Shown here piece by piece: positions 1-64,000 of a stretch of 64,000 bases of DNA. The number at the start of each line of letters is the position of its first letter. Positions within the stretch are counted from its first letter, which is position 1. Source of the stretch: Ascoidea asiatica JCM 7603 (lineage: Eukaryota; Fungi; Ascomycota); NCBI GenBank assembly GCA_001600695.1, contig BCKQ01000006.1:136315-200314 (forward strand), in the 5' to 3' direction. Under the pieces are notes generated by a model. The model was not told where the DNA came from. It made no database searches and saw only the letters and a program-made list of their open reading frames with translations. The translations under genes were made by a program, and so were the position numbers.

Positions 1-429
1 ATATGAGTTGATTGCTATAAAGATTATTATTAAATATACACTTAAAAAAGGCAATATGATAATAATGAGTATAGAATTTTCTTTTTGAATAAATATTAGA
101 TAAATTTTGAAAAGAAGAGAATAAGAAAGAAATCTCTTCCTTTTATATTGTTTAATTTTTGATTCTCATTATTATATTATTACTAGTTTTATTTTAAAAA
201 AAATTGCAAATTTGAATCATTCATGAAAATCAATAGTAAATCAGTTACTTTATTGATTTTCCAGTAGAAATCTTTGAAATTTGATATAATATTTCAAAAT
301 TGATGAGAAATATAAAATTCAAATCTCAATCTATCATATAAAATATCCTTTATCATTCAGATTTGAAATAAAATAACTGAAGTTGTCAATAATTGTTTGA
401 TTTTAGCAAACATTGTTTCTTTCTTCATT

Positions 430-1140
430 ATATTCCCAGAACCTTATAAACAAGAACAATAGAGACTTTAAATACGAAGCAAACTCCAGGCAAAGTTAGA
501 GCAATTGAACTTGAAAGTCTCTAAAGCTTTCTGCGTCGTAAAGCTTATCGTCCAGTTCTGAAATAAGAAGAGCTTAAGCAGAGTGAGTGGTGTTAATATA
601 TTAATGCTTTATCTCATATTGATTCTACAGTAATGTTTAATGTTTAATCGTTACAGTGAGTAAGATCTAAGTATGGCCACAAGGGAGACGAACATTTTAG
701 TGGAAACTATGTTGGTGAAGATTGAGGATTACTAACAGTATTTATAAATATAAAGAATTAAAGCTTGAAATTCTTCAGTAGTTTTGACAGCAGCTGATTA
801 GACACTTTCAGAATTAGCACTAGTAACAATTGTCTCATCTGATTTAATATAATGATTGGATTGAAGAAAAAGAAGCTCTATTTGAATGATTGAGAAACTG
901 CCAATTATTTGAATAATCAAAATATTTTCATTCAAACATCTTTCTGATAAATCTTTATCAACACCAAATACTTAGAAGGTGAATGAAAATACCAGTCAAA
1001 TATCAATAATTCTATCGGCGCTTATGCCAGTAGCTTATACATTTGCTGTATCAAGAGCATTTAGACATTTTCAATCCATATTAGAACAATTCTGTCTTTT
1101 CTTCAAACAAATTGCTTAAAAGTAGATTTACACAAATAAA
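430..1140 (+). mobile_element. Degenerate Ty1/copia-like reverse transcriptase relic (many stops and frameshifts)
   Basis: Hand translation gives, in copia-RT order: IPRT/YKQ (432-453), RAIELESL* (498-524), IDSTVMFNV*, HKGDE, TLSELALVTIVS (second frame), LND*ETANYLN..NIFIQ and CIKSI*. These resemble IPxTYxEA, AIxxELxSL, INSMFIFN, ARGD, TVHHYALMTSLS, DVxTAYLN..IYI and KSIYGL. No intact ORF and no LTR recognised. Confidence 0.42.
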
Positions 1141-1533
1141 GATTTAGTTTTGAAAGTAACTGAAAAAAAGTACTTTATATACTGTATATATTACATTATT
1201 TAGTCAATTGAATCCTTGAATTTCAAAAAAAAAAAAAAATTTATCAAGCTCAGCAAACTTTCATATCTTTAGACAATTTAGGAACTAAAATCTCAAAAGA
1301 CAACCCATAAATTTGTAATTTAAGTTTTAGTAACAGAAGTATTATATTTTGAAGTAAAAAAGATGTAGGCACTTAAACCACTAACCAATAATCAACTCTT
1401 TTATCAAGGGATTTTATCTCAATTTTGATGTAAGCTTTAATTTTGAATCATAAGAGAGTAATTATGAGCAAACTAATTCTCAATGTTCTATTTATTCTAT
1501 TATTGTATCTCTTTTAAATAATAATACGCTCCT

Positions 1534-4500
1534 TTAGGTAAATGATATAAAACCCATTAAATCTACAGTTTCATCTTCGAATAAAGAACATTTGAAATAA
1601 ATTCCTTCATCTTTTTCAAAATTACTTCTATTTCCAATAAATTTACAATTCTTACAATAATAAAAATTATCAAATTCAATTTCATAGTATACTTTTTTAT
1701 CTGATTCATCAGTTTTGGCTTTAATTATTGGACTCAATTTTATTATTTCAATTCCACTTATATTCGATTCTAAGATAATATTTTGACCTTTAGCAGTAGC
1801 CTGAGAACATTTACCAAGTGTATAAAAATACTTGAAAGAAGATAAATTAGTTTTAATATTATGAATGATTAAATAATCTTCATATAATCTTAGATATTCA
1901 GATTTATTTAACGATATTACTTGTAATAATTTTGTTTTATCCTTATTTTCACTTCGTAATACATTCTCAAACTTATATAACGTCATATATTTTTTAACTG
2001 AAGGATGTAATGAGATATTTAACTTTAGTACTTGAGTAAAAGTTGCAGAATATAACTTATTTTGATAAGTAATAATATCAATTTTATCTGTCAAAAATAT
2101 TTTTGGAGCAAACTTTACATCATTTTTATTTAAAACTTCTTCAAATAATTTATCTTTAAATTCTTTGTCATATACAGTTATCTTGAATTCCTTATTTTCT
2201 TCACTTGATTCACTACTAATTGTATTTGATTTTGAAATTATACTGAAAAACTCATTTCCATAACTTCTAAAATAAATTACATCTTTATGAAACAATATTT
2301 TTTCATTATAAATTCCATTTATTGTATCAGAAAGCTTATTTTGAATTAGTTTCCCACTTTCTGTTAATAATATCATTTTATCATTTGTTTTATCAATCAC
2401 AATCTTTTTAACTTTAACATTAACCAAGTCTTTAATAACTTTGACAGATTTTGTACCGCCTTTGACTTTATTCAATTTAATTATTGTGAACATATCATTA
2501 ACTATTATTAAATAATTTTCTTCATTCAATATTAATTCTTGACAATATTTAGGATTACCAAATGAAAATTTATTTTTAAAATCTTGAGAATTTAAACCAT
2601 TTAATAATCTTAAATTTTCTTGCATGTCATCATAAGTAAATGATGAAAATTTTTTATCTTTATCATTTTCATTATAAAATAATAATTTTCTTTCAAATTT
2701 TTTAAACATAGAATTAAAAAATTCAATTTTAAATTCTTTCATAATTAATTTAATATTTCGAATAATTATCTTTCTTAAAATATAATTCCAATTTTCTTTT
2801 TCAATTTCATTTTTAAAAATAAAACTTTGTTGAAAATTTTTATTATTCAATTGAAGTAAATTTAATAAATATTGATTAGATGATATAGTCTCAGTTGTTG
2901 TTTTACTTTTTCCTCTAAAACTTCCAATAGTTCCTTTTAAACTAAGTCTTTTACTAACAGTTGATTGAAAATTAGTTTTTTCAGTAAATTTAAATGTAAG
3001 AGAATAATTTGTTATATAACCAAGAATTTTTAATTTATTTGTAATAAAATTGATATTTGTTGCAATAACAAATTTATTAAACGCAATCAAATAAACATCA
3101 TTGAAATTTCTTTCCATAATTCCACTACTAAAATTTTTTTCAACAATATTTTCATATTCTAATAATATTGGATCATTTTTATTATCTTTTGAAATGATTT
3201 TCGAATTAAGATAACAACTTAAAAAATTTGAAAAAAATTCATAATTTGAATTTAAATTTGAATCTTGTTTAAAAATTTTTAATTCTAAATTATTTATAAA
3301 AATTTTAGCTTTACTTATTTCAAATAATTTTTTCATTTTTGAACAAATATCAATAATTTTATCTGAATATTCAATAATTTCAAATTCATCAGGTATACCT
3401 TTAATAAATCCTTTTAAATTTTTAATTTGAGATTTATAAAAATCAAATTCTTCAATAACATCAGTACCAAAAATTTTTTTTTTTAAATCAAATTTTTTTA
3501 AATTATTATTTCTTAAAAAAATTTTTATATCATTAATTTTATTATTATAATTTGAAGCAGAAATTGAAGAATTTTTATTTTCAATTTTTTCATTAAATTT
3601 ATTAATCCAATTTATTAAAGCTGATTGATTTTTTTTTTTTTTAGATTCTAATGTATAAATAAAAATTAATTCATTATATTTATCAATAATTTTTTCATAA
3701 TCTTTTTGAGAATTTTTAAAAAAAAGATATAAAATTTTAATAAAATCTAATGGATTAATCATATGCATTTGTTCAATAATTAATTTAAGAAAATTTTTTA
3801 ATAATTTATTTTTATGAATTAAAGTTATAATTCTTTTTGGATTAAAAATTTTTGAAATTAAATTTAATTTTAAAGATTTTAATTCTTTTGTTGATTGAGG
3901 AAATTCTAATTCAAAAAAATTTAAAATTTCATTAATAAAAATTTCCCAAGTTAAAATAAATAATTCTTCAAATTTTATACATTTATAAATTAAATTTTGA
4001 ATTAAAATTGATTGATTTGTTAAATGAGATAATAAAAAATTTGAATTAAAATTCCAATTTTCAATCCAATTTAATTTTAATTTAATTTTTGATTTATATC
4101 TTAAATTTTGAAAATTTAAAAATTCTAAATTTGTTCTTTTAAATTCATTATTATTAATTTTTTCATTTAAATCAATAATTTGATTTAATTCAATATTAAA
4201 AGTATTTAATAAATTTTTAATTTTAAAAATTAATTGTAATTCATTATCAAAATTAGAATTTGCTTTATTTCTATAAATTATTAATTGATTAAAATCTAAA
4301 AGGTAATTACTTATATGATTTGTTGAATAATTTAAAAAAATTTTATTAATATCAATAAAATTTGATAAATTTAAATTTATAAAATTTTTCCATTCAAAGA
4401 AAAAATTTATTGGTGAAGATTGTGGTAATTGAAATTTAAATTTTTTTTTATAATTAAAAGATAATTTTAATTCATTAAAATTATTTAAATTATTAAAATT

Positions 4501-6201
4501 AAAAAAAATTTTTGAAAAATTATTATTATTATTAATATTGTTATTTAATTTTGAAAAATCAGAAATAATTTTTGATAAATAATTTAAGAAAATTAAATAA
4601 GAATTTGAAGTTTTTTTAATTAAATTTTCAAAATAATTTGAAATTTTAGTTAAATTAAAATATTGATCATTTTTATAAAATTTAAATAAAATTTTATTAA
4701 AATTTTCTTCATGAATAATTATAATTGAATTTAAAATTTTAAAAAAATCAAAATAAATTTTTGATTCATTATTACCAATTAATTTAATTTTTTTAATTTC
4801 TTCAGTATCTTCATTATCTTCATTATTTTCATTATTTTCTATATTATTATTATAATAATAAAATTTAAAATTTTTAAATAAATTAATTGTAAAAAATTTT
4901 AAAATTTTAATATATTTTTCTTCTCTTTTTATAAGATCATAAATTAAAAATTGTTCTTTATAAATTAAATCTTGATCAATAGAAATAATATTTAAATTTA
5001 TAAATTTATTCCAATGTTCAGACCAATTTTTATTAATTTTAATATTTAATAATAAATTTGGAATTAAATTTTTATAAAATAATTTTGAATTTGAATAATT
5101 TAAAATAATGAGATTAATTTGATTATTAAAATTTTCAATTAATTTATTAAAATTATAATTATAATGATTAAAATTATTATTATTATTATTTAAAATTTTA
5201 AATAATTTTAAATAATTATAAAATTTATTAATTAATAAATCAAATAAAAAATCTTCAAAATTATTAATATTTAAATTTAAATTATTAAATTTAATATTTA
5301 TATTATTTAAATAAATAAATAAATTTGAAATTGAGAAAAAATTAAATTCAAAAATGAATCTATAAGCAGATAAAATTTTAAAATAATTTAATATTAAAAT
5401 TTCATTAAAATTTAACCAATTTAAATAATTATTAAAAATATTTATATCATTGTTTGTATTATTATTTATATAATTATTTAAAGGATTAAGAATAAAAATT
5501 TTAAAATTATTAAAGATTTTAATTAATGGATTTAAAATATCATTTATAATATTATAATTTATTAAATTATTTTCATCAATTAATAATATTGGATTAATAA
5601 TATTATTATTAAAATCATTAATTAAAATATTAATAATATTTAAAGAATTATTATAAAAATTTAAATCATTTTCATAAATTAATTTAATTATTATATTTAA
5701 ATTATTATTATTATAATTATTATTATTATTATTAATTATGATATTTTTTATAGATTTAATGAAATTATTATCTATTGAATATGAATATGAATATGAATAT
5801 AAATTAAGATTTGAATCAATTGAATTATTTGAGATTGAAGAAATTGAAGAATAATTTGTAATTATTGAATTTTTAGATATTATTGAATTATGATTTGAAA
5901 TTATTGAATTATTAATTTTATTTAATGGATTTATTGAATCATTGATTGAATCAATATCATTGATATGATTATTATTATTATTATTATTATTATTGGATTC
6001 ATTATCATCAATTTTTTTAATATCAATTATTGGCGGTTTTCTTCTTAAATTTTTTGAATTAATTTTTGAATTAATTTTTGAATTAATTTTTGATAATTTT
6101 ATAATTGGAGAATTTGGAGAAGTTGGAGAATTTGAATATTCATTATTTGAAGAATTTAAAGATAAATTTTTAATGGCGGTTAAATTTAAAGGTTCAATCA
6201 T
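1534..6201 (-). CDS. Divergent Tus1/Rom-family Rho GEF (two DH-like units, PH-like region, C-terminal CNH-like region)
   Basis: 1555-aa ORF. WSEHW..EQFLIYDLIKREEKYI and WIENW..IQNLIYKCIKFEELFI both resemble the Tus1 DH start (WTEYW..RQSFIFDLI..E). VYLIAFNKFVIAT is PH-like. EYLRLYEDYLII and GIEII are CNH-like. Confidence 0.6.
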   Translation of the reverse strand: MIEPLNLTAIKNLSLNSSNNEYSNSPTSPNSPIIKLSKINSKINSKINSKNLRRKPPIIDIKKIDDNESNNNNNNNNNHINDIDSINDSINPLNKINNSIISNHNSIISKNSIITNYSSISSISNNSIDSNLNLYSYSYSYSIDNNFIKSIKNIIINNNNNNYNNNNLNIIIKLIYENDLNFYNNSLNIINILINDFNNNIINPILLIDENNLINYNIINDILNPLIKIFNNFKIFILNPLNNYINNNTNNDINIFNNYLNWLNFNEILILNYFKILSAYRFIFEFNFFSISNLFIYLNNINIKFNNLNLNINNFEDFLFDLLINKFYNYLKLFKILNNNNNNFNHYNYNFNKLIENFNNQINLIILNYSNSKLFYKNLIPNLLLNIKINKNWSEHWNKFINLNIISIDQDLIYKEQFLIYDLIKREEKYIKILKFFTINLFKNFKFYYYNNNIENNENNEDNEDTEEIKKIKLIGNNESKIYFDFFKILNSIIIIHEENFNKILFKFYKNDQYFNLTKISNYFENLIKKTSNSYLIFLNYLSKIISDFSKLNNNINNNNNFSKIFFNFNNLNNFNELKLSFNYKKKFKFQLPQSSPINFFFEWKNFINLNLSNFIDINKIFLNYSTNHISNYLLDFNQLIIYRNKANSNFDNELQLIFKIKNLLNTFNIELNQIIDLNEKINNNEFKRTNLEFLNFQNLRYKSKIKLKLNWIENWNFNSNFLLSHLTNQSILIQNLIYKCIKFEELFILTWEIFINEILNFFELEFPQSTKELKSLKLNLISKIFNPKRIITLIHKNKLLKNFLKLIIEQMHMINPLDFIKILYLFFKNSQKDYEKIIDKYNELIFIYTLESKKKKNQSALINWINKFNEKIENKNSSISASNYNNKINDIKIFLRNNNLKKFDLKKKIFGTDVIEEFDFYKSQIKNLKGFIKGIPDEFEIIEYSDKIIDICSKMKKLFEISKAKIFINNLELKIFKQDSNLNSNYEFFSNFLSCYLNSKIISKDNKNDPILLEYENIVEKNFSSGIMERNFNDVYLIAFNKFVIATNINFITNKLKILGYITNYSLTFKFTEKTNFQSTVSKRLSLKGTIGSFRGKSKTTTETISSNQYLLNLLQLNNKNFQQSFIFKNEIEKENWNYILRKIIIRNIKLIMKEFKIEFFNSMFKKFERKLLFYNENDKDKKFSSFTYDDMQENLRLLNGLNSQDFKNKFSFGNPKYCQELILNEENYLIIVNDMFTIIKLNKVKGGTKSVKVIKDLVNVKVKKIVIDKTNDKMILLTESGKLIQNKLSDTINGIYNEKILFHKDVIYFRSYGNEFFSIISKSNTISSESSEENKEFKITVYDKEFKDKLFEEVLNKNDVKFAPKIFLTDKIDIITYQNKLYSATFTQVLKLNISLHPSVKKYMTLYKFENVLRSENKDKTKLLQVISLNKSEYLRLYEDYLIIHNIKTNLSSFKYFYTLGKCSQATAKGQNIILESNISGIEIIKLSPIIKAKTDESDKKVYYEIEFDNFYYCKNCKFIGNRSNFEKDEGIYFKCSLFEDETVDLMGFISFT

Positions 6202-6529
6202 TTTTCTAGCTATTTGAATTGATTAATTTACAAGATTTTAAATAAGCTATATTATTTATTTATATGATTTATTGATTACATGAGAATAGAATATTCATTA
6301 TTAATATATTTGATTTATTATTGATTGATTATTGATTGATTGAATGAATGATTGATTAAATATTGATTAAATATTGATTAAGAGATCAAAGATGGAAATA
6401 AATACAATAAAGAAACAATCAACAGTATATTACAGAGTAATAACAGAGTAATAACAGAGTAATAACAGTTAAAAGAGAGATTAAGACCCTTTTGATATGA
6501 GAAGATTACCGGAATCAGTTTAGAATCAG

Positions 6530-6790
6530 ACTCAAAACAGGCCTGCGCTGCGGTTCACAAGAACATTTCCAGGCAAGTTGCAAGTTGAGAGAGGAAAGAA
6601 GAGAGAAGAGGAAAGAAGAGAGAGAGAGAGAGGAAAGAAGTAGAGAAGACAGACTGAGGGAGAGGGAGAGAACAGGACAAGGACAAGGACAGGACAAGGA
6701 CAGGACAATTAGCCACGCTGGGAATGCACAGCCACGAGTTGCACATCCATGCACCATGTCACGTGAACGTCTAAACACGTGACACGTTCA
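6530..6790. promoter_or_regulatory. GC-rich promoter island with GA tract, GGACA(A) repeats and paired Cbf1-type CACGTG boxes
   Basis: Purine-rich tract ~6587-6710; GTCACGTGA (core 6760-6765) and CACGTGAC (core 6776-6781); lies upstream of the minus-strand RhoGEF gene. Confidence 0.55.
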
Positions 6791-7008
6791 AATATCAAAA
6801 AGTAAACAATAACAAAGAACAAAGAACAAGAAATAAACAAATAAACAAATAAACAAATAAACAAATAAAGGTATCTCGAATAAAGGAAGAAGAAGAAGAA
6901 GAAGAAGAATATATTAGATTAGATTATATAATGATAAGAATATAAATAAGATGTGAATATGGAGCAGAAGAAGAAGAAGAAGAAGAAGAAGAAAAAGAAG
7001 AATCTCTT

Positions 7009-8775
7009 TTATATATTTATCAGAATACCGCCAATTGTCTTAACTTCATTCCCATTTTTACATTCATAAGTATCATAACTTCCATAATTATAATTATAAT
7101 TATAATTATAATTACTACTCAATTCATTATCATATTCATTATCATATTCATTATCATATTCATTATCATATTCATTACCTTCATTATTACCAAATTCAAT
7201 TTTATTTAATTCATCTTTACTTAATTTTAAATTCAATTTCAATTTCTTTAAATTAAATTTATTCCATGATAAATTTATAAATTTAAATTTAAATTTATTA
7301 AATATTATTAATAAATTTATATCAAAATTTAAATTATTTAATAAATTACCTGAAAAATTTATACTCTCAATTTTTAAATCATTTATTAAATTAATTTCAT
7401 TAATTTTATTAATTTTATTAAATGATAAATCTAAAAATTTTAAATTTTTAAATATTTTAAAATTTTTAAAATTAATAAATTTTATAAAATTATTATTTAA
7501 CTTTAATTTCTTTAAATTATTTTCATAATTATAACAATATTCATTAAAATTATCATCAAAATTATCATTATCATCATCATCATCACTTATTATTTCATTG
7601 ATTTCATTTCCATTTAAATTTAATTCAATTAATTTTTTTAAATTAAAATTTTTAAAAATTTTATATATATTTAAAAATTTAATTTTATTATTTGATAAAT
7701 TTAAATATCTTATTTCTTTTAATTTAATTAAATATTTTATTAATTTATTAAAATCTTTAATTAAATTATTTGATAAATTTAAAAATTTTAAATTTTTATT
7801 TAATTTTAATAAAAATTTTGGAATTTTTTTAAATTTATTATTTGATAAATTTAAATAATTTAATTTTTTTAAATTTTTAAATATATTAATATTATTTTCT
7901 TCATCAATTTCATTTAAATAATTATTTGATAAATTTAATTTATTTAAATTTTTTAAATTTTTAAAATAATCTTTATAAATATAATTTATTAAATTATTAC
8001 TTAAATTTAATTCAATTAAATTTTTATTTAAATTTATATTAAATTCATTTATTTTTAAAAATTTAATTAAATTTTTACTTAAATTTAAATATTTTAATTT
8101 TTTAAAATTTGATAAAATTTTTAAATTTTTATTTTTTAAATTATTATTTGATAAATTTAAAAAAATTAAATTATTAAAAAAATTATTTAATTTTGGAATT
8201 TTAATTAAATTATTATTTGATAAATTTAATAAATTTATATTATTATTATAATTTTCATTAAATATAAAATTGAAATTAATTGGTGAATTTAAATAAAATT
8301 TATTTATTAAATTAATATTTAATGATCTTAAATTAAAATAATTTAAATTTAAATCTATATTTAAATTATTATTTATATTATTATATAAATTTAAATCATT
8401 TAAATTATTAAAATTTTTAAAAATTTTATTGAAATTAAATTCATCATTTAAATAATATAAATTTAATCTTTTTGTTAAATTAAATAATCCAATTTTTTTA
8501 AAATTATTTAATTTTTCTAAATCTTTAAAATTTATTGAAAATATCTTTAATTTTTTCTTTAATTTTTTTAATTTTTTTAATTTATTTTTATTATTTGAAA
8601 TTTGAAAAATTAATTTATCTTCAATTAAATTAATTTCTTTAAATATTTTCATAAAACATTTTAAACTTATATTAAAATTTGATGATAATGATAATAATAA
8701 TAATTTTTCAATTGATAAATCTTTTAAAATTAAATTTATTATATGAGGTGGAATTAAATCATAAATTGTATTCAT
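7009..8775 (-). CDS. F-box / leucine-rich-repeat protein
   Basis: N-terminal IYDLIPPHIINLILKDLSIEKLL fits the F-box consensus; more than 10 LxxLxLSxNx(L/I) repeats follow. Confidence 0.75.
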   Translation of the reverse strand: MNTIYDLIPPHIINLILKDLSIEKLLLLSLSSNFNISLKCFMKIFKEINLIEDKLIFQISNNKNKLKKLKKLKKKLKIFSINFKDLEKLNNFKKIGLFNLTKRLNLYYLNDEFNFNKIFKNFNNLNDLNLYNNINNNLNIDLNLNYFNLRSLNINLINKFYLNSPINFNFIFNENYNNNINLLNLSNNNLIKIPKLNNFFNNLIFLNLSNNNLKNKNLKILSNFKKLKYLNLSKNLIKFLKINEFNINLNKNLIELNLSNNLINYIYKDYFKNLKNLNKLNLSNNYLNEIDEENNINIFKNLKKLNYLNLSNNKFKKIPKFLLKLNKNLKFLNLSNNLIKDFNKLIKYLIKLKEIRYLNLSNNKIKFLNIYKIFKNFNLKKLIELNLNGNEINEIISDDDDDNDNFDDNFNEYCYNYENNLKKLKLNNNFIKFINFKNFKIFKNLKFLDLSFNKINKINEINLINDLKIESINFSGNLLNNLNFDINLLIIFNKFKFKFINLSWNKFNLKKLKLNLKLSKDELNKIEFGNNEGNEYDNEYDNEYDNEYDNELSSNYNYNYNYNYGSYDTYECKNGNEVKTIGGILINI

Positions 8776-10374
8776 TTTAAATCAAAAAAAACTAGGATAT
8801 AGATTATAAATTTATAAAATAAGTATATATTTCTGATTTATTTTAAAGAGAATTATTATATATTTATATTAAATGAATTAAAAAATACTTTTTATTAAAA
8901 TGGAGATAAATTTTGAAATCAATTTGTTCAAATATATTATTTCATATATCATATTATAACTCGATTTTTTAAATTGAAAAATATTAGAAAATGTGGGGAG
9001 ATTTTTGAAACAAAGAAAAGATTTCAAGTACAATGTTAATTTTTTTTACTCGTACTCATGAATACTAATATGATTAAAAAGAATAAGCATAAATTATTCA
9101 AATTCTTTATCATTTCCTTTATCATTTAATTGTTATCTCAAATTGAAAAACAATCAAATTACCAAAATTTCGAAATCTGGGGAAAATTATGCAGCTAAGA
9201 TTAAGTTTGCCTCTGGAACTGCAAAAAAAAACCGAATCTCGGTGTTCCACGCAGACTTCCGGCCGGGTCCGTCCCTAAACACACCCGGAATTGACACTAA
9301 ATACATTATTGTACTTTGTACCGCGTTCTTTTTCATCTGGCCCACAGTTGATTGTTACTCCAAATATCGGGTCACTTCTGTTAGCCAATAAAAGACAACA
9401 ACAAAATCTCCGGATATTTTCTTGTCCTAAATTCCTAGACATAATTTCTTTGCCCTTACGACTTCCATCCCTTTTAGGCTTGATTTTATGTGGGTGACAT
9501 ATAATATTGCAAATTACTCATAAAATAAATGGAATTCAATTTGAAGATTTATTTCTTTAAAAGAATATTTTTTTAAATTCTGGATAATAAAATAATGATA
9601 AAAAATTGCCGGTAAAAATTGGTTTATCTTTTATCAATTGTTACTGTTTGCAAAACTGCGGTGACTTATTCAAATTAAGAGGATGTTGACTCAGAGTCGA
9701 GTCAAAGTTAAACAAATCCAGAAAAGTGGTCTCTGGAAAAGTTTAAGCACTACCGGTTTCCTGGACTCAGCCTTAAAATGAAAATGAAAATGAAAAAGCC
9801 TCGCTCGTAAAAGGTGAAGATGCTTGACAAGCCTCGTAGTGAATTTAAATTTAATTGCAGGAACTTTTCTTCCCTGATAAAAGAGATAAAAAAAGACAAT
9901 GTAAAGGAGAAAGAAAGATAAGCTGAAATTGAAAGATTTAAGATATGTTCAACCTTCTTTTTATTGATTTTGTTTTTTATTCAAGGAATAGCCTCACTTG
10001 AAATACTTTTTATTGGCTTTTTAGTATTGTCCAAATATATGTCTATTGAATATTCCTTTTCTTCGGTATCTTCTCCAAATATAGCCACTTTTTTTTGAAA
10101 CTAATATTGGAGTAATACCTAATTAAAATCTAATAACAGTTACTAAATTTAAAATTCCAATCAAAAGTTTTTTGAAAATTAATCCCTATTCTTGATTGAT
10201 AGAAAAAACATATCTGTTCTTTCAATATATATATATATATATATATGAGTAAATGTTCATATTCACTTCAATTACAATAATTGTATCAATAACTATTTAA
10301 AATCTAAGTTTATCTTTAAAACTTAAGATTATATAAAATATAAAATATTAAATATAAAATATTAAATATAAAAT

Positions 10375-12237
10375 ATGACAAAAGCTATTGGAATTGATCT
10401 TGGAACAACATATTCATGTGTTGGAGTATTTGAAAATAATGAAGTTAGAATCTTAGAAAATGATGAAGGTAAAAGAACAACTCCATCTTTTGTTTTATTT
10501 AATGGTGATGGTAGAGTTATTGGAGAAAGTGCAAAAATTAATGCTTCACTTGCACCTTCAAATGCAATTTCAAATGTTAAAAGAATTATTGGTAGAACTT
10601 TTGATGATCCAAGTTTACAAGAAGATTTAAAACAAACACCTTTTAAAATTATAAATAATAATAATAAACCACAAATTGAAGTTGAATATCAAAATAAAAA
10701 ACAATTATTTTATCCAGAAGAAATTTCTTCAATGATTTTAGTTAAAATGAAAGAAATTGCTGAAAATAAATTAAATGAAATTATTAAAGATGCTGTAATT
10801 ACTGTTCCTGCTTATTTTACAAATTCTCAAAGACAAGCAACTCAAGATGCTGCAAAAATTGCAGGTTTAAATGTTTTAAGAATTATTAATGAACCAACTG
10901 CTGCTGCTCTTGCTTATGGTTTTATATCAAATTCAAATTCAAATAAAAAAAAAAAGGAAAAAGAAAATATAATAATTTTTGATTTTGGTGGTGGTACTTT
11001 AGATGTATCTTTATTATCTATAAATAATGGAGTTTGTGAAGTTAAAGCAACTCAAGGTGATCCACATTTAGGTGGTGAAGATATTGATAATTTATTAGTT
11101 GAATATTTTGCAAAAGAATTTAAGAAAAAAAATAGAAGAGATTTAAAAACAAGTTTAAATTCATTAAGAATTTTAAGAAATCATTGTGAAAGAGCAAAAA
11201 GACTTTTATCTTCAAAAATTAGTGTAACTATAGATATTGATTCATTATTTGAAGGTCTTGGATATTCAATAACTTTAACAAGAAAAAAATTAGAATCAAT
11301 TTGTCTTGAAACTTTTGATGATATGTTAAAACCATTAGAATTACTTTTTGAAGAAATAAAATTTGATAAATCAAAAGTTGATCATATTATTTTAGTTGGT
11401 GGATCTTCAAAAATTCCAAAAGTTAAAGAATGTGTTTCTGAATTTTTTGATGGTAAAGAATTAAATGATACTATAAATGCAGATGAAGCTGTAGCTCAAG
11501 GTGCAGCTATTCAAGCTTCAATTTTAATTAGTGAACCTGAAGAATTGAATAATAAACTTCAAAATATACTTTTAGTTGATGTAACATCATTATCATTAGG
11601 TGTTAAAGTTCAAGGTGGTATAATGAGTAAAATTATTAAAAAAAATACAACAATACCATGTCAAGCAAAACAAATTTATACAACAATTACAGATTATCAA
11701 ACTTTAACAGTTTTTGAAGTTTTTGAAGGTGAAAGAGAATTAATTGATGGAAATCATTATTTAGGTAAATTCACATTAAGTGGAATAAAACGTGATTTAA
11801 AAGCTATTCCATCTATTACAGTTACTTTTGATTTGGATGCTAATGGAATTTTAACAGCAACAGCTGTTGATAATGATAATGGAAATCATGCAAATGTTAG
11901 AATTGATATTGAAAAGGGTAGATTATCTGATGAAGAAATTAAAAAAATGAAAGAAAATGCAGAAAAATTTAAAGAAGAAGATGAAAAAGAAGTTAAAAGA
12001 ATTAAAAGTCGAAATAAATTAGAAGATTATTGTGATTTTTTAAGAAGAAAAGTTTATAGTTATAGTTTTCGAAAAAAAATGAGAAATGAAGATCAAAAAT
12101 TAATACGTGAAATTATAAGTAATACATTAGATTGGATTAAAGAATTTGATCATGCAAGCATTGATGAATTTAATAAGAAACATGATGAACTTAAAAGATT
12201 ATCTGATCCAATAATATATACTTTTAATGAATTATAA
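10375..12237 (+). CDS. Hsp70, divergent cytosolic Ssa-type without EEVD tail
   Basis: GIDLGTTYSCV, TVPAYF, IINEPTAAALAYG, DFGGGTLDVSLL, HLGGED, VTFDLDANGIL. No signal or transit peptide. Ends IIYTFNEL. Confidence 0.93.
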   Translation: MTKAIGIDLGTTYSCVGVFENNEVRILENDEGKRTTPSFVLFNGDGRVIGESAKINASLAPSNAISNVKRIIGRTFDDPSLQEDLKQTPFKIINNNNKPQIEVEYQNKKQLFYPEEISSMILVKMKEIAENKLNEIIKDAVITVPAYFTNSQRQATQDAAKIAGLNVLRIINEPTAAALAYGFISNSNSNKKKKEKENIIIFDFGGGTLDVSLLSINNGVCEVKATQGDPHLGGEDIDNLLVEYFAKEFKKKNRRDLKTSLNSLRILRNHCERAKRLLSSKISVTIDIDSLFEGLGYSITLTRKKLESICLETFDDMLKPLELLFEEIKFDKSKVDHIILVGGSSKIPKVKECVSEFFDGKELNDTINADEAVAQGAAIQASILISEPEELNNKLQNILLVDVTSLSLGVKVQGGIMSKIIKKNTTIPCQAKQIYTTITDYQTLTVFEVFEGERELIDGNHYLGKFTLSGIKRDLKAIPSITVTFDLDANGILTATAVDNDNGNHANVRIDIEKGRLSDEEIKKMKENAEKFKEEDEKEVKRIKSRNKLEDYCDFLRRKVYSYSFRKKMRNEDQKLIREIISNTLDWIKEFDHASIDEFNKKHDELKRLSDPIIYTFNEL

Positions 12238-12317
12238 AATAAGTTTCTTCTTCTTCTTCTTCTATTAACATAAAGCAAATACTTTTTTTTTTTCATTTTT
12301 TTTTTTCAATTAAACTA

Positions 12318-13040
12318 TTAGTTAGTAATTAATGATAAATATTCATTATTTGAAATTTCAATAATTGAATTATTTACAATATAATTTAAATTTTCAGTTG
12401 ATAAATCTTTAATTAAGATATGAATATGAGATATTGATTTAACACTTTGTAAAGAAGTCCAATTTCTAAACCAAAGAATATTTTCAGAATTAATTTTTAA
12501 AATTTTATTATTAATAAAATTTTTTAAAATAAAAAAATTTATTAAAATTTTATCATTATTTGATAAATCACCAATTGAATTATTTGGATCACTTTCAATT
12601 TTTTTTTTACTCCATAATAATAAATGAGTTATATTATTTTTAAAATTATATCTAAATTCATTTAATTTAAATTTATAATCATTTAAATTTTGAAATAAAT
12701 AATTTTCAGAAGATTTTGAAGATTTTGAAGATTTTGAAGAAATTGAAGAAATTGAAGAATTTAAATTATTTAATAAAATATTATCAGCAATTGATTGATC
12801 AATATTATAATTATAATCATTTTCATTAAACCAATTTAATTGATCAATTAATAATCTTTTAATCATTGAAATATTTTTTTTTTTTAAATTTTTTTTAAAT
12901 GAATTATAAATTTCATCATCTTTTTTTGATCTTTCAAATAAATCAATTCTATTACAATTTATTAAATATTTGATATCTTCCCAATCAAATATTTCTGGAG
13001 TTTTATAATCCTCTTCAATTTCTTTGTAATTTATAGTCAT
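12318..13040 (-). CDS. DUF3605 / Gig1-like (YPL067C-like) HIT-related protein
   Basis: NEFRYNFKNNITHLLLWSK and WFRNWTSLQSVKSISHIHIL motifs. First in-frame ATG is at 13040; the track start at 13049 is TTG. Confidence 0.75.
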   Translation of the reverse strand: MTINYKEIEEDYKTPEIFDWEDIKYLINCNRIDLFERSKKDDEIYNSFKKNLKKKNISMIKRLLIDQLNWFNENDYNYNIDQSIADNILLNNLNSSISSISSKSSKSSKSSENYLFQNLNDYKFKLNEFRYNFKNNITHLLLWSKKKIESDPNNSIGDLSNNDKILINFFILKNFINNKILKINSENILWFRNWTSLQSVKSISHIHILIKDLSTENLNYIVNNSIIEISNNEYLSLITN

Positions 13041-13180
13041 TTGATTCAATTCAATTGAAATATACGTTTATTATTAACTGATTGATTTAAAACACTAAAA
13101 AAGTACACGTAAAAGAAATCAATTTCAATTTCAATTTCAATTTCAATTTCAATCTCAATTTATTTATATTTGTGTTTCAT

Positions 13181-13201
13181 GTCACGTGATGCAAAACGCG
13201 T
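13181..13201. promoter_or_regulatory. Cbf1-type box (GTCACGTGAT) next to an MCB element (ACGCGT)
   Basis: CACGTG at 13183-13188 and ACGCGT at 13196-13201, about 150 bp upstream of the DUF3605 gene. Confidence 0.5.
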
Positions 13202-13386
13202 AAAAAAATATTTTAATCAGCGCAATGAAAGAAAACACAAACATAAATAAAAAGAAGATACAAAAAAGAAGTAAATATAAGAATAAATGTATTATAAGAG
13301 ATGAATATAAATGGAAAAAGATATAAAGATATGTGGATAAAGATATATAGATATGTGTGGAGTAAATAGAGTGATGAGAATTTATG

Positions 13387-14616
13387 TTAGACAGTATTGA
13401 GTTTAACTTCATTCATGACAGTATCAAAGATCTCAGGGTACCAAATTTTACCAACATCTTGATGACTTTTAATTCTATTTAATAAAACATACCAACCAAC
13501 AGGTTTACCATCTTTAATTGAATTATTTGGAGAAAATTGAAAACCAATATCTTTATTATATTTTTTAATAATTATATCTCTTTTATTTTGTTCTTTAATT
13601 AAATTTGGATTTAAATTTAAAAATTGTTTAAATGAATTTACATTAATTGTTTGAAATATTGGAAATGAATATCTATCACCTTGTCCTGGTAATGGAGATA
13701 AGACTCTATGAATTGTGGAGATACAATAACCTTTGGTAATAGTTTCCATTGTTTGACCAATTGCAACAACTAAAGTATCTTGAATTGGTGGTACATTAAT
13801 CCAATTACCTAAATAATTTTTAACTTGTAAAGAATTATGATTTAAAGAAGCTTGATAAATGAATGTGATTAAATCTGAATCTCTATGATTTCCAACACCT
13901 TGAGATTGATCATTGTTATTATCATTATTATTGGATTTAATTGATGATTTTGGTAAAGATAATGGATCTGGATATCTAACTAATTTTAATTTAACTTGTT
14001 GTTTTGGTTTTTTAAAAAATTGACTAAAAGAACCAATTGGTAATTTTAAAGATTCTTCAATTAAAGAAATAAACCATAATGAAAAAATTTCAATAGAATC
14101 AGTATAATTAATTACAGTTTTTTTAAAATTTGGTAAAATTTTTTCATTTGGCCATTGATTTGGACCTTCAATATTTTTATAAATTTCATTTAAATTATTA
14201 ATTTTTGGTTCATTTAATTCTGTTGCTAAATCAATTTGTTCTCTCCAATCTATTTTATTTGAAGTTATTTCATTACCTAACTTTGTATAACCTAAGAAAT
14301 GTTTTGAATTTTTCATTTGAATTCTTAATTTTTCTTCAATTGGTAAATTTAAGAAAAATTTTTTTGATTCTTTAAATAAATTTTCAAAATTTTTTTTTGG
14401 TATTAAATTATAATAATTTTTTATATAAAAAAATCCAATATCAAGTAAATAAGTTCTTAAATTTAATAATAATTCTGGTTTTTTATTATCATCAAAAGCC
14501 CATGAAAGATCTAAAATTGGTAATGAATCAATTGCAGTTGTTTCAATTGAAGCATTTTTATTTATATTTTTATTTATATTTGGAGTAGTGGTAGTTGTAT
14601 TTGGAGTTGAAGCCAT
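13387..14616 (-). CDS. 2-oxoglutarate/Fe(II) dioxygenase, isopenicillin-N-synthase-like family
   Basis: LPILDLS..GFFYIKN (DIOX_N), GPNQWP, iron ligands H-R-D (GVGNHRDSD) and H (STIHRV), and the RYS 2OG-binding motif. Confidence 0.9.
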   Translation of the reverse strand: MASTPNTTTTTPNINKNINKNASIETTAIDSLPILDLSWAFDDNKKPELLLNLRTYLLDIGFFYIKNYYNLIPKKNFENLFKESKKFFLNLPIEEKLRIQMKNSKHFLGYTKLGNEITSNKIDWREQIDLATELNEPKINNLNEIYKNIEGPNQWPNEKILPNFKKTVINYTDSIEIFSLWFISLIEESLKLPIGSFSQFFKKPKQQVKLKLVRYPDPLSLPKSSIKSNNNDNNNDQSQGVGNHRDSDLITFIYQASLNHNSLQVKNYLGNWINVPPIQDTLVVAIGQTMETITKGYCISTIHRVLSPLPGQGDRYSFPIFQTINVNSFKQFLNLNPNLIKEQNKRDIIIKKYNKDIGFQFSPNNSIKDGKPVGWYVLLNRIKSHQDVGKIWYPEIFDTVMNEVKLNTV

Positions 14617-15488
14617 TTTTTAATACTTAATAATATAAATTATATAACTTGCTGAAGATATTTTATTTATTTAAAATTAATTATAATTAACTTTTCATTT
14701 AAATTGATAATATTGAATAATATATTAATTTAAAAGATTTATTTGATTATCAAAAAATAAGTGGAAATTTTATATTATTTATATTGTAATTATTATAATA
14801 ATTTTTGTTATTAATTGAAATTGATTAAATCATGAGATGAAATGATGAAATTTAATAAAAAAATTTCATGATTATTAATTGAAAACTTTTCAATATCCAT
14901 TAGTAATGGGATCATTTTGTTTTTTTTTTTTTTTAATTTTTCTTTAATTGAATCTACCCAATTATTAATTAACTTGAAATATATTTGAATCAAATAGAAT
15001 CAAATCAAAGTGAATTGAAGTAAATGAAATCAGTTTTTTATTTAAAAAAAAAAATAGAAAAGTTTAAATTTATAAAATTAAGGCTCGATGAGTAAAAAAC
15101 TGGAAAAATTTAAATGGAAATCATTTCTCGAATCAGAACTGAGCCTCCGGTGAGATACTGAAAGTGGAAGTGCAAGGCTGGTGATGGGGATTGCAAACCG
15201 AGAAATGCGTGAGAAATTGAAAAATGTCCACACATCACGTGTTTTGACGAGATTCAAGCCACAAAAGAGGAATAAAAGTAAAAAAGAGACCACAAACACG
15301 GGAGGGCTATCAAGGTCAGGTGATTACGGCCGGAAGTAAAGTCGGAACTTATGAAATCACATGACATTGCTGACTAATCAATGAATAATCAATGAATAAT
15401 CAAATAATAAAAGAGATCACTAATAATAAAGGAAGAAGGAAGAAGGAAGAAGTGATTAGAAATAAAGGTGTAATTAGAGATATATTAA

Positions 15489-15560
15489 AGATAATAAGAT
15501 AATAAGATAATAAGATAATAAGATAATAAGATAATAAGATAATAAGATAGTAAGATAATA
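15489..15560 (+). repeat. (AGATAATA)x9 tandem octamer
   Basis: Nine 8-bp units (one AGATAGTA variant) ending 27 bp before the thioredoxin ATG. Confidence 0.9.
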
Positions 15561-15587
15561 TAAGGTGCTAATATTCTTTCAAATAAA

Positions 15588-16025
15588 ATGTCATTAAGAC
15601 TACTTTCAAAGACCACAAAGGTCAGTACCATTATTGGTAATTCCAAAACTTCTTCAATATTCTTTAAATCATTTCATAATTATTCTCAATCAAGACAAAT
15701 TAATAAAATTGAAAATTTATCAGAATTTAATAAAATGTTAAATGAAAATAAAAAAAAATTAACTCTTATTGATTTTTATGCAACTTGGTGTGGTCCATGT
15801 AAACAAATTTCACCAATTATTGAAAAATTTAAATCTGATTATGATAATGATAATGATAATGTTAAATTTCATAAAGTTGATATTGATCAATCAAGTGATA
15901 TTGCAATGGAATTTAATATTACTGCTATGCCAACTTTTATACTTTTTAAAGATTCTCAACCAATAAGTAAAATTATTGGTGCAAATCCAAATGCAATTAA
16001 AAAAGCTATCGAAACCTATAAATAA
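15588..16025 (+). CDS. TRX3: Mitochondrial thioredoxin
   Basis: DFYATWCGPCK active site, AMPTF and GAN motifs; basic Ser/Thr-rich N-terminal extension with no acidic residues (transit-peptide-like). Confidence 0.88.
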   Translation: MSLRLLSKTTKVSTIIGNSKTSSIFFKSFHNYSQSRQINKIENLSEFNKMLNENKKKLTLIDFYATWCGPCKQISPIIEKFKSDYDNDNDNVKFHKVDIDQSSDIAMEFNITAMPTFILFKDSQPISKIIGANPNAIKKAIETYK

Positions 16026-16086
16026 TATATAATACATAATACATATTACATATTACATATTACATAATACATAAACATTTAAATAT

Positions 16087-16806
16087 CTAGATATCAAGGT
16101 ATAAATAAGCTAGATGAAAATCAGTGGATGAAATTATTCCATCTTCTAAAATTGATTTACCTTTATTTTCATCATTTGCCTTTTCAACTTTTATAAAATT
16201 ATCTTTTAATTTCTTAAAATTCAATTTATTTATATAATAATCAACTAATTCATGTTCAACAATAACAACTGCAATAATTCTATTAATTCTATTAATTTTA
16301 TTCTCTTTATTACCTTTCTTAATATCTTCAATTAATAATTTAAATATAAATTTACCACTATTCTTATAATATGAACAAAATGATGTCATTTCAATTGATT
16401 TAATTTCATTATCTTCAACATTATCCTTATATGGTTTATATCCAATAACACTCAAGACATTCTCTTCTTTCAATTCATTCAATTCAATTTCCCCTTCATT
16501 GTCACCATTTATTTCAATTAATTCTACTTCTTCATTTTCAATATCACAATTATCACTTTTATATAAAATATAAATAAAACAATTTTTTTCAAATTTATTA
16601 AATCCTAAATCTTCTAATAAATTTTCATGATTTTTAATTCTATTTGATAAAATTACTTTAAATTTTAAACTTGGTTTTTTATAACCTTTATTAATAATAT
16701 CAATTAAAAATTTTTTTTCATTTTTTTTAAGAATTTTTAATTTATTTAATGAAATTTTAAATAATAATTTTTTTTCACTTTTTTCACTTTTTTCAATCAA
16801 TTCCAT
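16087..16806 (-). CDS. Hypothetical protein, possible divergent GNAT-fold acetyltransferase
   Basis: 239-aa ORF. LIDIINKGY near the N terminus, SGKFIFKLL (motif-A-like) and ELVDYYINKLNFK (motif-B-like, cf. LIxYYxKxGF). Confidence 0.5.
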   Translation of the reverse strand: MELIEKSEKSEKKLLFKISLNKLKILKKNEKKFLIDIINKGYKKPSLKFKVILSNRIKNHENLLEDLGFNKFEKNCFIYILYKSDNCDIENEEVELIEINGDNEGEIELNELKEENVLSVIGYKPYKDNVEDNEIKSIEMTSFCSYYKNSGKFIFKLLIEDIKKGNKENKINRINRIIAVVIVEHELVDYYINKLNFKKLKDNFIKVEKANDENKGKSILEDGIISSTDFHLAYLYLDI

Positions 16807-17415
16807 TATATTTTCCTAGATTCCATTCTATCCATATTATCTTCTCAATAATATTAATATTAATAATAATAATAGTAATAATAATAACCAAATAAATACG
16901 TACAGGTAATTAAAGTGATTATAAATATCAAATTAATCAAATATACTTCTTATTGTAACATGGCTGAGAGATAGATAGATAAATGAATAAATAAATAAAT
17001 TAATAAATAAATAAATTAGTCATTTGAAATACTTTGTCCTATAATAGTCTACAACGTCCTTGTATAATCTAGATTCTGCACTAAAACTTGTCATTGTCCT
17101 GTATATATCACATGACCCTTGCTTACGTAAGTTCTTACCAATATTCCTCCCAAGCTTTAACATTTAAACTGTTTGAGCACGCAAACGTTACTCACAAATA
17201 AATAATAATATGAAATAAAATAAAATATTGAAAGTAAATTACAATAATTAATTTATTTCAAATCAAAATATTTTGTAAAAATATATAAATAAGTAAATAA
17301 TTAACTAAATAAATTGGATTATTATTAATAAGTAAAGCTTTATCTTCAATTTCTTAATGTGCTTATAAAAAAAAAAAAGAGAAAAAAGAACTAAATTAAA
17401 TGATTATTTCAACTT

Positions 17416-20400
17416 ATGTCAATATTACATAATTCTTCTTCAAAAAATAATTTTAATTATAATATTTTAATGGATCAAATTCCATCAAAAATTTCAAATT
17501 TAAATATAAATACTTTAAATGATAAGAAGGTTATTAATAACAATAATAATAAAAATATTATAGATAAAAAGTCTTTGAAACTAAATAATAATATTATCAA
17601 TAATCCTACTACTAATGATAATAATAATATAATATCTTCATCAAATAAGAAAAAGAAAAAAATTGATTCAAGTAACTCCAAATTTAAAAATCAATTTAAA
17701 AATCAATTGAAAGATAATTCAAATGATAAATTAAATAAAAAAAGTATTAAAAATAATGAAAATTTCGAAAATTTCGAAAATATTGAAAAAAATCAAAACT
17801 ATGAAAATAATTATGATTACGAATATGACTATGAATACGAATATGATTATACTTATGATTATGATTATGAAATTGATGATAATCAACAAATTTCAAATAT
17901 TATTAATTATCAATTAAAAAGACATGAAATTTTATATAAAATTTTAAAAATTGATCAAATTAATGATAATTTTTTATTTCCAAATGAATTAAAACAAAAA
18001 AAATATCAAAATCAACAAAAAAGACAACCTAAACAATCAAAAGAGCCTAAAAAAACTAATGAATCAAAAGAATCTAAGGAACTTAAAGATATTAAGGATA
18101 AAAAACATAAAAAAGATAAAAAAGAATTTATTAATTCCAAAGATTTAAACGAGTCAAATGATTTAAAACATTTAAGAGATTTAAAAGACTTGAAATTGAA
18201 AGACTTAAAAGAACTAGAAGAATTAAAAGATTCAAAAGATCCAATAGAATACAAAGACTCAAAAGACCCAAATTTATCAAAAGACTCACATGAACCTAAA
18301 GATTCAAAAGAATTTGAAAAAGATAATAAAAATAATATAAAAACAGATTTTCATAGTAGATTAACCTTTAAAAAATTCTTCTCAATTCTAATTTCATTTT
18401 CAGATAGAATAACTCAACCTATGAATGATTCTTTGAATTATAATTTATCTCTAGATTTAATTTCAAATTCTTTTATAAATTTAATTTTACTAAATTATTA
18501 TAATGATAAAAATGGTAATCAAAATATTAATGAAAATGATAAAATTTTATATAAATTCGATTTAGCTTTTAACTTAGCTAAAATTATTGAAAAAATTATA
18601 ATTTTTTTAAAATGTTATAATCTAGATTTAATTCAATCAATTGATGTATTTTATGAAGAAAATTTAAATATTAATATTAATAATAAAGAAGATTTATCTG
18701 AATTTGTAATGATTAATAATTTTGATGATCAAAATTTATCAAAATTAATTTCAATTTATGATTTAAATTTATATAATGATTGGCTACCCTCAAAACATTT
18801 GAACTCAAATGATTTACAAATTATTTATTCTATTCTATCAATTTCAATTTATTCAATTTCAAAATTATTTAATTTTAATCAAAATGAAAATCCTTTTATA
18901 TTTATTTTTTTAAAATTATGGAAAATGTTCTCATCTGTATTATATATATCTTTACAAATTGATCGTAAAAATGAAATTTTAAAAAAAATCTCAATTGGCA
19001 CTCCAAATATAATTAGAATTGTAACCAAAGGTTCTTCTGCAATTAGATATATTCTTTCTTCAATTTTAAATGATGATTTCATTAAAAGAATTCATGAATT
19101 TAATCATTTAAGTTTAACTGTATTTTTTTCACCAATTGCAAGAAAAAATTTATCTGGTGCTTTAAATTTAAATAATGATCAAATTATTCAAAATTTGATC
19201 AATTTAGGTTATGATAAATTAGAAATCACTGAATTTATTAATGATTTAGAGCAAAATGATGAATATGATGAAGATGTTAAATATATGTTTGATTATGAAG
19301 AGAGTGAACTTGAAGAATTAATTAATGAAGGCTATCAATCTGAAAGTGATTATGAATATGATTTTAATTTAAATGACCCAAATCATACTATTGATCCTAA
19401 TCTTAGTCATCATCATCATAACCATAATCATAAACATAATCATCATCATCATAATCATTATCATAATATGCTTAAACATAATGTTAATGATAGTCAATGT
19501 ATATTTTATAATAAAACTCATAATCTCGATATAGTAAATAATGATGAAAATGAAAAATCTTTAGAAATAAATATCAAGAACTCTCAGGATAATACCTTTC
19601 ATGATGAAACCGAAAATGATGCAGATAATGAAGAAGAAGAAAAAGGTGAAAGTGATAATGAAACTGAAGAAAATGATAAAAATGTATATATCGATCATTA
19701 TTTCAGATCTGCTAATGTTTATACAGAATGTAATTGTGAGTTTGAAGAAGATTATTATGATGAAGAAGAAGATGAAGAAGATGATGATGATGATGACGAA
19801 GAAGAAGACGAGGAAGAGGAAGAAATCGACAATGATGAAACTGATAACAACGACGACAAAGTAAAGAAAGGAAAAATTATAATTATGGGAAAGAATGAAA
19901 TTCAATCTAAGCCTGAAGAAGAAATTGAATCATTTGAAAGTTTTATTGAAAGACTGGATGTAAATAGAATAACATCAATTTATAATAGAATCAAAGGTAT
20001 CAATACTGATGATATTACCACTAACCAGGAAGAAAATGAAGTTAAAAAACAAGAAGATGAAGATGATGATAGTGAGTTTGCTTTTGATTTTGAGTTTCCT
20101 GAATTGACAGGAAAACTCAAACATTCTGGAAATCTGTTTTTAAAATTAATAAAAGAATTAAGTAAGAAACAAAAAAAAGAACAAGAGAAAGAAAAAAAGT
20201 TGAATGAGAAAAACATTCAAGTAATTAATCAGAATCGGGATGATAATGACAATGAGAATGAAAATGTAAAGGAAAATAGTAATAAAAATATTAGTAGTAA
20301 TACTAATGACAATATAATTTATGAAGAGTTTGATAGAACAATAACTAATATTAATGACAATGAAACTTCTAATATTCATATTGATAATAATTGTGAATCA

Positions 20401-22188
20401 TTAATTAAAGAAGAAAATTCTGACTCCACAATAAATAACACGCCTACTACAAGTAGTAACTTCAATAATTTTGCTAATTTCAATAGCAATAGTGTTAATA
20501 ATAATTTAACCCCAAATACCATAAGTAGCAGTAATATGAATAGCAATTTTAATCAAGAGGATATAATATTCGATTCAAGAAGAAATAATAATTGGATTGA
20601 TGAACCAAGAGGTATAAATATATTTTTTAATATTGATGTAGTTTTAGAAGATAATATTTGTGAAACATGGAATGAATTAGTTTCAATTTTTGAAGTCATG
20701 TCAAAGGAATCAGTAAGTGATAAAATCTGTGAAAGAGCTATATTTACAGTTGCTAATTGTGTAAGAGAAGAACAAGAAATTAAATTAAAACATGCACTAC
20801 TAAATATCAAAGGAACAGTTATTGGTGAAGAGGAAGAAGATCAAGATGAAGATGATGAAAATGATGAAGAAGATGGTGAAGATTATGAAGAAGAAGGCGA
20901 TGAGGAAGAAGAGGATGACGAAAGCAATAACGAAGGAGATGATATTTTAAATGCATTAAATGGTAACTTTAAGGGTAATTTCAATAGGCATTTCACTCAA
21001 GAGATTAATACATCGAATAATGGACATTTCAACAATAATATAAATAATAATGAAAAGAATAGTAGAAATACCAATACTGGTATTGAAAATAACAAAACCA
21101 ATAACAATAATGATAATGATGAAAATAAATCGGTCAATCATAATGATATTAATAATGATAATGATAATAGTAATAATACTAATGAAGATGATGATAAAAT
21201 TACTACTGAGAAAATATATGAATTATGGTCATATGAATGGATATTCGAGCCTATATTAAGATATAATTCTGAAGCAGCTTGTTGTATGATGGATGAGATG
21301 CTAATGGCAGAAGGTTATAGAAGACCTTTAATCTGGTTTTTAACACACTTAGAAATTTCCCAAACATTAGTTAATTATATTCATGAGTTAGTTATTGGAA
21401 TTAGAGGAAATTATAATAAAATAAATAAAGTTAAAAGAGAAGAAAATGAAAACGAATATGAGTTTGGAAATGGGATTGAGGATGAATTTGAATTTGATAA
21501 TGATTATGATTATGAAGATTATGAAAATGAGAATGAAACTGGTAAAAAGAAAAATAAAAATAAAAATAAAAGTAAAAACAAAAATAAGAATTTAAATTTT
21601 AGTTCTAATCAAAATAAAGATAAGAATAAGAATAAAGGCAATGGGAATAATTGGAAAAGAAAACAAAGTAATAGAAGAATACCTTTTTCTAGAGAAGGTA
21701 TTGTTGAATTAACAGAAATTGAAATTGAAATGTTATTACATGAATTTTTTTCTAATGCAGCAGTTTATTTAAATAGAGCCATTGAACAAGAATCTTTAGA
21801 TAATAACGATAATTTCAATGGAGCAGATAATTTCAATAAATTAAATTCAAATAATAATTTAAAAATAAATTCTAATAAAATTAATAGAAAAAATAATAGA
21901 TCAAATAGGTCATCAATCTCAGAAAGATCAATAGGCTCAAATACTTTCAATTTCAATTATAATTTTAATTCTAATTCAGAACATGGATTTCGAAATATTG
22001 CTACTATATCCGATTGTCGAAAATTAATGATTGTTATATGTTTGATGATAAAATCATTAATCAAAGAAAAAATCATAAATTTAAATGACTATAAAATTGA
22101 ATTAGAGATATTATTGATCGATTGGGTAGGTAGATTGCCAGAAGCTAGAGAATTATATTTCCCCATAAAAAATGGTAATTTGATCTGA
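17416..22188 (+). CDS. CAF130: Caf130-like CCR4-NOT-associated protein with a CNOT11-like C-terminal domain
   Basis: 1590 aa. C-terminal RKLMIVICLMIKSLIKEKIINLNDYKIELEILLIDWVGRLPEARELYF resembles the CNOT11/Caf130 C terminus. Conserved-looking block GSSAIRYILSSILN..PIARK..GAL. Long acidic, Asn-rich and His-rich inserts. Confidence 0.62.
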   Translation: MSILHNSSSKNNFNYNILMDQIPSKISNLNINTLNDKKVINNNNNKNIIDKKSLKLNNNIINNPTTNDNNNIISSSNKKKKKIDSSNSKFKNQFKNQLKDNSNDKLNKKSIKNNENFENFENIEKNQNYENNYDYEYDYEYEYDYTYDYDYEIDDNQQISNIINYQLKRHEILYKILKIDQINDNFLFPNELKQKKYQNQQKRQPKQSKEPKKTNESKESKELKDIKDKKHKKDKKEFINSKDLNESNDLKHLRDLKDLKLKDLKELEELKDSKDPIEYKDSKDPNLSKDSHEPKDSKEFEKDNKNNIKTDFHSRLTFKKFFSILISFSDRITQPMNDSLNYNLSLDLISNSFINLILLNYYNDKNGNQNINENDKILYKFDLAFNLAKIIEKIIIFLKCYNLDLIQSIDVFYEENLNININNKEDLSEFVMINNFDDQNLSKLISIYDLNLYNDWLPSKHLNSNDLQIIYSILSISIYSISKLFNFNQNENPFIFIFLKLWKMFSSVLYISLQIDRKNEILKKISIGTPNIIRIVTKGSSAIRYILSSILNDDFIKRIHEFNHLSLTVFFSPIARKNLSGALNLNNDQIIQNLINLGYDKLEITEFINDLEQNDEYDEDVKYMFDYEESELEELINEGYQSESDYEYDFNLNDPNHTIDPNLSHHHHNHNHKHNHHHHNHYHNMLKHNVNDSQCIFYNKTHNLDIVNNDENEKSLEINIKNSQDNTFHDETENDADNEEEEKGESDNETEENDKNVYIDHYFRSANVYTECNCEFEEDYYDEEEDEEDDDDDDEEEDEEEEEIDNDETDNNDDKVKKGKIIIMGKNEIQSKPEEEIESFESFIERLDVNRITSIYNRIKGINTDDITTNQEENEVKKQEDEDDDSEFAFDFEFPELTGKLKHSGNLFLKLIKELSKKQKKEQEKEKKLNEKNIQVINQNRDDNDNENENVKENSNKNISSNTNDNIIYEEFDRTITNINDNETSNIHIDNNCESLIKEENSDSTINNTPTTSSNFNNFANFNSNSVNNNLTPNTISSSNMNSNFNQEDIIFDSRRNNNWIDEPRGINIFFNIDVVLEDNICETWNELVSIFEVMSKESVSDKICERAIFTVANCVREEQEIKLKHALLNIKGTVIGEEEEDQDEDDENDEEDGEDYEEEGDEEEEDDESNNEGDDILNALNGNFKGNFNRHFTQEINTSNNGHFNNNINNNEKNSRNTNTGIENNKTNNNNDNDENKSVNHNDINNDNDNSNNTNEDDDKITTEKIYELWSYEWIFEPILRYNSEAACCMMDEMLMAEGYRRPLIWFLTHLEISQTLVNYIHELVIGIRGNYNKINKVKREENENEYEFGNGIEDEFEFDNDYDYEDYENENETGKKKNKNKNKSKNKNKNLNFSSNQNKDKNKNKGNGNNWKRKQSNRRIPFSREGIVELTEIEIEMLLHEFFSNAAVYLNRAIEQESLDNNDNFNGADNFNKLNSNNNLKINSNKINRKNNRSNRSSISERSIGSNTFNFNYNFNSNSEHGFRNIATISDCRKLMIVICLMIKSLIKEKIINLNDYKIELEILLIDWVGRLPEARELYFPIKNGNLI

Positions 22189-22404
22189 AGTTATGTAAAG
22201 AATTCCTTTTGTAAAACTAATCAGACTCTGGATAGAGATATGATTAGGAATATACTGAATATAATTGAATAATTGAATATAGTCTCAATATATCTTTATA
22301 TAGTTCAAAATAAAATATTTAGTTTAGTAATTTGTAAATAAATCAGAGACATTTCTATAGTATATGTGTCCCAAAGAAGAAATTAAAAATGTGGTTTTGA
22401 GACC

Positions 22405-22490
22405 AGGTTTTAGGGTTTTTTACCGGGTTTAAGTAAAATCCGGCCATAATCCGGTTGTATACCTCGGTTTAAATTTTTTGCCACGTGATG
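22405..22490. promoter_or_regulatory. CCR4 upstream element cluster: TTAGGG (Tbf1-like), CCGG motifs and CACGTGAT (Cbf1-like)
   Basis: TTAGGG at 22409-22414, several CCGG, CACGTG at 22482-22487. Confidence 0.4.
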
Positions 22491-23140
22491 CCGTTGCCGC
22501 TGAAAGGCAAGAGAAAAGAGACAGAAACAAAGCAGAAACAGAGCGATCAGCACGTTAAATACTGGCAGAAGCTGAGCGCTGAAATAAAGGTCTAAGGAAC
22601 GACCTGGATATTAAAGAACATAACGAATATAATGAATATAAAGAATACTAATAATATAAATAATATACATCATATAAATAATATATCAAATATAATCAAA
22701 CAACGCTATAACTCCCGAATACATCCTATAATCTTTATATATCCAAGCACTGAATATACTCGAATAGACTGAACTACTGCTTACTTTACTCGCCAGGTCA
22801 AGCACACACTTCCTTCTCACTATCTACAACTATAATACAATTTCTATATTCAAGATAAAAAAAAAAAGAGATCAATACCTTATTTAGATCATCAAAGGAA
22901 TTGGAAACATATAAGATTAAGAATAAGATTCATATATATATCAGCTTATATTTGTTTCTTATTTGAAGCTTTATTGGTATTTCCTTATTTATTAGTTCAC
23001 AGATCTATAATATTTACTCATTTTTATTCATAACTTACAAGTCACTATTAAATGATTACGACAATAAATTAACATATTTCAAAATAATAAATAAAATAAT
23101 AACTAATAAACCAATCAAATTCGAAGATTTTTATTGAAAA

Positions 23141-26100
23141 ATGAATCTCCAACCGAAGTATCAACAACAAATTCAATCCCAACAATCAAATCGATATATC
23201 TTTCAACAACAAATTCATACAACTACTCAATCTCAATCTCAATCTTTAACCACAAATGAACTTTTCATTCAACATCAAAGACAAGAACAACAACAAAGAC
23301 AAGATTTACAACAGTTACAACAAAGACAACAAGATCAAAATATCAATTTAAATAATATTAATAATTTATCAAATTTAAACAATATCAATTTAAATAATAT
23401 TGGTAATTTAAATAACTTAAATAATAATAACAATAATAATAATATCAATAATTTATCAAATTTGAATAATTTAAATAACTTAAATAATTTAAATAGTTTA
23501 CCAGGTTTAAATAATAATTTGAATAATTTAAATTTAAATAATTCGAATAATTTAAATAACTTAAACTTAAATAATTTAAATTTGAATATTGATCCTTCTT
23601 CAAATGCTTTAAATCAATCTATTCATTATCATCAACAACAGCAACAAAATATTCAACAACAATCTTCTCCAATCTTTCAAAATTCAATCAATCCTTTCCT
23701 TCAAAAATTACAACAATCCCAAGCTCAAGCTCACGCTCAAGCTCAAGCACAAGCACAAGCACAGGCCCAAGCACAGGCTCAAGCTCAAATACAAGCTCAA
23801 GCTCAAGCTCAGGTACAAGCTCAGCAGCAATTACAACAACAGCAACAGCAACAACAGCAACAACAACAACAAAATATTGATATATCCCCAGCTACTCAAG
23901 CTCAATTAAGAATCCAAAATCAAATCAACAACAATAATAATAATAACAACAATATAACTTCTTCAAATATTAACCCATTACCTATAGGCACTAATAATAA
24001 TATAATCTTCCAATCCCAATTATCTCCTCAATTATTTACTTTACCTGCTGCTAAAAAACAAATAATTATCCAATTAGATACACTTTACTCTCAAACTAAT
24101 TATTGGAAACAACAAAAGCAATTAATCAATGAATCAAGACAAAACTTAAAACCTCATATTTATGCAAAGCTGGATGCATTTAAAGGTGGACAATTTGATT
24201 CAATTAAAAATATAAATAATATTAGTAATAACAACAAAAGTGCAAAAGATAATACCATTAACAATAAAATTGATAACAATGATACTAAAGAAAGTATTAT
24301 TACATCTCCCAATAATAACAATAATAGTAGTAGCAGTAATAATAACGCTAATGGAAATAATAATAATAATAATAACATAGATGGAAGTCCTATAAACAGA
24401 GCTTTGGCTAATTCTAATTACTGCTCTTTAGTTGAATTAACAAAAGATGCTTTAGATAAACAAGCAGAACTGGACTACTCTAATGCTAAGAAACAAAATA
24501 ATAATATTAACGGTTCTGGTAATAACAATAATGGTACTGTTAGTTCAACCGTTTTAATTCCACCAAATAGTAATGCAATGTTTAAGAAAAAATCTCATAA
24601 TTTAGATGATGAAGAAATTTTAAAAAAACAAAGAATGAAAGGCCCCGCAACTAATAGAATTCATGTTAATCCAAATCAATTATGGGCTTCTTTAGATTTA
24701 AGTGGTCAAGGTACAATTAATATTTCAAGAGATTTGTTTAAAAATTATAATTTTTTAACTAAATTATTTTTAAATAATAATCATTTAAAAGCTTTACCAA
24801 AAGAAATTTCAAATTTAAAAAATTTAAGAGTTTTAGATTTATCAAATAATACTTTAAGTGATTTACCAAAAGAATTAGGTTTATTATTTAATTTAAAATT
24901 TTTATTTTTATTTGATAATAATTTAACTAATTTACCTTATGAATTTGGTAATTTATTTGAATTAGAATTCTTAGGTATTGAAGGTAATCCAATGGATATA
25001 AATTTATGTAAAATTCTAGCAGAAAAGGGTACAAAGGGTTTAATTTCATATTTAAGAGATAATAAACTAACTTTAAATCCACCAAAACCAAGAAAATGGA
25101 TTGAATTATCTGATGATGGAGAAATTTTAGAAGAAAAAGAATTTGAAAATGATGAATCCAAAATCTCAAAATTAAATCCAGATTTAGATCCAATCTCAGA
25201 ATTAGATAATAATTATGAAAAGGAATTTTTTTCAGTTACAAGTTATAATACTTTATGTCAACATTATGCAACACCAATGATGTATGGATATACTCCATCA
25301 TGGGCTTTAGATTGGAAATATAGATTGGATCATATGGAAAAAGAAATTTCAAAATTTGATTCAGATATATTTTGTTTACAAGAACTTGAAAACAGAACAT
25401 ATGAAGAATTTTGGGTACCATTAATGGAGAAAAAAGGTTATAAAAGTTTATTTTGTTGTAAAACAAGATACAAAACAATGTCAAATATTTCTGCAAAAAA
25501 AGTTGATGGATGTGCAATTTTTTATAAAACAAGTAAATTTCAATTACTTGATAAAGTTAGTATAGAATACAACGCTTCACTTATGACACATAATAATTTT
25601 CAAAAAACAGAAGATGTATTTAATAGATTTATGAATAAAGATAATGTTGCTTTAGCAGCATATTTTTTACATCTTCATACAGGAAATAGAGTTATTGTAT
25701 CTAATACTCATTTACATTGGGATCCAAGTTTTAATGATGTTAAAGCAATGCAAGTTGCAGTATTATTAGAAGAATTAGAAGGATTAGTGCGAAAATATAA
25801 TAATAATAAATCTTCAAAAGACTCAATGAATTCAATTCCAATAATTATTTGTGGAGATTTTAATTCAAAAGTTGATAGTGCAGTTTATCAATTATTAAGT
25901 CAAGGTAGAGTGGTTAATCATGATGATTTAGAAGGTAGAGATTATGGTAGATTGACAAATGATGGATTCACACAACCATTTTCATTAAGATCAACATATG
26001 ATAATATTGGAGAGTTACCTTTTACAAATTGTACACCAAATTTTATGGATGTAATTGATTATATATGGTACTCAACACCTACATTAAATGTTAAAGGGTT

Positions 26101-26272
26101 ATTAGGTAAACTTGATGAAGAATATATTGAAAAAGTAGTTGGATTTCCAAATGCAGATTTCCCTTCAGATCATATACCATTAGTTACAAAATTTGGATTT
26201 AAAAAAAATAAGAATTCTATGATAAATTCTAATATTAATAATAATGGATTAAATAAATCAAGAAAAACATAA
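23141..26272 (+). CDS. CCR4: CCR4-NOT deadenylase Ccr4 (LRR + EEP nuclease)
   Basis: Q/N-rich N terminus; LRRs starting WASLDLSGQG; SYNTLCQHYATP, CLQE, NTHLHWDP, CGDFNS, IDYIWYS and PSDHIPL catalytic motifs. Confidence 0.97.
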   Translation: MNLQPKYQQQIQSQQSNRYIFQQQIHTTTQSQSQSLTTNELFIQHQRQEQQQRQDLQQLQQRQQDQNINLNNINNLSNLNNINLNNIGNLNNLNNNNNNNNINNLSNLNNLNNLNNLNSLPGLNNNLNNLNLNNSNNLNNLNLNNLNLNIDPSSNALNQSIHYHQQQQQNIQQQSSPIFQNSINPFLQKLQQSQAQAHAQAQAQAQAQAQAQAQAQIQAQAQAQVQAQQQLQQQQQQQQQQQQQNIDISPATQAQLRIQNQINNNNNNNNNITSSNINPLPIGTNNNIIFQSQLSPQLFTLPAAKKQIIIQLDTLYSQTNYWKQQKQLINESRQNLKPHIYAKLDAFKGGQFDSIKNINNISNNNKSAKDNTINNKIDNNDTKESIITSPNNNNNSSSSNNNANGNNNNNNNIDGSPINRALANSNYCSLVELTKDALDKQAELDYSNAKKQNNNINGSGNNNNGTVSSTVLIPPNSNAMFKKKSHNLDDEEILKKQRMKGPATNRIHVNPNQLWASLDLSGQGTINISRDLFKNYNFLTKLFLNNNHLKALPKEISNLKNLRVLDLSNNTLSDLPKELGLLFNLKFLFLFDNNLTNLPYEFGNLFELEFLGIEGNPMDINLCKILAEKGTKGLISYLRDNKLTLNPPKPRKWIELSDDGEILEEKEFENDESKISKLNPDLDPISELDNNYEKEFFSVTSYNTLCQHYATPMMYGYTPSWALDWKYRLDHMEKEISKFDSDIFCLQELENRTYEEFWVPLMEKKGYKSLFCCKTRYKTMSNISAKKVDGCAIFYKTSKFQLLDKVSIEYNASLMTHNNFQKTEDVFNRFMNKDNVALAAYFLHLHTGNRVIVSNTHLHWDPSFNDVKAMQVAVLLEELEGLVRKYNNNKSSKDSMNSIPIIICGDFNSKVDSAVYQLLSQGRVVNHDDLEGRDYGRLTNDGFTQPFSLRSTYDNIGELPFTNCTPNFMDVIDYIWYSTPTLNVKGLLGKLDEEYIEKVVGFPNADFPSDHIPLVTKFGFKKNKNSMINSNINNNGLNKSRKT

Positions 26273-27416
26273 ATTTCAAATAAAATTGGTTTAATTAAAT
26301 AAGTAAGTAAATAAAATTTTTGTTGTTTTTCATTTTAATTTCTTTTATATGTATCCTTATAGTATTTTGTTGTTGTTTTACTGAGTTCTGCTGTTTATTG
26401 TAATTTTGAGAATTAATTATTTATACTTCTTTTATTATTTATTTATTTATTTAATGAAATATATGATTAATTAATTGATTAGTTAATTGATTTATTGCTT
26501 TCTTTGATAAGCTTTTTCAATTTATTTTTCTTTTTGTTTAATTTTAGTTTATTTCTAGTTAATTTTTTTTGTTCAATTTTTATTTAATTTTTTGTTATTC
26601 TTATTCAAATTTTTTGATTCTAATTTTTTTTTATATTCAAAGTTCTTCTTTATCTTTAGCATTTTTTTGCCTTTCATTTTATTCAATATTTATAAATACT
26701 CTTTTATAATAAAGAGCTAAAATTTAAAACTTATTCTGAAATTTGTAGGACCAAATCTAAAGAGTTTTCGTCAAATTCAACTAAAAAAAAAGATTTGATA
26801 AAGATATTTCAAAATAAAAATAGATAAAATCTACTAATTAGCTTTTTTCTTTCAACAAATCGTCTAATTGAATTAATTAAATAAATTCACTCAGTCAGAA
26901 GCCTTTATCGTCAAGAGCATCAAAAACTTCTTTTTTTCCTTTGATATTCATTTTTTTTTCTTTTCTTTTGGGGGTCTAGAATACCATATTCATTATCAAC
27001 TATCAATTCTAAAGATTCTGTTCAATTATAAATCAAGATTAATTTCTCTTTTTAAAGAGCTGAGGCTTTTAAAGAATGTATCGAATTTAAGATTCTCCAA
27101 AAGGTTAACTTAAGTTAAATTTAGAGATTTCAAAACCCGTTTAAAAGTTGCAAATCTCTGCCAAACATCTACTGTAAATCTGATTTGAGAATACTTTTTT
27201 TTTGCCCTTTCTTGGTATTTGCATTCGGTGAATCAAATCTCAAAGTGATAAAAAGTTGAAAACTTTGCTGGTTTTGTCGGTTTTTAATCACAGATTCAAA
27301 AACATTTCAAAAAAGATGTTTTTTAATGAAAAAAAAACATTCAATAAAAAAAGAATTTCAAAATTACACTGAAAGCAGAACTATGCAAAGTGATACCTAA
27401 ATATGTATTTGAAATC

Positions 27417-27460
27417 CCGTAATTACGGAAACGGCAAATGATCTGGTCGGATACTTCCGG
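27417..27460. promoter_or_regulatory. Cluster of CGG-triplet (Zn2Cys6-type) sites upstream of the repeat precursor gene
   Basis: Perfect palindrome CCGTAATTACGG at 27417-27428, CGG-N3-CGG at 27426-27434 and CGG-N6-CCG at 27448-27459, in otherwise CG-poor DNA. Confidence 0.4.
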
Positions 27461-28625
27461 AACTCGTTCATTTCCAAACTTTGTTTGCTTTGGCGCTTTG
27501 GCGCTTTGTGAAGAAATTGACGTGTTTTGACTTTTTGATGAATTTATCTTAAATAAAAAAATTTAACGAAATCAAATGAAGAATTCAGTTGAAGAAATTG
27601 AATAAAAAATTCAATTAAAAAAATAAAAGAAGGATATTAGAAGAGTAATTTCTAAGCATGAGCTTATTGATGGCTAGTTCAAAATGTGAAGTACAATTAT
27701 TACCAACTGTAAATTTTTAAAATCTGAAAGTGAGTGAGTACTTCTCTGTTTTGGACTATTTTTAAAATAGTCAAAGCATTGAAAATCATCCCAAACAGAA
27801 ACGTTGTTACTTTCAACAATTAATAAAAGAACCAGTAGTCTAAAGTAGTCGCCTTTATTTTGGTGTTGATAATTTTACAATTGATTAATGAAACTGTTTG
27901 GCAATTTTTCAAATCTGATTCAACGAAACTTACGCCATTTTACGATATTCAATTATTATTAAAATATTATTCAATTATTTAATCCAATCTTTCTTATTAT
28001 TCAGGTTTCATTAACAACATAATTATGAAAAAAAGTTAAGTTGTTGAGTACTTTGTTGTATTTTATGAATGAATTTAACTTGGCATTATTCATTAATTAA
28101 AAAATTGCTTAAATTGTTGTTACTGGAGTATTCTCATATTGATTTTAAATCCCATTTGGAATTAAATTCTTTTTTCTAAAGTTTCAAATAATATCAATAT
28201 CATCTAGTACTGGTACTGGAAATTGTAAATCAATATTAGGTTAAAGGATAATTTTTAATACTTACTACCGATAATATTAAATTTATGCTAATTTATTATC
28301 GACTTTTTTCTTGCTTAGAAATATTACTTAAAATTTGAAAATTCTGAGATCAGTATAAAAATGTTCTCTTTTCTTCCAAATTTTGAATCAATTAATTTTA
28401 ATTCTTTTTCTTTTAATTACCTATATTTTATTAATTAATTAATTATATCTATTACTTAATTATCTTTAGCTTTATTCTGTTATATTATACTTTTATAACT
28501 ACTCAAATATTTATATTTATTATCAAAAATAACTATAATATTTACTATACTAGTCGTTCCTTACACACTTCAGTTTCTCTTTTTCAATTATCTTTTATTT
28601 AAATAATTTTCAAACAAATTTAAAA

Positions 28626-29954
28626 ATGTTCTCAAAATCAATTTTATGTGCTTTAGCTTATGCTTTACTTGCAACAAATGCTGCTTATTTCTCAAGTGGT
28701 GACTATGCTTCAATAACTGAAGTTAAACCAACAAAAAGTTTCGGTGGTTCTGAAATGGGCTCCGGTGTTCCTCAACAAAATTCAAAAATGGGCTCCATTG
28801 GTGGTAACTTCAATCAAAATCATTCTGGCTCATTCATGGCAATTCCAAGTGATTCATTTGGTGGTGATTTTGCCCCTGCTGCTGTTGAAAGTGGTTCTTT
28901 TGCCGCCATGCCTTCTGGTTCTAGTTCTAATTTTGGTTCAGGATCTGGATCTGGTTTTGGCTTTGGTTCAGGATCTGGTTCTTTTGGTGGTAAAAACCAA
29001 GGTGGTAAAATGAACTCTGCAATGGGTGGTGCTTTCTCTCAAGGTGGTATGGCTACTCAATCATTTACAATGGCAACTGCTTCTTTTGAACCACAAGTAT
29101 CAGGTGGATTAAGAAAACGTGCTTTTGAAAGTGGCTCCTTTGGTGGTGCTATGCCTTCTGGAATGGCTCAAAAATCTGGTTCTTTTGGTAATGCAATGGA
29201 ATCTGGAATGCCCCAACAATCAGGCTCTTTCGGTGGTCAACAACAAGGTGGAAATTTCGCTGCAGCTGCCTTTGAAAGTGGTTCAATGGGTGGTTCAATT
29301 CCATCAGGAATGCCTCAACAATCTGGTTCTTTTGGTGGAAAAATGGGTGGATCTCATCATAGTTTTTCATTCGGTGATGCAATGCCTTCAGGTATGCCAA
29401 ATCATTCAGGTTCTGGTGAACATTCTTTCGGTGGTGAAATGAAATCTGGTTCTTTTGGTGGTGCAATGCCAACTGGTTCTTTTGCTGCTCAACCTTCTGG
29501 TGGATTAAAAAAACGTGCTTTTGAAAGTGGTTCGTTTGGTGGTGCTAAACCATCAGGTATGCCTGAACCTTCTGGTGCTTTTGGCGGAGCTATGCCATTA
29601 GGTATGAAAATGCATTCTGGTTTTGGCGGTGCTATGCCTTCTGGTATGCCTCAACACTCTGGTTCTTTTGGTGGTGCAAAACCAAGTGGTGAATTCTCAA
29701 AAGGTGCTATGCCAACTGGTTCTTTTGCTGCTCAACCTTCTGGTGGTTTAAAGAAACGTGCTTTTGAAATGTCTGGTTCTTTTACTGTTGTTCCAACTGC
29801 TTCTTTTGGTTCTCCATTGATGGGTGCAAAACAAAGTGGTTCTCCAAATGGCCACCAACATAAAAATGGAAATCATTCTAAACAAATGAAATCCGAAGCA
29901 ACTCCATCTTTTACTGCTCCTTCGGGAATGGCTTCTGGAAATTATTTATTTTAG
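28626..29954 (+). CDS. Secreted Kex2-processed repeat protein (KEP-like precursor), G/S/F/M-rich
   Basis: Signal-peptide-like MFSKSILCALAYALLATNA; three GGL(R/K)KR|AFE sites (Arg at residues 165, 297, 378); recurrent SGSFGG and GAMPSG units; no TM segment or GPI tail. Confidence 0.8.
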   Translation: MFSKSILCALAYALLATNAAYFSSGDYASITEVKPTKSFGGSEMGSGVPQQNSKMGSIGGNFNQNHSGSFMAIPSDSFGGDFAPAAVESGSFAAMPSGSSSNFGSGSGSGFGFGSGSGSFGGKNQGGKMNSAMGGAFSQGGMATQSFTMATASFEPQVSGGLRKRAFESGSFGGAMPSGMAQKSGSFGNAMESGMPQQSGSFGGQQQGGNFAAAAFESGSMGGSIPSGMPQQSGSFGGKMGGSHHSFSFGDAMPSGMPNHSGSGEHSFGGEMKSGSFGGAMPTGSFAAQPSGGLKKRAFESGSFGGAKPSGMPEPSGAFGGAMPLGMKMHSGFGGAMPSGMPQHSGSFGGAKPSGEFSKGAMPTGSFAAQPSGGLKKRAFEMSGSFTVVPTASFGSPLMGAKQSGSPNGHQHKNGNHSKQMKSEATPSFTAPSGMASGNYLF

Positions 29955-30465
29955 ATAAGTTTATAATCATGCCTCTTTGAGGTTTTAATTTCGTTATTTT
30001 AATAAAATTAAGATTTTATTAAACAATTGTTCAATATTGATATTCGTTGTAGTCCATCAATTTCAAGTTTCTTTAATTGCTTTTTTTGGTTCGTTTAAAA
30101 AAATCAGATTTATCGTTTCTGGTTTTGAAAAATGTTTATTCACTTTGAAAAGTAGAGATTCGAAAGAATATGCGAAGATTTAAATGGATTAGTATACCAG
30201 TTAAGATTCAAAGAAAGTAAACTCATCATTTTGATAAACTTTTTGATTATTTCAAAAATATTTTTACTGATAGTGTCAAATACTTCTATTGATTTTTTAA
30301 TTGCTTTTCATATGTTGATTTTTGAAGCTGACCGCTTGAGCTAGATCGCGATGCCATACAAAAGATAAAAAAATGTTTCTAATTCAAAAACTTTTTTTTT
30401 TGGAATATTTTATGAGGAAAGAAATTCGTCTAAGAATAATCAAAGATTAAAAGCTATTTATCTCA

Positions 30466-31035
30466 ATGGGAAAACTAGAATATCCTGTTAACAAAGAATA
30501 TCCAAAAGCTGTGGTTTTTGATTTAGATTACACGCTTTGGCCTTGCTGGTGTGATACTCATATTCAAACTCCAGTTAAAATTTTGGATCCCAAAAAAAGA
30601 GATTGTATTATTGATAGTTCTGGTTTTGAATTGGCGTTTTATAAAGATGTTCCTGAAATAATTGTCCACTTAAAAGAGAAAAATGTCAAGATGATTGCAG
30701 CTTCAAGAACCTGGAGACCTGATATCGCTAAGAAAATGTTAAGATTACTTCATGTCAATGGTTCTCCTGCGATTGACTTTTTTGATGAATTAGAATGGGG
30801 AGAACATACAAAAACTATTCATATTAGTGAAGCTTTGAAATCTATAAATAAAAAGGGTTCTAAGGAAGAAGAGATCACTTTTAAAGACGTTGTTCTTTAT
30901 GATGATGAAAGAAGAAACTTGGACGTGGAAAAAGCTGGTATTCATTTCGCATATCTTCCAAATGAAGATGAAGGACTAACAAAGAAATTATTCATAAAAG
31001 GAATCAATGATTGGTATAAAAAAAACAAAGCCTGA
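30466..31035 (+). CDS. Magnesium-dependent phosphatase 1 (HAD family, YER134C/MDP-1-like)
   Basis: VVFDLDYTLWP, AASRT, KTIH and LYDDERRN motifs. Confidence 0.92.
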   Translation: MGKLEYPVNKEYPKAVVFDLDYTLWPCWCDTHIQTPVKILDPKKRDCIIDSSGFELAFYKDVPEIIVHLKEKNVKMIAASRTWRPDIAKKMLRLLHVNGSPAIDFFDELEWGEHTKTIHISEALKSINKKGSKEEEITFKDVVLYDDERRNLDVEKAGIHFAYLPNEDEGLTKKLFIKGINDWYKKNKA

Positions 31036-31266
31036 GACTCTGTTTAGTATTCTACTTATATTCGTCATTTAGATTTTGTTTTTATTATATCATAGATTGA
31101 AAATTTCTGGCTATAAATGCATGCTTATTGTTTTGATGCTTTCAATGTAAGAAAGTGCTTGCCTAATGTTTAATAGTCTTCTTTTTCATTTTTTTTTACT
31201 ACACTACTCATTTAATTATTCTCACAGTTAAATAAATTTATTAATTAATTTACACATTTTTTTTTT

Positions 31267-33562
31267 CTAATTTGAATTATCTTTTGGAAAATATTGTTCC
31301 AATATCACTGATTCAACCGTCGATATAAAATAAGATCCTTTATTATCTGACCAACTTACAGAACCATGATCAAATTCATATTCTTCAACTCTTAGTCTTT
31401 CGAGTATAGATTCATTGCCTAGTTTATATCCAGGTGGAACTAAATCTTTTAAAGTAACTATTTTACAACCAGGTTTTAAACCAACTTTAGTAAACATTTC
31501 AACGATATTCATATCTAATTTAATATCAAAAATATAATTATTAGCTAATATAACATCACAGTTTTTTAAAACATTTTTGACTTTTTCATTATTCAAAAAA
31601 GATTCATTTAAAAAAAATTCAACTCTTCCAGGTTCAATACCATAAAATTTACATCTTTCATTAAATTCTTTATTTTGAACTTTACATAATTTAGAAGCTT
31701 CTAATTGAATTTCACAACCATAACTTGTACAACCGTATTCTAAAGCTGCTTGAAAACAACAATTACCCACACCAGAACCTAAATCAAAGAAATTTTTATT
31801 ACTATTTAATTCAACTTGTTTGAAAATTTTTGATAAAAATGAAGGTAATAATTCACCATAAACATTATTTGAAAATGCTTTATATTTTCTTAATTTTTTA
31901 ACATTCGGAGTTATTGTTCTTAAATAAGTTTGAGCTAAAATTTCATGAAAAAATAAAAGTGGAATAGAATTAATTTTAATCAAATTTTTTTTGATTTTTA
32001 AAAAATTTGAATCTATAAAATTATTATAATTTTCAATCAAATTTAAAAAATTTGAAATATTTTTGTTTTCAAATTCATAATATAGTAATTTAGTTAAATT
32101 GTTGATTTCATTTATTGGAATTAAATTAATTAAATAAGTTTTATGAATTAATTCAATTATTTTAATAATTTCAATAAATGGATTTAATTCTTCATCTTTT
32201 GGAAAAGCTAAAATGAAATTTTCAAATAAATTTGGAAAAATTGGAGATTTAATTTTAATTATTGGAGCTCTTTCATAAACTATTGGATTATATGAATTTA
32301 AAGGCTCTAAAGGGATTGGAGATTGACTTTCTGATTTTTTGATTTTATTTTTAGTTTTGTTATTATTATTATTATTATTATTATTTTCATTATGTTCTAT
32401 ATCATCTAAGGGATAAAAATAGTAAAAATATCTTTTTTGATTGGATAATATTATATCTTTGGCATTAATCAAATTTATATTATCAATATCACCTTTATTA
32501 TTTAAATCTATAGTATCCTTTGAGAAAATTGGTCTATTGTTCAAATCAATTTGAATATTATGAAATCTACTATTAGTAAACATTGAATTAATTATAAAAT
32601 CATTATAAATTGATTTATTTACAGTTTCATTTTCCCCATCCTCGGATTTGATGTTACTATTATCATCATTATCTGATTCAGATTCATTATCTGATTTATT
32701 ATCAGTTTCAGTATGAGATTCATTATGAAATTCATTATCTATTTTCTTATCAGATTCGTTATTAGACGCATAATGTTTGGTTTTATCATTTATGTCCATA
32801 TCCGAAAGATCATCATCATCATCATCTTCTTCATACTTATTTTTATCAAATTTTCCATTTTTAGCAGTTTTATTTTTATTTTTAAATTTAATTAATGAAT
32901 TTTGATTCTTTTTGGATGTATAAGTATTTATATTCTTTTTTGTTGATAAATTTAACAATTCATTATCTAAATCATCATCCAAATTACTTGATTCATCATC
33001 AGAATTATCTAAATCAGTATCAGAATTAGATTTTTTTATAGATTTTTTTTTAATTTGAACTTTGATTCCATTTTTATTCCCAATATCATATTCATTTTTG
33101 ATTGTAATCTTAGGAGTAATTTTAGTTTTAGATTTAGTCTTTGTTATAATTTTTGATTTTGGTTTAGTTTTAGTATTGGCGTTTATATTTGATTTAATGC
33201 TTATTTTATTATTTGTTTTACTAGTACTTTTAGATTTAGAATTCAATTGATTTTTCTTTATTATTGGTGTTGATTTCGAAACAGATTTTGGTTTATTATT
33301 CTCTTTGATATCCTTATTATTATTTTCATTTTCTTTATTTTTTATTTTATTAATTACTTTATTATTTAGTTTATTATTATTAATTGAATATGAAACTTTT
33401 TTTCTTTTTAATTCAGGATCAGTTGAAACTACAAATCTTTCAGTTTTTCTTCTTTCACTACTTGATCTTGTAAAAGAACGTACATTACTACTATTGTTAA
33501 TGATATTATTCCCAGTATTATCATCTCTATCTTTATCTTTATCTTTATCATTTTCATTTTCA

Positions 33563-33621
<59 letters not shown>

Positions 33622-34185
33622 TGTATTAATAATACTATCATTATTAATACCAGCTAAATCAAAACCAAGTTCCAAAAGATTTCGTAATTCATAATTCTTA
33701 GTTGATTTTTTTCTCTTTTTTGGTTTCAGTTCATCAGTCTTGTTATTATTACTATTATTATCAGTTGTTTTTGTTGCTGTTTTTAAATTTGGTCTTTTTC
33801 TTTTCGCAAATGGAGATTTTCTAATTTTTTTCCTTTTTTTTGGTTTCTTAATTTCAGTTTTTGTAATTGATTCAATTTTATTTATATTTTCATTGTCATT
33901 ATTATTGGGTTTAATTGATTGATCAATTGATGGTTCAATACTTGTATCACTTGTAAAATTACTATTATTATTATTTGCACTGCTACTAGCACTAGCACTA
34001 TGACTATTACTATTACTGGCACTAGTACTGGGACTATTATTAATATTGAAATCAATTGAATTGACTGAATTAATTGAACTGATAGAATTAGTATGAATAT
34101 TATTTGAATTTGAAATTCCAGAATCTATTGCATTTGAAACAGATTTTGAATCTGATACAACTGAATCTACTTCTATATTCGTCAT
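31267..34185 (-). CDS. DOT1: Histone H3K79 methyltransferase
   Basis: LRKYKAFSNNVYGELLPSFL, FFDLGSGVGN, SYGCEI, VILANNYIF and SVSWS motifs; Lys-rich, low-complexity N terminus. Confidence 0.95.
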
Positions 34186-34932
34186 TATTCTGTATTTGCA
34201 TTTACTCTTCTAACAACTCTTAGAATATCTTGGATCAAGAGTGAGAATTAATGAATGAATGTCAAATCAAGAGTAAAATAAACTAAAGCAATGAAGAATT
34301 AAAGGACATAAAAGATTTAAAGAAATCACAAAAATCAAAACAACAATGGAAAAAAGAAGAAGAAAGTGAAATATTTCTCGACGCGAAGGAAAGTTGCAAT
34401 GAGGCAACTTTTTCTGGTGTTTCTGATGTTTCTGGGGCACTTGCGGCGTGTCACTGTTGGGCGTGTGTATGGCGCATTGATGTGAAATGTGGCAAAGACC
34501 AGACCACGTGAAAAAAACTAGCCGGATTACATAATATCCACGCTCAGGAGTTTAAGATCCATATAAATGTATTGGGCAGTGAATTACAGTAAAACCCTAT
34601 CACTGCGCTGTATTATTAACAGCGTTGCACTCATTTATACGTTCACAACCCTTTATTTACATTTGTAAACAAGACCCATACTACTGGCTGTTCCGCAGTG
34701 CTGGTTCTGAGTTTTTGCTTTGTTTATAAAATTCAACTCAGTTCGATTTTTATCAGATTTAAACCTTTATTTTGTAAAAAAAAAGAGTTTGATTTGATTT
34801 ACTCTTCTTCTATTTTTCTTCTATTCATTCAATTGTATATTCAAACAAACATCAATTATCAATCATTAATTAATCATCAATCAATTGTCATTTCTTATTT
34901 AATCATCATTCAATTCCTCAATCAAATGCCAA
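34186..34932. promoter_or_regulatory. DOT1/MEC1 bidirectional promoter with MCB/SCB-like GACGCGAA and a Cbf1-type box
   Basis: ACGCGAA at 34381-34387 and CACGTGA at 34505-34511; GC-rich core ~34380-34720. Confidence 0.5.
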
Positions 34933-37900
34933 ATGCCCAATAATGATAATTCAATTAATAATCAATCAGAAATTTCATTTATAAATAAATTTAAAAATTT
35001 AAAAATTTCAATCTTAAATAATGATAATGATAATTTAACTAAAAATTATTTATTCAATTATTTTGATATAAATAATCTAAAAGATTTTAAAAAATTTAGC
35101 TTAAATTTATTCAAATTTATAATTTTTAAAAAAATTTTGATACTAAAATTTATAAATTTTAATGATATTGATATTATTTCAATTATTTTAAATTCAATAA
35201 ATTCAATTTTTTTAGTATTTTGTATAAGAAATAAAAATCTTTCTATAAACAGTAGTAATAATCTAATCAATTCTCAATTACAACATAAAAATTTAATTGA
35301 TTCTTTAGAGAATAACTCCTCAGATAATAGTGAAAATAATTCAAATTTATATAATAAAATTGATGATTTTTTATTAAATGATAATTCAAATATAAATATA
35401 TTTCCAATTAATCAAAATTTCTCAAATATTTATAATAATATCACCAATAATAAACAAAATAATAATTCAAAAGATGATAAAGATTCCAAAGATAATTCTT
35501 CATATTTAAATTATCAAATTTTATTAATTTATTTATTTCAATTTTTTAAATTCTTTAATGGTATTGGTATTAAGAATTTAAATTACAAATTAATTTTTGA
35601 AAATTTAAATATTTCAATATTATCTTTAATTAATAAGGTTTTTTTAATATTTAAAAAAAAAAATGATTTAATTCAAATTAAATTTTTGAAAAATTTCTTA
35701 ATTAATTATTTATCAAATTTATCAAATAATTTGTCAATCAACTATAAGAATATAAACTTACTATCAAATATCCATAAATATTCAATTTTATCAAATTCTT
35801 TCAATTTATTAACTGAAAATATTATACTAAATGATTTAAATTTGATTAATTTTAATAATATTCTAATTTTGAAAAAAATTTATAATAATATTATTAATTC
35901 TTTGAATGATTTTTTGAAAAATTTGATCAATTTAAGCATTAACGGTAATAAATCATTGAAATTCAAAGTTTATTTGAAAAATTTAGATTATTTCTTAGCT
36001 CTTTTACAATTTAACTTCATAAATAATTTTTTAAATTTGAATTTTGATTCTTTGATTTTTAAAAATTTATTAATTTTTGAATTTTTTGAAATTATTAAAT
36101 TCAATTTAAATTTAATCCTAAAAAATTATTTAATTTTACCTTTTTTACAAATTAAATTATCAAATTCTTTGATATTTTTATTTTATAAATTTTTGAAATT
36201 TAAAAATTCATTAAGCTTTAAGAATAACTTGACTTTAGTTTTGAAAAATTTTAAATTTAAAATTATTAATGAAAAAAGTATTAAATTTATAAATACTGAT
36301 TTAACTAATTCAATTAATCTAATTTTAAATTACACAAATTCAAATGCAAATGTAAATTTAAATGAATCTTACAATTTCAATGATATTTTTTTGATTAATT
36401 ATCAAAAAAAGCTTAAACTTCTTTTATCTGAGAATATTATTCATAATAATGACAATCAATTGGTCCAATATGAATTAATTTCAAACTCAGTTAATAACCA
36501 AATTACTCATTTATCTACCTTAATTAACTTTCAAAACACTTTTAAAGCAATCAATCAAGATTCAAATACAAATAATTTAAATCAAACTGATTTAATAACT
36601 TCAATTAATGAACAAATTAAATTAATCTTCAGTTCAATAAATTCTTCTTATAATCAAAAAATTAATTTAAATAATTTTCAAATTTTTTTCATTTTAAAAT
36701 TTTTTGATACTTTATTCAATTCAAATCCATTATTTTGTAATTCCATTCAGTTTTTTCAAATTATTTTATTATTTATAAAAAATTTCAAATCTAGTAATTC
36801 AAATTCAAATTCAAGTTCAAGTTCAATTTCAAATTCAATTTCTTTAATTAATCAAATTTTTCTATTAAATTTTATCAAAAAATTATTAAATTTTAAAACT
36901 ATTTTAAAAAATTTAATTTTAAATAAATTCCATATTTTTTTTTTATCTCATGTTTTATTATCTCTAACTTCAAATTCAAGAGAAATTAGAATACTTTCTT
37001 CCCAATTATTACCTTTTTTTTTACCTTCAAATTCAAATAATTTATTCAATAATTCTATTCAATTAAAAATTATTAATCATTTAGAATCAATTCATTCAAA
37101 TAAATTCTCTTCTTCTTTATTAAATGATGGTAGTGATAATTTCAATAACGATATTAATGATAATAATCCAAATTCAAGTTTGAAAAATTTATATCTTATT
37201 GAAACTTTAATTATGTCTTGGGGTTCCATTTCTTCAAATAATGATTATTTTGTTCTTAAAAAATCATTACCAAAATTATTTACTTGGTTAAGTTCAGAAA
37301 ATCAATTTCAATCTGCTTTATCTTATCATACACTTTTAATGATTTCTAAAAACTCGAAACTTTCTCCATGGGATTTAATTGCAAATCATATTCCAGATTT
37401 AAGTGTATTTATTGTCAAAGAAATGATTAAAAATAATAATTTTGCTCTTACAATTTCGGATTTATTAGCTTTTCCAAAAAATAATCTACTTATACAAGCA
37501 GGCAATTATACAATTCCTTTTTTAATTCTTGAATATGATCATGATTATATTCAAGATATTGCTAATGTTAGTGGTAATTCAAAAAAAAAATTAATTGAAA
37601 TTAAATTGTCTCAAATTTTAGCTTATTTAATCGCTTTTTTACCTTTAGATAATAATAGCTCAATTCCAATTAATAAAATTCGTACAATTATTGGTAATTG
37701 TTGTCCAGAATATAAGAAAATTAATCTAACAAGTATTTCAACTTCAGTGAAAATGGATACAATTTGGCAAATTTTGAAATATTACAATCCAAATTCAAAT
37801 AATAGTAATATTGAGCATTTGAAAATTGGTATAATATTTATTTCTAATCTTTTTGAGATCAATTATAAAAAAAATAGAAACCCAGATGAAGCATTGGCAA

Positions 37901-40900
37901 ATTGTTTTGAGAAATATATCTTAGGAATTATTCAACCATTTTCTGAAACTATTAAACCAAAACAAGGTTTTAAAACATTATCGGAAAAAATTAAAGCTCT
38001 TAAAGCAGTTCAAGCTTTGATAATAATTTCTGGTTCATATATTGTTTCTGCACTTCCACAAATTTGTACTTCTTTACAGCTTGCAATTGAATTTCCATTT
38101 TTGATAAGTGAATCCTTAATAGCTTGGAAAATTTTAGTTCAAAATTTAGAAGATGTCCATTTAGTTTCTATTCTTGACTTGGTTATATCTCTAATTCTTC
38201 AACGCTGGGAAACTTTTGATTCAATTGGAAAAAAAATTGGAGAAGAGATATTATCATGGATTTTTTCAAATTCTTTATTGATTCAAAACGAAGTTCATTA
38301 CAATTATTACCTAAGTTTAGCAAACCATGAATCATTACTAAGTATCTATACAAGTCAAAAAAGAAAACTATTTCCAAGTAGTCAAACCAATCCTCTGAGT
38401 CCTAATGGAATAAGCATTCTTACAGATTTGACTCGTAGATGTATCAATGATAATAAATATGTTGTGCGGCAAGCCCTAAAAGATATCAAGAATTACTTAA
38501 GTTCTTTTTCTTCTAAGGTTTATTCTAACTTTTTCAAAAATATCAATGGCTATAAAACTATAATTATAAATTTATGTGATGCTTTACTTCAAACTAGCTT
38601 CAAATTTCGAACTAGTGAACCTTTAATTTCTGAAGTTTGTGCAACATGCTTAGCATTAATTGGAAAAATTGAAACTCCAAAAAATTCTATTCAAAATAGC
38701 TCCAATGAAGATGAATATTTTGTCGTTGATAGCTTCGAGAAAAATAATGAAGCGATGAGATTTCTTATAAAATTTATTGATAAGTATTTAGTTAAAGCAT
38801 TCTGGGCTTCAACAAATCCTTCCAAACAATTACTGTTGGCCTACTCTATGCAAGAATACTTAAAATTCTGTCATTTATCAGCCCCAGGTTTTTCCCCTAT
38901 GCTAAAAGGTAAAAATAAATATTCAGATGCTCCCCTTTGGGATATATTCAGTGATTTGGCAAAATCCACATTGATGCCATTGACTTCCTCAAAATATCAG
39001 ATAAGTGACAAAGTTTATACACGTTGTACATATCCAATTTTTAGCAATATCAAAACACATGATACTTGGCTTCGAGAGCTTGTATATGATTTATGTGACA
39101 GAGCTACCGATCCAAATGCCAAACAAATATTTCAAGTGTGTTCAAGAATTATAAGGGAGCAAAATTTAGAAATCAGTCGCTTTATTTTACCTTATATATG
39201 TTTGAATGTGTTAACAACAGGAAATGAAAAAGATAAAGAAGATATTAAGTTGGAAATTTTAACAATTTTGAAGACTGATGCTGACTGTTGTTCGGATCAG
39301 TCAACGGCTCATAATGTGAGATTATGCTACCAATCCATTTTTATTTTATTAGATTATTTTAGAAAATGGGTTTTACATAAAAATCAACAAATAGACTCTG
39401 AGAGTATTGATTTAACAGATGAATTCACTATACAGCTCACTAAAGTCAAAGTTTTGCTCGAGGACATTTCTGCTGATGGAGATTTAATGGCCATCAGATC
39501 TGACCAGTGTTCTTTATATGAACGTGCAATATTATATTTAGAACAATCGCATAGACAAGGAAGAGATAGTGGTAATGATACCAATAACGATAAAATTTAC
39601 TCGAATATACAACGAATGTATGCTAATATCAATGATGTAGATGCTGTGAGTGGTGTTCTTAAAAGAATATCGACAACCGATATCAAGAGTAAAATCATGC
39701 AACTACAATACAGTAGTAATTGGAAAATGTCCCTTGAATTTTTTGAAGGTTTATATGAAAGTGATGTGCAAAATGATATTCTACCTACTAACATTCTTCT
39801 CAAGTTTTTGGAAGATCGAAATTTAAATGATGACTTACTTTCAAAACTTAATGGTTTTATCAGTTCTCCCAATCATTTGGTTATTTTGGATGAGGATTTA
39901 ATCAACTTTGGATTGAAGTCGGCTGTTTTATCTGGAAATAAAAACGATATAAAAAAATGGACTTTTTTGTCAGAAATACAATCGCCTTTTTCCACCTCGG
40001 AAATTTTAATCAATCAGAACCTCGGTCGATCTGCAATTTGTTTGGAAAAGAAAGAATCTTCCGAATTGGATGATCTTTTATATGAAAGTTTCAGATTAAT
40101 TGGAACAAATTTACCCAGTAGTTCAAATTCAAGAAACCTTAAATCATCTTTGAGAGAGCTTCATTCGATAATGGATATTAAAACAATTATTGACATAAAT
40201 AATGGAAAAGATTCAAATGAATTGGTTTCTTTGCTAGATAAACGTTTACAAACAACTGATAAAGATTTCGCAGATCGATGGTTTCTTATGAAATTAAGAA
40301 AATCTATCGAATCAATGCAAATGGGAACATTTAGTAATGATGTTGGGAATTTATGTGTTCGAATTTCTAAATTATGTCGAGAACATGGAAGAATTGACCT
40401 TGCATCAAGATCTATAATTCAAGCATTGAAAACTAAGGATGTTTCTGAGGAGGCAAATATTGAATATTCTAAAGTGTTATGGGCTCAAGGTGATTCGTCT
40501 GAAGCCATGAATATAATTCAGCACTTTTTAGTAAGCAATTATAAAAATAAATCCAAAAGTAAATCATTTGCAGAGCATCAATTGCAATACGCTGAATGGC
40601 TTGATTTATCAAGAGATGGAAATTCTTCTTCTGTAATTGAGAATTATATGAAGGCAATTGAATTAAATAAAAGTTGGGAAAAACCATATTTTCTTTTAGG
40701 AAAATATTACAATAAAGTTCTAGAAGAATCCAAACTTACTGCCGATAGTTCATTTAATAACATTAACTACTCCAAAGGTGATTATGAGTATTATGTTATA
40801 AGATATTATTTGCAATCAATTGAGCATGGAAACACATATCTTGATGAAATATTACCAAAAGTTATTACACTTTGGCTTGATTTTCATTCTGTCCATGGAA

Positions 40901-42435
40901 GTCTTGATAACCAAAATAGTACTGATTTTAGGCAAATGAGTAAGATACGTAATTTGAGACATGAAAATACACAAAAGATATATAAATTAATTGAAAAAGC
41001 AACAAAAGCATTTCCTCCAAAGGTCTGGTATTCAGTTTTATCTCAGATTTTATCTAGAATTTGCCATTCGGATAAACAAACTAATACACTTTTACTTCAA
41101 ATTACTTTTATTGAGGTAATAAGTTATCCTCAATTAGTTTTATGGTCAATTTTTGCACTTTCAAATTCTAAAGATAAACAAAGACAGGAAAAGGCTTCTA
41201 TAATTTTAAGAACATATTTAAAAGCAAATTCTGAGAATGCTAATTTTTTCAATTTAAGTAACAAATTTGCTGAAGGAATTTTAAAAATCTCCAAAGCAAA
41301 ATTATCTGTGTCAAAGAGATCAAATAATTTATCATTAGTAAGGGATTGTAATTTTGATCATAAACTATTACCATGCCCGTTAGCTATTCCAATTCAAGAA
41401 AATTTTGAAATTAAAGAAGACGAAAAAGATTATATAACATTTTATGAATTAAAAGACTCATTTTCAGTACTTAGTTCATTACAAGTTCCAAGAAAAATCA
41501 CTGCAATTGGTAATAATGGTAAAAGATATAATTTAATGTGTAAACCACATGATGACTTAAGAAAAGATAGTAAATTAATGGAATTTACAAGATTAGTTGA
41601 TAATCTTTTAAATAGAGATTATAAGGGTAAAAAAAGAAATTTGAAAATTAATAGATATGCGGTTGTACCATTAAGTGAGAATCATGGAATGATTGAGTTT
41701 GTTTCAAATACAACTACACTAAGATCAATAATTCAAAAAAGATTATATATAATGGAGAAGAGTATCAATATTTCAAATCTTAAAAGAGATTTCAGTAAAA
41801 ATGTTGATAATGCTAAAAAACTAAAAAATTTTAAAAAATATTTGAAATTTTACCCACCGGTATTCTATAAATGGTTTTTAGAAAAATTTGTTAAACCAAA
41901 TGAATGGTATGAAAGTAAGAATAGTTATACTAGAACTACAGCAGTTATGTCAATAATTGGATATATATTAGGATTGGGAGATAGACATGGAGAAAATTTG
42001 CTTATTGATACGATTTCTGGAGAATTATTACATGTTGATTTTGATTGTTTATTTGAAAAAGGAGAACATTTAGATGTACCTGAAAAAGTACCATTTCGAT
42101 TAACACATAATATGGTTGATGCCATGAGTAATATATATGGATATGATGGAAGTTTTAGGAAAAGTAGTGAAGTTACTTTAGAAATTGTTAGAGAAAATGA
42201 AAGTGCATTAATGAATATTTTAGAGAGTTTTATTTATGATCCAATTATGGAATTTTCTTCAAAACAAAATGGACAAGATTATTTGAATAAAATAAGAAGA
42301 AAAATTAGAGGAACACTTGATCAAGAAGCCGGATTGCCATTGAATGTTAATGGAGAAGTAGAATATGTATGCCAACAGGCGACTTCTGATGAAAATCTTT
42401 CACAAATGTATTATGGCTGGATACCGTTCTATTAG
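34933..42435 (+). CDS. MEC1: ATR/Mec1 PIKK checkpoint kinase
   Basis: 2500 aa with FAT region; CKPHDDLRKDSKLMEF, ILGLGDRHGENLL, LHVDFDCLF and PEKVPFRLT kinase motifs; FATC ending LSQMYYGWIPFY. Confidence 0.95.
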   Translation: MPNNDNSINNQSEISFINKFKNLKISILNNDNDNLTKNYLFNYFDINNLKDFKKFSLNLFKFIIFKKILILKFINFNDIDIISIILNSINSIFLVFCIRNKNLSINSSNNLINSQLQHKNLIDSLENNSSDNSENNSNLYNKIDDFLLNDNSNINIFPINQNFSNIYNNITNNKQNNNSKDDKDSKDNSSYLNYQILLIYLFQFFKFFNGIGIKNLNYKLIFENLNISILSLINKVFLIFKKKNDLIQIKFLKNFLINYLSNLSNNLSINYKNINLLSNIHKYSILSNSFNLLTENIILNDLNLINFNNILILKKIYNNIINSLNDFLKNLINLSINGNKSLKFKVYLKNLDYFLALLQFNFINNFLNLNFDSLIFKNLLIFEFFEIIKFNLNLILKNYLILPFLQIKLSNSLIFLFYKFLKFKNSLSFKNNLTLVLKNFKFKIINEKSIKFINTDLTNSINLILNYTNSNANVNLNESYNFNDIFLINYQKKLKLLLSENIIHNNDNQLVQYELISNSVNNQITHLSTLINFQNTFKAINQDSNTNNLNQTDLITSINEQIKLIFSSINSSYNQKINLNNFQIFFILKFFDTLFNSNPLFCNSIQFFQIILLFIKNFKSSNSNSNSSSSSISNSISLINQIFLLNFIKKLLNFKTILKNLILNKFHIFFLSHVLLSLTSNSREIRILSSQLLPFFLPSNSNNLFNNSIQLKIINHLESIHSNKFSSSLLNDGSDNFNNDINDNNPNSSLKNLYLIETLIMSWGSISSNNDYFVLKKSLPKLFTWLSSENQFQSALSYHTLLMISKNSKLSPWDLIANHIPDLSVFIVKEMIKNNNFALTISDLLAFPKNNLLIQAGNYTIPFLILEYDHDYIQDIANVSGNSKKKLIEIKLSQILAYLIAFLPLDNNSSIPINKIRTIIGNCCPEYKKINLTSISTSVKMDTIWQILKYYNPNSNNSNIEHLKIGIIFISNLFEINYKKNRNPDEALANCFEKYILGIIQPFSETIKPKQGFKTLSEKIKALKAVQALIIISGSYIVSALPQICTSLQLAIEFPFLISESLIAWKILVQNLEDVHLVSILDLVISLILQRWETFDSIGKKIGEEILSWIFSNSLLIQNEVHYNYYLSLANHESLLSIYTSQKRKLFPSSQTNPLSPNGISILTDLTRRCINDNKYVVRQALKDIKNYLSSFSSKVYSNFFKNINGYKTIIINLCDALLQTSFKFRTSEPLISEVCATCLALIGKIETPKNSIQNSSNEDEYFVVDSFEKNNEAMRFLIKFIDKYLVKAFWASTNPSKQLLLAYSMQEYLKFCHLSAPGFSPMLKGKNKYSDAPLWDIFSDLAKSTLMPLTSSKYQISDKVYTRCTYPIFSNIKTHDTWLRELVYDLCDRATDPNAKQIFQVCSRIIREQNLEISRFILPYICLNVLTTGNEKDKEDIKLEILTILKTDADCCSDQSTAHNVRLCYQSIFILLDYFRKWVLHKNQQIDSESIDLTDEFTIQLTKVKVLLEDISADGDLMAIRSDQCSLYERAILYLEQSHRQGRDSGNDTNNDKIYSNIQRMYANINDVDAVSGVLKRISTTDIKSKIMQLQYSSNWKMSLEFFEGLYESDVQNDILPTNILLKFLEDRNLNDDLLSKLNGFISSPNHLVILDEDLINFGLKSAVLSGNKNDIKKWTFLSEIQSPFSTSEILINQNLGRSAICLEKKESSELDDLLYESFRLIGTNLPSSSNSRNLKSSLRELHSIMDIKTIIDINNGKDSNELVSLLDKRLQTTDKDFADRWFLMKLRKSIESMQMGTFSNDVGNLCVRISKLCREHGRIDLASRSIIQALKTKDVSEEANIEYSKVLWAQGDSSEAMNIIQHFLVSNYKNKSKSKSFAEHQLQYAEWLDLSRDGNSSSVIENYMKAIELNKSWEKPYFLLGKYYNKVLEESKLTADSSFNNINYSKGDYEYYVIRYYLQSIEHGNTYLDEILPKVITLWLDFHSVHGSLDNQNSTDFRQMSKIRNLRHENTQKIYKLIEKATKAFPPKVWYSVLSQILSRICHSDKQTNTLLLQITFIEVISYPQLVLWSIFALSNSKDKQRQEKASIILRTYLKANSENANFFNLSNKFAEGILKISKAKLSVSKRSNNLSLVRDCNFDHKLLPCPLAIPIQENFEIKEDEKDYITFYELKDSFSVLSSLQVPRKITAIGNNGKRYNLMCKPHDDLRKDSKLMEFTRLVDNLLNRDYKGKKRNLKINRYAVVPLSENHGMIEFVSNTTTLRSIIQKRLYIMEKSINISNLKRDFSKNVDNAKKLKNFKKYLKFYPPVFYKWFLEKFVKPNEWYESKNSYTRTTAVMSIIGYILGLGDRHGENLLIDTISGELLHVDFDCLFEKGEHLDVPEKVPFRLTHNMVDAMSNIYGYDGSFRKSSEVTLEIVRENESALMNILESFIYDPIMEFSSKQNGQDYLNKIRRKIRGTLDQEAGLPLNVNGEVEYVCQQATSDENLSQMYYGWIPFY

Positions 42436-42973
42436 AATATATTATATTGATAATAATAAGGATGATGACGACTGTAGCTAATAATGCTTCTAAAAAGAAT
42501 ATTTGTTTTAATTTGAAGATTTTACACCTTTATTTTCTGTTTTTTTTTGTTAAATACATTATATTCAATTTCGCAACAGGAAATAATGTAGTCGGATATG
42601 CAGAGAAAGCCCTCGTAAATAAAATAAATAAATTTACCCAATTTAAAACAAATATTTTTTGTGGCAACGTAAATGTGGCTAAGTCCGTAATATGGAAATT
42701 ATTTATGGAAATATTCGGATAGCGGAAATGCTGATGTAATCCTGGAACTGAGTCTTTTTCCAGTTCCAGAAGCGTTATCGCTCCGAAAGCAGATAAAGTC
42801 ATTTAAGCAAAAAAAGCTCTATTTCCTGATCAACCTTTGATGTTTTGATGTTTTGATGTTTTTGATTCTAATTCTTATTTCAAATCATTAATCAATCGTT
42901 TTTCATTATTCAATAAAATAATCAATTGCACTACATCCTTCAGTCTCCTTTAATTTATCTGTTGGCAAACTAA

Positions 42974-45900
42974 ATGATTCAATCTACTGCTTTTTTCGCT
43001 CTCATTTTTAGTTTTATCAATATCTTTTATTTTGCAATATCCTTAAATTCAAACACTGCATCGGCTTTCATTCAAAACATTAACAATAACAATAATAATG
43101 ATAAAAATAATGATAATGATAATGATATTTCAATATCCATAGATTCTTTGGATCCAGGTGATGGAGATCCTCAAATAACAACAACTGTGATTGATTTATT
43201 ATCTAGTAATGCTAATTTCAGTTCTTTTTTAAGAGTACTTCAAAGAAATAGACTAATACCAATTCTAAATCAAATGTCTAATATAACTTTAATTGCTCCA
43301 ACTAATTCAGCTTTTCAATTATTTAATGAAGATAATGAAGAAAATGAAGATCAATTAACTTCAAGTTATTTTGATCTTGATTTATTTAAATTTCAATTAT
43401 CTGATTTAGATCAATACCTTATAAATCAGACTATATTCTCAAATAATTATACTGGTATAAATATTTTTGAAACTTTATATTCTTCAAGTAATATTGATGA
43501 TATAAATCATATATATAATCCAATAATGTTCAATATTGGAAAAAAAGAATTAAAAATAAATAATGCTAATGTTGAATATGCTGATTTATTCGCAGATACT
43601 CAGAATTCAATTGTTCAAGGTATTGATTCATTTTTAAATCCTTTAGATGATTTTTGTCAATCAATAGTAAACATAAATGAAAATATCAACGGAGATATCA
43701 AAGAAAATATTTCGACTTTCATACAATTCTTAATTAAAAAAAACTATTGTAATTATCCTAATTCAATCAATGATAATAATAATAATCAATTTCAAACTCA
43801 ATTGAATACAAATGTATCAAATATTACAGCAATTATTCCAATTGATGATTCTGTTCCTTTTAATCAAGTTGAATTAAATTATCTTTTAAATACTTCTTAT
43901 GGTGAAAAAGATTTTAATTATTATATAAATAATTTCATATTCAATGGTTATATAGGAGGTAATTTAAATCAAAATCATAATCAAAATCGAGGTTTAAGCT
44001 TATTCAATAATTTTAATAATGAAAAAATCTTAATTAATTCTTTAAATTCTGGTAATCAATTTTTAATTCAAGATAATTTCAAAACTTTTAATTCAAATAT
44101 TTTATCAAGTAATGGTATTATTCATTTAATCGATAATATATCATATTCCTATAATAATGAAAATTTATTAAATTTTAATCCAAGAAAATATCTTTATGGT
44201 CTTGATTGTTCTGATTTTGTTAAGGAAATTGATTTTAGAGGATTTTCTAAATTTATTAATGATTCTTCATTACCTCAAACAATATTTGTAACTACAAATA
44301 ATAGTGATGATGATGAAGATGATGATGCTTATAATAATAAAGAAATGAATATCAGAACTTCATCATCAGTAAATAATTTACTTTATCATTTTGTTGATGA
44401 ACAAATTTTTGAATTAAAATCAGGTATTTATAATACAAAAGTTTGTAATAATAAAAAATTAGGTAAAAATTGTCAAAAATTAAAAATTAAACAAATTAAT
44501 AATGATAATTATATTATAAATGATCAACTTTTAATTGATAATTCTCAATATAAACAAAGTATAACAACAATAAATAATACAACAATATATTTAATTGATC
44601 AAGAATTAACATATCCAAATTCATTAGCATCATCAATTGGATCATTTATAAAATGTTCAAGATCTTTAAAATATTTAGATCAATTAAATTTATTAAATTT
44701 AAATTCAAATAAAATTGGATATACAATTTTTTTACCATGTTTTACATCATGGTCATCATTAGATTTAACATTACAATATCTTGAAAAAAATTTAACAGCA
44801 TTAAATTTAATTATGAAAAATTCAATAATTAATGGATTAATTTATAGTGAATATGATGAAAAAAATTATTATACAAATTTATTAGATGAAATTATTGAAA
44901 TTAAAAATATTAATAATTATTGGAAAGATAATATTGAATATAATATATTATCAATTGGAGAAAAAGAATTAAAAGTTGAAAAATATTCAGATATAATTTT
45001 TAATCAAGGAGTTGTTCATCCAATTGAAGATATTTTATTTCCAAATTCAGTTGAAGTTTCATTAATAAATTTAATTAAAACTACAGAATCTTTTAATACA
45101 TATCCATCATCAGATTTTGTTGATTTATTATATAAAACTAATTTAAGTTATGTTTTAGAACCTGAGAATAATTTTTCATTAATTATACCTAATCATTTAT
45201 CATTAATTAATTCAAATATAACAATTGAATCAGATTATAATTTTTTAGAAATTTTTTTAAAATTACATATATTACCAAATTCCGAAGATAAAAAAAATTC
45301 AATATTTAATTGTGATGAATCAATACCAATACCAACATTATTAGAAGGAGTTCATTTATCATGTAGATTATTAACAATTAATACAATTATGTTACAAATT
45401 ATTGAAGGTACAGATCATGAGGTAAGAGTCTTAAATAAAGGTTGTACAACATATAATAATGAAAGTTGTGTATTTGTAATTGATAGGCCAATAAATCCAG
45501 AATGGTTGAATAGAGATAAATATCCAATTCATTTACCAATTGCAGCTATGGGACTTGGAATTATTTTAGGTATAGTTGGTATAATGATAATTCTTTTAAC
45601 ATTTTTATTTTTTTTAATTGGAAAAAATAAAAAAACTGAAAATGATGAAGAATCTAATTTTATCACTAATACTAATTCCAATTCTAATTCTAATAGTAAT
45701 AATAATAATAATAGTAATAGGAACAAGAGTAGAAATGGAAATGGACTTAGGATTAATGATAGTAATCATCTCAATGATAATGATAGTATTCATACAGAAA
45801 TCAATAATCCTTCATCACCTACACAAACGATTGATAGTTCAGGACTTCTTGAAAATAGTGATCAATATAATTATGGTAGTATTAATAATGTTGGTACAAG

Positions 45901-45988
45901 TTCAAGAAAAAAGGGAGGAATTGATTTATTAGAAAATGGATTGTTAGTTATAAGGAATAATTCTGAACTCAATCTACCTACAGTTTAA
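42974..45988 (+). CDS. FAS1 (fasciclin) multi-domain type I membrane protein, YLR001C-like
   Basis: Signal peptide; TVIDLLSS..FSSFLRVLQR..TLIAPTNSAF; SNGIIHLID and QGVVHPIEDIL FAS1 motifs; single TM near the C terminus followed by KNKK. Confidence 0.85.
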   Translation: MIQSTAFFALIFSFINIFYFAISLNSNTASAFIQNINNNNNNDKNNDNDNDISISIDSLDPGDGDPQITTTVIDLLSSNANFSSFLRVLQRNRLIPILNQMSNITLIAPTNSAFQLFNEDNEENEDQLTSSYFDLDLFKFQLSDLDQYLINQTIFSNNYTGINIFETLYSSSNIDDINHIYNPIMFNIGKKELKINNANVEYADLFADTQNSIVQGIDSFLNPLDDFCQSIVNINENINGDIKENISTFIQFLIKKNYCNYPNSINDNNNNQFQTQLNTNVSNITAIIPIDDSVPFNQVELNYLLNTSYGEKDFNYYINNFIFNGYIGGNLNQNHNQNRGLSLFNNFNNEKILINSLNSGNQFLIQDNFKTFNSNILSSNGIIHLIDNISYSYNNENLLNFNPRKYLYGLDCSDFVKEIDFRGFSKFINDSSLPQTIFVTTNNSDDDEDDDAYNNKEMNIRTSSSVNNLLYHFVDEQIFELKSGIYNTKVCNNKKLGKNCQKLKIKQINNDNYIINDQLLIDNSQYKQSITTINNTTIYLIDQELTYPNSLASSIGSFIKCSRSLKYLDQLNLLNLNSNKIGYTIFLPCFTSWSSLDLTLQYLEKNLTALNLIMKNSIINGLIYSEYDEKNYYTNLLDEIIEIKNINNYWKDNIEYNILSIGEKELKVEKYSDIIFNQGVVHPIEDILFPNSVEVSLINLIKTTESFNTYPSSDFVDLLYKTNLSYVLEPENNFSLIIPNHLSLINSNITIESDYNFLEIFLKLHILPNSEDKKNSIFNCDESIPIPTLLEGVHLSCRLLTINTIMLQIIEGTDHEVRVLNKGCTTYNNESCVFVIDRPINPEWLNRDKYPIHLPIAAMGLGIILGIVGIMIILLTFLFFLIGKNKKTENDEESNFITNTNSNSNSNSNNNNNSNRNKSRNGNGLRINDSNHLNDNDSIHTEINNPSSPTQTIDSSGLLENSDQYNYGSINNVGTSSRKKGGIDLLENGLLVIRNNSELNLPTV

Positions 45989-46122
45989 TTAATGATGTAT
46001 TTATTATATACAAAATTTCATATATGTTTCATATTTATATTTTTATATACACCTTATTCAAAATAGATCTTGTTTTTTATTTGCTTTCTCAGTTTCTTAC
46101 ATTGTTTTTTCATTAACCAATA

Positions 46123-46320
<198 letters not shown>

Positions 46321-46396
46321 GATACAATAATTATGATTGTTATAACCAGTAAAGAACAAAAACCCTTATGAAACTAGCAAGAATAAGGGCAAAAAA

Positions 46397-46468
46397 AGCT
46401 CACTCCCAGGTTCGAACTAGGGACCAACAGATTTGCAATCTGCTGCGCTACCACTGCGCCAAGTGAGC
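46397..46468 (-). tRNA. tRNA-Cys(GCA), intronless
   Basis: Reverse complement GCTCACTTGGCGCAGTGGTAGCGCAGCAGATTGCAAATCTGTTGGTCCCTAGTTCGAACCTGGGAGTGAGCT: paired acceptor stem, A and B boxes, GCA anticodon, oligo-T terminator at 46391-46396. Confidence 0.98.
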
Positions 46469-46827
46469 TGGTTTTATGAAAAACATGGATTTGCATATTT
46501 GATACACTGCAACCACTTATCACGTGAGCTTATCTCATTGAATAGTATTTTATGGTTTTCTTGACTCAAATTTGTCTTTTTTTGCTTCTTGTGAAACTGA
46601 AGTAAAAAGTAATGAAATACAATAGAATCAATTACTGGGGCAAAGAGGCTACAGAAGTTATTAAAATAATAAAAAGTATTAATCATTAAAGGGGTTTATA
46701 ACTAGAATTCATAAATAAATATAACAAAAATAAATATAACAAAAACAAATATAATACAAATATAATACAAATATAATACAAATATAATACAAAAAAAATA
46801 CAAAAAAAATACAAAAATAAACACCAA

Positions 46828-48579
46828 TTACATCTCACATTCCAATTCATCACTGAAAGACCAACTTGAAAAACAATTTTGTTGTTCATTACTTAATTCA
46901 TCATCTTCACTTCCACTACTCTGATAATGTTCATATTTATCAGCATCAATCATTTCAAAATCACTTGAAATATTATTCATATTCATACAATCTTCTTCAT
47001 CTGGTATATAATCTGGAATATATTCTTTATTCTTAACTTTTTCCCAATCAATTCCTTTGAAAAATACATGATTTTTAATTTCTTCAACTCCATTATTACC
47101 TAATCTTTCTTCTGGATTTTTTCTCATTAATTTTGAAATTAAATCCATACCATCTAAATTTATATGATATGGATAATTTAATTCTTTTGAAACTATATTT
47201 TTAAATATTTCTGCATCATCTTTACCTTGAATTGGACTTCTACCTGTTAAAAATTCATAAATTACATATCCAAATGTCCACCAATCAAGTGTTCTTTTAT
47301 ATCCTTTTGATAATACTAATTCTGGTGCTAAATGATCTTTCGTACCACACCATGTAAATTCTTTTTCACTATTATCAAAATTCATCTTACATAATCCAAA
47401 ATCACACAGTTTTATATGACCTTCTGAATCTAATAATATATTTTCTAATTTTAAATCTCTGTATAAAATATTATTATCATGAAGAGTTTCAATAGCACAA
47501 AGAATTTCTGCTGCATATAATTTAGCTCTGGAAATTGGAAATTTCATACTTTTCTTATTTGTTTTATAATGTTTATCTAAATTATAATATAAATCTCCTC
47601 CACTTACAACTTCCATGACTATATATAATTTATTTTCTGTTTGAAATGAATATTTCATTGATATTAGAAATGGTGATTTAATTTCACTTAATATTTTTTT
47701 TTCTGATAAAATTTCTTCATATTCTGAATTATGAAATAATTTTTTTTTCAAAATTGATTTAATTGCATAATATTTATTATCATCTTTTTTTTGTGCTAAA
47801 AAAACTTTACCGAATCCACCTTGTCCGAGAACTTTTAATAATTTGAAATCATTTAATGACATGTGACTTTTATGTTCAATTGTTGGTTCATTTGTGATAA
47901 ATAATGATCTGCATTTAAAATTTATATTTTTATAATCATTATTATAATCATAATTATATGGTTTATATTTTAATGTTGCAAATATTTTGCAATAATTATT
48001 ATAATTATCTTTAATATCTCCATGAATAAAAATTGATTGAGGAATATTTTCATTGAAATTATTTAAATCTATACTAATTTCTCCAAGTTCAAATCTATTA
48101 TTAAATTTATTTTCTTTTAATAAAAGATCATCTGGTAATAATATTTGTAATCCTAAAATTAATTGACCATTTGTAGTAATTTCAAATTTACTTTCACTTT
48201 CAAAATTTGGATTACTTAATGTTCCTCCGATTGGACTTAAAGTTTCAACATAATCTTTATCTAAATTTCCATAAGGGTCAACATATTCAATTGAACAAAT
48301 AGCCATTGGTGAAAGATTATTATTATTATTATTATTATATAAAGCTGGTAAACAATTTTGTAAATCTTTGATATAAAAATCATTAGCTTCACTAATAGTT
48401 AAATTGTTTTTATTGAATTTATAATCATCTTTAATGTTTTCTAAAATCAATGAATTCAATTTACATTCATTTTCTAAGAAATTTGTTAATAATTCTGTTG
48501 ATGGTAAAAAACCTGTTGGTAAATTAATTCCATCAACATTATGAACTTGAATAGTTAATTCACCTCTTGGGAAATTCAT
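46828..48579 (-). CDS. AGC Ser/Thr kinase, divergent Ypk1/2-like
   Basis: GELTIQVHNVDGINLP (Ypk-like N-terminal C2 start), LGQGGFGKV, YAIK, YRDLKLENILL, DFGLCK, TWCGTKDHLAPE, DWWTFG and hydrophobic motif FSSWSF. Confidence 0.85.
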   Translation of the reverse strand: MNFPRGELTIQVHNVDGINLPTGFLPSTELLTNFLENECKLNSLILENIKDDYKFNKNNLTISEANDFYIKDLQNCLPALYNNNNNNNLSPMAICSIEYVDPYGNLDKDYVETLSPIGGTLSNPNFESESKFEITTNGQLILGLQILLPDDLLLKENKFNNRFELGEISIDLNNFNENIPQSIFIHGDIKDNYNNYCKIFATLKYKPYNYDYNNDYKNINFKCRSLFITNEPTIEHKSHMSLNDFKLLKVLGQGGFGKVFLAQKKDDNKYYAIKSILKKKLFHNSEYEEILSEKKILSEIKSPFLISMKYSFQTENKLYIVMEVVSGGDLYYNLDKHYKTNKKSMKFPISRAKLYAAEILCAIETLHDNNILYRDLKLENILLDSEGHIKLCDFGLCKMNFDNSEKEFTWCGTKDHLAPELVLSKGYKRTLDWWTFGYVIYEFLTGRSPIQGKDDAEIFKNIVSKELNYPYHINLDGMDLISKLMRKNPEERLGNNGVEEIKNHVFFKGIDWEKVKNKEYIPDYIPDEEDCMNMNNISSDFEMIDADKYEHYQSSGSEDDELSNEQQNCFSSWSFSDELECEM

Positions 48580-50005
48580 TCTAATAGTGTCTTGTTTAAA
48601 AAATTAGAGATTATTAGAATATAAAAAAGGATATATAATAAGACTTATTAAAAGACTTATTAAGAGGGTTATAGTATTTGAAGAAATATAATATACAATA
48701 TATAGAATATAGAGTATAGAATATGAAAAAGAGAGAAATAAGAGAGATATGAAGAATATAAGCTAATTTGTAGAAATTGTCTTATAAAAGTTATATTAAG
48801 CAATGATTATATTGAATATAAAGAGACTTAATACTGAAAATAAATATTAGAAGAAAAAATTAAAAAAAAATAATTGAAGAACAGGCCCTCTATTTATATT
48901 ATTCTTTTTCAGATAAATTTTATACCAAAAGACAATGAAAGCAATCATTTTAATTCAATTTCTCTAATAAAATTCATATTCTAGTACTAATTTTATTCAA
49001 TTCTCACTTTATATCTTTCATTTGAAGTACTTACTTTGAATTACATCCAACAAGACTTTATCAAAAAGCAATTGAAAATTACTCAAAATCTAGAAGCATT
49101 CAAAATATACAATCAGGTACAATCTATTATTTTATTTTCTATTGTAGTTCAAAATGATAATATATTTTCTCATAAAAAGCCTAAAAAAAAAGACAATAGA
49201 AATGATCATTGCACAATTAAAGTTGGTGCAAGCTTTTCAGTTTCCCTGCAGAGAACAAAGTTTAAAATTGAGAAAGTAACACAAAAACAAAGGAAGAAAA
49301 GAGCAAATGCCGAGATCCCGCAAAAGAATGCTGCTTAAAGCATTCTCAATTTGACGAGCAATTGATTTTGTGAAAGAAAAATCTCAAAAGTTGCTAAATT
49401 TGACAAAGTTGAAGTAATTGAGAATATCATTTATATGAAGCATTGTTCTTCTGTAGCAATATTCATTGTTTTACTTTCTCAAATTAAAAAGAAACTGATT
49501 TTTCTTCTCAGCTTCTAGACAATTCTTCGAATGAAAAAAAATCAGATTCTTTCTTGAAGGATAGCAAGCAAGAGTTAGTTCAATTTACTTTTTTTAGCAA
49601 ATGACCATTTCAAATTACTTTATCATTTCTAAGATTTGTAGAATTTTCAAATGTTTTGTTTTTGAATGTTATTGTTACATCATTTTTCTGAGTAATTTTG
49701 ATTTCAATCTTTGATTTAAAATCAAACAAATCAAACCGCGGAGAGCAATTCAATTTCCTCGTCACCGTGATTTTTATTATTGTTTTTTGTATTGACGCGA
49801 AACTCAAGCTCTATAGAATTAAAAAAGAATTAAATATAATTACAACAAGATCTATATTCCCTGTAATTGCTTTGATTAATTCAAAAAATTAAATCAGTCA
49901 TTATTGGAGTTTGAAGTGTTTCTTTTTCTGGGATCAACTTTCTACGAATAATCTGCAATTTTGATGAAAAATATAAGGTGGATGTGAAGGCAAACGTAAA
50001 TATCA

Positions 50006-51862
50006 ATGAATCCAATAAATGAAATGAATCAAAGTTCAAATGAATCAAAAGAAACTATAACCAAAACTTCAATCAATAATAATAATGAGTCACTCATAAA
50101 CATCCCATTATCAGCTCCAATATTAAACAAAACTGAAACTCTAGTTGCTAATCAATCTTCAATTACTGAAACAAAAGAAAACTCTAAGGAGATTTTAGAT
50201 CCAGTAATTGGAATTATTAAACCAACATTATATCAATCATTGATATTAGATTTGATACCATCTAATAAGAAAAGAAATTCAACTGTCTTTCAACTAATTG
50301 ATTCATTCAACTTATGGAAAGATTTCAATAAAATTATTTCTATAAATCAATTCAAGATTAATATTTCAAAACTAATTGAATTTCACGAAAAAGATTATAT
50401 ATTATTTCTATTAAAACGAAGAGAAAAAATCGATCAAACTGTAGGATATAATATTTATAACTTTTTAATCAATCTTCAAAAACTTGAAAAGAGAAAATTT
50501 TTAAAATATCCTAAAAATAATAATCCAGATATTCATAAAGAAGATTTAACTTCAAATGAAAAATCTCATAAAAGAGAAACAAGTAATATAAGCTATAACC
50601 AGTTTTTGATTAATATATCCCAAAAAAAGAGAAAAGAAAATAATATAGCAATTGAAACCCAATCAGATAGTGAAAAAGATCCTTCTAATAATTTTTTTAA
50701 TACTAGTAATGAAAATAAATCTTCACCTTTGAAAGCAAGATCTGAATCTGAATCTGAATCAAGGTCAAAATCAGAGCCAGAACCAGAACCAGACTCGGAA
50801 TTAAAAAACAATGGGAAAAGTGATAGTGAGATTGATGGTGAAAATGAAAGTGAAAGTGAAAGTGATTCAGAATTTGAAGAAGATTCAATAATTTCTGATA
50901 ATGAGGATTATGATACTGATGAAAAAAGAGAAATTTTGATTAATTATGGTTTAATTTATGATTCCTCATTATTCCCATTTTTAAATGAATATGTTAAAAT
51001 TTTAGCAAGTTCAACAATAACTTGCTGTAAATTTATAATTAAAGAAGTTAAATTACAAAATAAAATTAGTGATAAAGAGAAAAGAAAACAAGTAATAGGA
51101 ATAAATTGGATTGGTGGTAGACATCATGGTAAAAAATCAAAAGCTGCTGGATTTTGTTATATAAATGATATTTGTTTAGGCATTTTAGAATTAAGAAAAT
51201 TTTTTAAAAAAATTATGTATATTGATCTAGATTTACATTATGGTGATGGAGTTTCACAAGCTTTTCAATTTTCAAAAAATATTTTAACATTATCTTTACA
51301 TAGATTTGAATTAGGTTTTTATCCTGGAAATGGATCACTTTATGAAACTGGTAAAGGTCAAGGACTTGATTATATGATTAATTTACCTTTAAGAAAAGGT
51401 CTTTGTGATGATTCATTAATAAAAATATATGATAAAATAATTAATCCAACAATTGAAAAATTTAATCCAGATTTAATTGTTATTCAATGTGGTTGTGATG
51501 GACATTTTAATGATGAACATAAAGAATGGAATTTAACTATAAAAGGATATGGAAAAATAATTGAAAATTTGAAAAAAACTGGAATTCATTTAATGTTATT
51601 GGGTGGTGGAGGATATGATAATAAATCAGTTTCAAAATGTTGGTGTTATTTAACAGCAATAATTGCTGGTAAAAAAGAAGAAGCTGATAAAAATTGGGAA
51701 TTAATACCAGATGGAGAATTTATTGAAACTTATGAAACTGATAGTCATTTATTTTGGGGTATAGATAATAGTGAAATCAAAGGAAGTCATATGAAAGATA
51801 GAAATGATGATAATTATATCAATAAATTAGTAGATGATATAAAATCTAGAAGAATAAGCTGA
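50006..51862 (+). CDS. HOS1: Class I histone deacetylase, Hos1-like
   Basis: DLIPSNKKR, INWIGGRHHGKKSKAAGFCYINDI, YIDLDLHYGDGV, IQCGCDG and LLGGGGY; long acidic insertion ahead of the YGL..D block. Confidence 0.85.
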   Translation: MNPINEMNQSSNESKETITKTSINNNNESLINIPLSAPILNKTETLVANQSSITETKENSKEILDPVIGIIKPTLYQSLILDLIPSNKKRNSTVFQLIDSFNLWKDFNKIISINQFKINISKLIEFHEKDYILFLLKRREKIDQTVGYNIYNFLINLQKLEKRKFLKYPKNNNPDIHKEDLTSNEKSHKRETSNISYNQFLINISQKKRKENNIAIETQSDSEKDPSNNFFNTSNENKSSPLKARSESESESRSKSEPEPEPDSELKNNGKSDSEIDGENESESESDSEFEEDSIISDNEDYDTDEKREILINYGLIYDSSLFPFLNEYVKILASSTITCCKFIIKEVKLQNKISDKEKRKQVIGINWIGGRHHGKKSKAAGFCYINDICLGILELRKFFKKIMYIDLDLHYGDGVSQAFQFSKNILTLSLHRFELGFYPGNGSLYETGKGQGLDYMINLPLRKGLCDDSLIKIYDKIINPTIEKFNPDLIVIQCGCDGHFNDEHKEWNLTIKGYGKIIENLKKTGIHLMLLGGGGYDNKSVSKCWCYLTAIIAGKKEEADKNWELIPDGEFIETYETDSHLFWGIDNSEIKGSHMKDRNDDNYINKLVDDIKSRRIS

Positions 51863-51930
51863 TTTATATATATATATATATATATATATTCATAGACACT
51901 AATTAATATATAGACAATTCAAGAATAAAT

Positions 51931-52815
51931 TTATAAACCATAAGTTCTTGCAATTTTGATACCAGCAGCAACATTTTGAACTCTTGCATCTAATAAATAA
52001 CCTTGATCAGCTAATTTTAATAATTCTTCAGGTAAATTTTTTAAACTTACAGTAAAATTTTCAATAAATTCATTTTCTTCTAATTCTGGTATTGGATTTA
52101 AATTTCTTTTATCATTTAAATCAATTTCAACAACTATTAAACTTAAATTAGTGTTACAAAATCCAGGATCATTAAATATAACAGGAGATTTATCAATAAT
52201 TTTTGAACCAATATAACCAGTTTCTTCTTTTAATTCTCTTAAAGCACATTGTTCTAAAGTTTCATTAGGATCTAATAAACCAGCAGGCATTTCTATACAA
52301 ACACCACCAATTGGAGCTCTAAATTGTTTTTGTAATACAATTTGATTTCCTTCTGGTTTAGAGATTATGGCTAATATACCAACACCATCAACTTCAGAGC
52401 CTTCAACTCTTGTTGTTCTTGAAGCACATTCCCAATCTCTTGATTTACCAATGGGATCAGTATAATAAACTTTATCAAGTTTCATCCATTTTGCATCTTT
52501 AGAACTCTATAATTATAAAAAAGAATATTTAAAAATATCGTTAGATTGAGTTTATGAAGTAATTAAATTTGAGATATAGACTGATTTAATCAATTGACTT
52601 ACTAATGGAGAAACTTCAGTTACTTTTGCATCTTCTGGTTTGCCTTTAGTGCTCATTCTTATATAACTTAAAGAGTAATTGTTAGTTTGAGTTGAAGAGA
52701 GATTTCTGAAAGATTTAAAATAATTTAAAGATCGATGAAAGTTGCTAGAAGTATAAATTGCCTTTCTTAAAGTAATCAAAGAAAATCTAATAGAATTGTA
52801 ATTCAAAACATCCAT
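51931..52815 (-). CDS. YSA1: ADP-ribose pyrophosphatase (Nudix), two exons: join(52815..52603, 52506..51931)
   Basis: Exon 1 ends KGKPEDAKVTEVSPL. Phase-0 intron 52602..52507 (GTAAGT...ATCTAAC...TAG). Exon 2 starts SSKDAKWMKL and contains the Nudix box PAGLLD..ALRELKEETGY. Second in-frame ATG at 52656. Confidence 0.92.
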
Positions 52816-53154
52816 TCAAATGAAATTAAAATTGTATAAATTTATATTTATTCGATGACCTTGGACCTTTGTCAAACAAACAGTGATAAATATTCCTCAT
52901 TTGAAAGTCGAGTATTTGAAGATTGCGTAATAGCATTAAAGTGTTTATTTATTTACAGTAGTTAAGGAGACGCCGTCTGGAGCTTTATTTCGATTTGTGA
53001 AATAAGCAATGTTTTCTATACTCAAATAAATCAAGTTCAGTGAATACATCAAGAAATAAAAGAAGAATAAAATCAATCAAAAAATATCAAATAAAAATAT
53101 TATATATTCATCAACAGAATTTAAAGAAGAAGAAGAAGAAGAAAAAAGTTAATA

Positions 53155-53439
53155 ATGACTCAAGATATTAATCAATTAAAAGCACAAATATCAGCAGAAT
53201 TAATTGAATCTGGAGAATATGATAAAATTTTAACATTTTTAAAAGAAAAATTATATGAAACTGGATGGTATGATAATGTTAAATTAATGGCCAATGAACA
53301 TATATTAAATGAAGATAATTTAAATTTTGTTAAAATTAATAATTATTTAGAACAAAGATCATTACCTTTAGTTCCAGATAGTGTTAAAGCTGAAAGTTTA
53401 GTTAAAATTAAAGATTTTTTAGAAAAAATTATTGAATAA
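53155..53439 (+). CDS. SUS1: SAGA/TREX-2 subunit Sus1 (ENY2), intronless
   Basis: QLKAQI..LIESGEYDKI..LKEKLYETGWYD..VPDSVK..KIKDFLEKII; 94 aa; divergent from YSA1 as in S. cerevisiae. Confidence 0.92.
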   Translation: MTQDINQLKAQISAELIESGEYDKILTFLKEKLYETGWYDNVKLMANEHILNEDNLNFVKINNYLEQRSLPLVPDSVKAESLVKIKDFLEKIIE

Positions 53440-53771
53440 ATGAATAAGATTGTTAACTATTATATATTATGTAAAATGAAGAAAAAAATATTTTGAATAA
53501 AAACCCTAATTAGGAAAGATAATAATTATAATTATGGTTGAATAATAAATTACAAATAACAAATTGAAGGTATATTTAAATCATTAGAGTCTATGCATTA
53601 TAGTTTAGAAAATCATTTGAAAAAAAAAGATATTCAAATAGAAAGAAATTCTTTAAATTTAAATAGATAATTAAAGAAAGAAAGAAGTGAAGATATAAAG
53701 ATGAAGATAAAAGATAAGGATGGTTATATAAGATATTATATAGTAATAATAATAATAAATTAATAAATAAC

Positions 53772-55286
53772 TTAGGCAGATAAAATACGAACAGTATTTG
53801 AATGACCAACACCTCTAGTCCAACCTTGAACAGCGACAATAGTATCACCTTTTTTAACAACACCTAATTCAGTTGCAAAAGCAATACCAGCTTGTAATCT
53901 TAATTCAACATCAGATTGCCAATCTTCTAAAGCTTCACCTTTATAAATTAAAGGGAAAACACCTCTATATAAATGAGAAAATTTAGCAACATGATCATTT
54001 CTAGTAACTTCAATAATTGGACATCTTGGTCTATATTTTGAACATAATCTTGCAGTTGTACCAGTAGTTGATAATAATATAATTGCTTTTGCATCTTGTT
54101 CATAAGAAGCAGAAACTGCGGAACATGCAATAGTTTCAACAGTATCAGTTGGTTTAATTGTACTATCTTTAATATCATCAAATAAAGATAAATAAGGTAA
54201 AGCTTTTTCAGCAATTATACAAGTATTATGCATCATTGAAACAGCTTCTAAAGGATAATTACCTTTTGCAGTTTCACCAGATAACATTACACAATCAGCA
54301 CCATCAACAATAGCATTACCAACATCAGAAACTTCAGCTCTTGTTGGTCTTGGATTATAAGTCATTGATTCTAACATTTGAGTTGCACAAATTACAGGTT
54401 TACCAGCTAAATTACATTTTGCAATTAATTTTTTTTGAACTAAGAAAACTTCTGGAGCAGGAATTTCAATACCTAAATCACCTCTTGCAACCATAACACC
54501 ATCAGTTTCTTTTAAAATTTCATCAAAATTTTCAACACCTTGTTGACTTTCAATTTTTACAATAATTTGAATATTTTTACCATCTTCACCAAGTACAGAT
54601 CTTATATCTTTAACATCTTGAGCAGTTCTAATAAAAGAAGCAAAAACCATATGAACTTTATTTTTAACACCAAATCTTAAATCATCTTTATCTTTTTCAC
54701 TTAAAGCAGGTAAATCAACATCAGTACCAGGTAAATTAACACCTTTATGAGAAGATATTTTACCAGCATTTAAAGAAATTACTTTTAAAGTTTGATTATC
54801 TATAATTTCTAAAACTTCAAAACTTAAAACACCATCATCAACATAAATAATTCTACCTTTTTTAATAACTTTAGTAATATTTTTATAATCTATATACATA
54901 ATTTCATCATTACATTTTTCTTTAAAATCATCATTAGTTGTGAAAATCATTTGATGATTTGGAGAAATTGGATAATCTATATCATTAATTGTAGTTCCAG
55001 TTCTAATTTCAGGACCTTTAGTATCTAAAGCAATACCTAAAGGTCTTCCAGGATAAATTTCTTCAGATTTTCTTGCATTATTTATAACAGATTGATGATA
55101 TTCATAAGAACCATGAGAAAAATTCATTCTAACAATATTTAAACCAACTTTTCTTAATTTTATTAACATTTCAACTGAATTTGTTTTTGGACCAATTGTA
55201 CAAATAATTGAAGAAAATCTTAATAAATTTTTAGAATTATCTTGAGGATTTAATGTTGATAACCAAGTAATTTTAGAAGTATCCAT
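53772..55286 (-). CDS. CDC19: Pyruvate kinase
   Basis: [46 protein letters not shown] and MLSGETAKG; 504 aa. Confidence 0.98.
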
Positions 55287-56019
55287 TTTGAATAGAATTT
55301 TATTTAATTTAATTGATGTTTATATGAATTGAATTGAATTGAATTGAATTGTAATATATAATGTATATATATTTTATTTATTTATAACTAATGTAATTTA
55401 TTTTATTTTATTTTATTATATTAATATATTAATTGATTATATTGAATGAATGATAAGAGATATTTAATTGACTTTATATACTTTGATAGATAAATATATT
55501 TGAATATATTTGAAGTAAAAGTAGTAAAAGTAGTAAAAGTAGTAAAAGTTTGAAGTATGGAAGATTCGGTTAAAGTAATAAATAACGTCCCCTGATTGAA
55601 TTGGAATTGAATAAATGATAGATAAAAGAATAATTGAAATAATTGAAGTAATAAAGCAGAGATTGTTTAAGGAATATTTCAAATAAATCAAACACCACTC
55701 ACTCACTCACTCACCACCTTGTCAAGATTTATTATTTAATGATTAAATGAGAATGAATAGAAAGTAAAGGCAGTATCACCAGCCATCAGCCATCAACTTT
55801 TAACCATCATAAGCCAGTATTGTATTGTATTGTATTGTATTGTATTGTATTGAATACTCGTGGTCTGTCAGATGATTGTGAAATGATTATTTATTTGATA
55901 TTTTTGATATTCTTTTTTTTCACGTATTTGATAATTCTCACTGAAACTTTAGATTCTGATTGATTTTTAGGCTTTTCTTTTTGAATTTAGACTCTTTTGC
56001 AGATATTTAGTAGCAGATT

Positions 56020-56545
56020 GAAATTGACTGGGCTGATTGTTGGGCGTGGAGAGCAGCGATTGGTGGAAAGGAAGAACAAAGAGCAGAAGAAGGAGAAGGA
56101 AGAAGGAAGAAGAAGAACCACCGAGAAGAAGGAACCAGGAAAGAGGAAAGAACAACGCATCGTCCTCTGTTTCTGCTTCTGCTGCTTCCTCAGCATCTGT
56201 GTCTTCTCTCGTTTCTCTCTGCTCTCGTTTCTCTCCCTTCTCTGGCAGCACAAACACCAGACACACCACCAAACACACCACCACAAACACCAAACACCAA
56301 ACACCTCCAGCGCCAGACTCCGAAGTCAAAGCCAGAACAAGAGAAATTCAGTCCGGGGGTCCACACCGCCACACGAGACGGCTTTAACACCCCACAGATT
56401 TTCTACTTATTAAGTACACAATATATTATAAGGCTAGTAAATAGTGGCTAGAGACGCGAGGCTGACACTGAGACCAGATATACGGATGCACTACTTTATT
56501 TTGCATGATTACGTAACTCCGGTCGTTCCCAGCTCACGTCCGATT
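56020..56545. promoter_or_regulatory. GC-rich CDC19/NGL divergent promoter island with purine tract, pyrimidine tract and CA-rich tract
   Basis: GA-rich ~56065-56155 with repeated GGAAG; CT-rich ~56163-56243; CA-rich ~56248-56305; Rap1-like ACACCCCACAGATT at ~56387-56400. Confidence 0.45.
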
Positions 56546-56650
56546 TCCCATCACCAACTCCTAAAAAGCAACTAATCTAAACCCATAAACAGTAACAATA
56601 AACAACACCAGAAAACATCAGATTCAAATAAATACATATTTGATTTGAAA

Positions 56651-56697
<47 letters not shown>

Positions 56698-56829
56698 AGA
56701 ATAATTCAAATTAATCTAATAGATCAAAAGATATAATAATTCAAACATTTCATTCATTTATTCATTTCTTCATTTCTTTACTTCTTCACTTTTTCAATTA
56801 CGATTACCTTCTTACGATAATAATCTCTA

Positions 56830-58317
56830 ATGACAAATATAAATCCACTTTTTAAAAATAGAAAATGGTTAAATATACCTCCAATTTATAAACATTTTAA
56901 TCAAAATTTTAATAATAATTTAATAAATAATAATTTATCAAATGATATTCCAATATATAATAAATCAAATTTTAATGTAATGTCATATAATCTATTATGT
57001 CAACATTATATTTTTCCAAATGTTTTTAATTACGTTAATGAAAAAAATTTAAATTGGAAAAATAGATTTAAAACAATTAATAAAATTTTATTCACTCCAG
57101 AATTAAATAATTCATCTAAATCTAATTTAATTTCTGATATTTTTTCATTTCAAGAAATGGAATATGATATTTATGAAAATTATTGGAAAGATAAATTTAA
57201 ATCAAAAAATTATTCTTCAATTTATATTAAAAAAAAAATTCCAAAATATTGGAATGATTTAAATAAATCAAAAAATCAAATTGATGGAATTTCAATTTTT
57301 TTAAATTTAAATAAATTTAAAATTATTTCAATATTACCAATTGATTTATCAATTTATTTAAATAAAAAAGAAAATTTAAATAATTTAAATAATTTTGATA
57401 AAAATAATAGATTAAATTCAAGAAATCAAGTTGCTTTAATTATAGCTTTAAAAAATTTTAAAAGTAATGAAATTTTAATTGTTTTAAATACTCATCTTTA
57501 TTGGAATCCAAAATTTAATGATGTTAAATTCTTTCAACTTTTAATAATCTTAGATAATTTAATCTCTTTTTCAAATCAATTTTTATCAATAAGCGCCACA
57601 ACTAATAATACTACTACTAATAATAATAATAATAATAATAATGAAATTAAAAAAATAAAAAAAATAAATTATGATTATATTGATGAAAATAATAATTTAT
57701 CTTATTCTTCAAATCTTTTATCTAATTTCACAAATAATTATAAAACTTATAATAATATTAATCAAATTCCAATAATTTTCACTGGTGATTTAAATTCTCA
57801 ACCAAATTCTTTAGTTTATAAAATGTTAACTTATGGTTATTTAAATTTAAATAATATTTTTAAAAATAATTCAACTGAAAATAATAATAATCATAACTTA
57901 AATTTTGGTAATGATCATAGAATTAATAATAATTATGATAATTGTTTTAATATTAATAATTATAATATTTCAAATGAAACAATTTTTAAAAATAATTTAT
58001 TTAAAAATTTAATATCAAATTATCCAATAAATACTGAATTAATTAATCCTTTTCAATTCTCTTCAGCATATTCTGAATTATATTTCTCAAATAATTTAAA
58101 TTTTAATTTCACAAATTGTACAAATAGATTAAAAGGTATTTTTGATTATATTTATTATACAAATAATTTTAAAAATAATTTAAAATTATCAAAAATTTTA
58201 AATGGTTTTAATAAAAATTATTTCATCAATAATCATTTACCAAATTTAGAAAATCCAAGTGATCATATTCCTTTATTATGTCAATTTCAATTTGATAATA
58301 ATATTAATAGACAATGA
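56830..58317 (+). CDS. NGL1: Ccr4-like EEP nuclease without LRR (Ngl1-like)
   Basis: FNVMSYNLLCQHYIFPNVFNYV..LNW, SFQE, RNQVALI, NTHLYW, TGDLNS, FDYIYY and PSDHIPL. Confidence 0.72.
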   Translation: MTNINPLFKNRKWLNIPPIYKHFNQNFNNNLINNNLSNDIPIYNKSNFNVMSYNLLCQHYIFPNVFNYVNEKNLNWKNRFKTINKILFTPELNNSSKSNLISDIFSFQEMEYDIYENYWKDKFKSKNYSSIYIKKKIPKYWNDLNKSKNQIDGISIFLNLNKFKIISILPIDLSIYLNKKENLNNLNNFDKNNRLNSRNQVALIIALKNFKSNEILIVLNTHLYWNPKFNDVKFFQLLIILDNLISFSNQFLSISATTNNTTTNNNNNNNNEIKKIKKINYDYIDENNNLSYSSNLLSNFTNNYKTYNNINQIPIIFTGDLNSQPNSLVYKMLTYGYLNLNNIFKNNSTENNNNHNLNFGNDHRINNNYDNCFNINNYNISNETIFKNNLFKNLISNYPINTELINPFQFSSAYSELYFSNNLNFNFTNCTNRLKGIFDYIYYTNNFKNNLKLSKILNGFNKNYFINNHLPNLENPSDHIPLLCQFQFDNNINRQ

Positions 58318-58695
58318 AAATCCTAAAATTTTGAAAAAAGTGTCCCGTTGTACTGGATTATTGTCCCTTTCGGGTGCGTTTAAAGCTTTTTCAAATAGTT
58401 AACGTGCTTGGCTCTGATTGGTCAGTGAGACCTTCTTTTGAATTTAATAACAATTATTAAATCAAATATCAAAAAAATGTTATGAAATTAAACTAAAATT
58501 AATTTATTTTATATTCATCAAATACTTTTTCACTCATAAACATTCAAATTATCTTATATTATATCTTATTTATATCATATTCATATCTTATCATATCTCT
58601 TCATATCATATCATATCTTATTCTTTATAAAACTATAATAATAATTATCTCTAATGGAAACCATAAATCCAATACGGTAAAATACTGATATTGAA

Positions 58696-60978
58696 ATGTT
58701 TAATAATTTATATCTTTCAAAATTAATCTTATGTAAATGTAAATATAATTATAAATATTCTTTTTCTTATTCAATTTTAAAATTTAATCAATATTCCTTC
58801 ACAAAAAATAATACCTTTAATACCTTTAATACCTTAAATACTTTTAATACTTTAAGAACTATAAAAACTTTCAATAGTATTAACAGCAATAATAACTTCA
58901 ATATTCTTAATAAAAAATCTTTTTTTCATACAAAATCTTTTTCATTAAATCTTCATAATAATTTAGATATAAATAGTAATAATATTCATAATAATAATAT
59001 TCATAATACAATTTTAAATAAAAAACCAAATCAAATTATAATTAAAGATCCAAATCAAAATTTATCAATATCTTTAAATGAAAATAAAATTGAAACTATA
59101 AAAATTTCTCAATGGAAAATAATTTTTCAATTATTAACAAAATTATGGCCAAAAAATAATTTTAAAGTTAAATTTAGAATAATCTTAGCAATTTCATTTT
59201 TAATATCTTCAAAATTATTAAGTATTCAAGTACCTTTATTTTTTAAAACTTTAATAGATTCTTTAAATATTAATTGGGTTGATGAAATTGGTACAATCTC
59301 AACAATTATTGGTTCTTTAATTTTTGCTTATGGTTCTTCAAAATTTTTATCAATTGTTTTAGGTGAATTAAGAAATGCAATTTTTGCAAGAGTTGCTCAA
59401 AATGCAATTAAAAAAGTTGCAACTAATTCTTTTAATCATCTTTTAAATTTAGATTTAAGTTTTCAATTACAAAGACAATCTGGTGGTTTAACAAGAGCTA
59501 TTGATAGAGGTATTAAAGGTATTGGTTATATTTTAACTGCAATGGTATTTCATGTAATTCCAATTTCTTTAGAATTATCTTTAGTTGTTTCAATCTTAGC
59601 TTATAATTATGGTTCAATATTTGCAACTATTTCTCTTTCAACAATTTTAATTTATGGTTATTTTACTTTTAAAACAACAATTTGGAGAACTGGTTTTAGA
59701 AGAAAATTAAATAAAGCTGATAATCAAACTGCTTCTATAGTTATGGATTCATTATTAAATTATGAAAGTGTAAAATATTTCAATAATGAAAATTATCAAT
59801 TTAAAAAATATAATCAAGCTTTTGAGAAATATAATAATTCAATGATTAATGTTTCAACTTCTTTAGCTTTTTTAAATTCTGGTCAAAGTTTAATTTTTAC
59901 AACTGCTTTAACTGCAATGATGTATATAGCTTCAAATGGTATTGCAAATGGTTCTTTAACTATTGGTGATTTAGTTTTAATTAATCAATTAGCTTTTCAA
60001 TTATCAACTCCATTAAATTTCTTAGGTTCTGTTTATAGAGAATTAAAACAATCTTTATTAGATATGGATACTTTATATAAATTTTTAAGAATTCCAATTA
60101 AAATTAAAGATAATCCAAATTCATTACCTTTAACTTTAAAAAATTTAGATTCTGATGGTAATGGTGGTGCAGAAATTATTTTTGAAAATGTTTCTTTTAG
60201 TTATTATAAAGATCATCCAATTTTAAAAAATGTTTCTTTTAAAATTCCTGCTGGTAAAAAAGTTGCAATTGTTGGACCTTCAGGTTCTGGAAAATCAACA
60301 ATTTTTAAATTAATTTTTAGATTTTATGAAATTGATTCTGGTAGAATTTTAATTGATGGTCAAGATATAAGACAAGTTTCTTTAGAATCTTTAAGAAAAT
60401 CAATTGGAATTGTTCCTCAAGATACTTCTTTATATAATGATACAATTTATCAAAATGTAAAATATGGTAATTTATCTGCTTCTTATGATGAGGTAATGAA
60501 AGCAATTCAAGATGTTAAATTATCTAAATTAATTATGGATTTACCAGAAGGTTTAAATACAGTTGTTGGTGAAAGAGGTTTATTAATTTCAAATGGTGAA
60601 AAACAAAGAATTGCAATAGCTAGAACATTATTAAAAAAAGCTCCTATAACATTTTTTGATGAAGCTACATCTTCTCTTGATACTCAAACTGAACAAGCAT
60701 TATTAAATGTTATGAAAAATATTTATAATGTCAAACATAATACTGAAATTTCAATTGCTCATAGATTAAGATCAATTGCAAATAGTGATAAAATTATCGT
60801 ATTTGAAAAGGGTGTTATCAAAGAAAAAGGTACTCATTTCCAATTATTAAGTGATCAAAATTCATTATATTCAGCATTATGGAATATCCAAGAAAACTTA
60901 GATCTCGAAGAACAAATGTTAAAACATGATGTTAAAAGAGTTCAAAGACTTAGAGAAAAAAATAAAGATAAGCTTTAG
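58696..60978 (+). CDS. ATM1: Mitochondrial ABC half-transporter (Fe-S/glutathione export)
   Basis: Presequence-like N terminus; RQSGGLTRAIDRG, NYESVKYFNNE and PLNFLGSVYRELKQSL; Walker A GPSGSGKST; signature ISNGEKQR; Walker B FFDEATS. Confidence 0.92.
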   Translation: MFNNLYLSKLILCKCKYNYKYSFSYSILKFNQYSFTKNNTFNTFNTLNTFNTLRTIKTFNSINSNNNFNILNKKSFFHTKSFSLNLHNNLDINSNNIHNNNIHNTILNKKPNQIIIKDPNQNLSISLNENKIETIKISQWKIIFQLLTKLWPKNNFKVKFRIILAISFLISSKLLSIQVPLFFKTLIDSLNINWVDEIGTISTIIGSLIFAYGSSKFLSIVLGELRNAIFARVAQNAIKKVATNSFNHLLNLDLSFQLQRQSGGLTRAIDRGIKGIGYILTAMVFHVIPISLELSLVVSILAYNYGSIFATISLSTILIYGYFTFKTTIWRTGFRRKLNKADNQTASIVMDSLLNYESVKYFNNENYQFKKYNQAFEKYNNSMINVSTSLAFLNSGQSLIFTTALTAMMYIASNGIANGSLTIGDLVLINQLAFQLSTPLNFLGSVYRELKQSLLDMDTLYKFLRIPIKIKDNPNSLPLTLKNLDSDGNGGAEIIFENVSFSYYKDHPILKNVSFKIPAGKKVAIVGPSGSGKSTIFKLIFRFYEIDSGRILIDGQDIRQVSLESLRKSIGIVPQDTSLYNDTIYQNVKYGNLSASYDEVMKAIQDVKLSKLIMDLPEGLNTVVGERGLLISNGEKQRIAIARTLLKKAPITFFDEATSSLDTQTEQALLNVMKNIYNVKHNTEISIAHRLRSIANSDKIIVFEKGVIKEKGTHFQLLSDQNSLYSALWNIQENLDLEEQMLKHDVKRVQRLREKNKDKL

Positions 60979-62190
60979 GCTTACAACATTAGAAAATTTT
61001 CGACTAACTAGACTTTTTACTTTATTCAGCTGATTTTTTTCTTGTAACTATACTTATTTCTTTCTTTTTTTTTTGGAAATCACTTTTCAGGGTCATAATC
61101 ATTTACAGAATACACTTAATTTATTTTTTATTTATTAATTGAGTCTGCATTGTTTTTCTTAAGTTTTTTTTTATTTAAGTTATTTTCCTCTTTCGGTAGG
61201 ATTAGTTAATAAATTGTTCTCTCAAGTCTTAAAAATATCTGTCTCCGAAATAATGGTAAACCTATTTAAAGAAATAGAGTTTATACCAAATCAATAAACT
61301 TGTTTTACATTTTTATACATATTTATTTATTCTCATTGGAAAAAATAAAAGATTTTTTAATGCTTTCAGGTAACGTTATTTATTCTCAACTTGTCGATCG
61401 TTCTAAGAAATCATGTTTTTATTATGAAATTGCAAATGTAAATTAAGATAATGTAACGTCAGAAATACTTTTTTCAATAATTCTTTTCTACTTTATTCAC
61501 TTTCTTTTCTGTTTTAAGCTGAATTCATTTTCACCATATTAAAATGCTTTAACCAATTTTTTATAGATAATAGAACAGTTTTTGCAAGATTATTTTAGTA
61601 TTTTCATAATTTGAAAAATCAGGTATTACATGAAAATTCTGAGTTGATAGGTTATTTTATGAAGCGGTCATAAGCTAGTTCATAATTCGATTGTGGGTAA
61701 GATTTCATTAGAATCTTGCAAACAAAGTAACTTTTGTAACCAAAAGTACAACAAAGTTCAATCAATAGCTTAAACTCTAATATTTCCCTGCATACAAATG
61801 CACTTATTTACTTTGCTAAACATCTTCGGCTTTTGACAATTTAAGTGTTTTGTTGAAGAAAATTCTGATTTAATGGGAATTTAGAAACATCGTTATTTTT
61901 TCAGTTGTAGATGTCAATTGAATGAATTTCAATCTGGATATGTGAATATTTCAAACTTAAAGGTGAATATAGCTTATGTTTCGCTGAAAGTATATGACTA
62001 ACTGAAATTTCTTTTTTCTTCTTATTGAATATAAATTTTATATTTTCTACGTAAAATTTTTCTCTTCATTAAAAATTAGATGACTTAATATTTATATATC
62101 ATAGTGGCCTGGATTTGCTTTTACGCATATAGTCTATTTTTATATTTTGTTTATATACTCGTCGGTTTTAAAAATCAAACATAGAGACAC

Positions 62191-64000
62191 CTAATCTTCA
62201 TCACTCTCACTTTCTTCATCATCTTCTTCACTGGATTCCTCTTCACTTGCATTTACTAACCAATCAACATATTTATCGACAAAGTCATTATCTAGATCTG
62301 CTTTAATAACTTCATACCATTCAATTATATCATCCTCATCTAGTACGTCTAAATCATAAAGTGCACTAATTGAGAAAATTAAAATTGCTTTTTCAATTTT
62401 TGGAAATATTTTAGATTTCTTCATTAATTGATTAAGTAAATCAATTCGATCTTTTTTCTCAAATACTTGTCTCTTGAATAATTTACCCCATTGTTTGAAA
62501 ACTTTTAAAGTTGCAGTTTTAGAATCTAAAGTATTTGTGGTTACAAAAGAGTCAATTCTTTGATATAATGATAATATAGTAGAATCTCTAACTTCATAAT
62601 AAGTCACATTTTCACTCATTCTTAAAGTATTAATTTCAAGAGTAGTTGTATCTAAATCATGATTATTTTCTATTGCTCTTTTTAATGTAGCTAATGCTTC
62701 ACTTTCAAAACTATCTTCATCCGAATCTGAATCTGAGTATTTATTGCTGTTATTAAAATTTTCATCATTTTCTGTAAAATACTCATTTTCAATATCATCT
62801 GAAAATTCATTTGAATATTTATCATTTTTATTTACATTATCATTACGATTTTTTCTTTTTTGTTTCTTTGAACCATTTTCAATATCAGAATCAGAATCAT
62901 CATCAGAAATATCAAGTGAACTAAAAGTATCGAAAATTAAAGCTTGAGAATCTTTTTTATCACTTTTCATTGAAGAATTTTCAGATTGAGTTTCGGATTG
63001 AGTTTCTGAATGACTTTCATAGTCAGAATCAGAATCATAATCTTCTGAATTATAAAAAAAGCCAGAACCATCTTGGCCTAAAGCTAAATAAGGATTTGAA
63101 TCTACTTCATTATTAATATTATCTACTTCTTCACTAGAACTTTCATCAGAATCAAAAGAAATTGATTTTTTTATTGGAATAGGTTTAGAAATTAATTTTG
63201 AACCTTTTGGAATAAAAATATTAGTACCTACAATAACATTAAAACCTATAATTGAGCCAGGAGATATGGTTGAATCTTTTTTAATAATAGCATCCGAAGC
63301 AATAATTGAATTTTCAATTTTAACATTATCTTCAATTATAACATTATCCCAAATATAAGAATTTCTAATAATTACATTTTTACCAATTTTACAATTTTTA
63401 CCAATCGTTGATTGATTAATAATTGAATAATCACCAATAAAAGATTTATAACCAATAATTGAATTTGAAATAATTTGACAATATTGAGATAAAATAATTT
63501 TTTTATCAAGATAAATATGATTAAAAGAATAATTATAATTTGTATTTAAATTTAAATTTGAATCTGGAGAAATTGGATAAGACCATCTTTCAATAATATC
63601 TTTTGAAATTGAATTATAAGATTGAAAACTTTCAACTCTTGTAGAATATTGATTTGATAAATATGCATAAATTGATCTATTTAATAAATCAGAAGTTAAA
63701 ATACCTTTAACAAAATCAGTTCTAAGATTATTATAATCGAAATTTTCTTGAAATAATAAAGGTACAATTGGAGAACAAATATCTATATGAGGATCAATTA
63801 AATCATTTCTAATTTGAAATTCATTAATTTTATTTAATAATTCACTATCAATTGAAATATCTGAATTATTATTTGATTTTTTTTTATTATGTTTATTATT
63901 GTTATTACTAGAGTTATTATTTTTATTTGAATTTGTAAGAGTATTTAATGGATTTAATTCATCATAATATAAAATTCTATTATTATTATTATTATCTAAT
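62191..64000 (-). CDS. GCD6: Translation initiation factor eIF2B epsilon, 5'-truncated by the window edge
   Basis: The 259-aa track ORF (W2-like domain: LEINTLRMSENVTYYEVR..WLVNASEE) is in frame with upstream DLIDPHIDICSP..FQENFDY..LRTDFVKGILTSDLL and hexapeptide repeats including NSYIWDNVIIED. Confidence 0.93.
   Translation of the reverse strand, partial: LDNNNNNRILYYDELNPLNTLTNSNKNNNSSNNNNKHNKKKSNNNSDISIDSELLNKINEFQIRNDLIDPHIDICSPIVPLLFQENFDYNNLRTDFVKGILTSDLLNRSIYAYLSNQYSTRVESFQSYNSISKDIIERWSYPISPDSNLNLNTNYNYSFNHIYLDKKIILSQYCQIISNSIIGYKSFIGDYSIINQSTIGKNCKIGKNVIIRNSYIWDNVIIEDNVKIENSIIASDAIIKKDSTISPGSIIGFNVIVGTNIFIPKGSKLISKPIPIKKSISFDSDESSSEEVDNINNEVDSNPYLALGQDGSGFFYNSEDYDSDSDYESHSETQSETQSENSSMKSDKKDSQALIFDTFSSLDISDDDSDSDIENGSKKQKRKNRNDNVNKNDKYSNEFSDDIENEYFTENDENFNNSNKYSDSDSDEDSFESEALATLKRAIENNHDLDTTTLEINTLRMSENVTYYEVRDSTILSLYQRIDSFVTTNTLDSKTATLKVFKQWGKLFKRQVFEKKDRIDLLNQLMKKSKIFPKIEKAILIFSISALYDLDVLDEDDIIEWYEVIKADLDNDFVDKYVDWLVNASEEESSEEDDEESESDED

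Follow-up and report, generated by a model that had tools for sequence, protein, structure and literature searches.

An open reading frame (ORF) in a 64,000-nucleotide stretch of the Ascoidea asiatica JCM 7603 genome (contig BCKQ01000006.1; hereafter the window) raises two questions: would its repeat-rich product be secreted and cut by Kex2, and what might the released chains do? A preliminary description of the locus had proposed a novel family of secreted peptides, released from a precursor built of SGSFGG and GAMP(S/T)G units, that could self-assemble or act as signals or toxins.

Gene structure and genomic context

28626..29954, + strand: single-exon ORF encoding the 442-residue precursor (DNA matched by contigs of runs X1-X3)
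26273..28625, no strand: upstream region of 2353 nt, the longest among 20 intergenic gaps in the window, with a TATA-like site at 28354

The ORF has an A at position -3 and an in-frame stop upstream, and an overlapping or antisense gene is ruled out by 11-28 stops in each of the remaining five frames of 28626-29954. Neither an intron donor nor a branch motif was found in the 2.35 kb 5' of it. The gene is free of CTG codons, so that alternative yeast codes leave its translation unchanged; in the window as a whole CTG occurs nine times, no more rarely than CCG, ACG or GCG, and use of the CUG code cannot be judged from it. The gene is no assembly artefact, since overlapping contigs of the DNA runs X1-X3 (which may be the window's own source and are not independent samples) span it at single-copy depth without any listed substitution, and the 38-nt piece common to the two 67-nt copies described below is covered at about twice that depth. 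At 80% likeness, the matches listed for these runs include no second long contig for this gene. In metagenome run X4, one 206-nt contig (depth about 3) matches the gene start, 28617-28822, with zero differences, which is too little for habitat inference.

The window has a very high AT content and densely packed genes. The ORF is flanked by a CCR4-like gene (23141-26272) on its 5' side and an MDP1-like phosphatase gene (30466-31035) on its 3' side, the latter followed by DOT1-like and MEC1/ATR-like genes, all named from their Pfam domains. GC at third codon positions is 0.03-0.23 in all 21 ORFs, i.e., the AT drift is window-wide. As had been observed before, the precursor escapes the accompanying drift towards Asn, Ile and Lys, which make up 9.5% of it versus 22-50% of the 20 other ORFs (at least 120 residues). 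It had also been called unusually Met- and Phe-rich; this holds for Met (31 residues, 7.0%, versus 0.3-2.8%), whereas Phe, at 8.8% versus 2.7-8.7%, is hardly unusual.

Codon use, expressed as NNT/(NNT+NNA), is 0.72 in the precursor gene, 0.77 in the pyruvate kinase gene and 0.48 in the MEC1-like gene. Together with the longest upstream gap this hints at strong, conditional expression, of the kind that a structural product would need, although the codon bias is inflated by internal copying and is not independent evidence. The upstream region contains no Rfam match, none of 24 promoter motifs is enriched in it (lowest fraction 0.06), and no Ste12-type, Mac1-, Zap1- or AP1-like site was found.

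Elsewhere in the window, three ORFs lack a Pfam match: one of 1590 residues at 17416-22188 (+), acidic and Asn-rich (threshold E<=0.01); one of 1555 residues at 1534-6201 (-), with 43.5% Asn+Ile+Lys and local GC down to about 9%; and one of 239 residues at 16087-16806 (-), rich in Lys, Glu and Asn. A second candidate surface protein, of 1004 residues, is encoded at 42974-45988 (+); its N-terminus is hydrophobic and it contains four fasciclin stretches. The sole tRNA gene found within the window is tRNA-Cys(GCA) at 46396-46469 (-).

Predicted secretion and released products

28626..28682, + strand: predicted signal peptide, residues 1-19, cut placed by eye after Ala19 (hydropathy peak; AlphaFold2 helix)
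28683..29120, + strand: predicted product F1, 146 residues, one sequon, diverged duplicate of F2 (F1/F2 score 174, versus at most 112 in 200 shuffles)
29121..29516, + strand: predicted product F2, 132 residues, one sequon
29517..29759, + strand: predicted product F3, 81 residues, copied from the second half of F2 (score 273, versus at most 91.5 in 200 shuffles)
29760..29951, + strand: predicted product F4, 64 residues, one sequon, no anchor, like F3 only at its start (score 45.5; best shuffle 53.5)

The N-terminus fits its earlier characterisation as signal-peptide-like. It carries Lys4, a hydrophobic core from residue 6 and Ala at -1; its 11-residue Kyte-Doolittle mean of 2.55 is the maximum of the protein, the top 19-residue hydropathy windows all start within residues 1-8, and AlphaFold2 models a single helix in the precursor, at residues 4-21 (pLDDT 85 over residues 1-10). 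The predicted product sizes agree with the earlier values of about 145, 132, 81 and 64 residues, F1 having 146 residues with a signal cut after Ala19 and 145 with one after Ala20. Three of the products would start with AFE(M)SGSF, and F1 also aligns with F3 (score 126; best shuffle 94.5). Past the signal there is neither Cys nor Trp (the only Cys is residue 8, and the precursor has no Trp), and NHS sequons are present at residues 65, 259 and 416, both as reported previously. The reported lack of a GPI or transmembrane tail was likewise confirmed by hydropathy: no hydrophobic C-terminal GPI signal was seen (mean hydropathy of the last 15 residues, 0.31), and the best 18-residue window in the products reaches only 0.84. 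F2 and F3 contain no Tyr, the pI of F3 and F4 is 10.0 and 9.4, respectively, the ten His of the precursor lie in small clusters, and Thr accounts for 2.7% of it; no catalytic domain is seen in the sequence. Every feature listed in the preliminary description was recovered in place, the Phe enrichment being modest.

All four products are hydrophilic by calculation (GRAVY -0.33 to -0.51), with 12-25% Gly, 4-11% Pro and 16-23% Ser+Thr, and the longest runs free of Gly and Pro measure 14, 9, 5 and 11 residues in F1, F2, F3 and F4. AlphaFold2 assigned no secondary structure past the signal (pLDDT below 50 for 408 of the 442 residues) and no fold to F3 when the gene's own modules served as alignment (pTM 0.11), low confidence of this kind being no proof of disorder where real homologues are lacking; FoldIndex was slightly positive (0.05-0.13). 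A beta-solenoid fold was considered and found no support in these models, which lacked real alignment depth. The gaps between Phe/Tyr residues have a coefficient of variation of 0.61 versus 0.91 in shuffles, i.e., 99.86% of 5000 shuffles space them less evenly, but any 15-residue repeat brings such evenness with it, so it is not independent evidence.

Repeat structure

29130..29702, + strand: core array of the 15-residue repeat (looser copies at 28890, 28974 and 29772)
28866..28898, + strand: module joint without KR linker, DFAPAAVESGS, residues 81-91 (DNA repeat family D10)
29253..29285, + strand: module joint without KR linker, NFAAAAFESGS, residues 210-220 (DNA repeat family D10)

Both units named in the preliminary description occur (SGSFGG seven times; GAMP five times, on four occasions followed by S/T-G), but they are halves of one 15-residue (45-nt) repeat with the consensus SGSFGGAMPSGMPQx and not separate units. 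The self-identity of the protein peaks at lag 15 (0.283; the maximum at any lag in 500 shuffles was 0.252), and the DNA shows repeated spacings of 45 nt. In 13 hand-picked 15-mers, positions 1-5 are conserved in 11-13 of the copies, with drift in the tail. The 15-mers are nested in modules of about 81 residues that start at residues 86, 166, 215, 298 and 379, F1 being an older copy of F2. The linker QPSGGLKKR, or a variant of it, is present at three of the five module joints, and the other two run directly from FA(P/A)A into (A/V)ESGS; cutting at every module is therefore not required.

Dibasic sites and the likelihood of cleavage

29100..29129, + strand: predicted Kex2 site 1, SGGLRKR/AFE
29496..29525, + strand: predicted Kex2 site 2, SGGLKKR/AFE
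29739..29768, + strand: predicted Kex2 site 3, SGGLKKR/AFE
29460..29526, + strand: 67-nt copy A
29703..29769, + strand: 67-nt copy B, three synonymous differences from copy A

The three dibasic sites are present in the context reported before, SGGL(R/K)KR/AFE, and end at residues 165, 297 and 378 (Arg codons at 29118, 29514 and 29757). They hold all four Arg of the protein; there is no Arg elsewhere in the 423 mature residues and no other basic pair. In shuffles of the mature chain, at least three KR arose in 32 of 100,000 and at least two LxKR in none of 200,000, figures that take no account of the sites being copies of one ancestor. Such an ancestor is indicated by the P1 Arg codon, which is CGT at all three sites (CGT is used 15 times among 343 in the 21 ORFs), so that all three derive from a single copy and cannot be counted as independent observations.

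All three sites have Leu at P4, Lys at P2, Arg at P1 and Ala at P1'. Leu at P4 is named as preferred for Kex2 in PMC8528282 and scored only 0.09 in the Bader matrix (PMC2515848). According to the latter source, cleaved sites are enriched in small P1' residues, and cutting works best where the site is exposed; it also describes a Pir4 mutant left unprocessed after a change of KR/D to KR/A, and one third of the predicted Kex2 substrates that remained uncut. Kex2 itself was reported in all but three of 250 surveyed fungi (PMC6339444). Since Kex1 took off only Arg from candidalysin (PMC5784256), the products may end in Lys instead of SGGL. Taken together, the signal-like start and three LxKR sites make secretion plus Kex2 cleavage of the precursor fairly probable, in keeping with the earlier prediction of a Kex2-type, multi-fragment secreted precursor that has no identifiable relative.

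The cleavage cassette had been described as constrained, as its two 67-nt copies differ only at synonymous positions. This observation is correct (3 of 67 positions, all synonymous), and three silent changes out of three have a probability of about 0.016 with boundaries chosen after the fact; they show only that the protein stretch is kept. Between sites 1 and 2, pN is 0.03 and pS 0.25 in the 16-codon core, versus pN of 0.45 and 0.27 and pS of 0.32 and 0.52 in the ungapped flanks. In a strict 10-codon core, however, the advantage is not significant, with 9 of 10 residues identical versus 24 of 39 for the flanking codons (p=0.13, Fisher test). The core also shows fewer silent changes (1/9 versus 8/24), so recent copying or conversion explains the cassette equally well. 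The pattern is thus suggestive of constraint, weakly so, and the data do not separate selection from recent copying.

Searches for relatives

No relative of the precursor was identified. A whole-protein search gave no match at E<=0.001 among 7995 scored candidates of 243-774 residues, and a profile of the three sites gave none at E<=10 among 1561 candidates from longer proteins. The same profile had two matches in 1.84 billion representatives (E 5e-4 and 1e-3), both rejected: one is an AMPTGSYH octamer repeat, the other a leucine-rich-repeat protein without a KR site. Pfam and PDB yielded no match, the best match in the ESM Atlas (0.77) is unnamed, and residues 270-395 searched alone gave nothing usable. 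The 98 pattern matches of a metagenome scan came from one locus, a bacterial operon in which 17 residues match by chance. The earlier remark that the repeat matches no characterised protein is consistent with these results, and no known wall or spore protein emerged as a homologue. No description of the 15-residue repeat was found in full-text searches of the literature, a result on which the sequence lists of the KEP (Kex2-processed repeat protein) surveys may bear. Such blanks weigh little because close relatives are absent from the databases and low-complexity scoring loses distant kin: none of six window proteins is present in a 15-billion collection, and even the MDP1-like neighbour has a best match only 58% identical, its named matches being budding yeasts, which places the window in that group. 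Orphans are also common among KEPs, of which 2560 of 7878 stand alone (PMC7329392). With one gene in one organism and no homologue, the term family, as used in the preliminary description, is not warranted.

Comparison with known systems

A signal followed by KR-separated repeats is, as had been recognised, the layout of KEPs, including Ece1 and Rep1, and the architecture is to that extent not novel. Among the features by which Le Marquer 2019 (PMC6339444) delimits KEPs, the precursor has at least four fragments at KR/RR (146, 132, 81 and 64 residues from three KR sites), at least three similar fragments over at least 15% of its length (3 x 81/442 = 55%, similarity being taken from pairwise alignment in place of FIMO) and, by hydropathy windows, no transmembrane segment past its signal-like start. 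Umemura 2020 (PMC7329392) allows no piece above 100 residues, a limit that F1 (146) and F2 (132) exceed. In contrast to typical KEPs, the fragments are long, unequal and internally repetitive, and the repeats cross joints with and without KR. In Saccharomycetes, the latter survey counts only 1.35 KEPs per strain, mostly alpha-factor. The precursor may best be classed as a long-fragment, low-complexity variant of Kex2-processed repeat proteins.

Rep1 of Ustilago maydis (PMC3133707) is the best precedent for Kex2-cut structural surface peptides: both are pre-pro-proteins with Kex2 sites and repeat-derived, Cys-free products (predicted here). The Rep1 peptides are amphipathic amyloid formers of 34-53 residues, whereas the present chains are hydrophilic, broken by Gly and Pro and 64-146 residues long, and no sequence match was found. 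The Candida albicans Ece1, CA0365 and Ops4-like precursors (PMC2515848, PMC5784256) resemble the precursor in having several Kex2 sites and a lineage-restricted sequence; unlike Ece1 with its candidalysin (PMC5784256), it has no long hydrophobic peptide (best window 0.84), a Gly/Ser/Phe/Met low-complexity body and no detected homology. Alpha-factor precursors consist of short, near-identical peptides with Ste13 spacers and an MF_alpha domain, none of which is found here. Dikaritin RiPPs have a DUF3328 neighbour and short Tyr cores, whereas the 21 ORFs include no DUF3328 gene and F2 and F3 are Tyr-free; the survey in PMC7329392 reports no dikaritin-type precursors in Saccharomycetes.

Two other groups share composition or processing with the precursor. 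Pir/Hsp150 proteins are yeast wall proteins that are Kex2-cut, Ser-rich and repeat-bearing. Kex2-type sites (predicted here) and Ser-rich repeats are common to both, but the precursor lacks the Pir internal repeat and the four-Cys C-terminal domain, and has several sites, not one. GPI wall proteins end in a hydrophobic signal, which the tail of the precursor (0.31) does not resemble. The repeats of FG nucleoporins, which are intracellular, combine Gly/Ser spacers with aromatic stickers. Prion-like domains (PMC8638251) and FG nucleoporins share with the precursor Gly/Ser spacers, even aromatics, low charge and the lack of a predicted fold; they are intracellular, uncut and unmannosylated, and the likeness is one of composition only, no FxFG/GLFG-type homology having been detected in Pfam or PDB.

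Possible functions of the released chains

By established pathways, the precursor would very probably enter the ER through its hydrophobic N-terminus, and its chains would be N- and O-glycosylated. Given secretion, it is quite probable that Kex2 would cut in the late Golgi and Kex1 would trim some or all of the basic tail, releasing four chains of 64-146 residues predicted to be disordered. These may associate through evenly spaced Phe, together with Met, and so build a soft, hydrated surface coat or matrix on the cell, which is what hydrophilic, unfolded products broken by Gly and Pro and evenly dotted with Phe fit best. If the preceding steps hold, such self-association with a structural surface role has slightly better than an even chance, a judgement from composition only; the whole sequence of events, from secretion to a soft coat of glycosylated, floppy chains, is favoured tentatively and falls somewhat below an even chance. 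It may be speculated that cutting, which would divide 38 Phe into chains with 14, 12, 7 and 5, tunes when or how the material sets. In prion-like domains, even aromatic spacing is associated with liquid-like assembly and clustering with solids (PMC8638251). A more specific version, in which Kex2 sets the length of FG-like sticker-and-spacer chains that form an extracellular condensate or hydrogel (e.g., an adhesive, slime or spore sheath), is considered unlikely. O-mannosylation of Ser/Thr could also mask the stickers, keep the chains soluble and dampen assembly.

Alternatively, the chains might be a soluble or loosely wall-bound, O-mannosylated filler that does not assemble, in which the sugars do the work and cutting is partial or incidental; this is regarded as rather unlikely. 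Yeast O-mannosylation does favour unstructured regions (PMC4824858), the precursor contains 21% Ser+Thr and three sequons, and incidental cutting would agree with the copying of all three sites from one ancestral site, the two joints without KR, the core-versus-flank p of 0.13 and the block to processing that KR/A can cause (PMC2515848). The confinement of Arg to the sites and the low pN of the core argue the other way, as does a precursor with little Thr and neither GPI tail nor Pir repeat. Mucin-like proteins of the wall tend to be anchored and rich in Thr. Rep1-like cross-beta amyloid fibrils that render the surface of the cell or hypha water-repellent or adhesive appear quite unlikely. [GS]F[GSA] occurs 20 times, resembling aromatic-rich kinked segments. 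Such segments form labile fibrils. The layout is shared with Rep1 (PMC3133707), fungi restricted to yeast growth have been suggested to lack hydrophobins (PMC13514795), and Gly+Pro (28%) lies below that of elastomers, in a qualitative comparison with the plot described in PMC5424786. Nevertheless, the chains are longer than the amphipathic Rep1 peptides, have no 18-residue window above 0.84 and a Gly or Pro every few residues, their aromatics are evenly spread and not clustered, and AlphaFold2 predicted neither strand nor solenoid. Of the self-assembly (amyloid, hydrogel or coat) proposed in the preliminary description, self-association of the products is hence retained as a possibility, and amphipathic, Rep1-like amyloid is weakened by composition.

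The other role proposed there, that of a pheromone, signal or membrane toxin comparable to alpha-factor or candidalysin, is very unlikely. Alpha-factors constitute most KEPs of Saccharomycetes (PMC7329392), three products would have a common start, F3 and F4 are basic, and deletion of KEPs in a mushroom left axenic cultures without a phenotype, which suggests roles in interactions (PMC9769878). However, the products are unequal, 64-146 residues long and Cys-free, no X-Ala/X-Pro Ste13 spacer follows KR, no MF_alpha or other Pfam domain matches, there is no hydrophobic or amphipathic stretch to compare with the 24-residue hydrophobic region of candidalysin (PMC5784256), and neither a DUF3328 gene in the set of 21 scanned ORFs nor a Ste12-type site upstream was found. 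Most improbable is an extracellular methionine sink that scavenges oxidants, binds Cu/Ag or stores nitrogen and sulfur: the 31 Met, the clustered His and codon use like that of a highly expressed gene would suit it, but MxM occurs once and MxxM not at all, the upstream region has no Mac1-, Zap1- or AP1-like motif, and the Phe pattern and cut sites would be left unexplained.

Implications

To our knowledge, nearly all characterised budding-yeast KEPs give short pheromones or toxins. Judged by its sequence, the precursor combines a known layout with unusual cargo, namely, long, patterned low-complexity chains, in a group where KEPs are scarce. If correct, a precursor of long Phe/Met-patterned low-complexity chains would widen KEPs to structural materials, and since the size limit applied in the larger KEP survey excludes it, counts of such genes may be too low. 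Should the chains not gel, the precursor would be one more orphan secreted repeat protein. If they gel or condense once cut, they would offer a simple and genetically accessible example of convertase-controlled phase behaviour outside the cell, and a Cys-free protein material expressible in Pichia or baker's yeast. The locus would then encode a secreted low-complexity material tuned by a protease, unlike either the amyloid repellents or the short KEP peptides.
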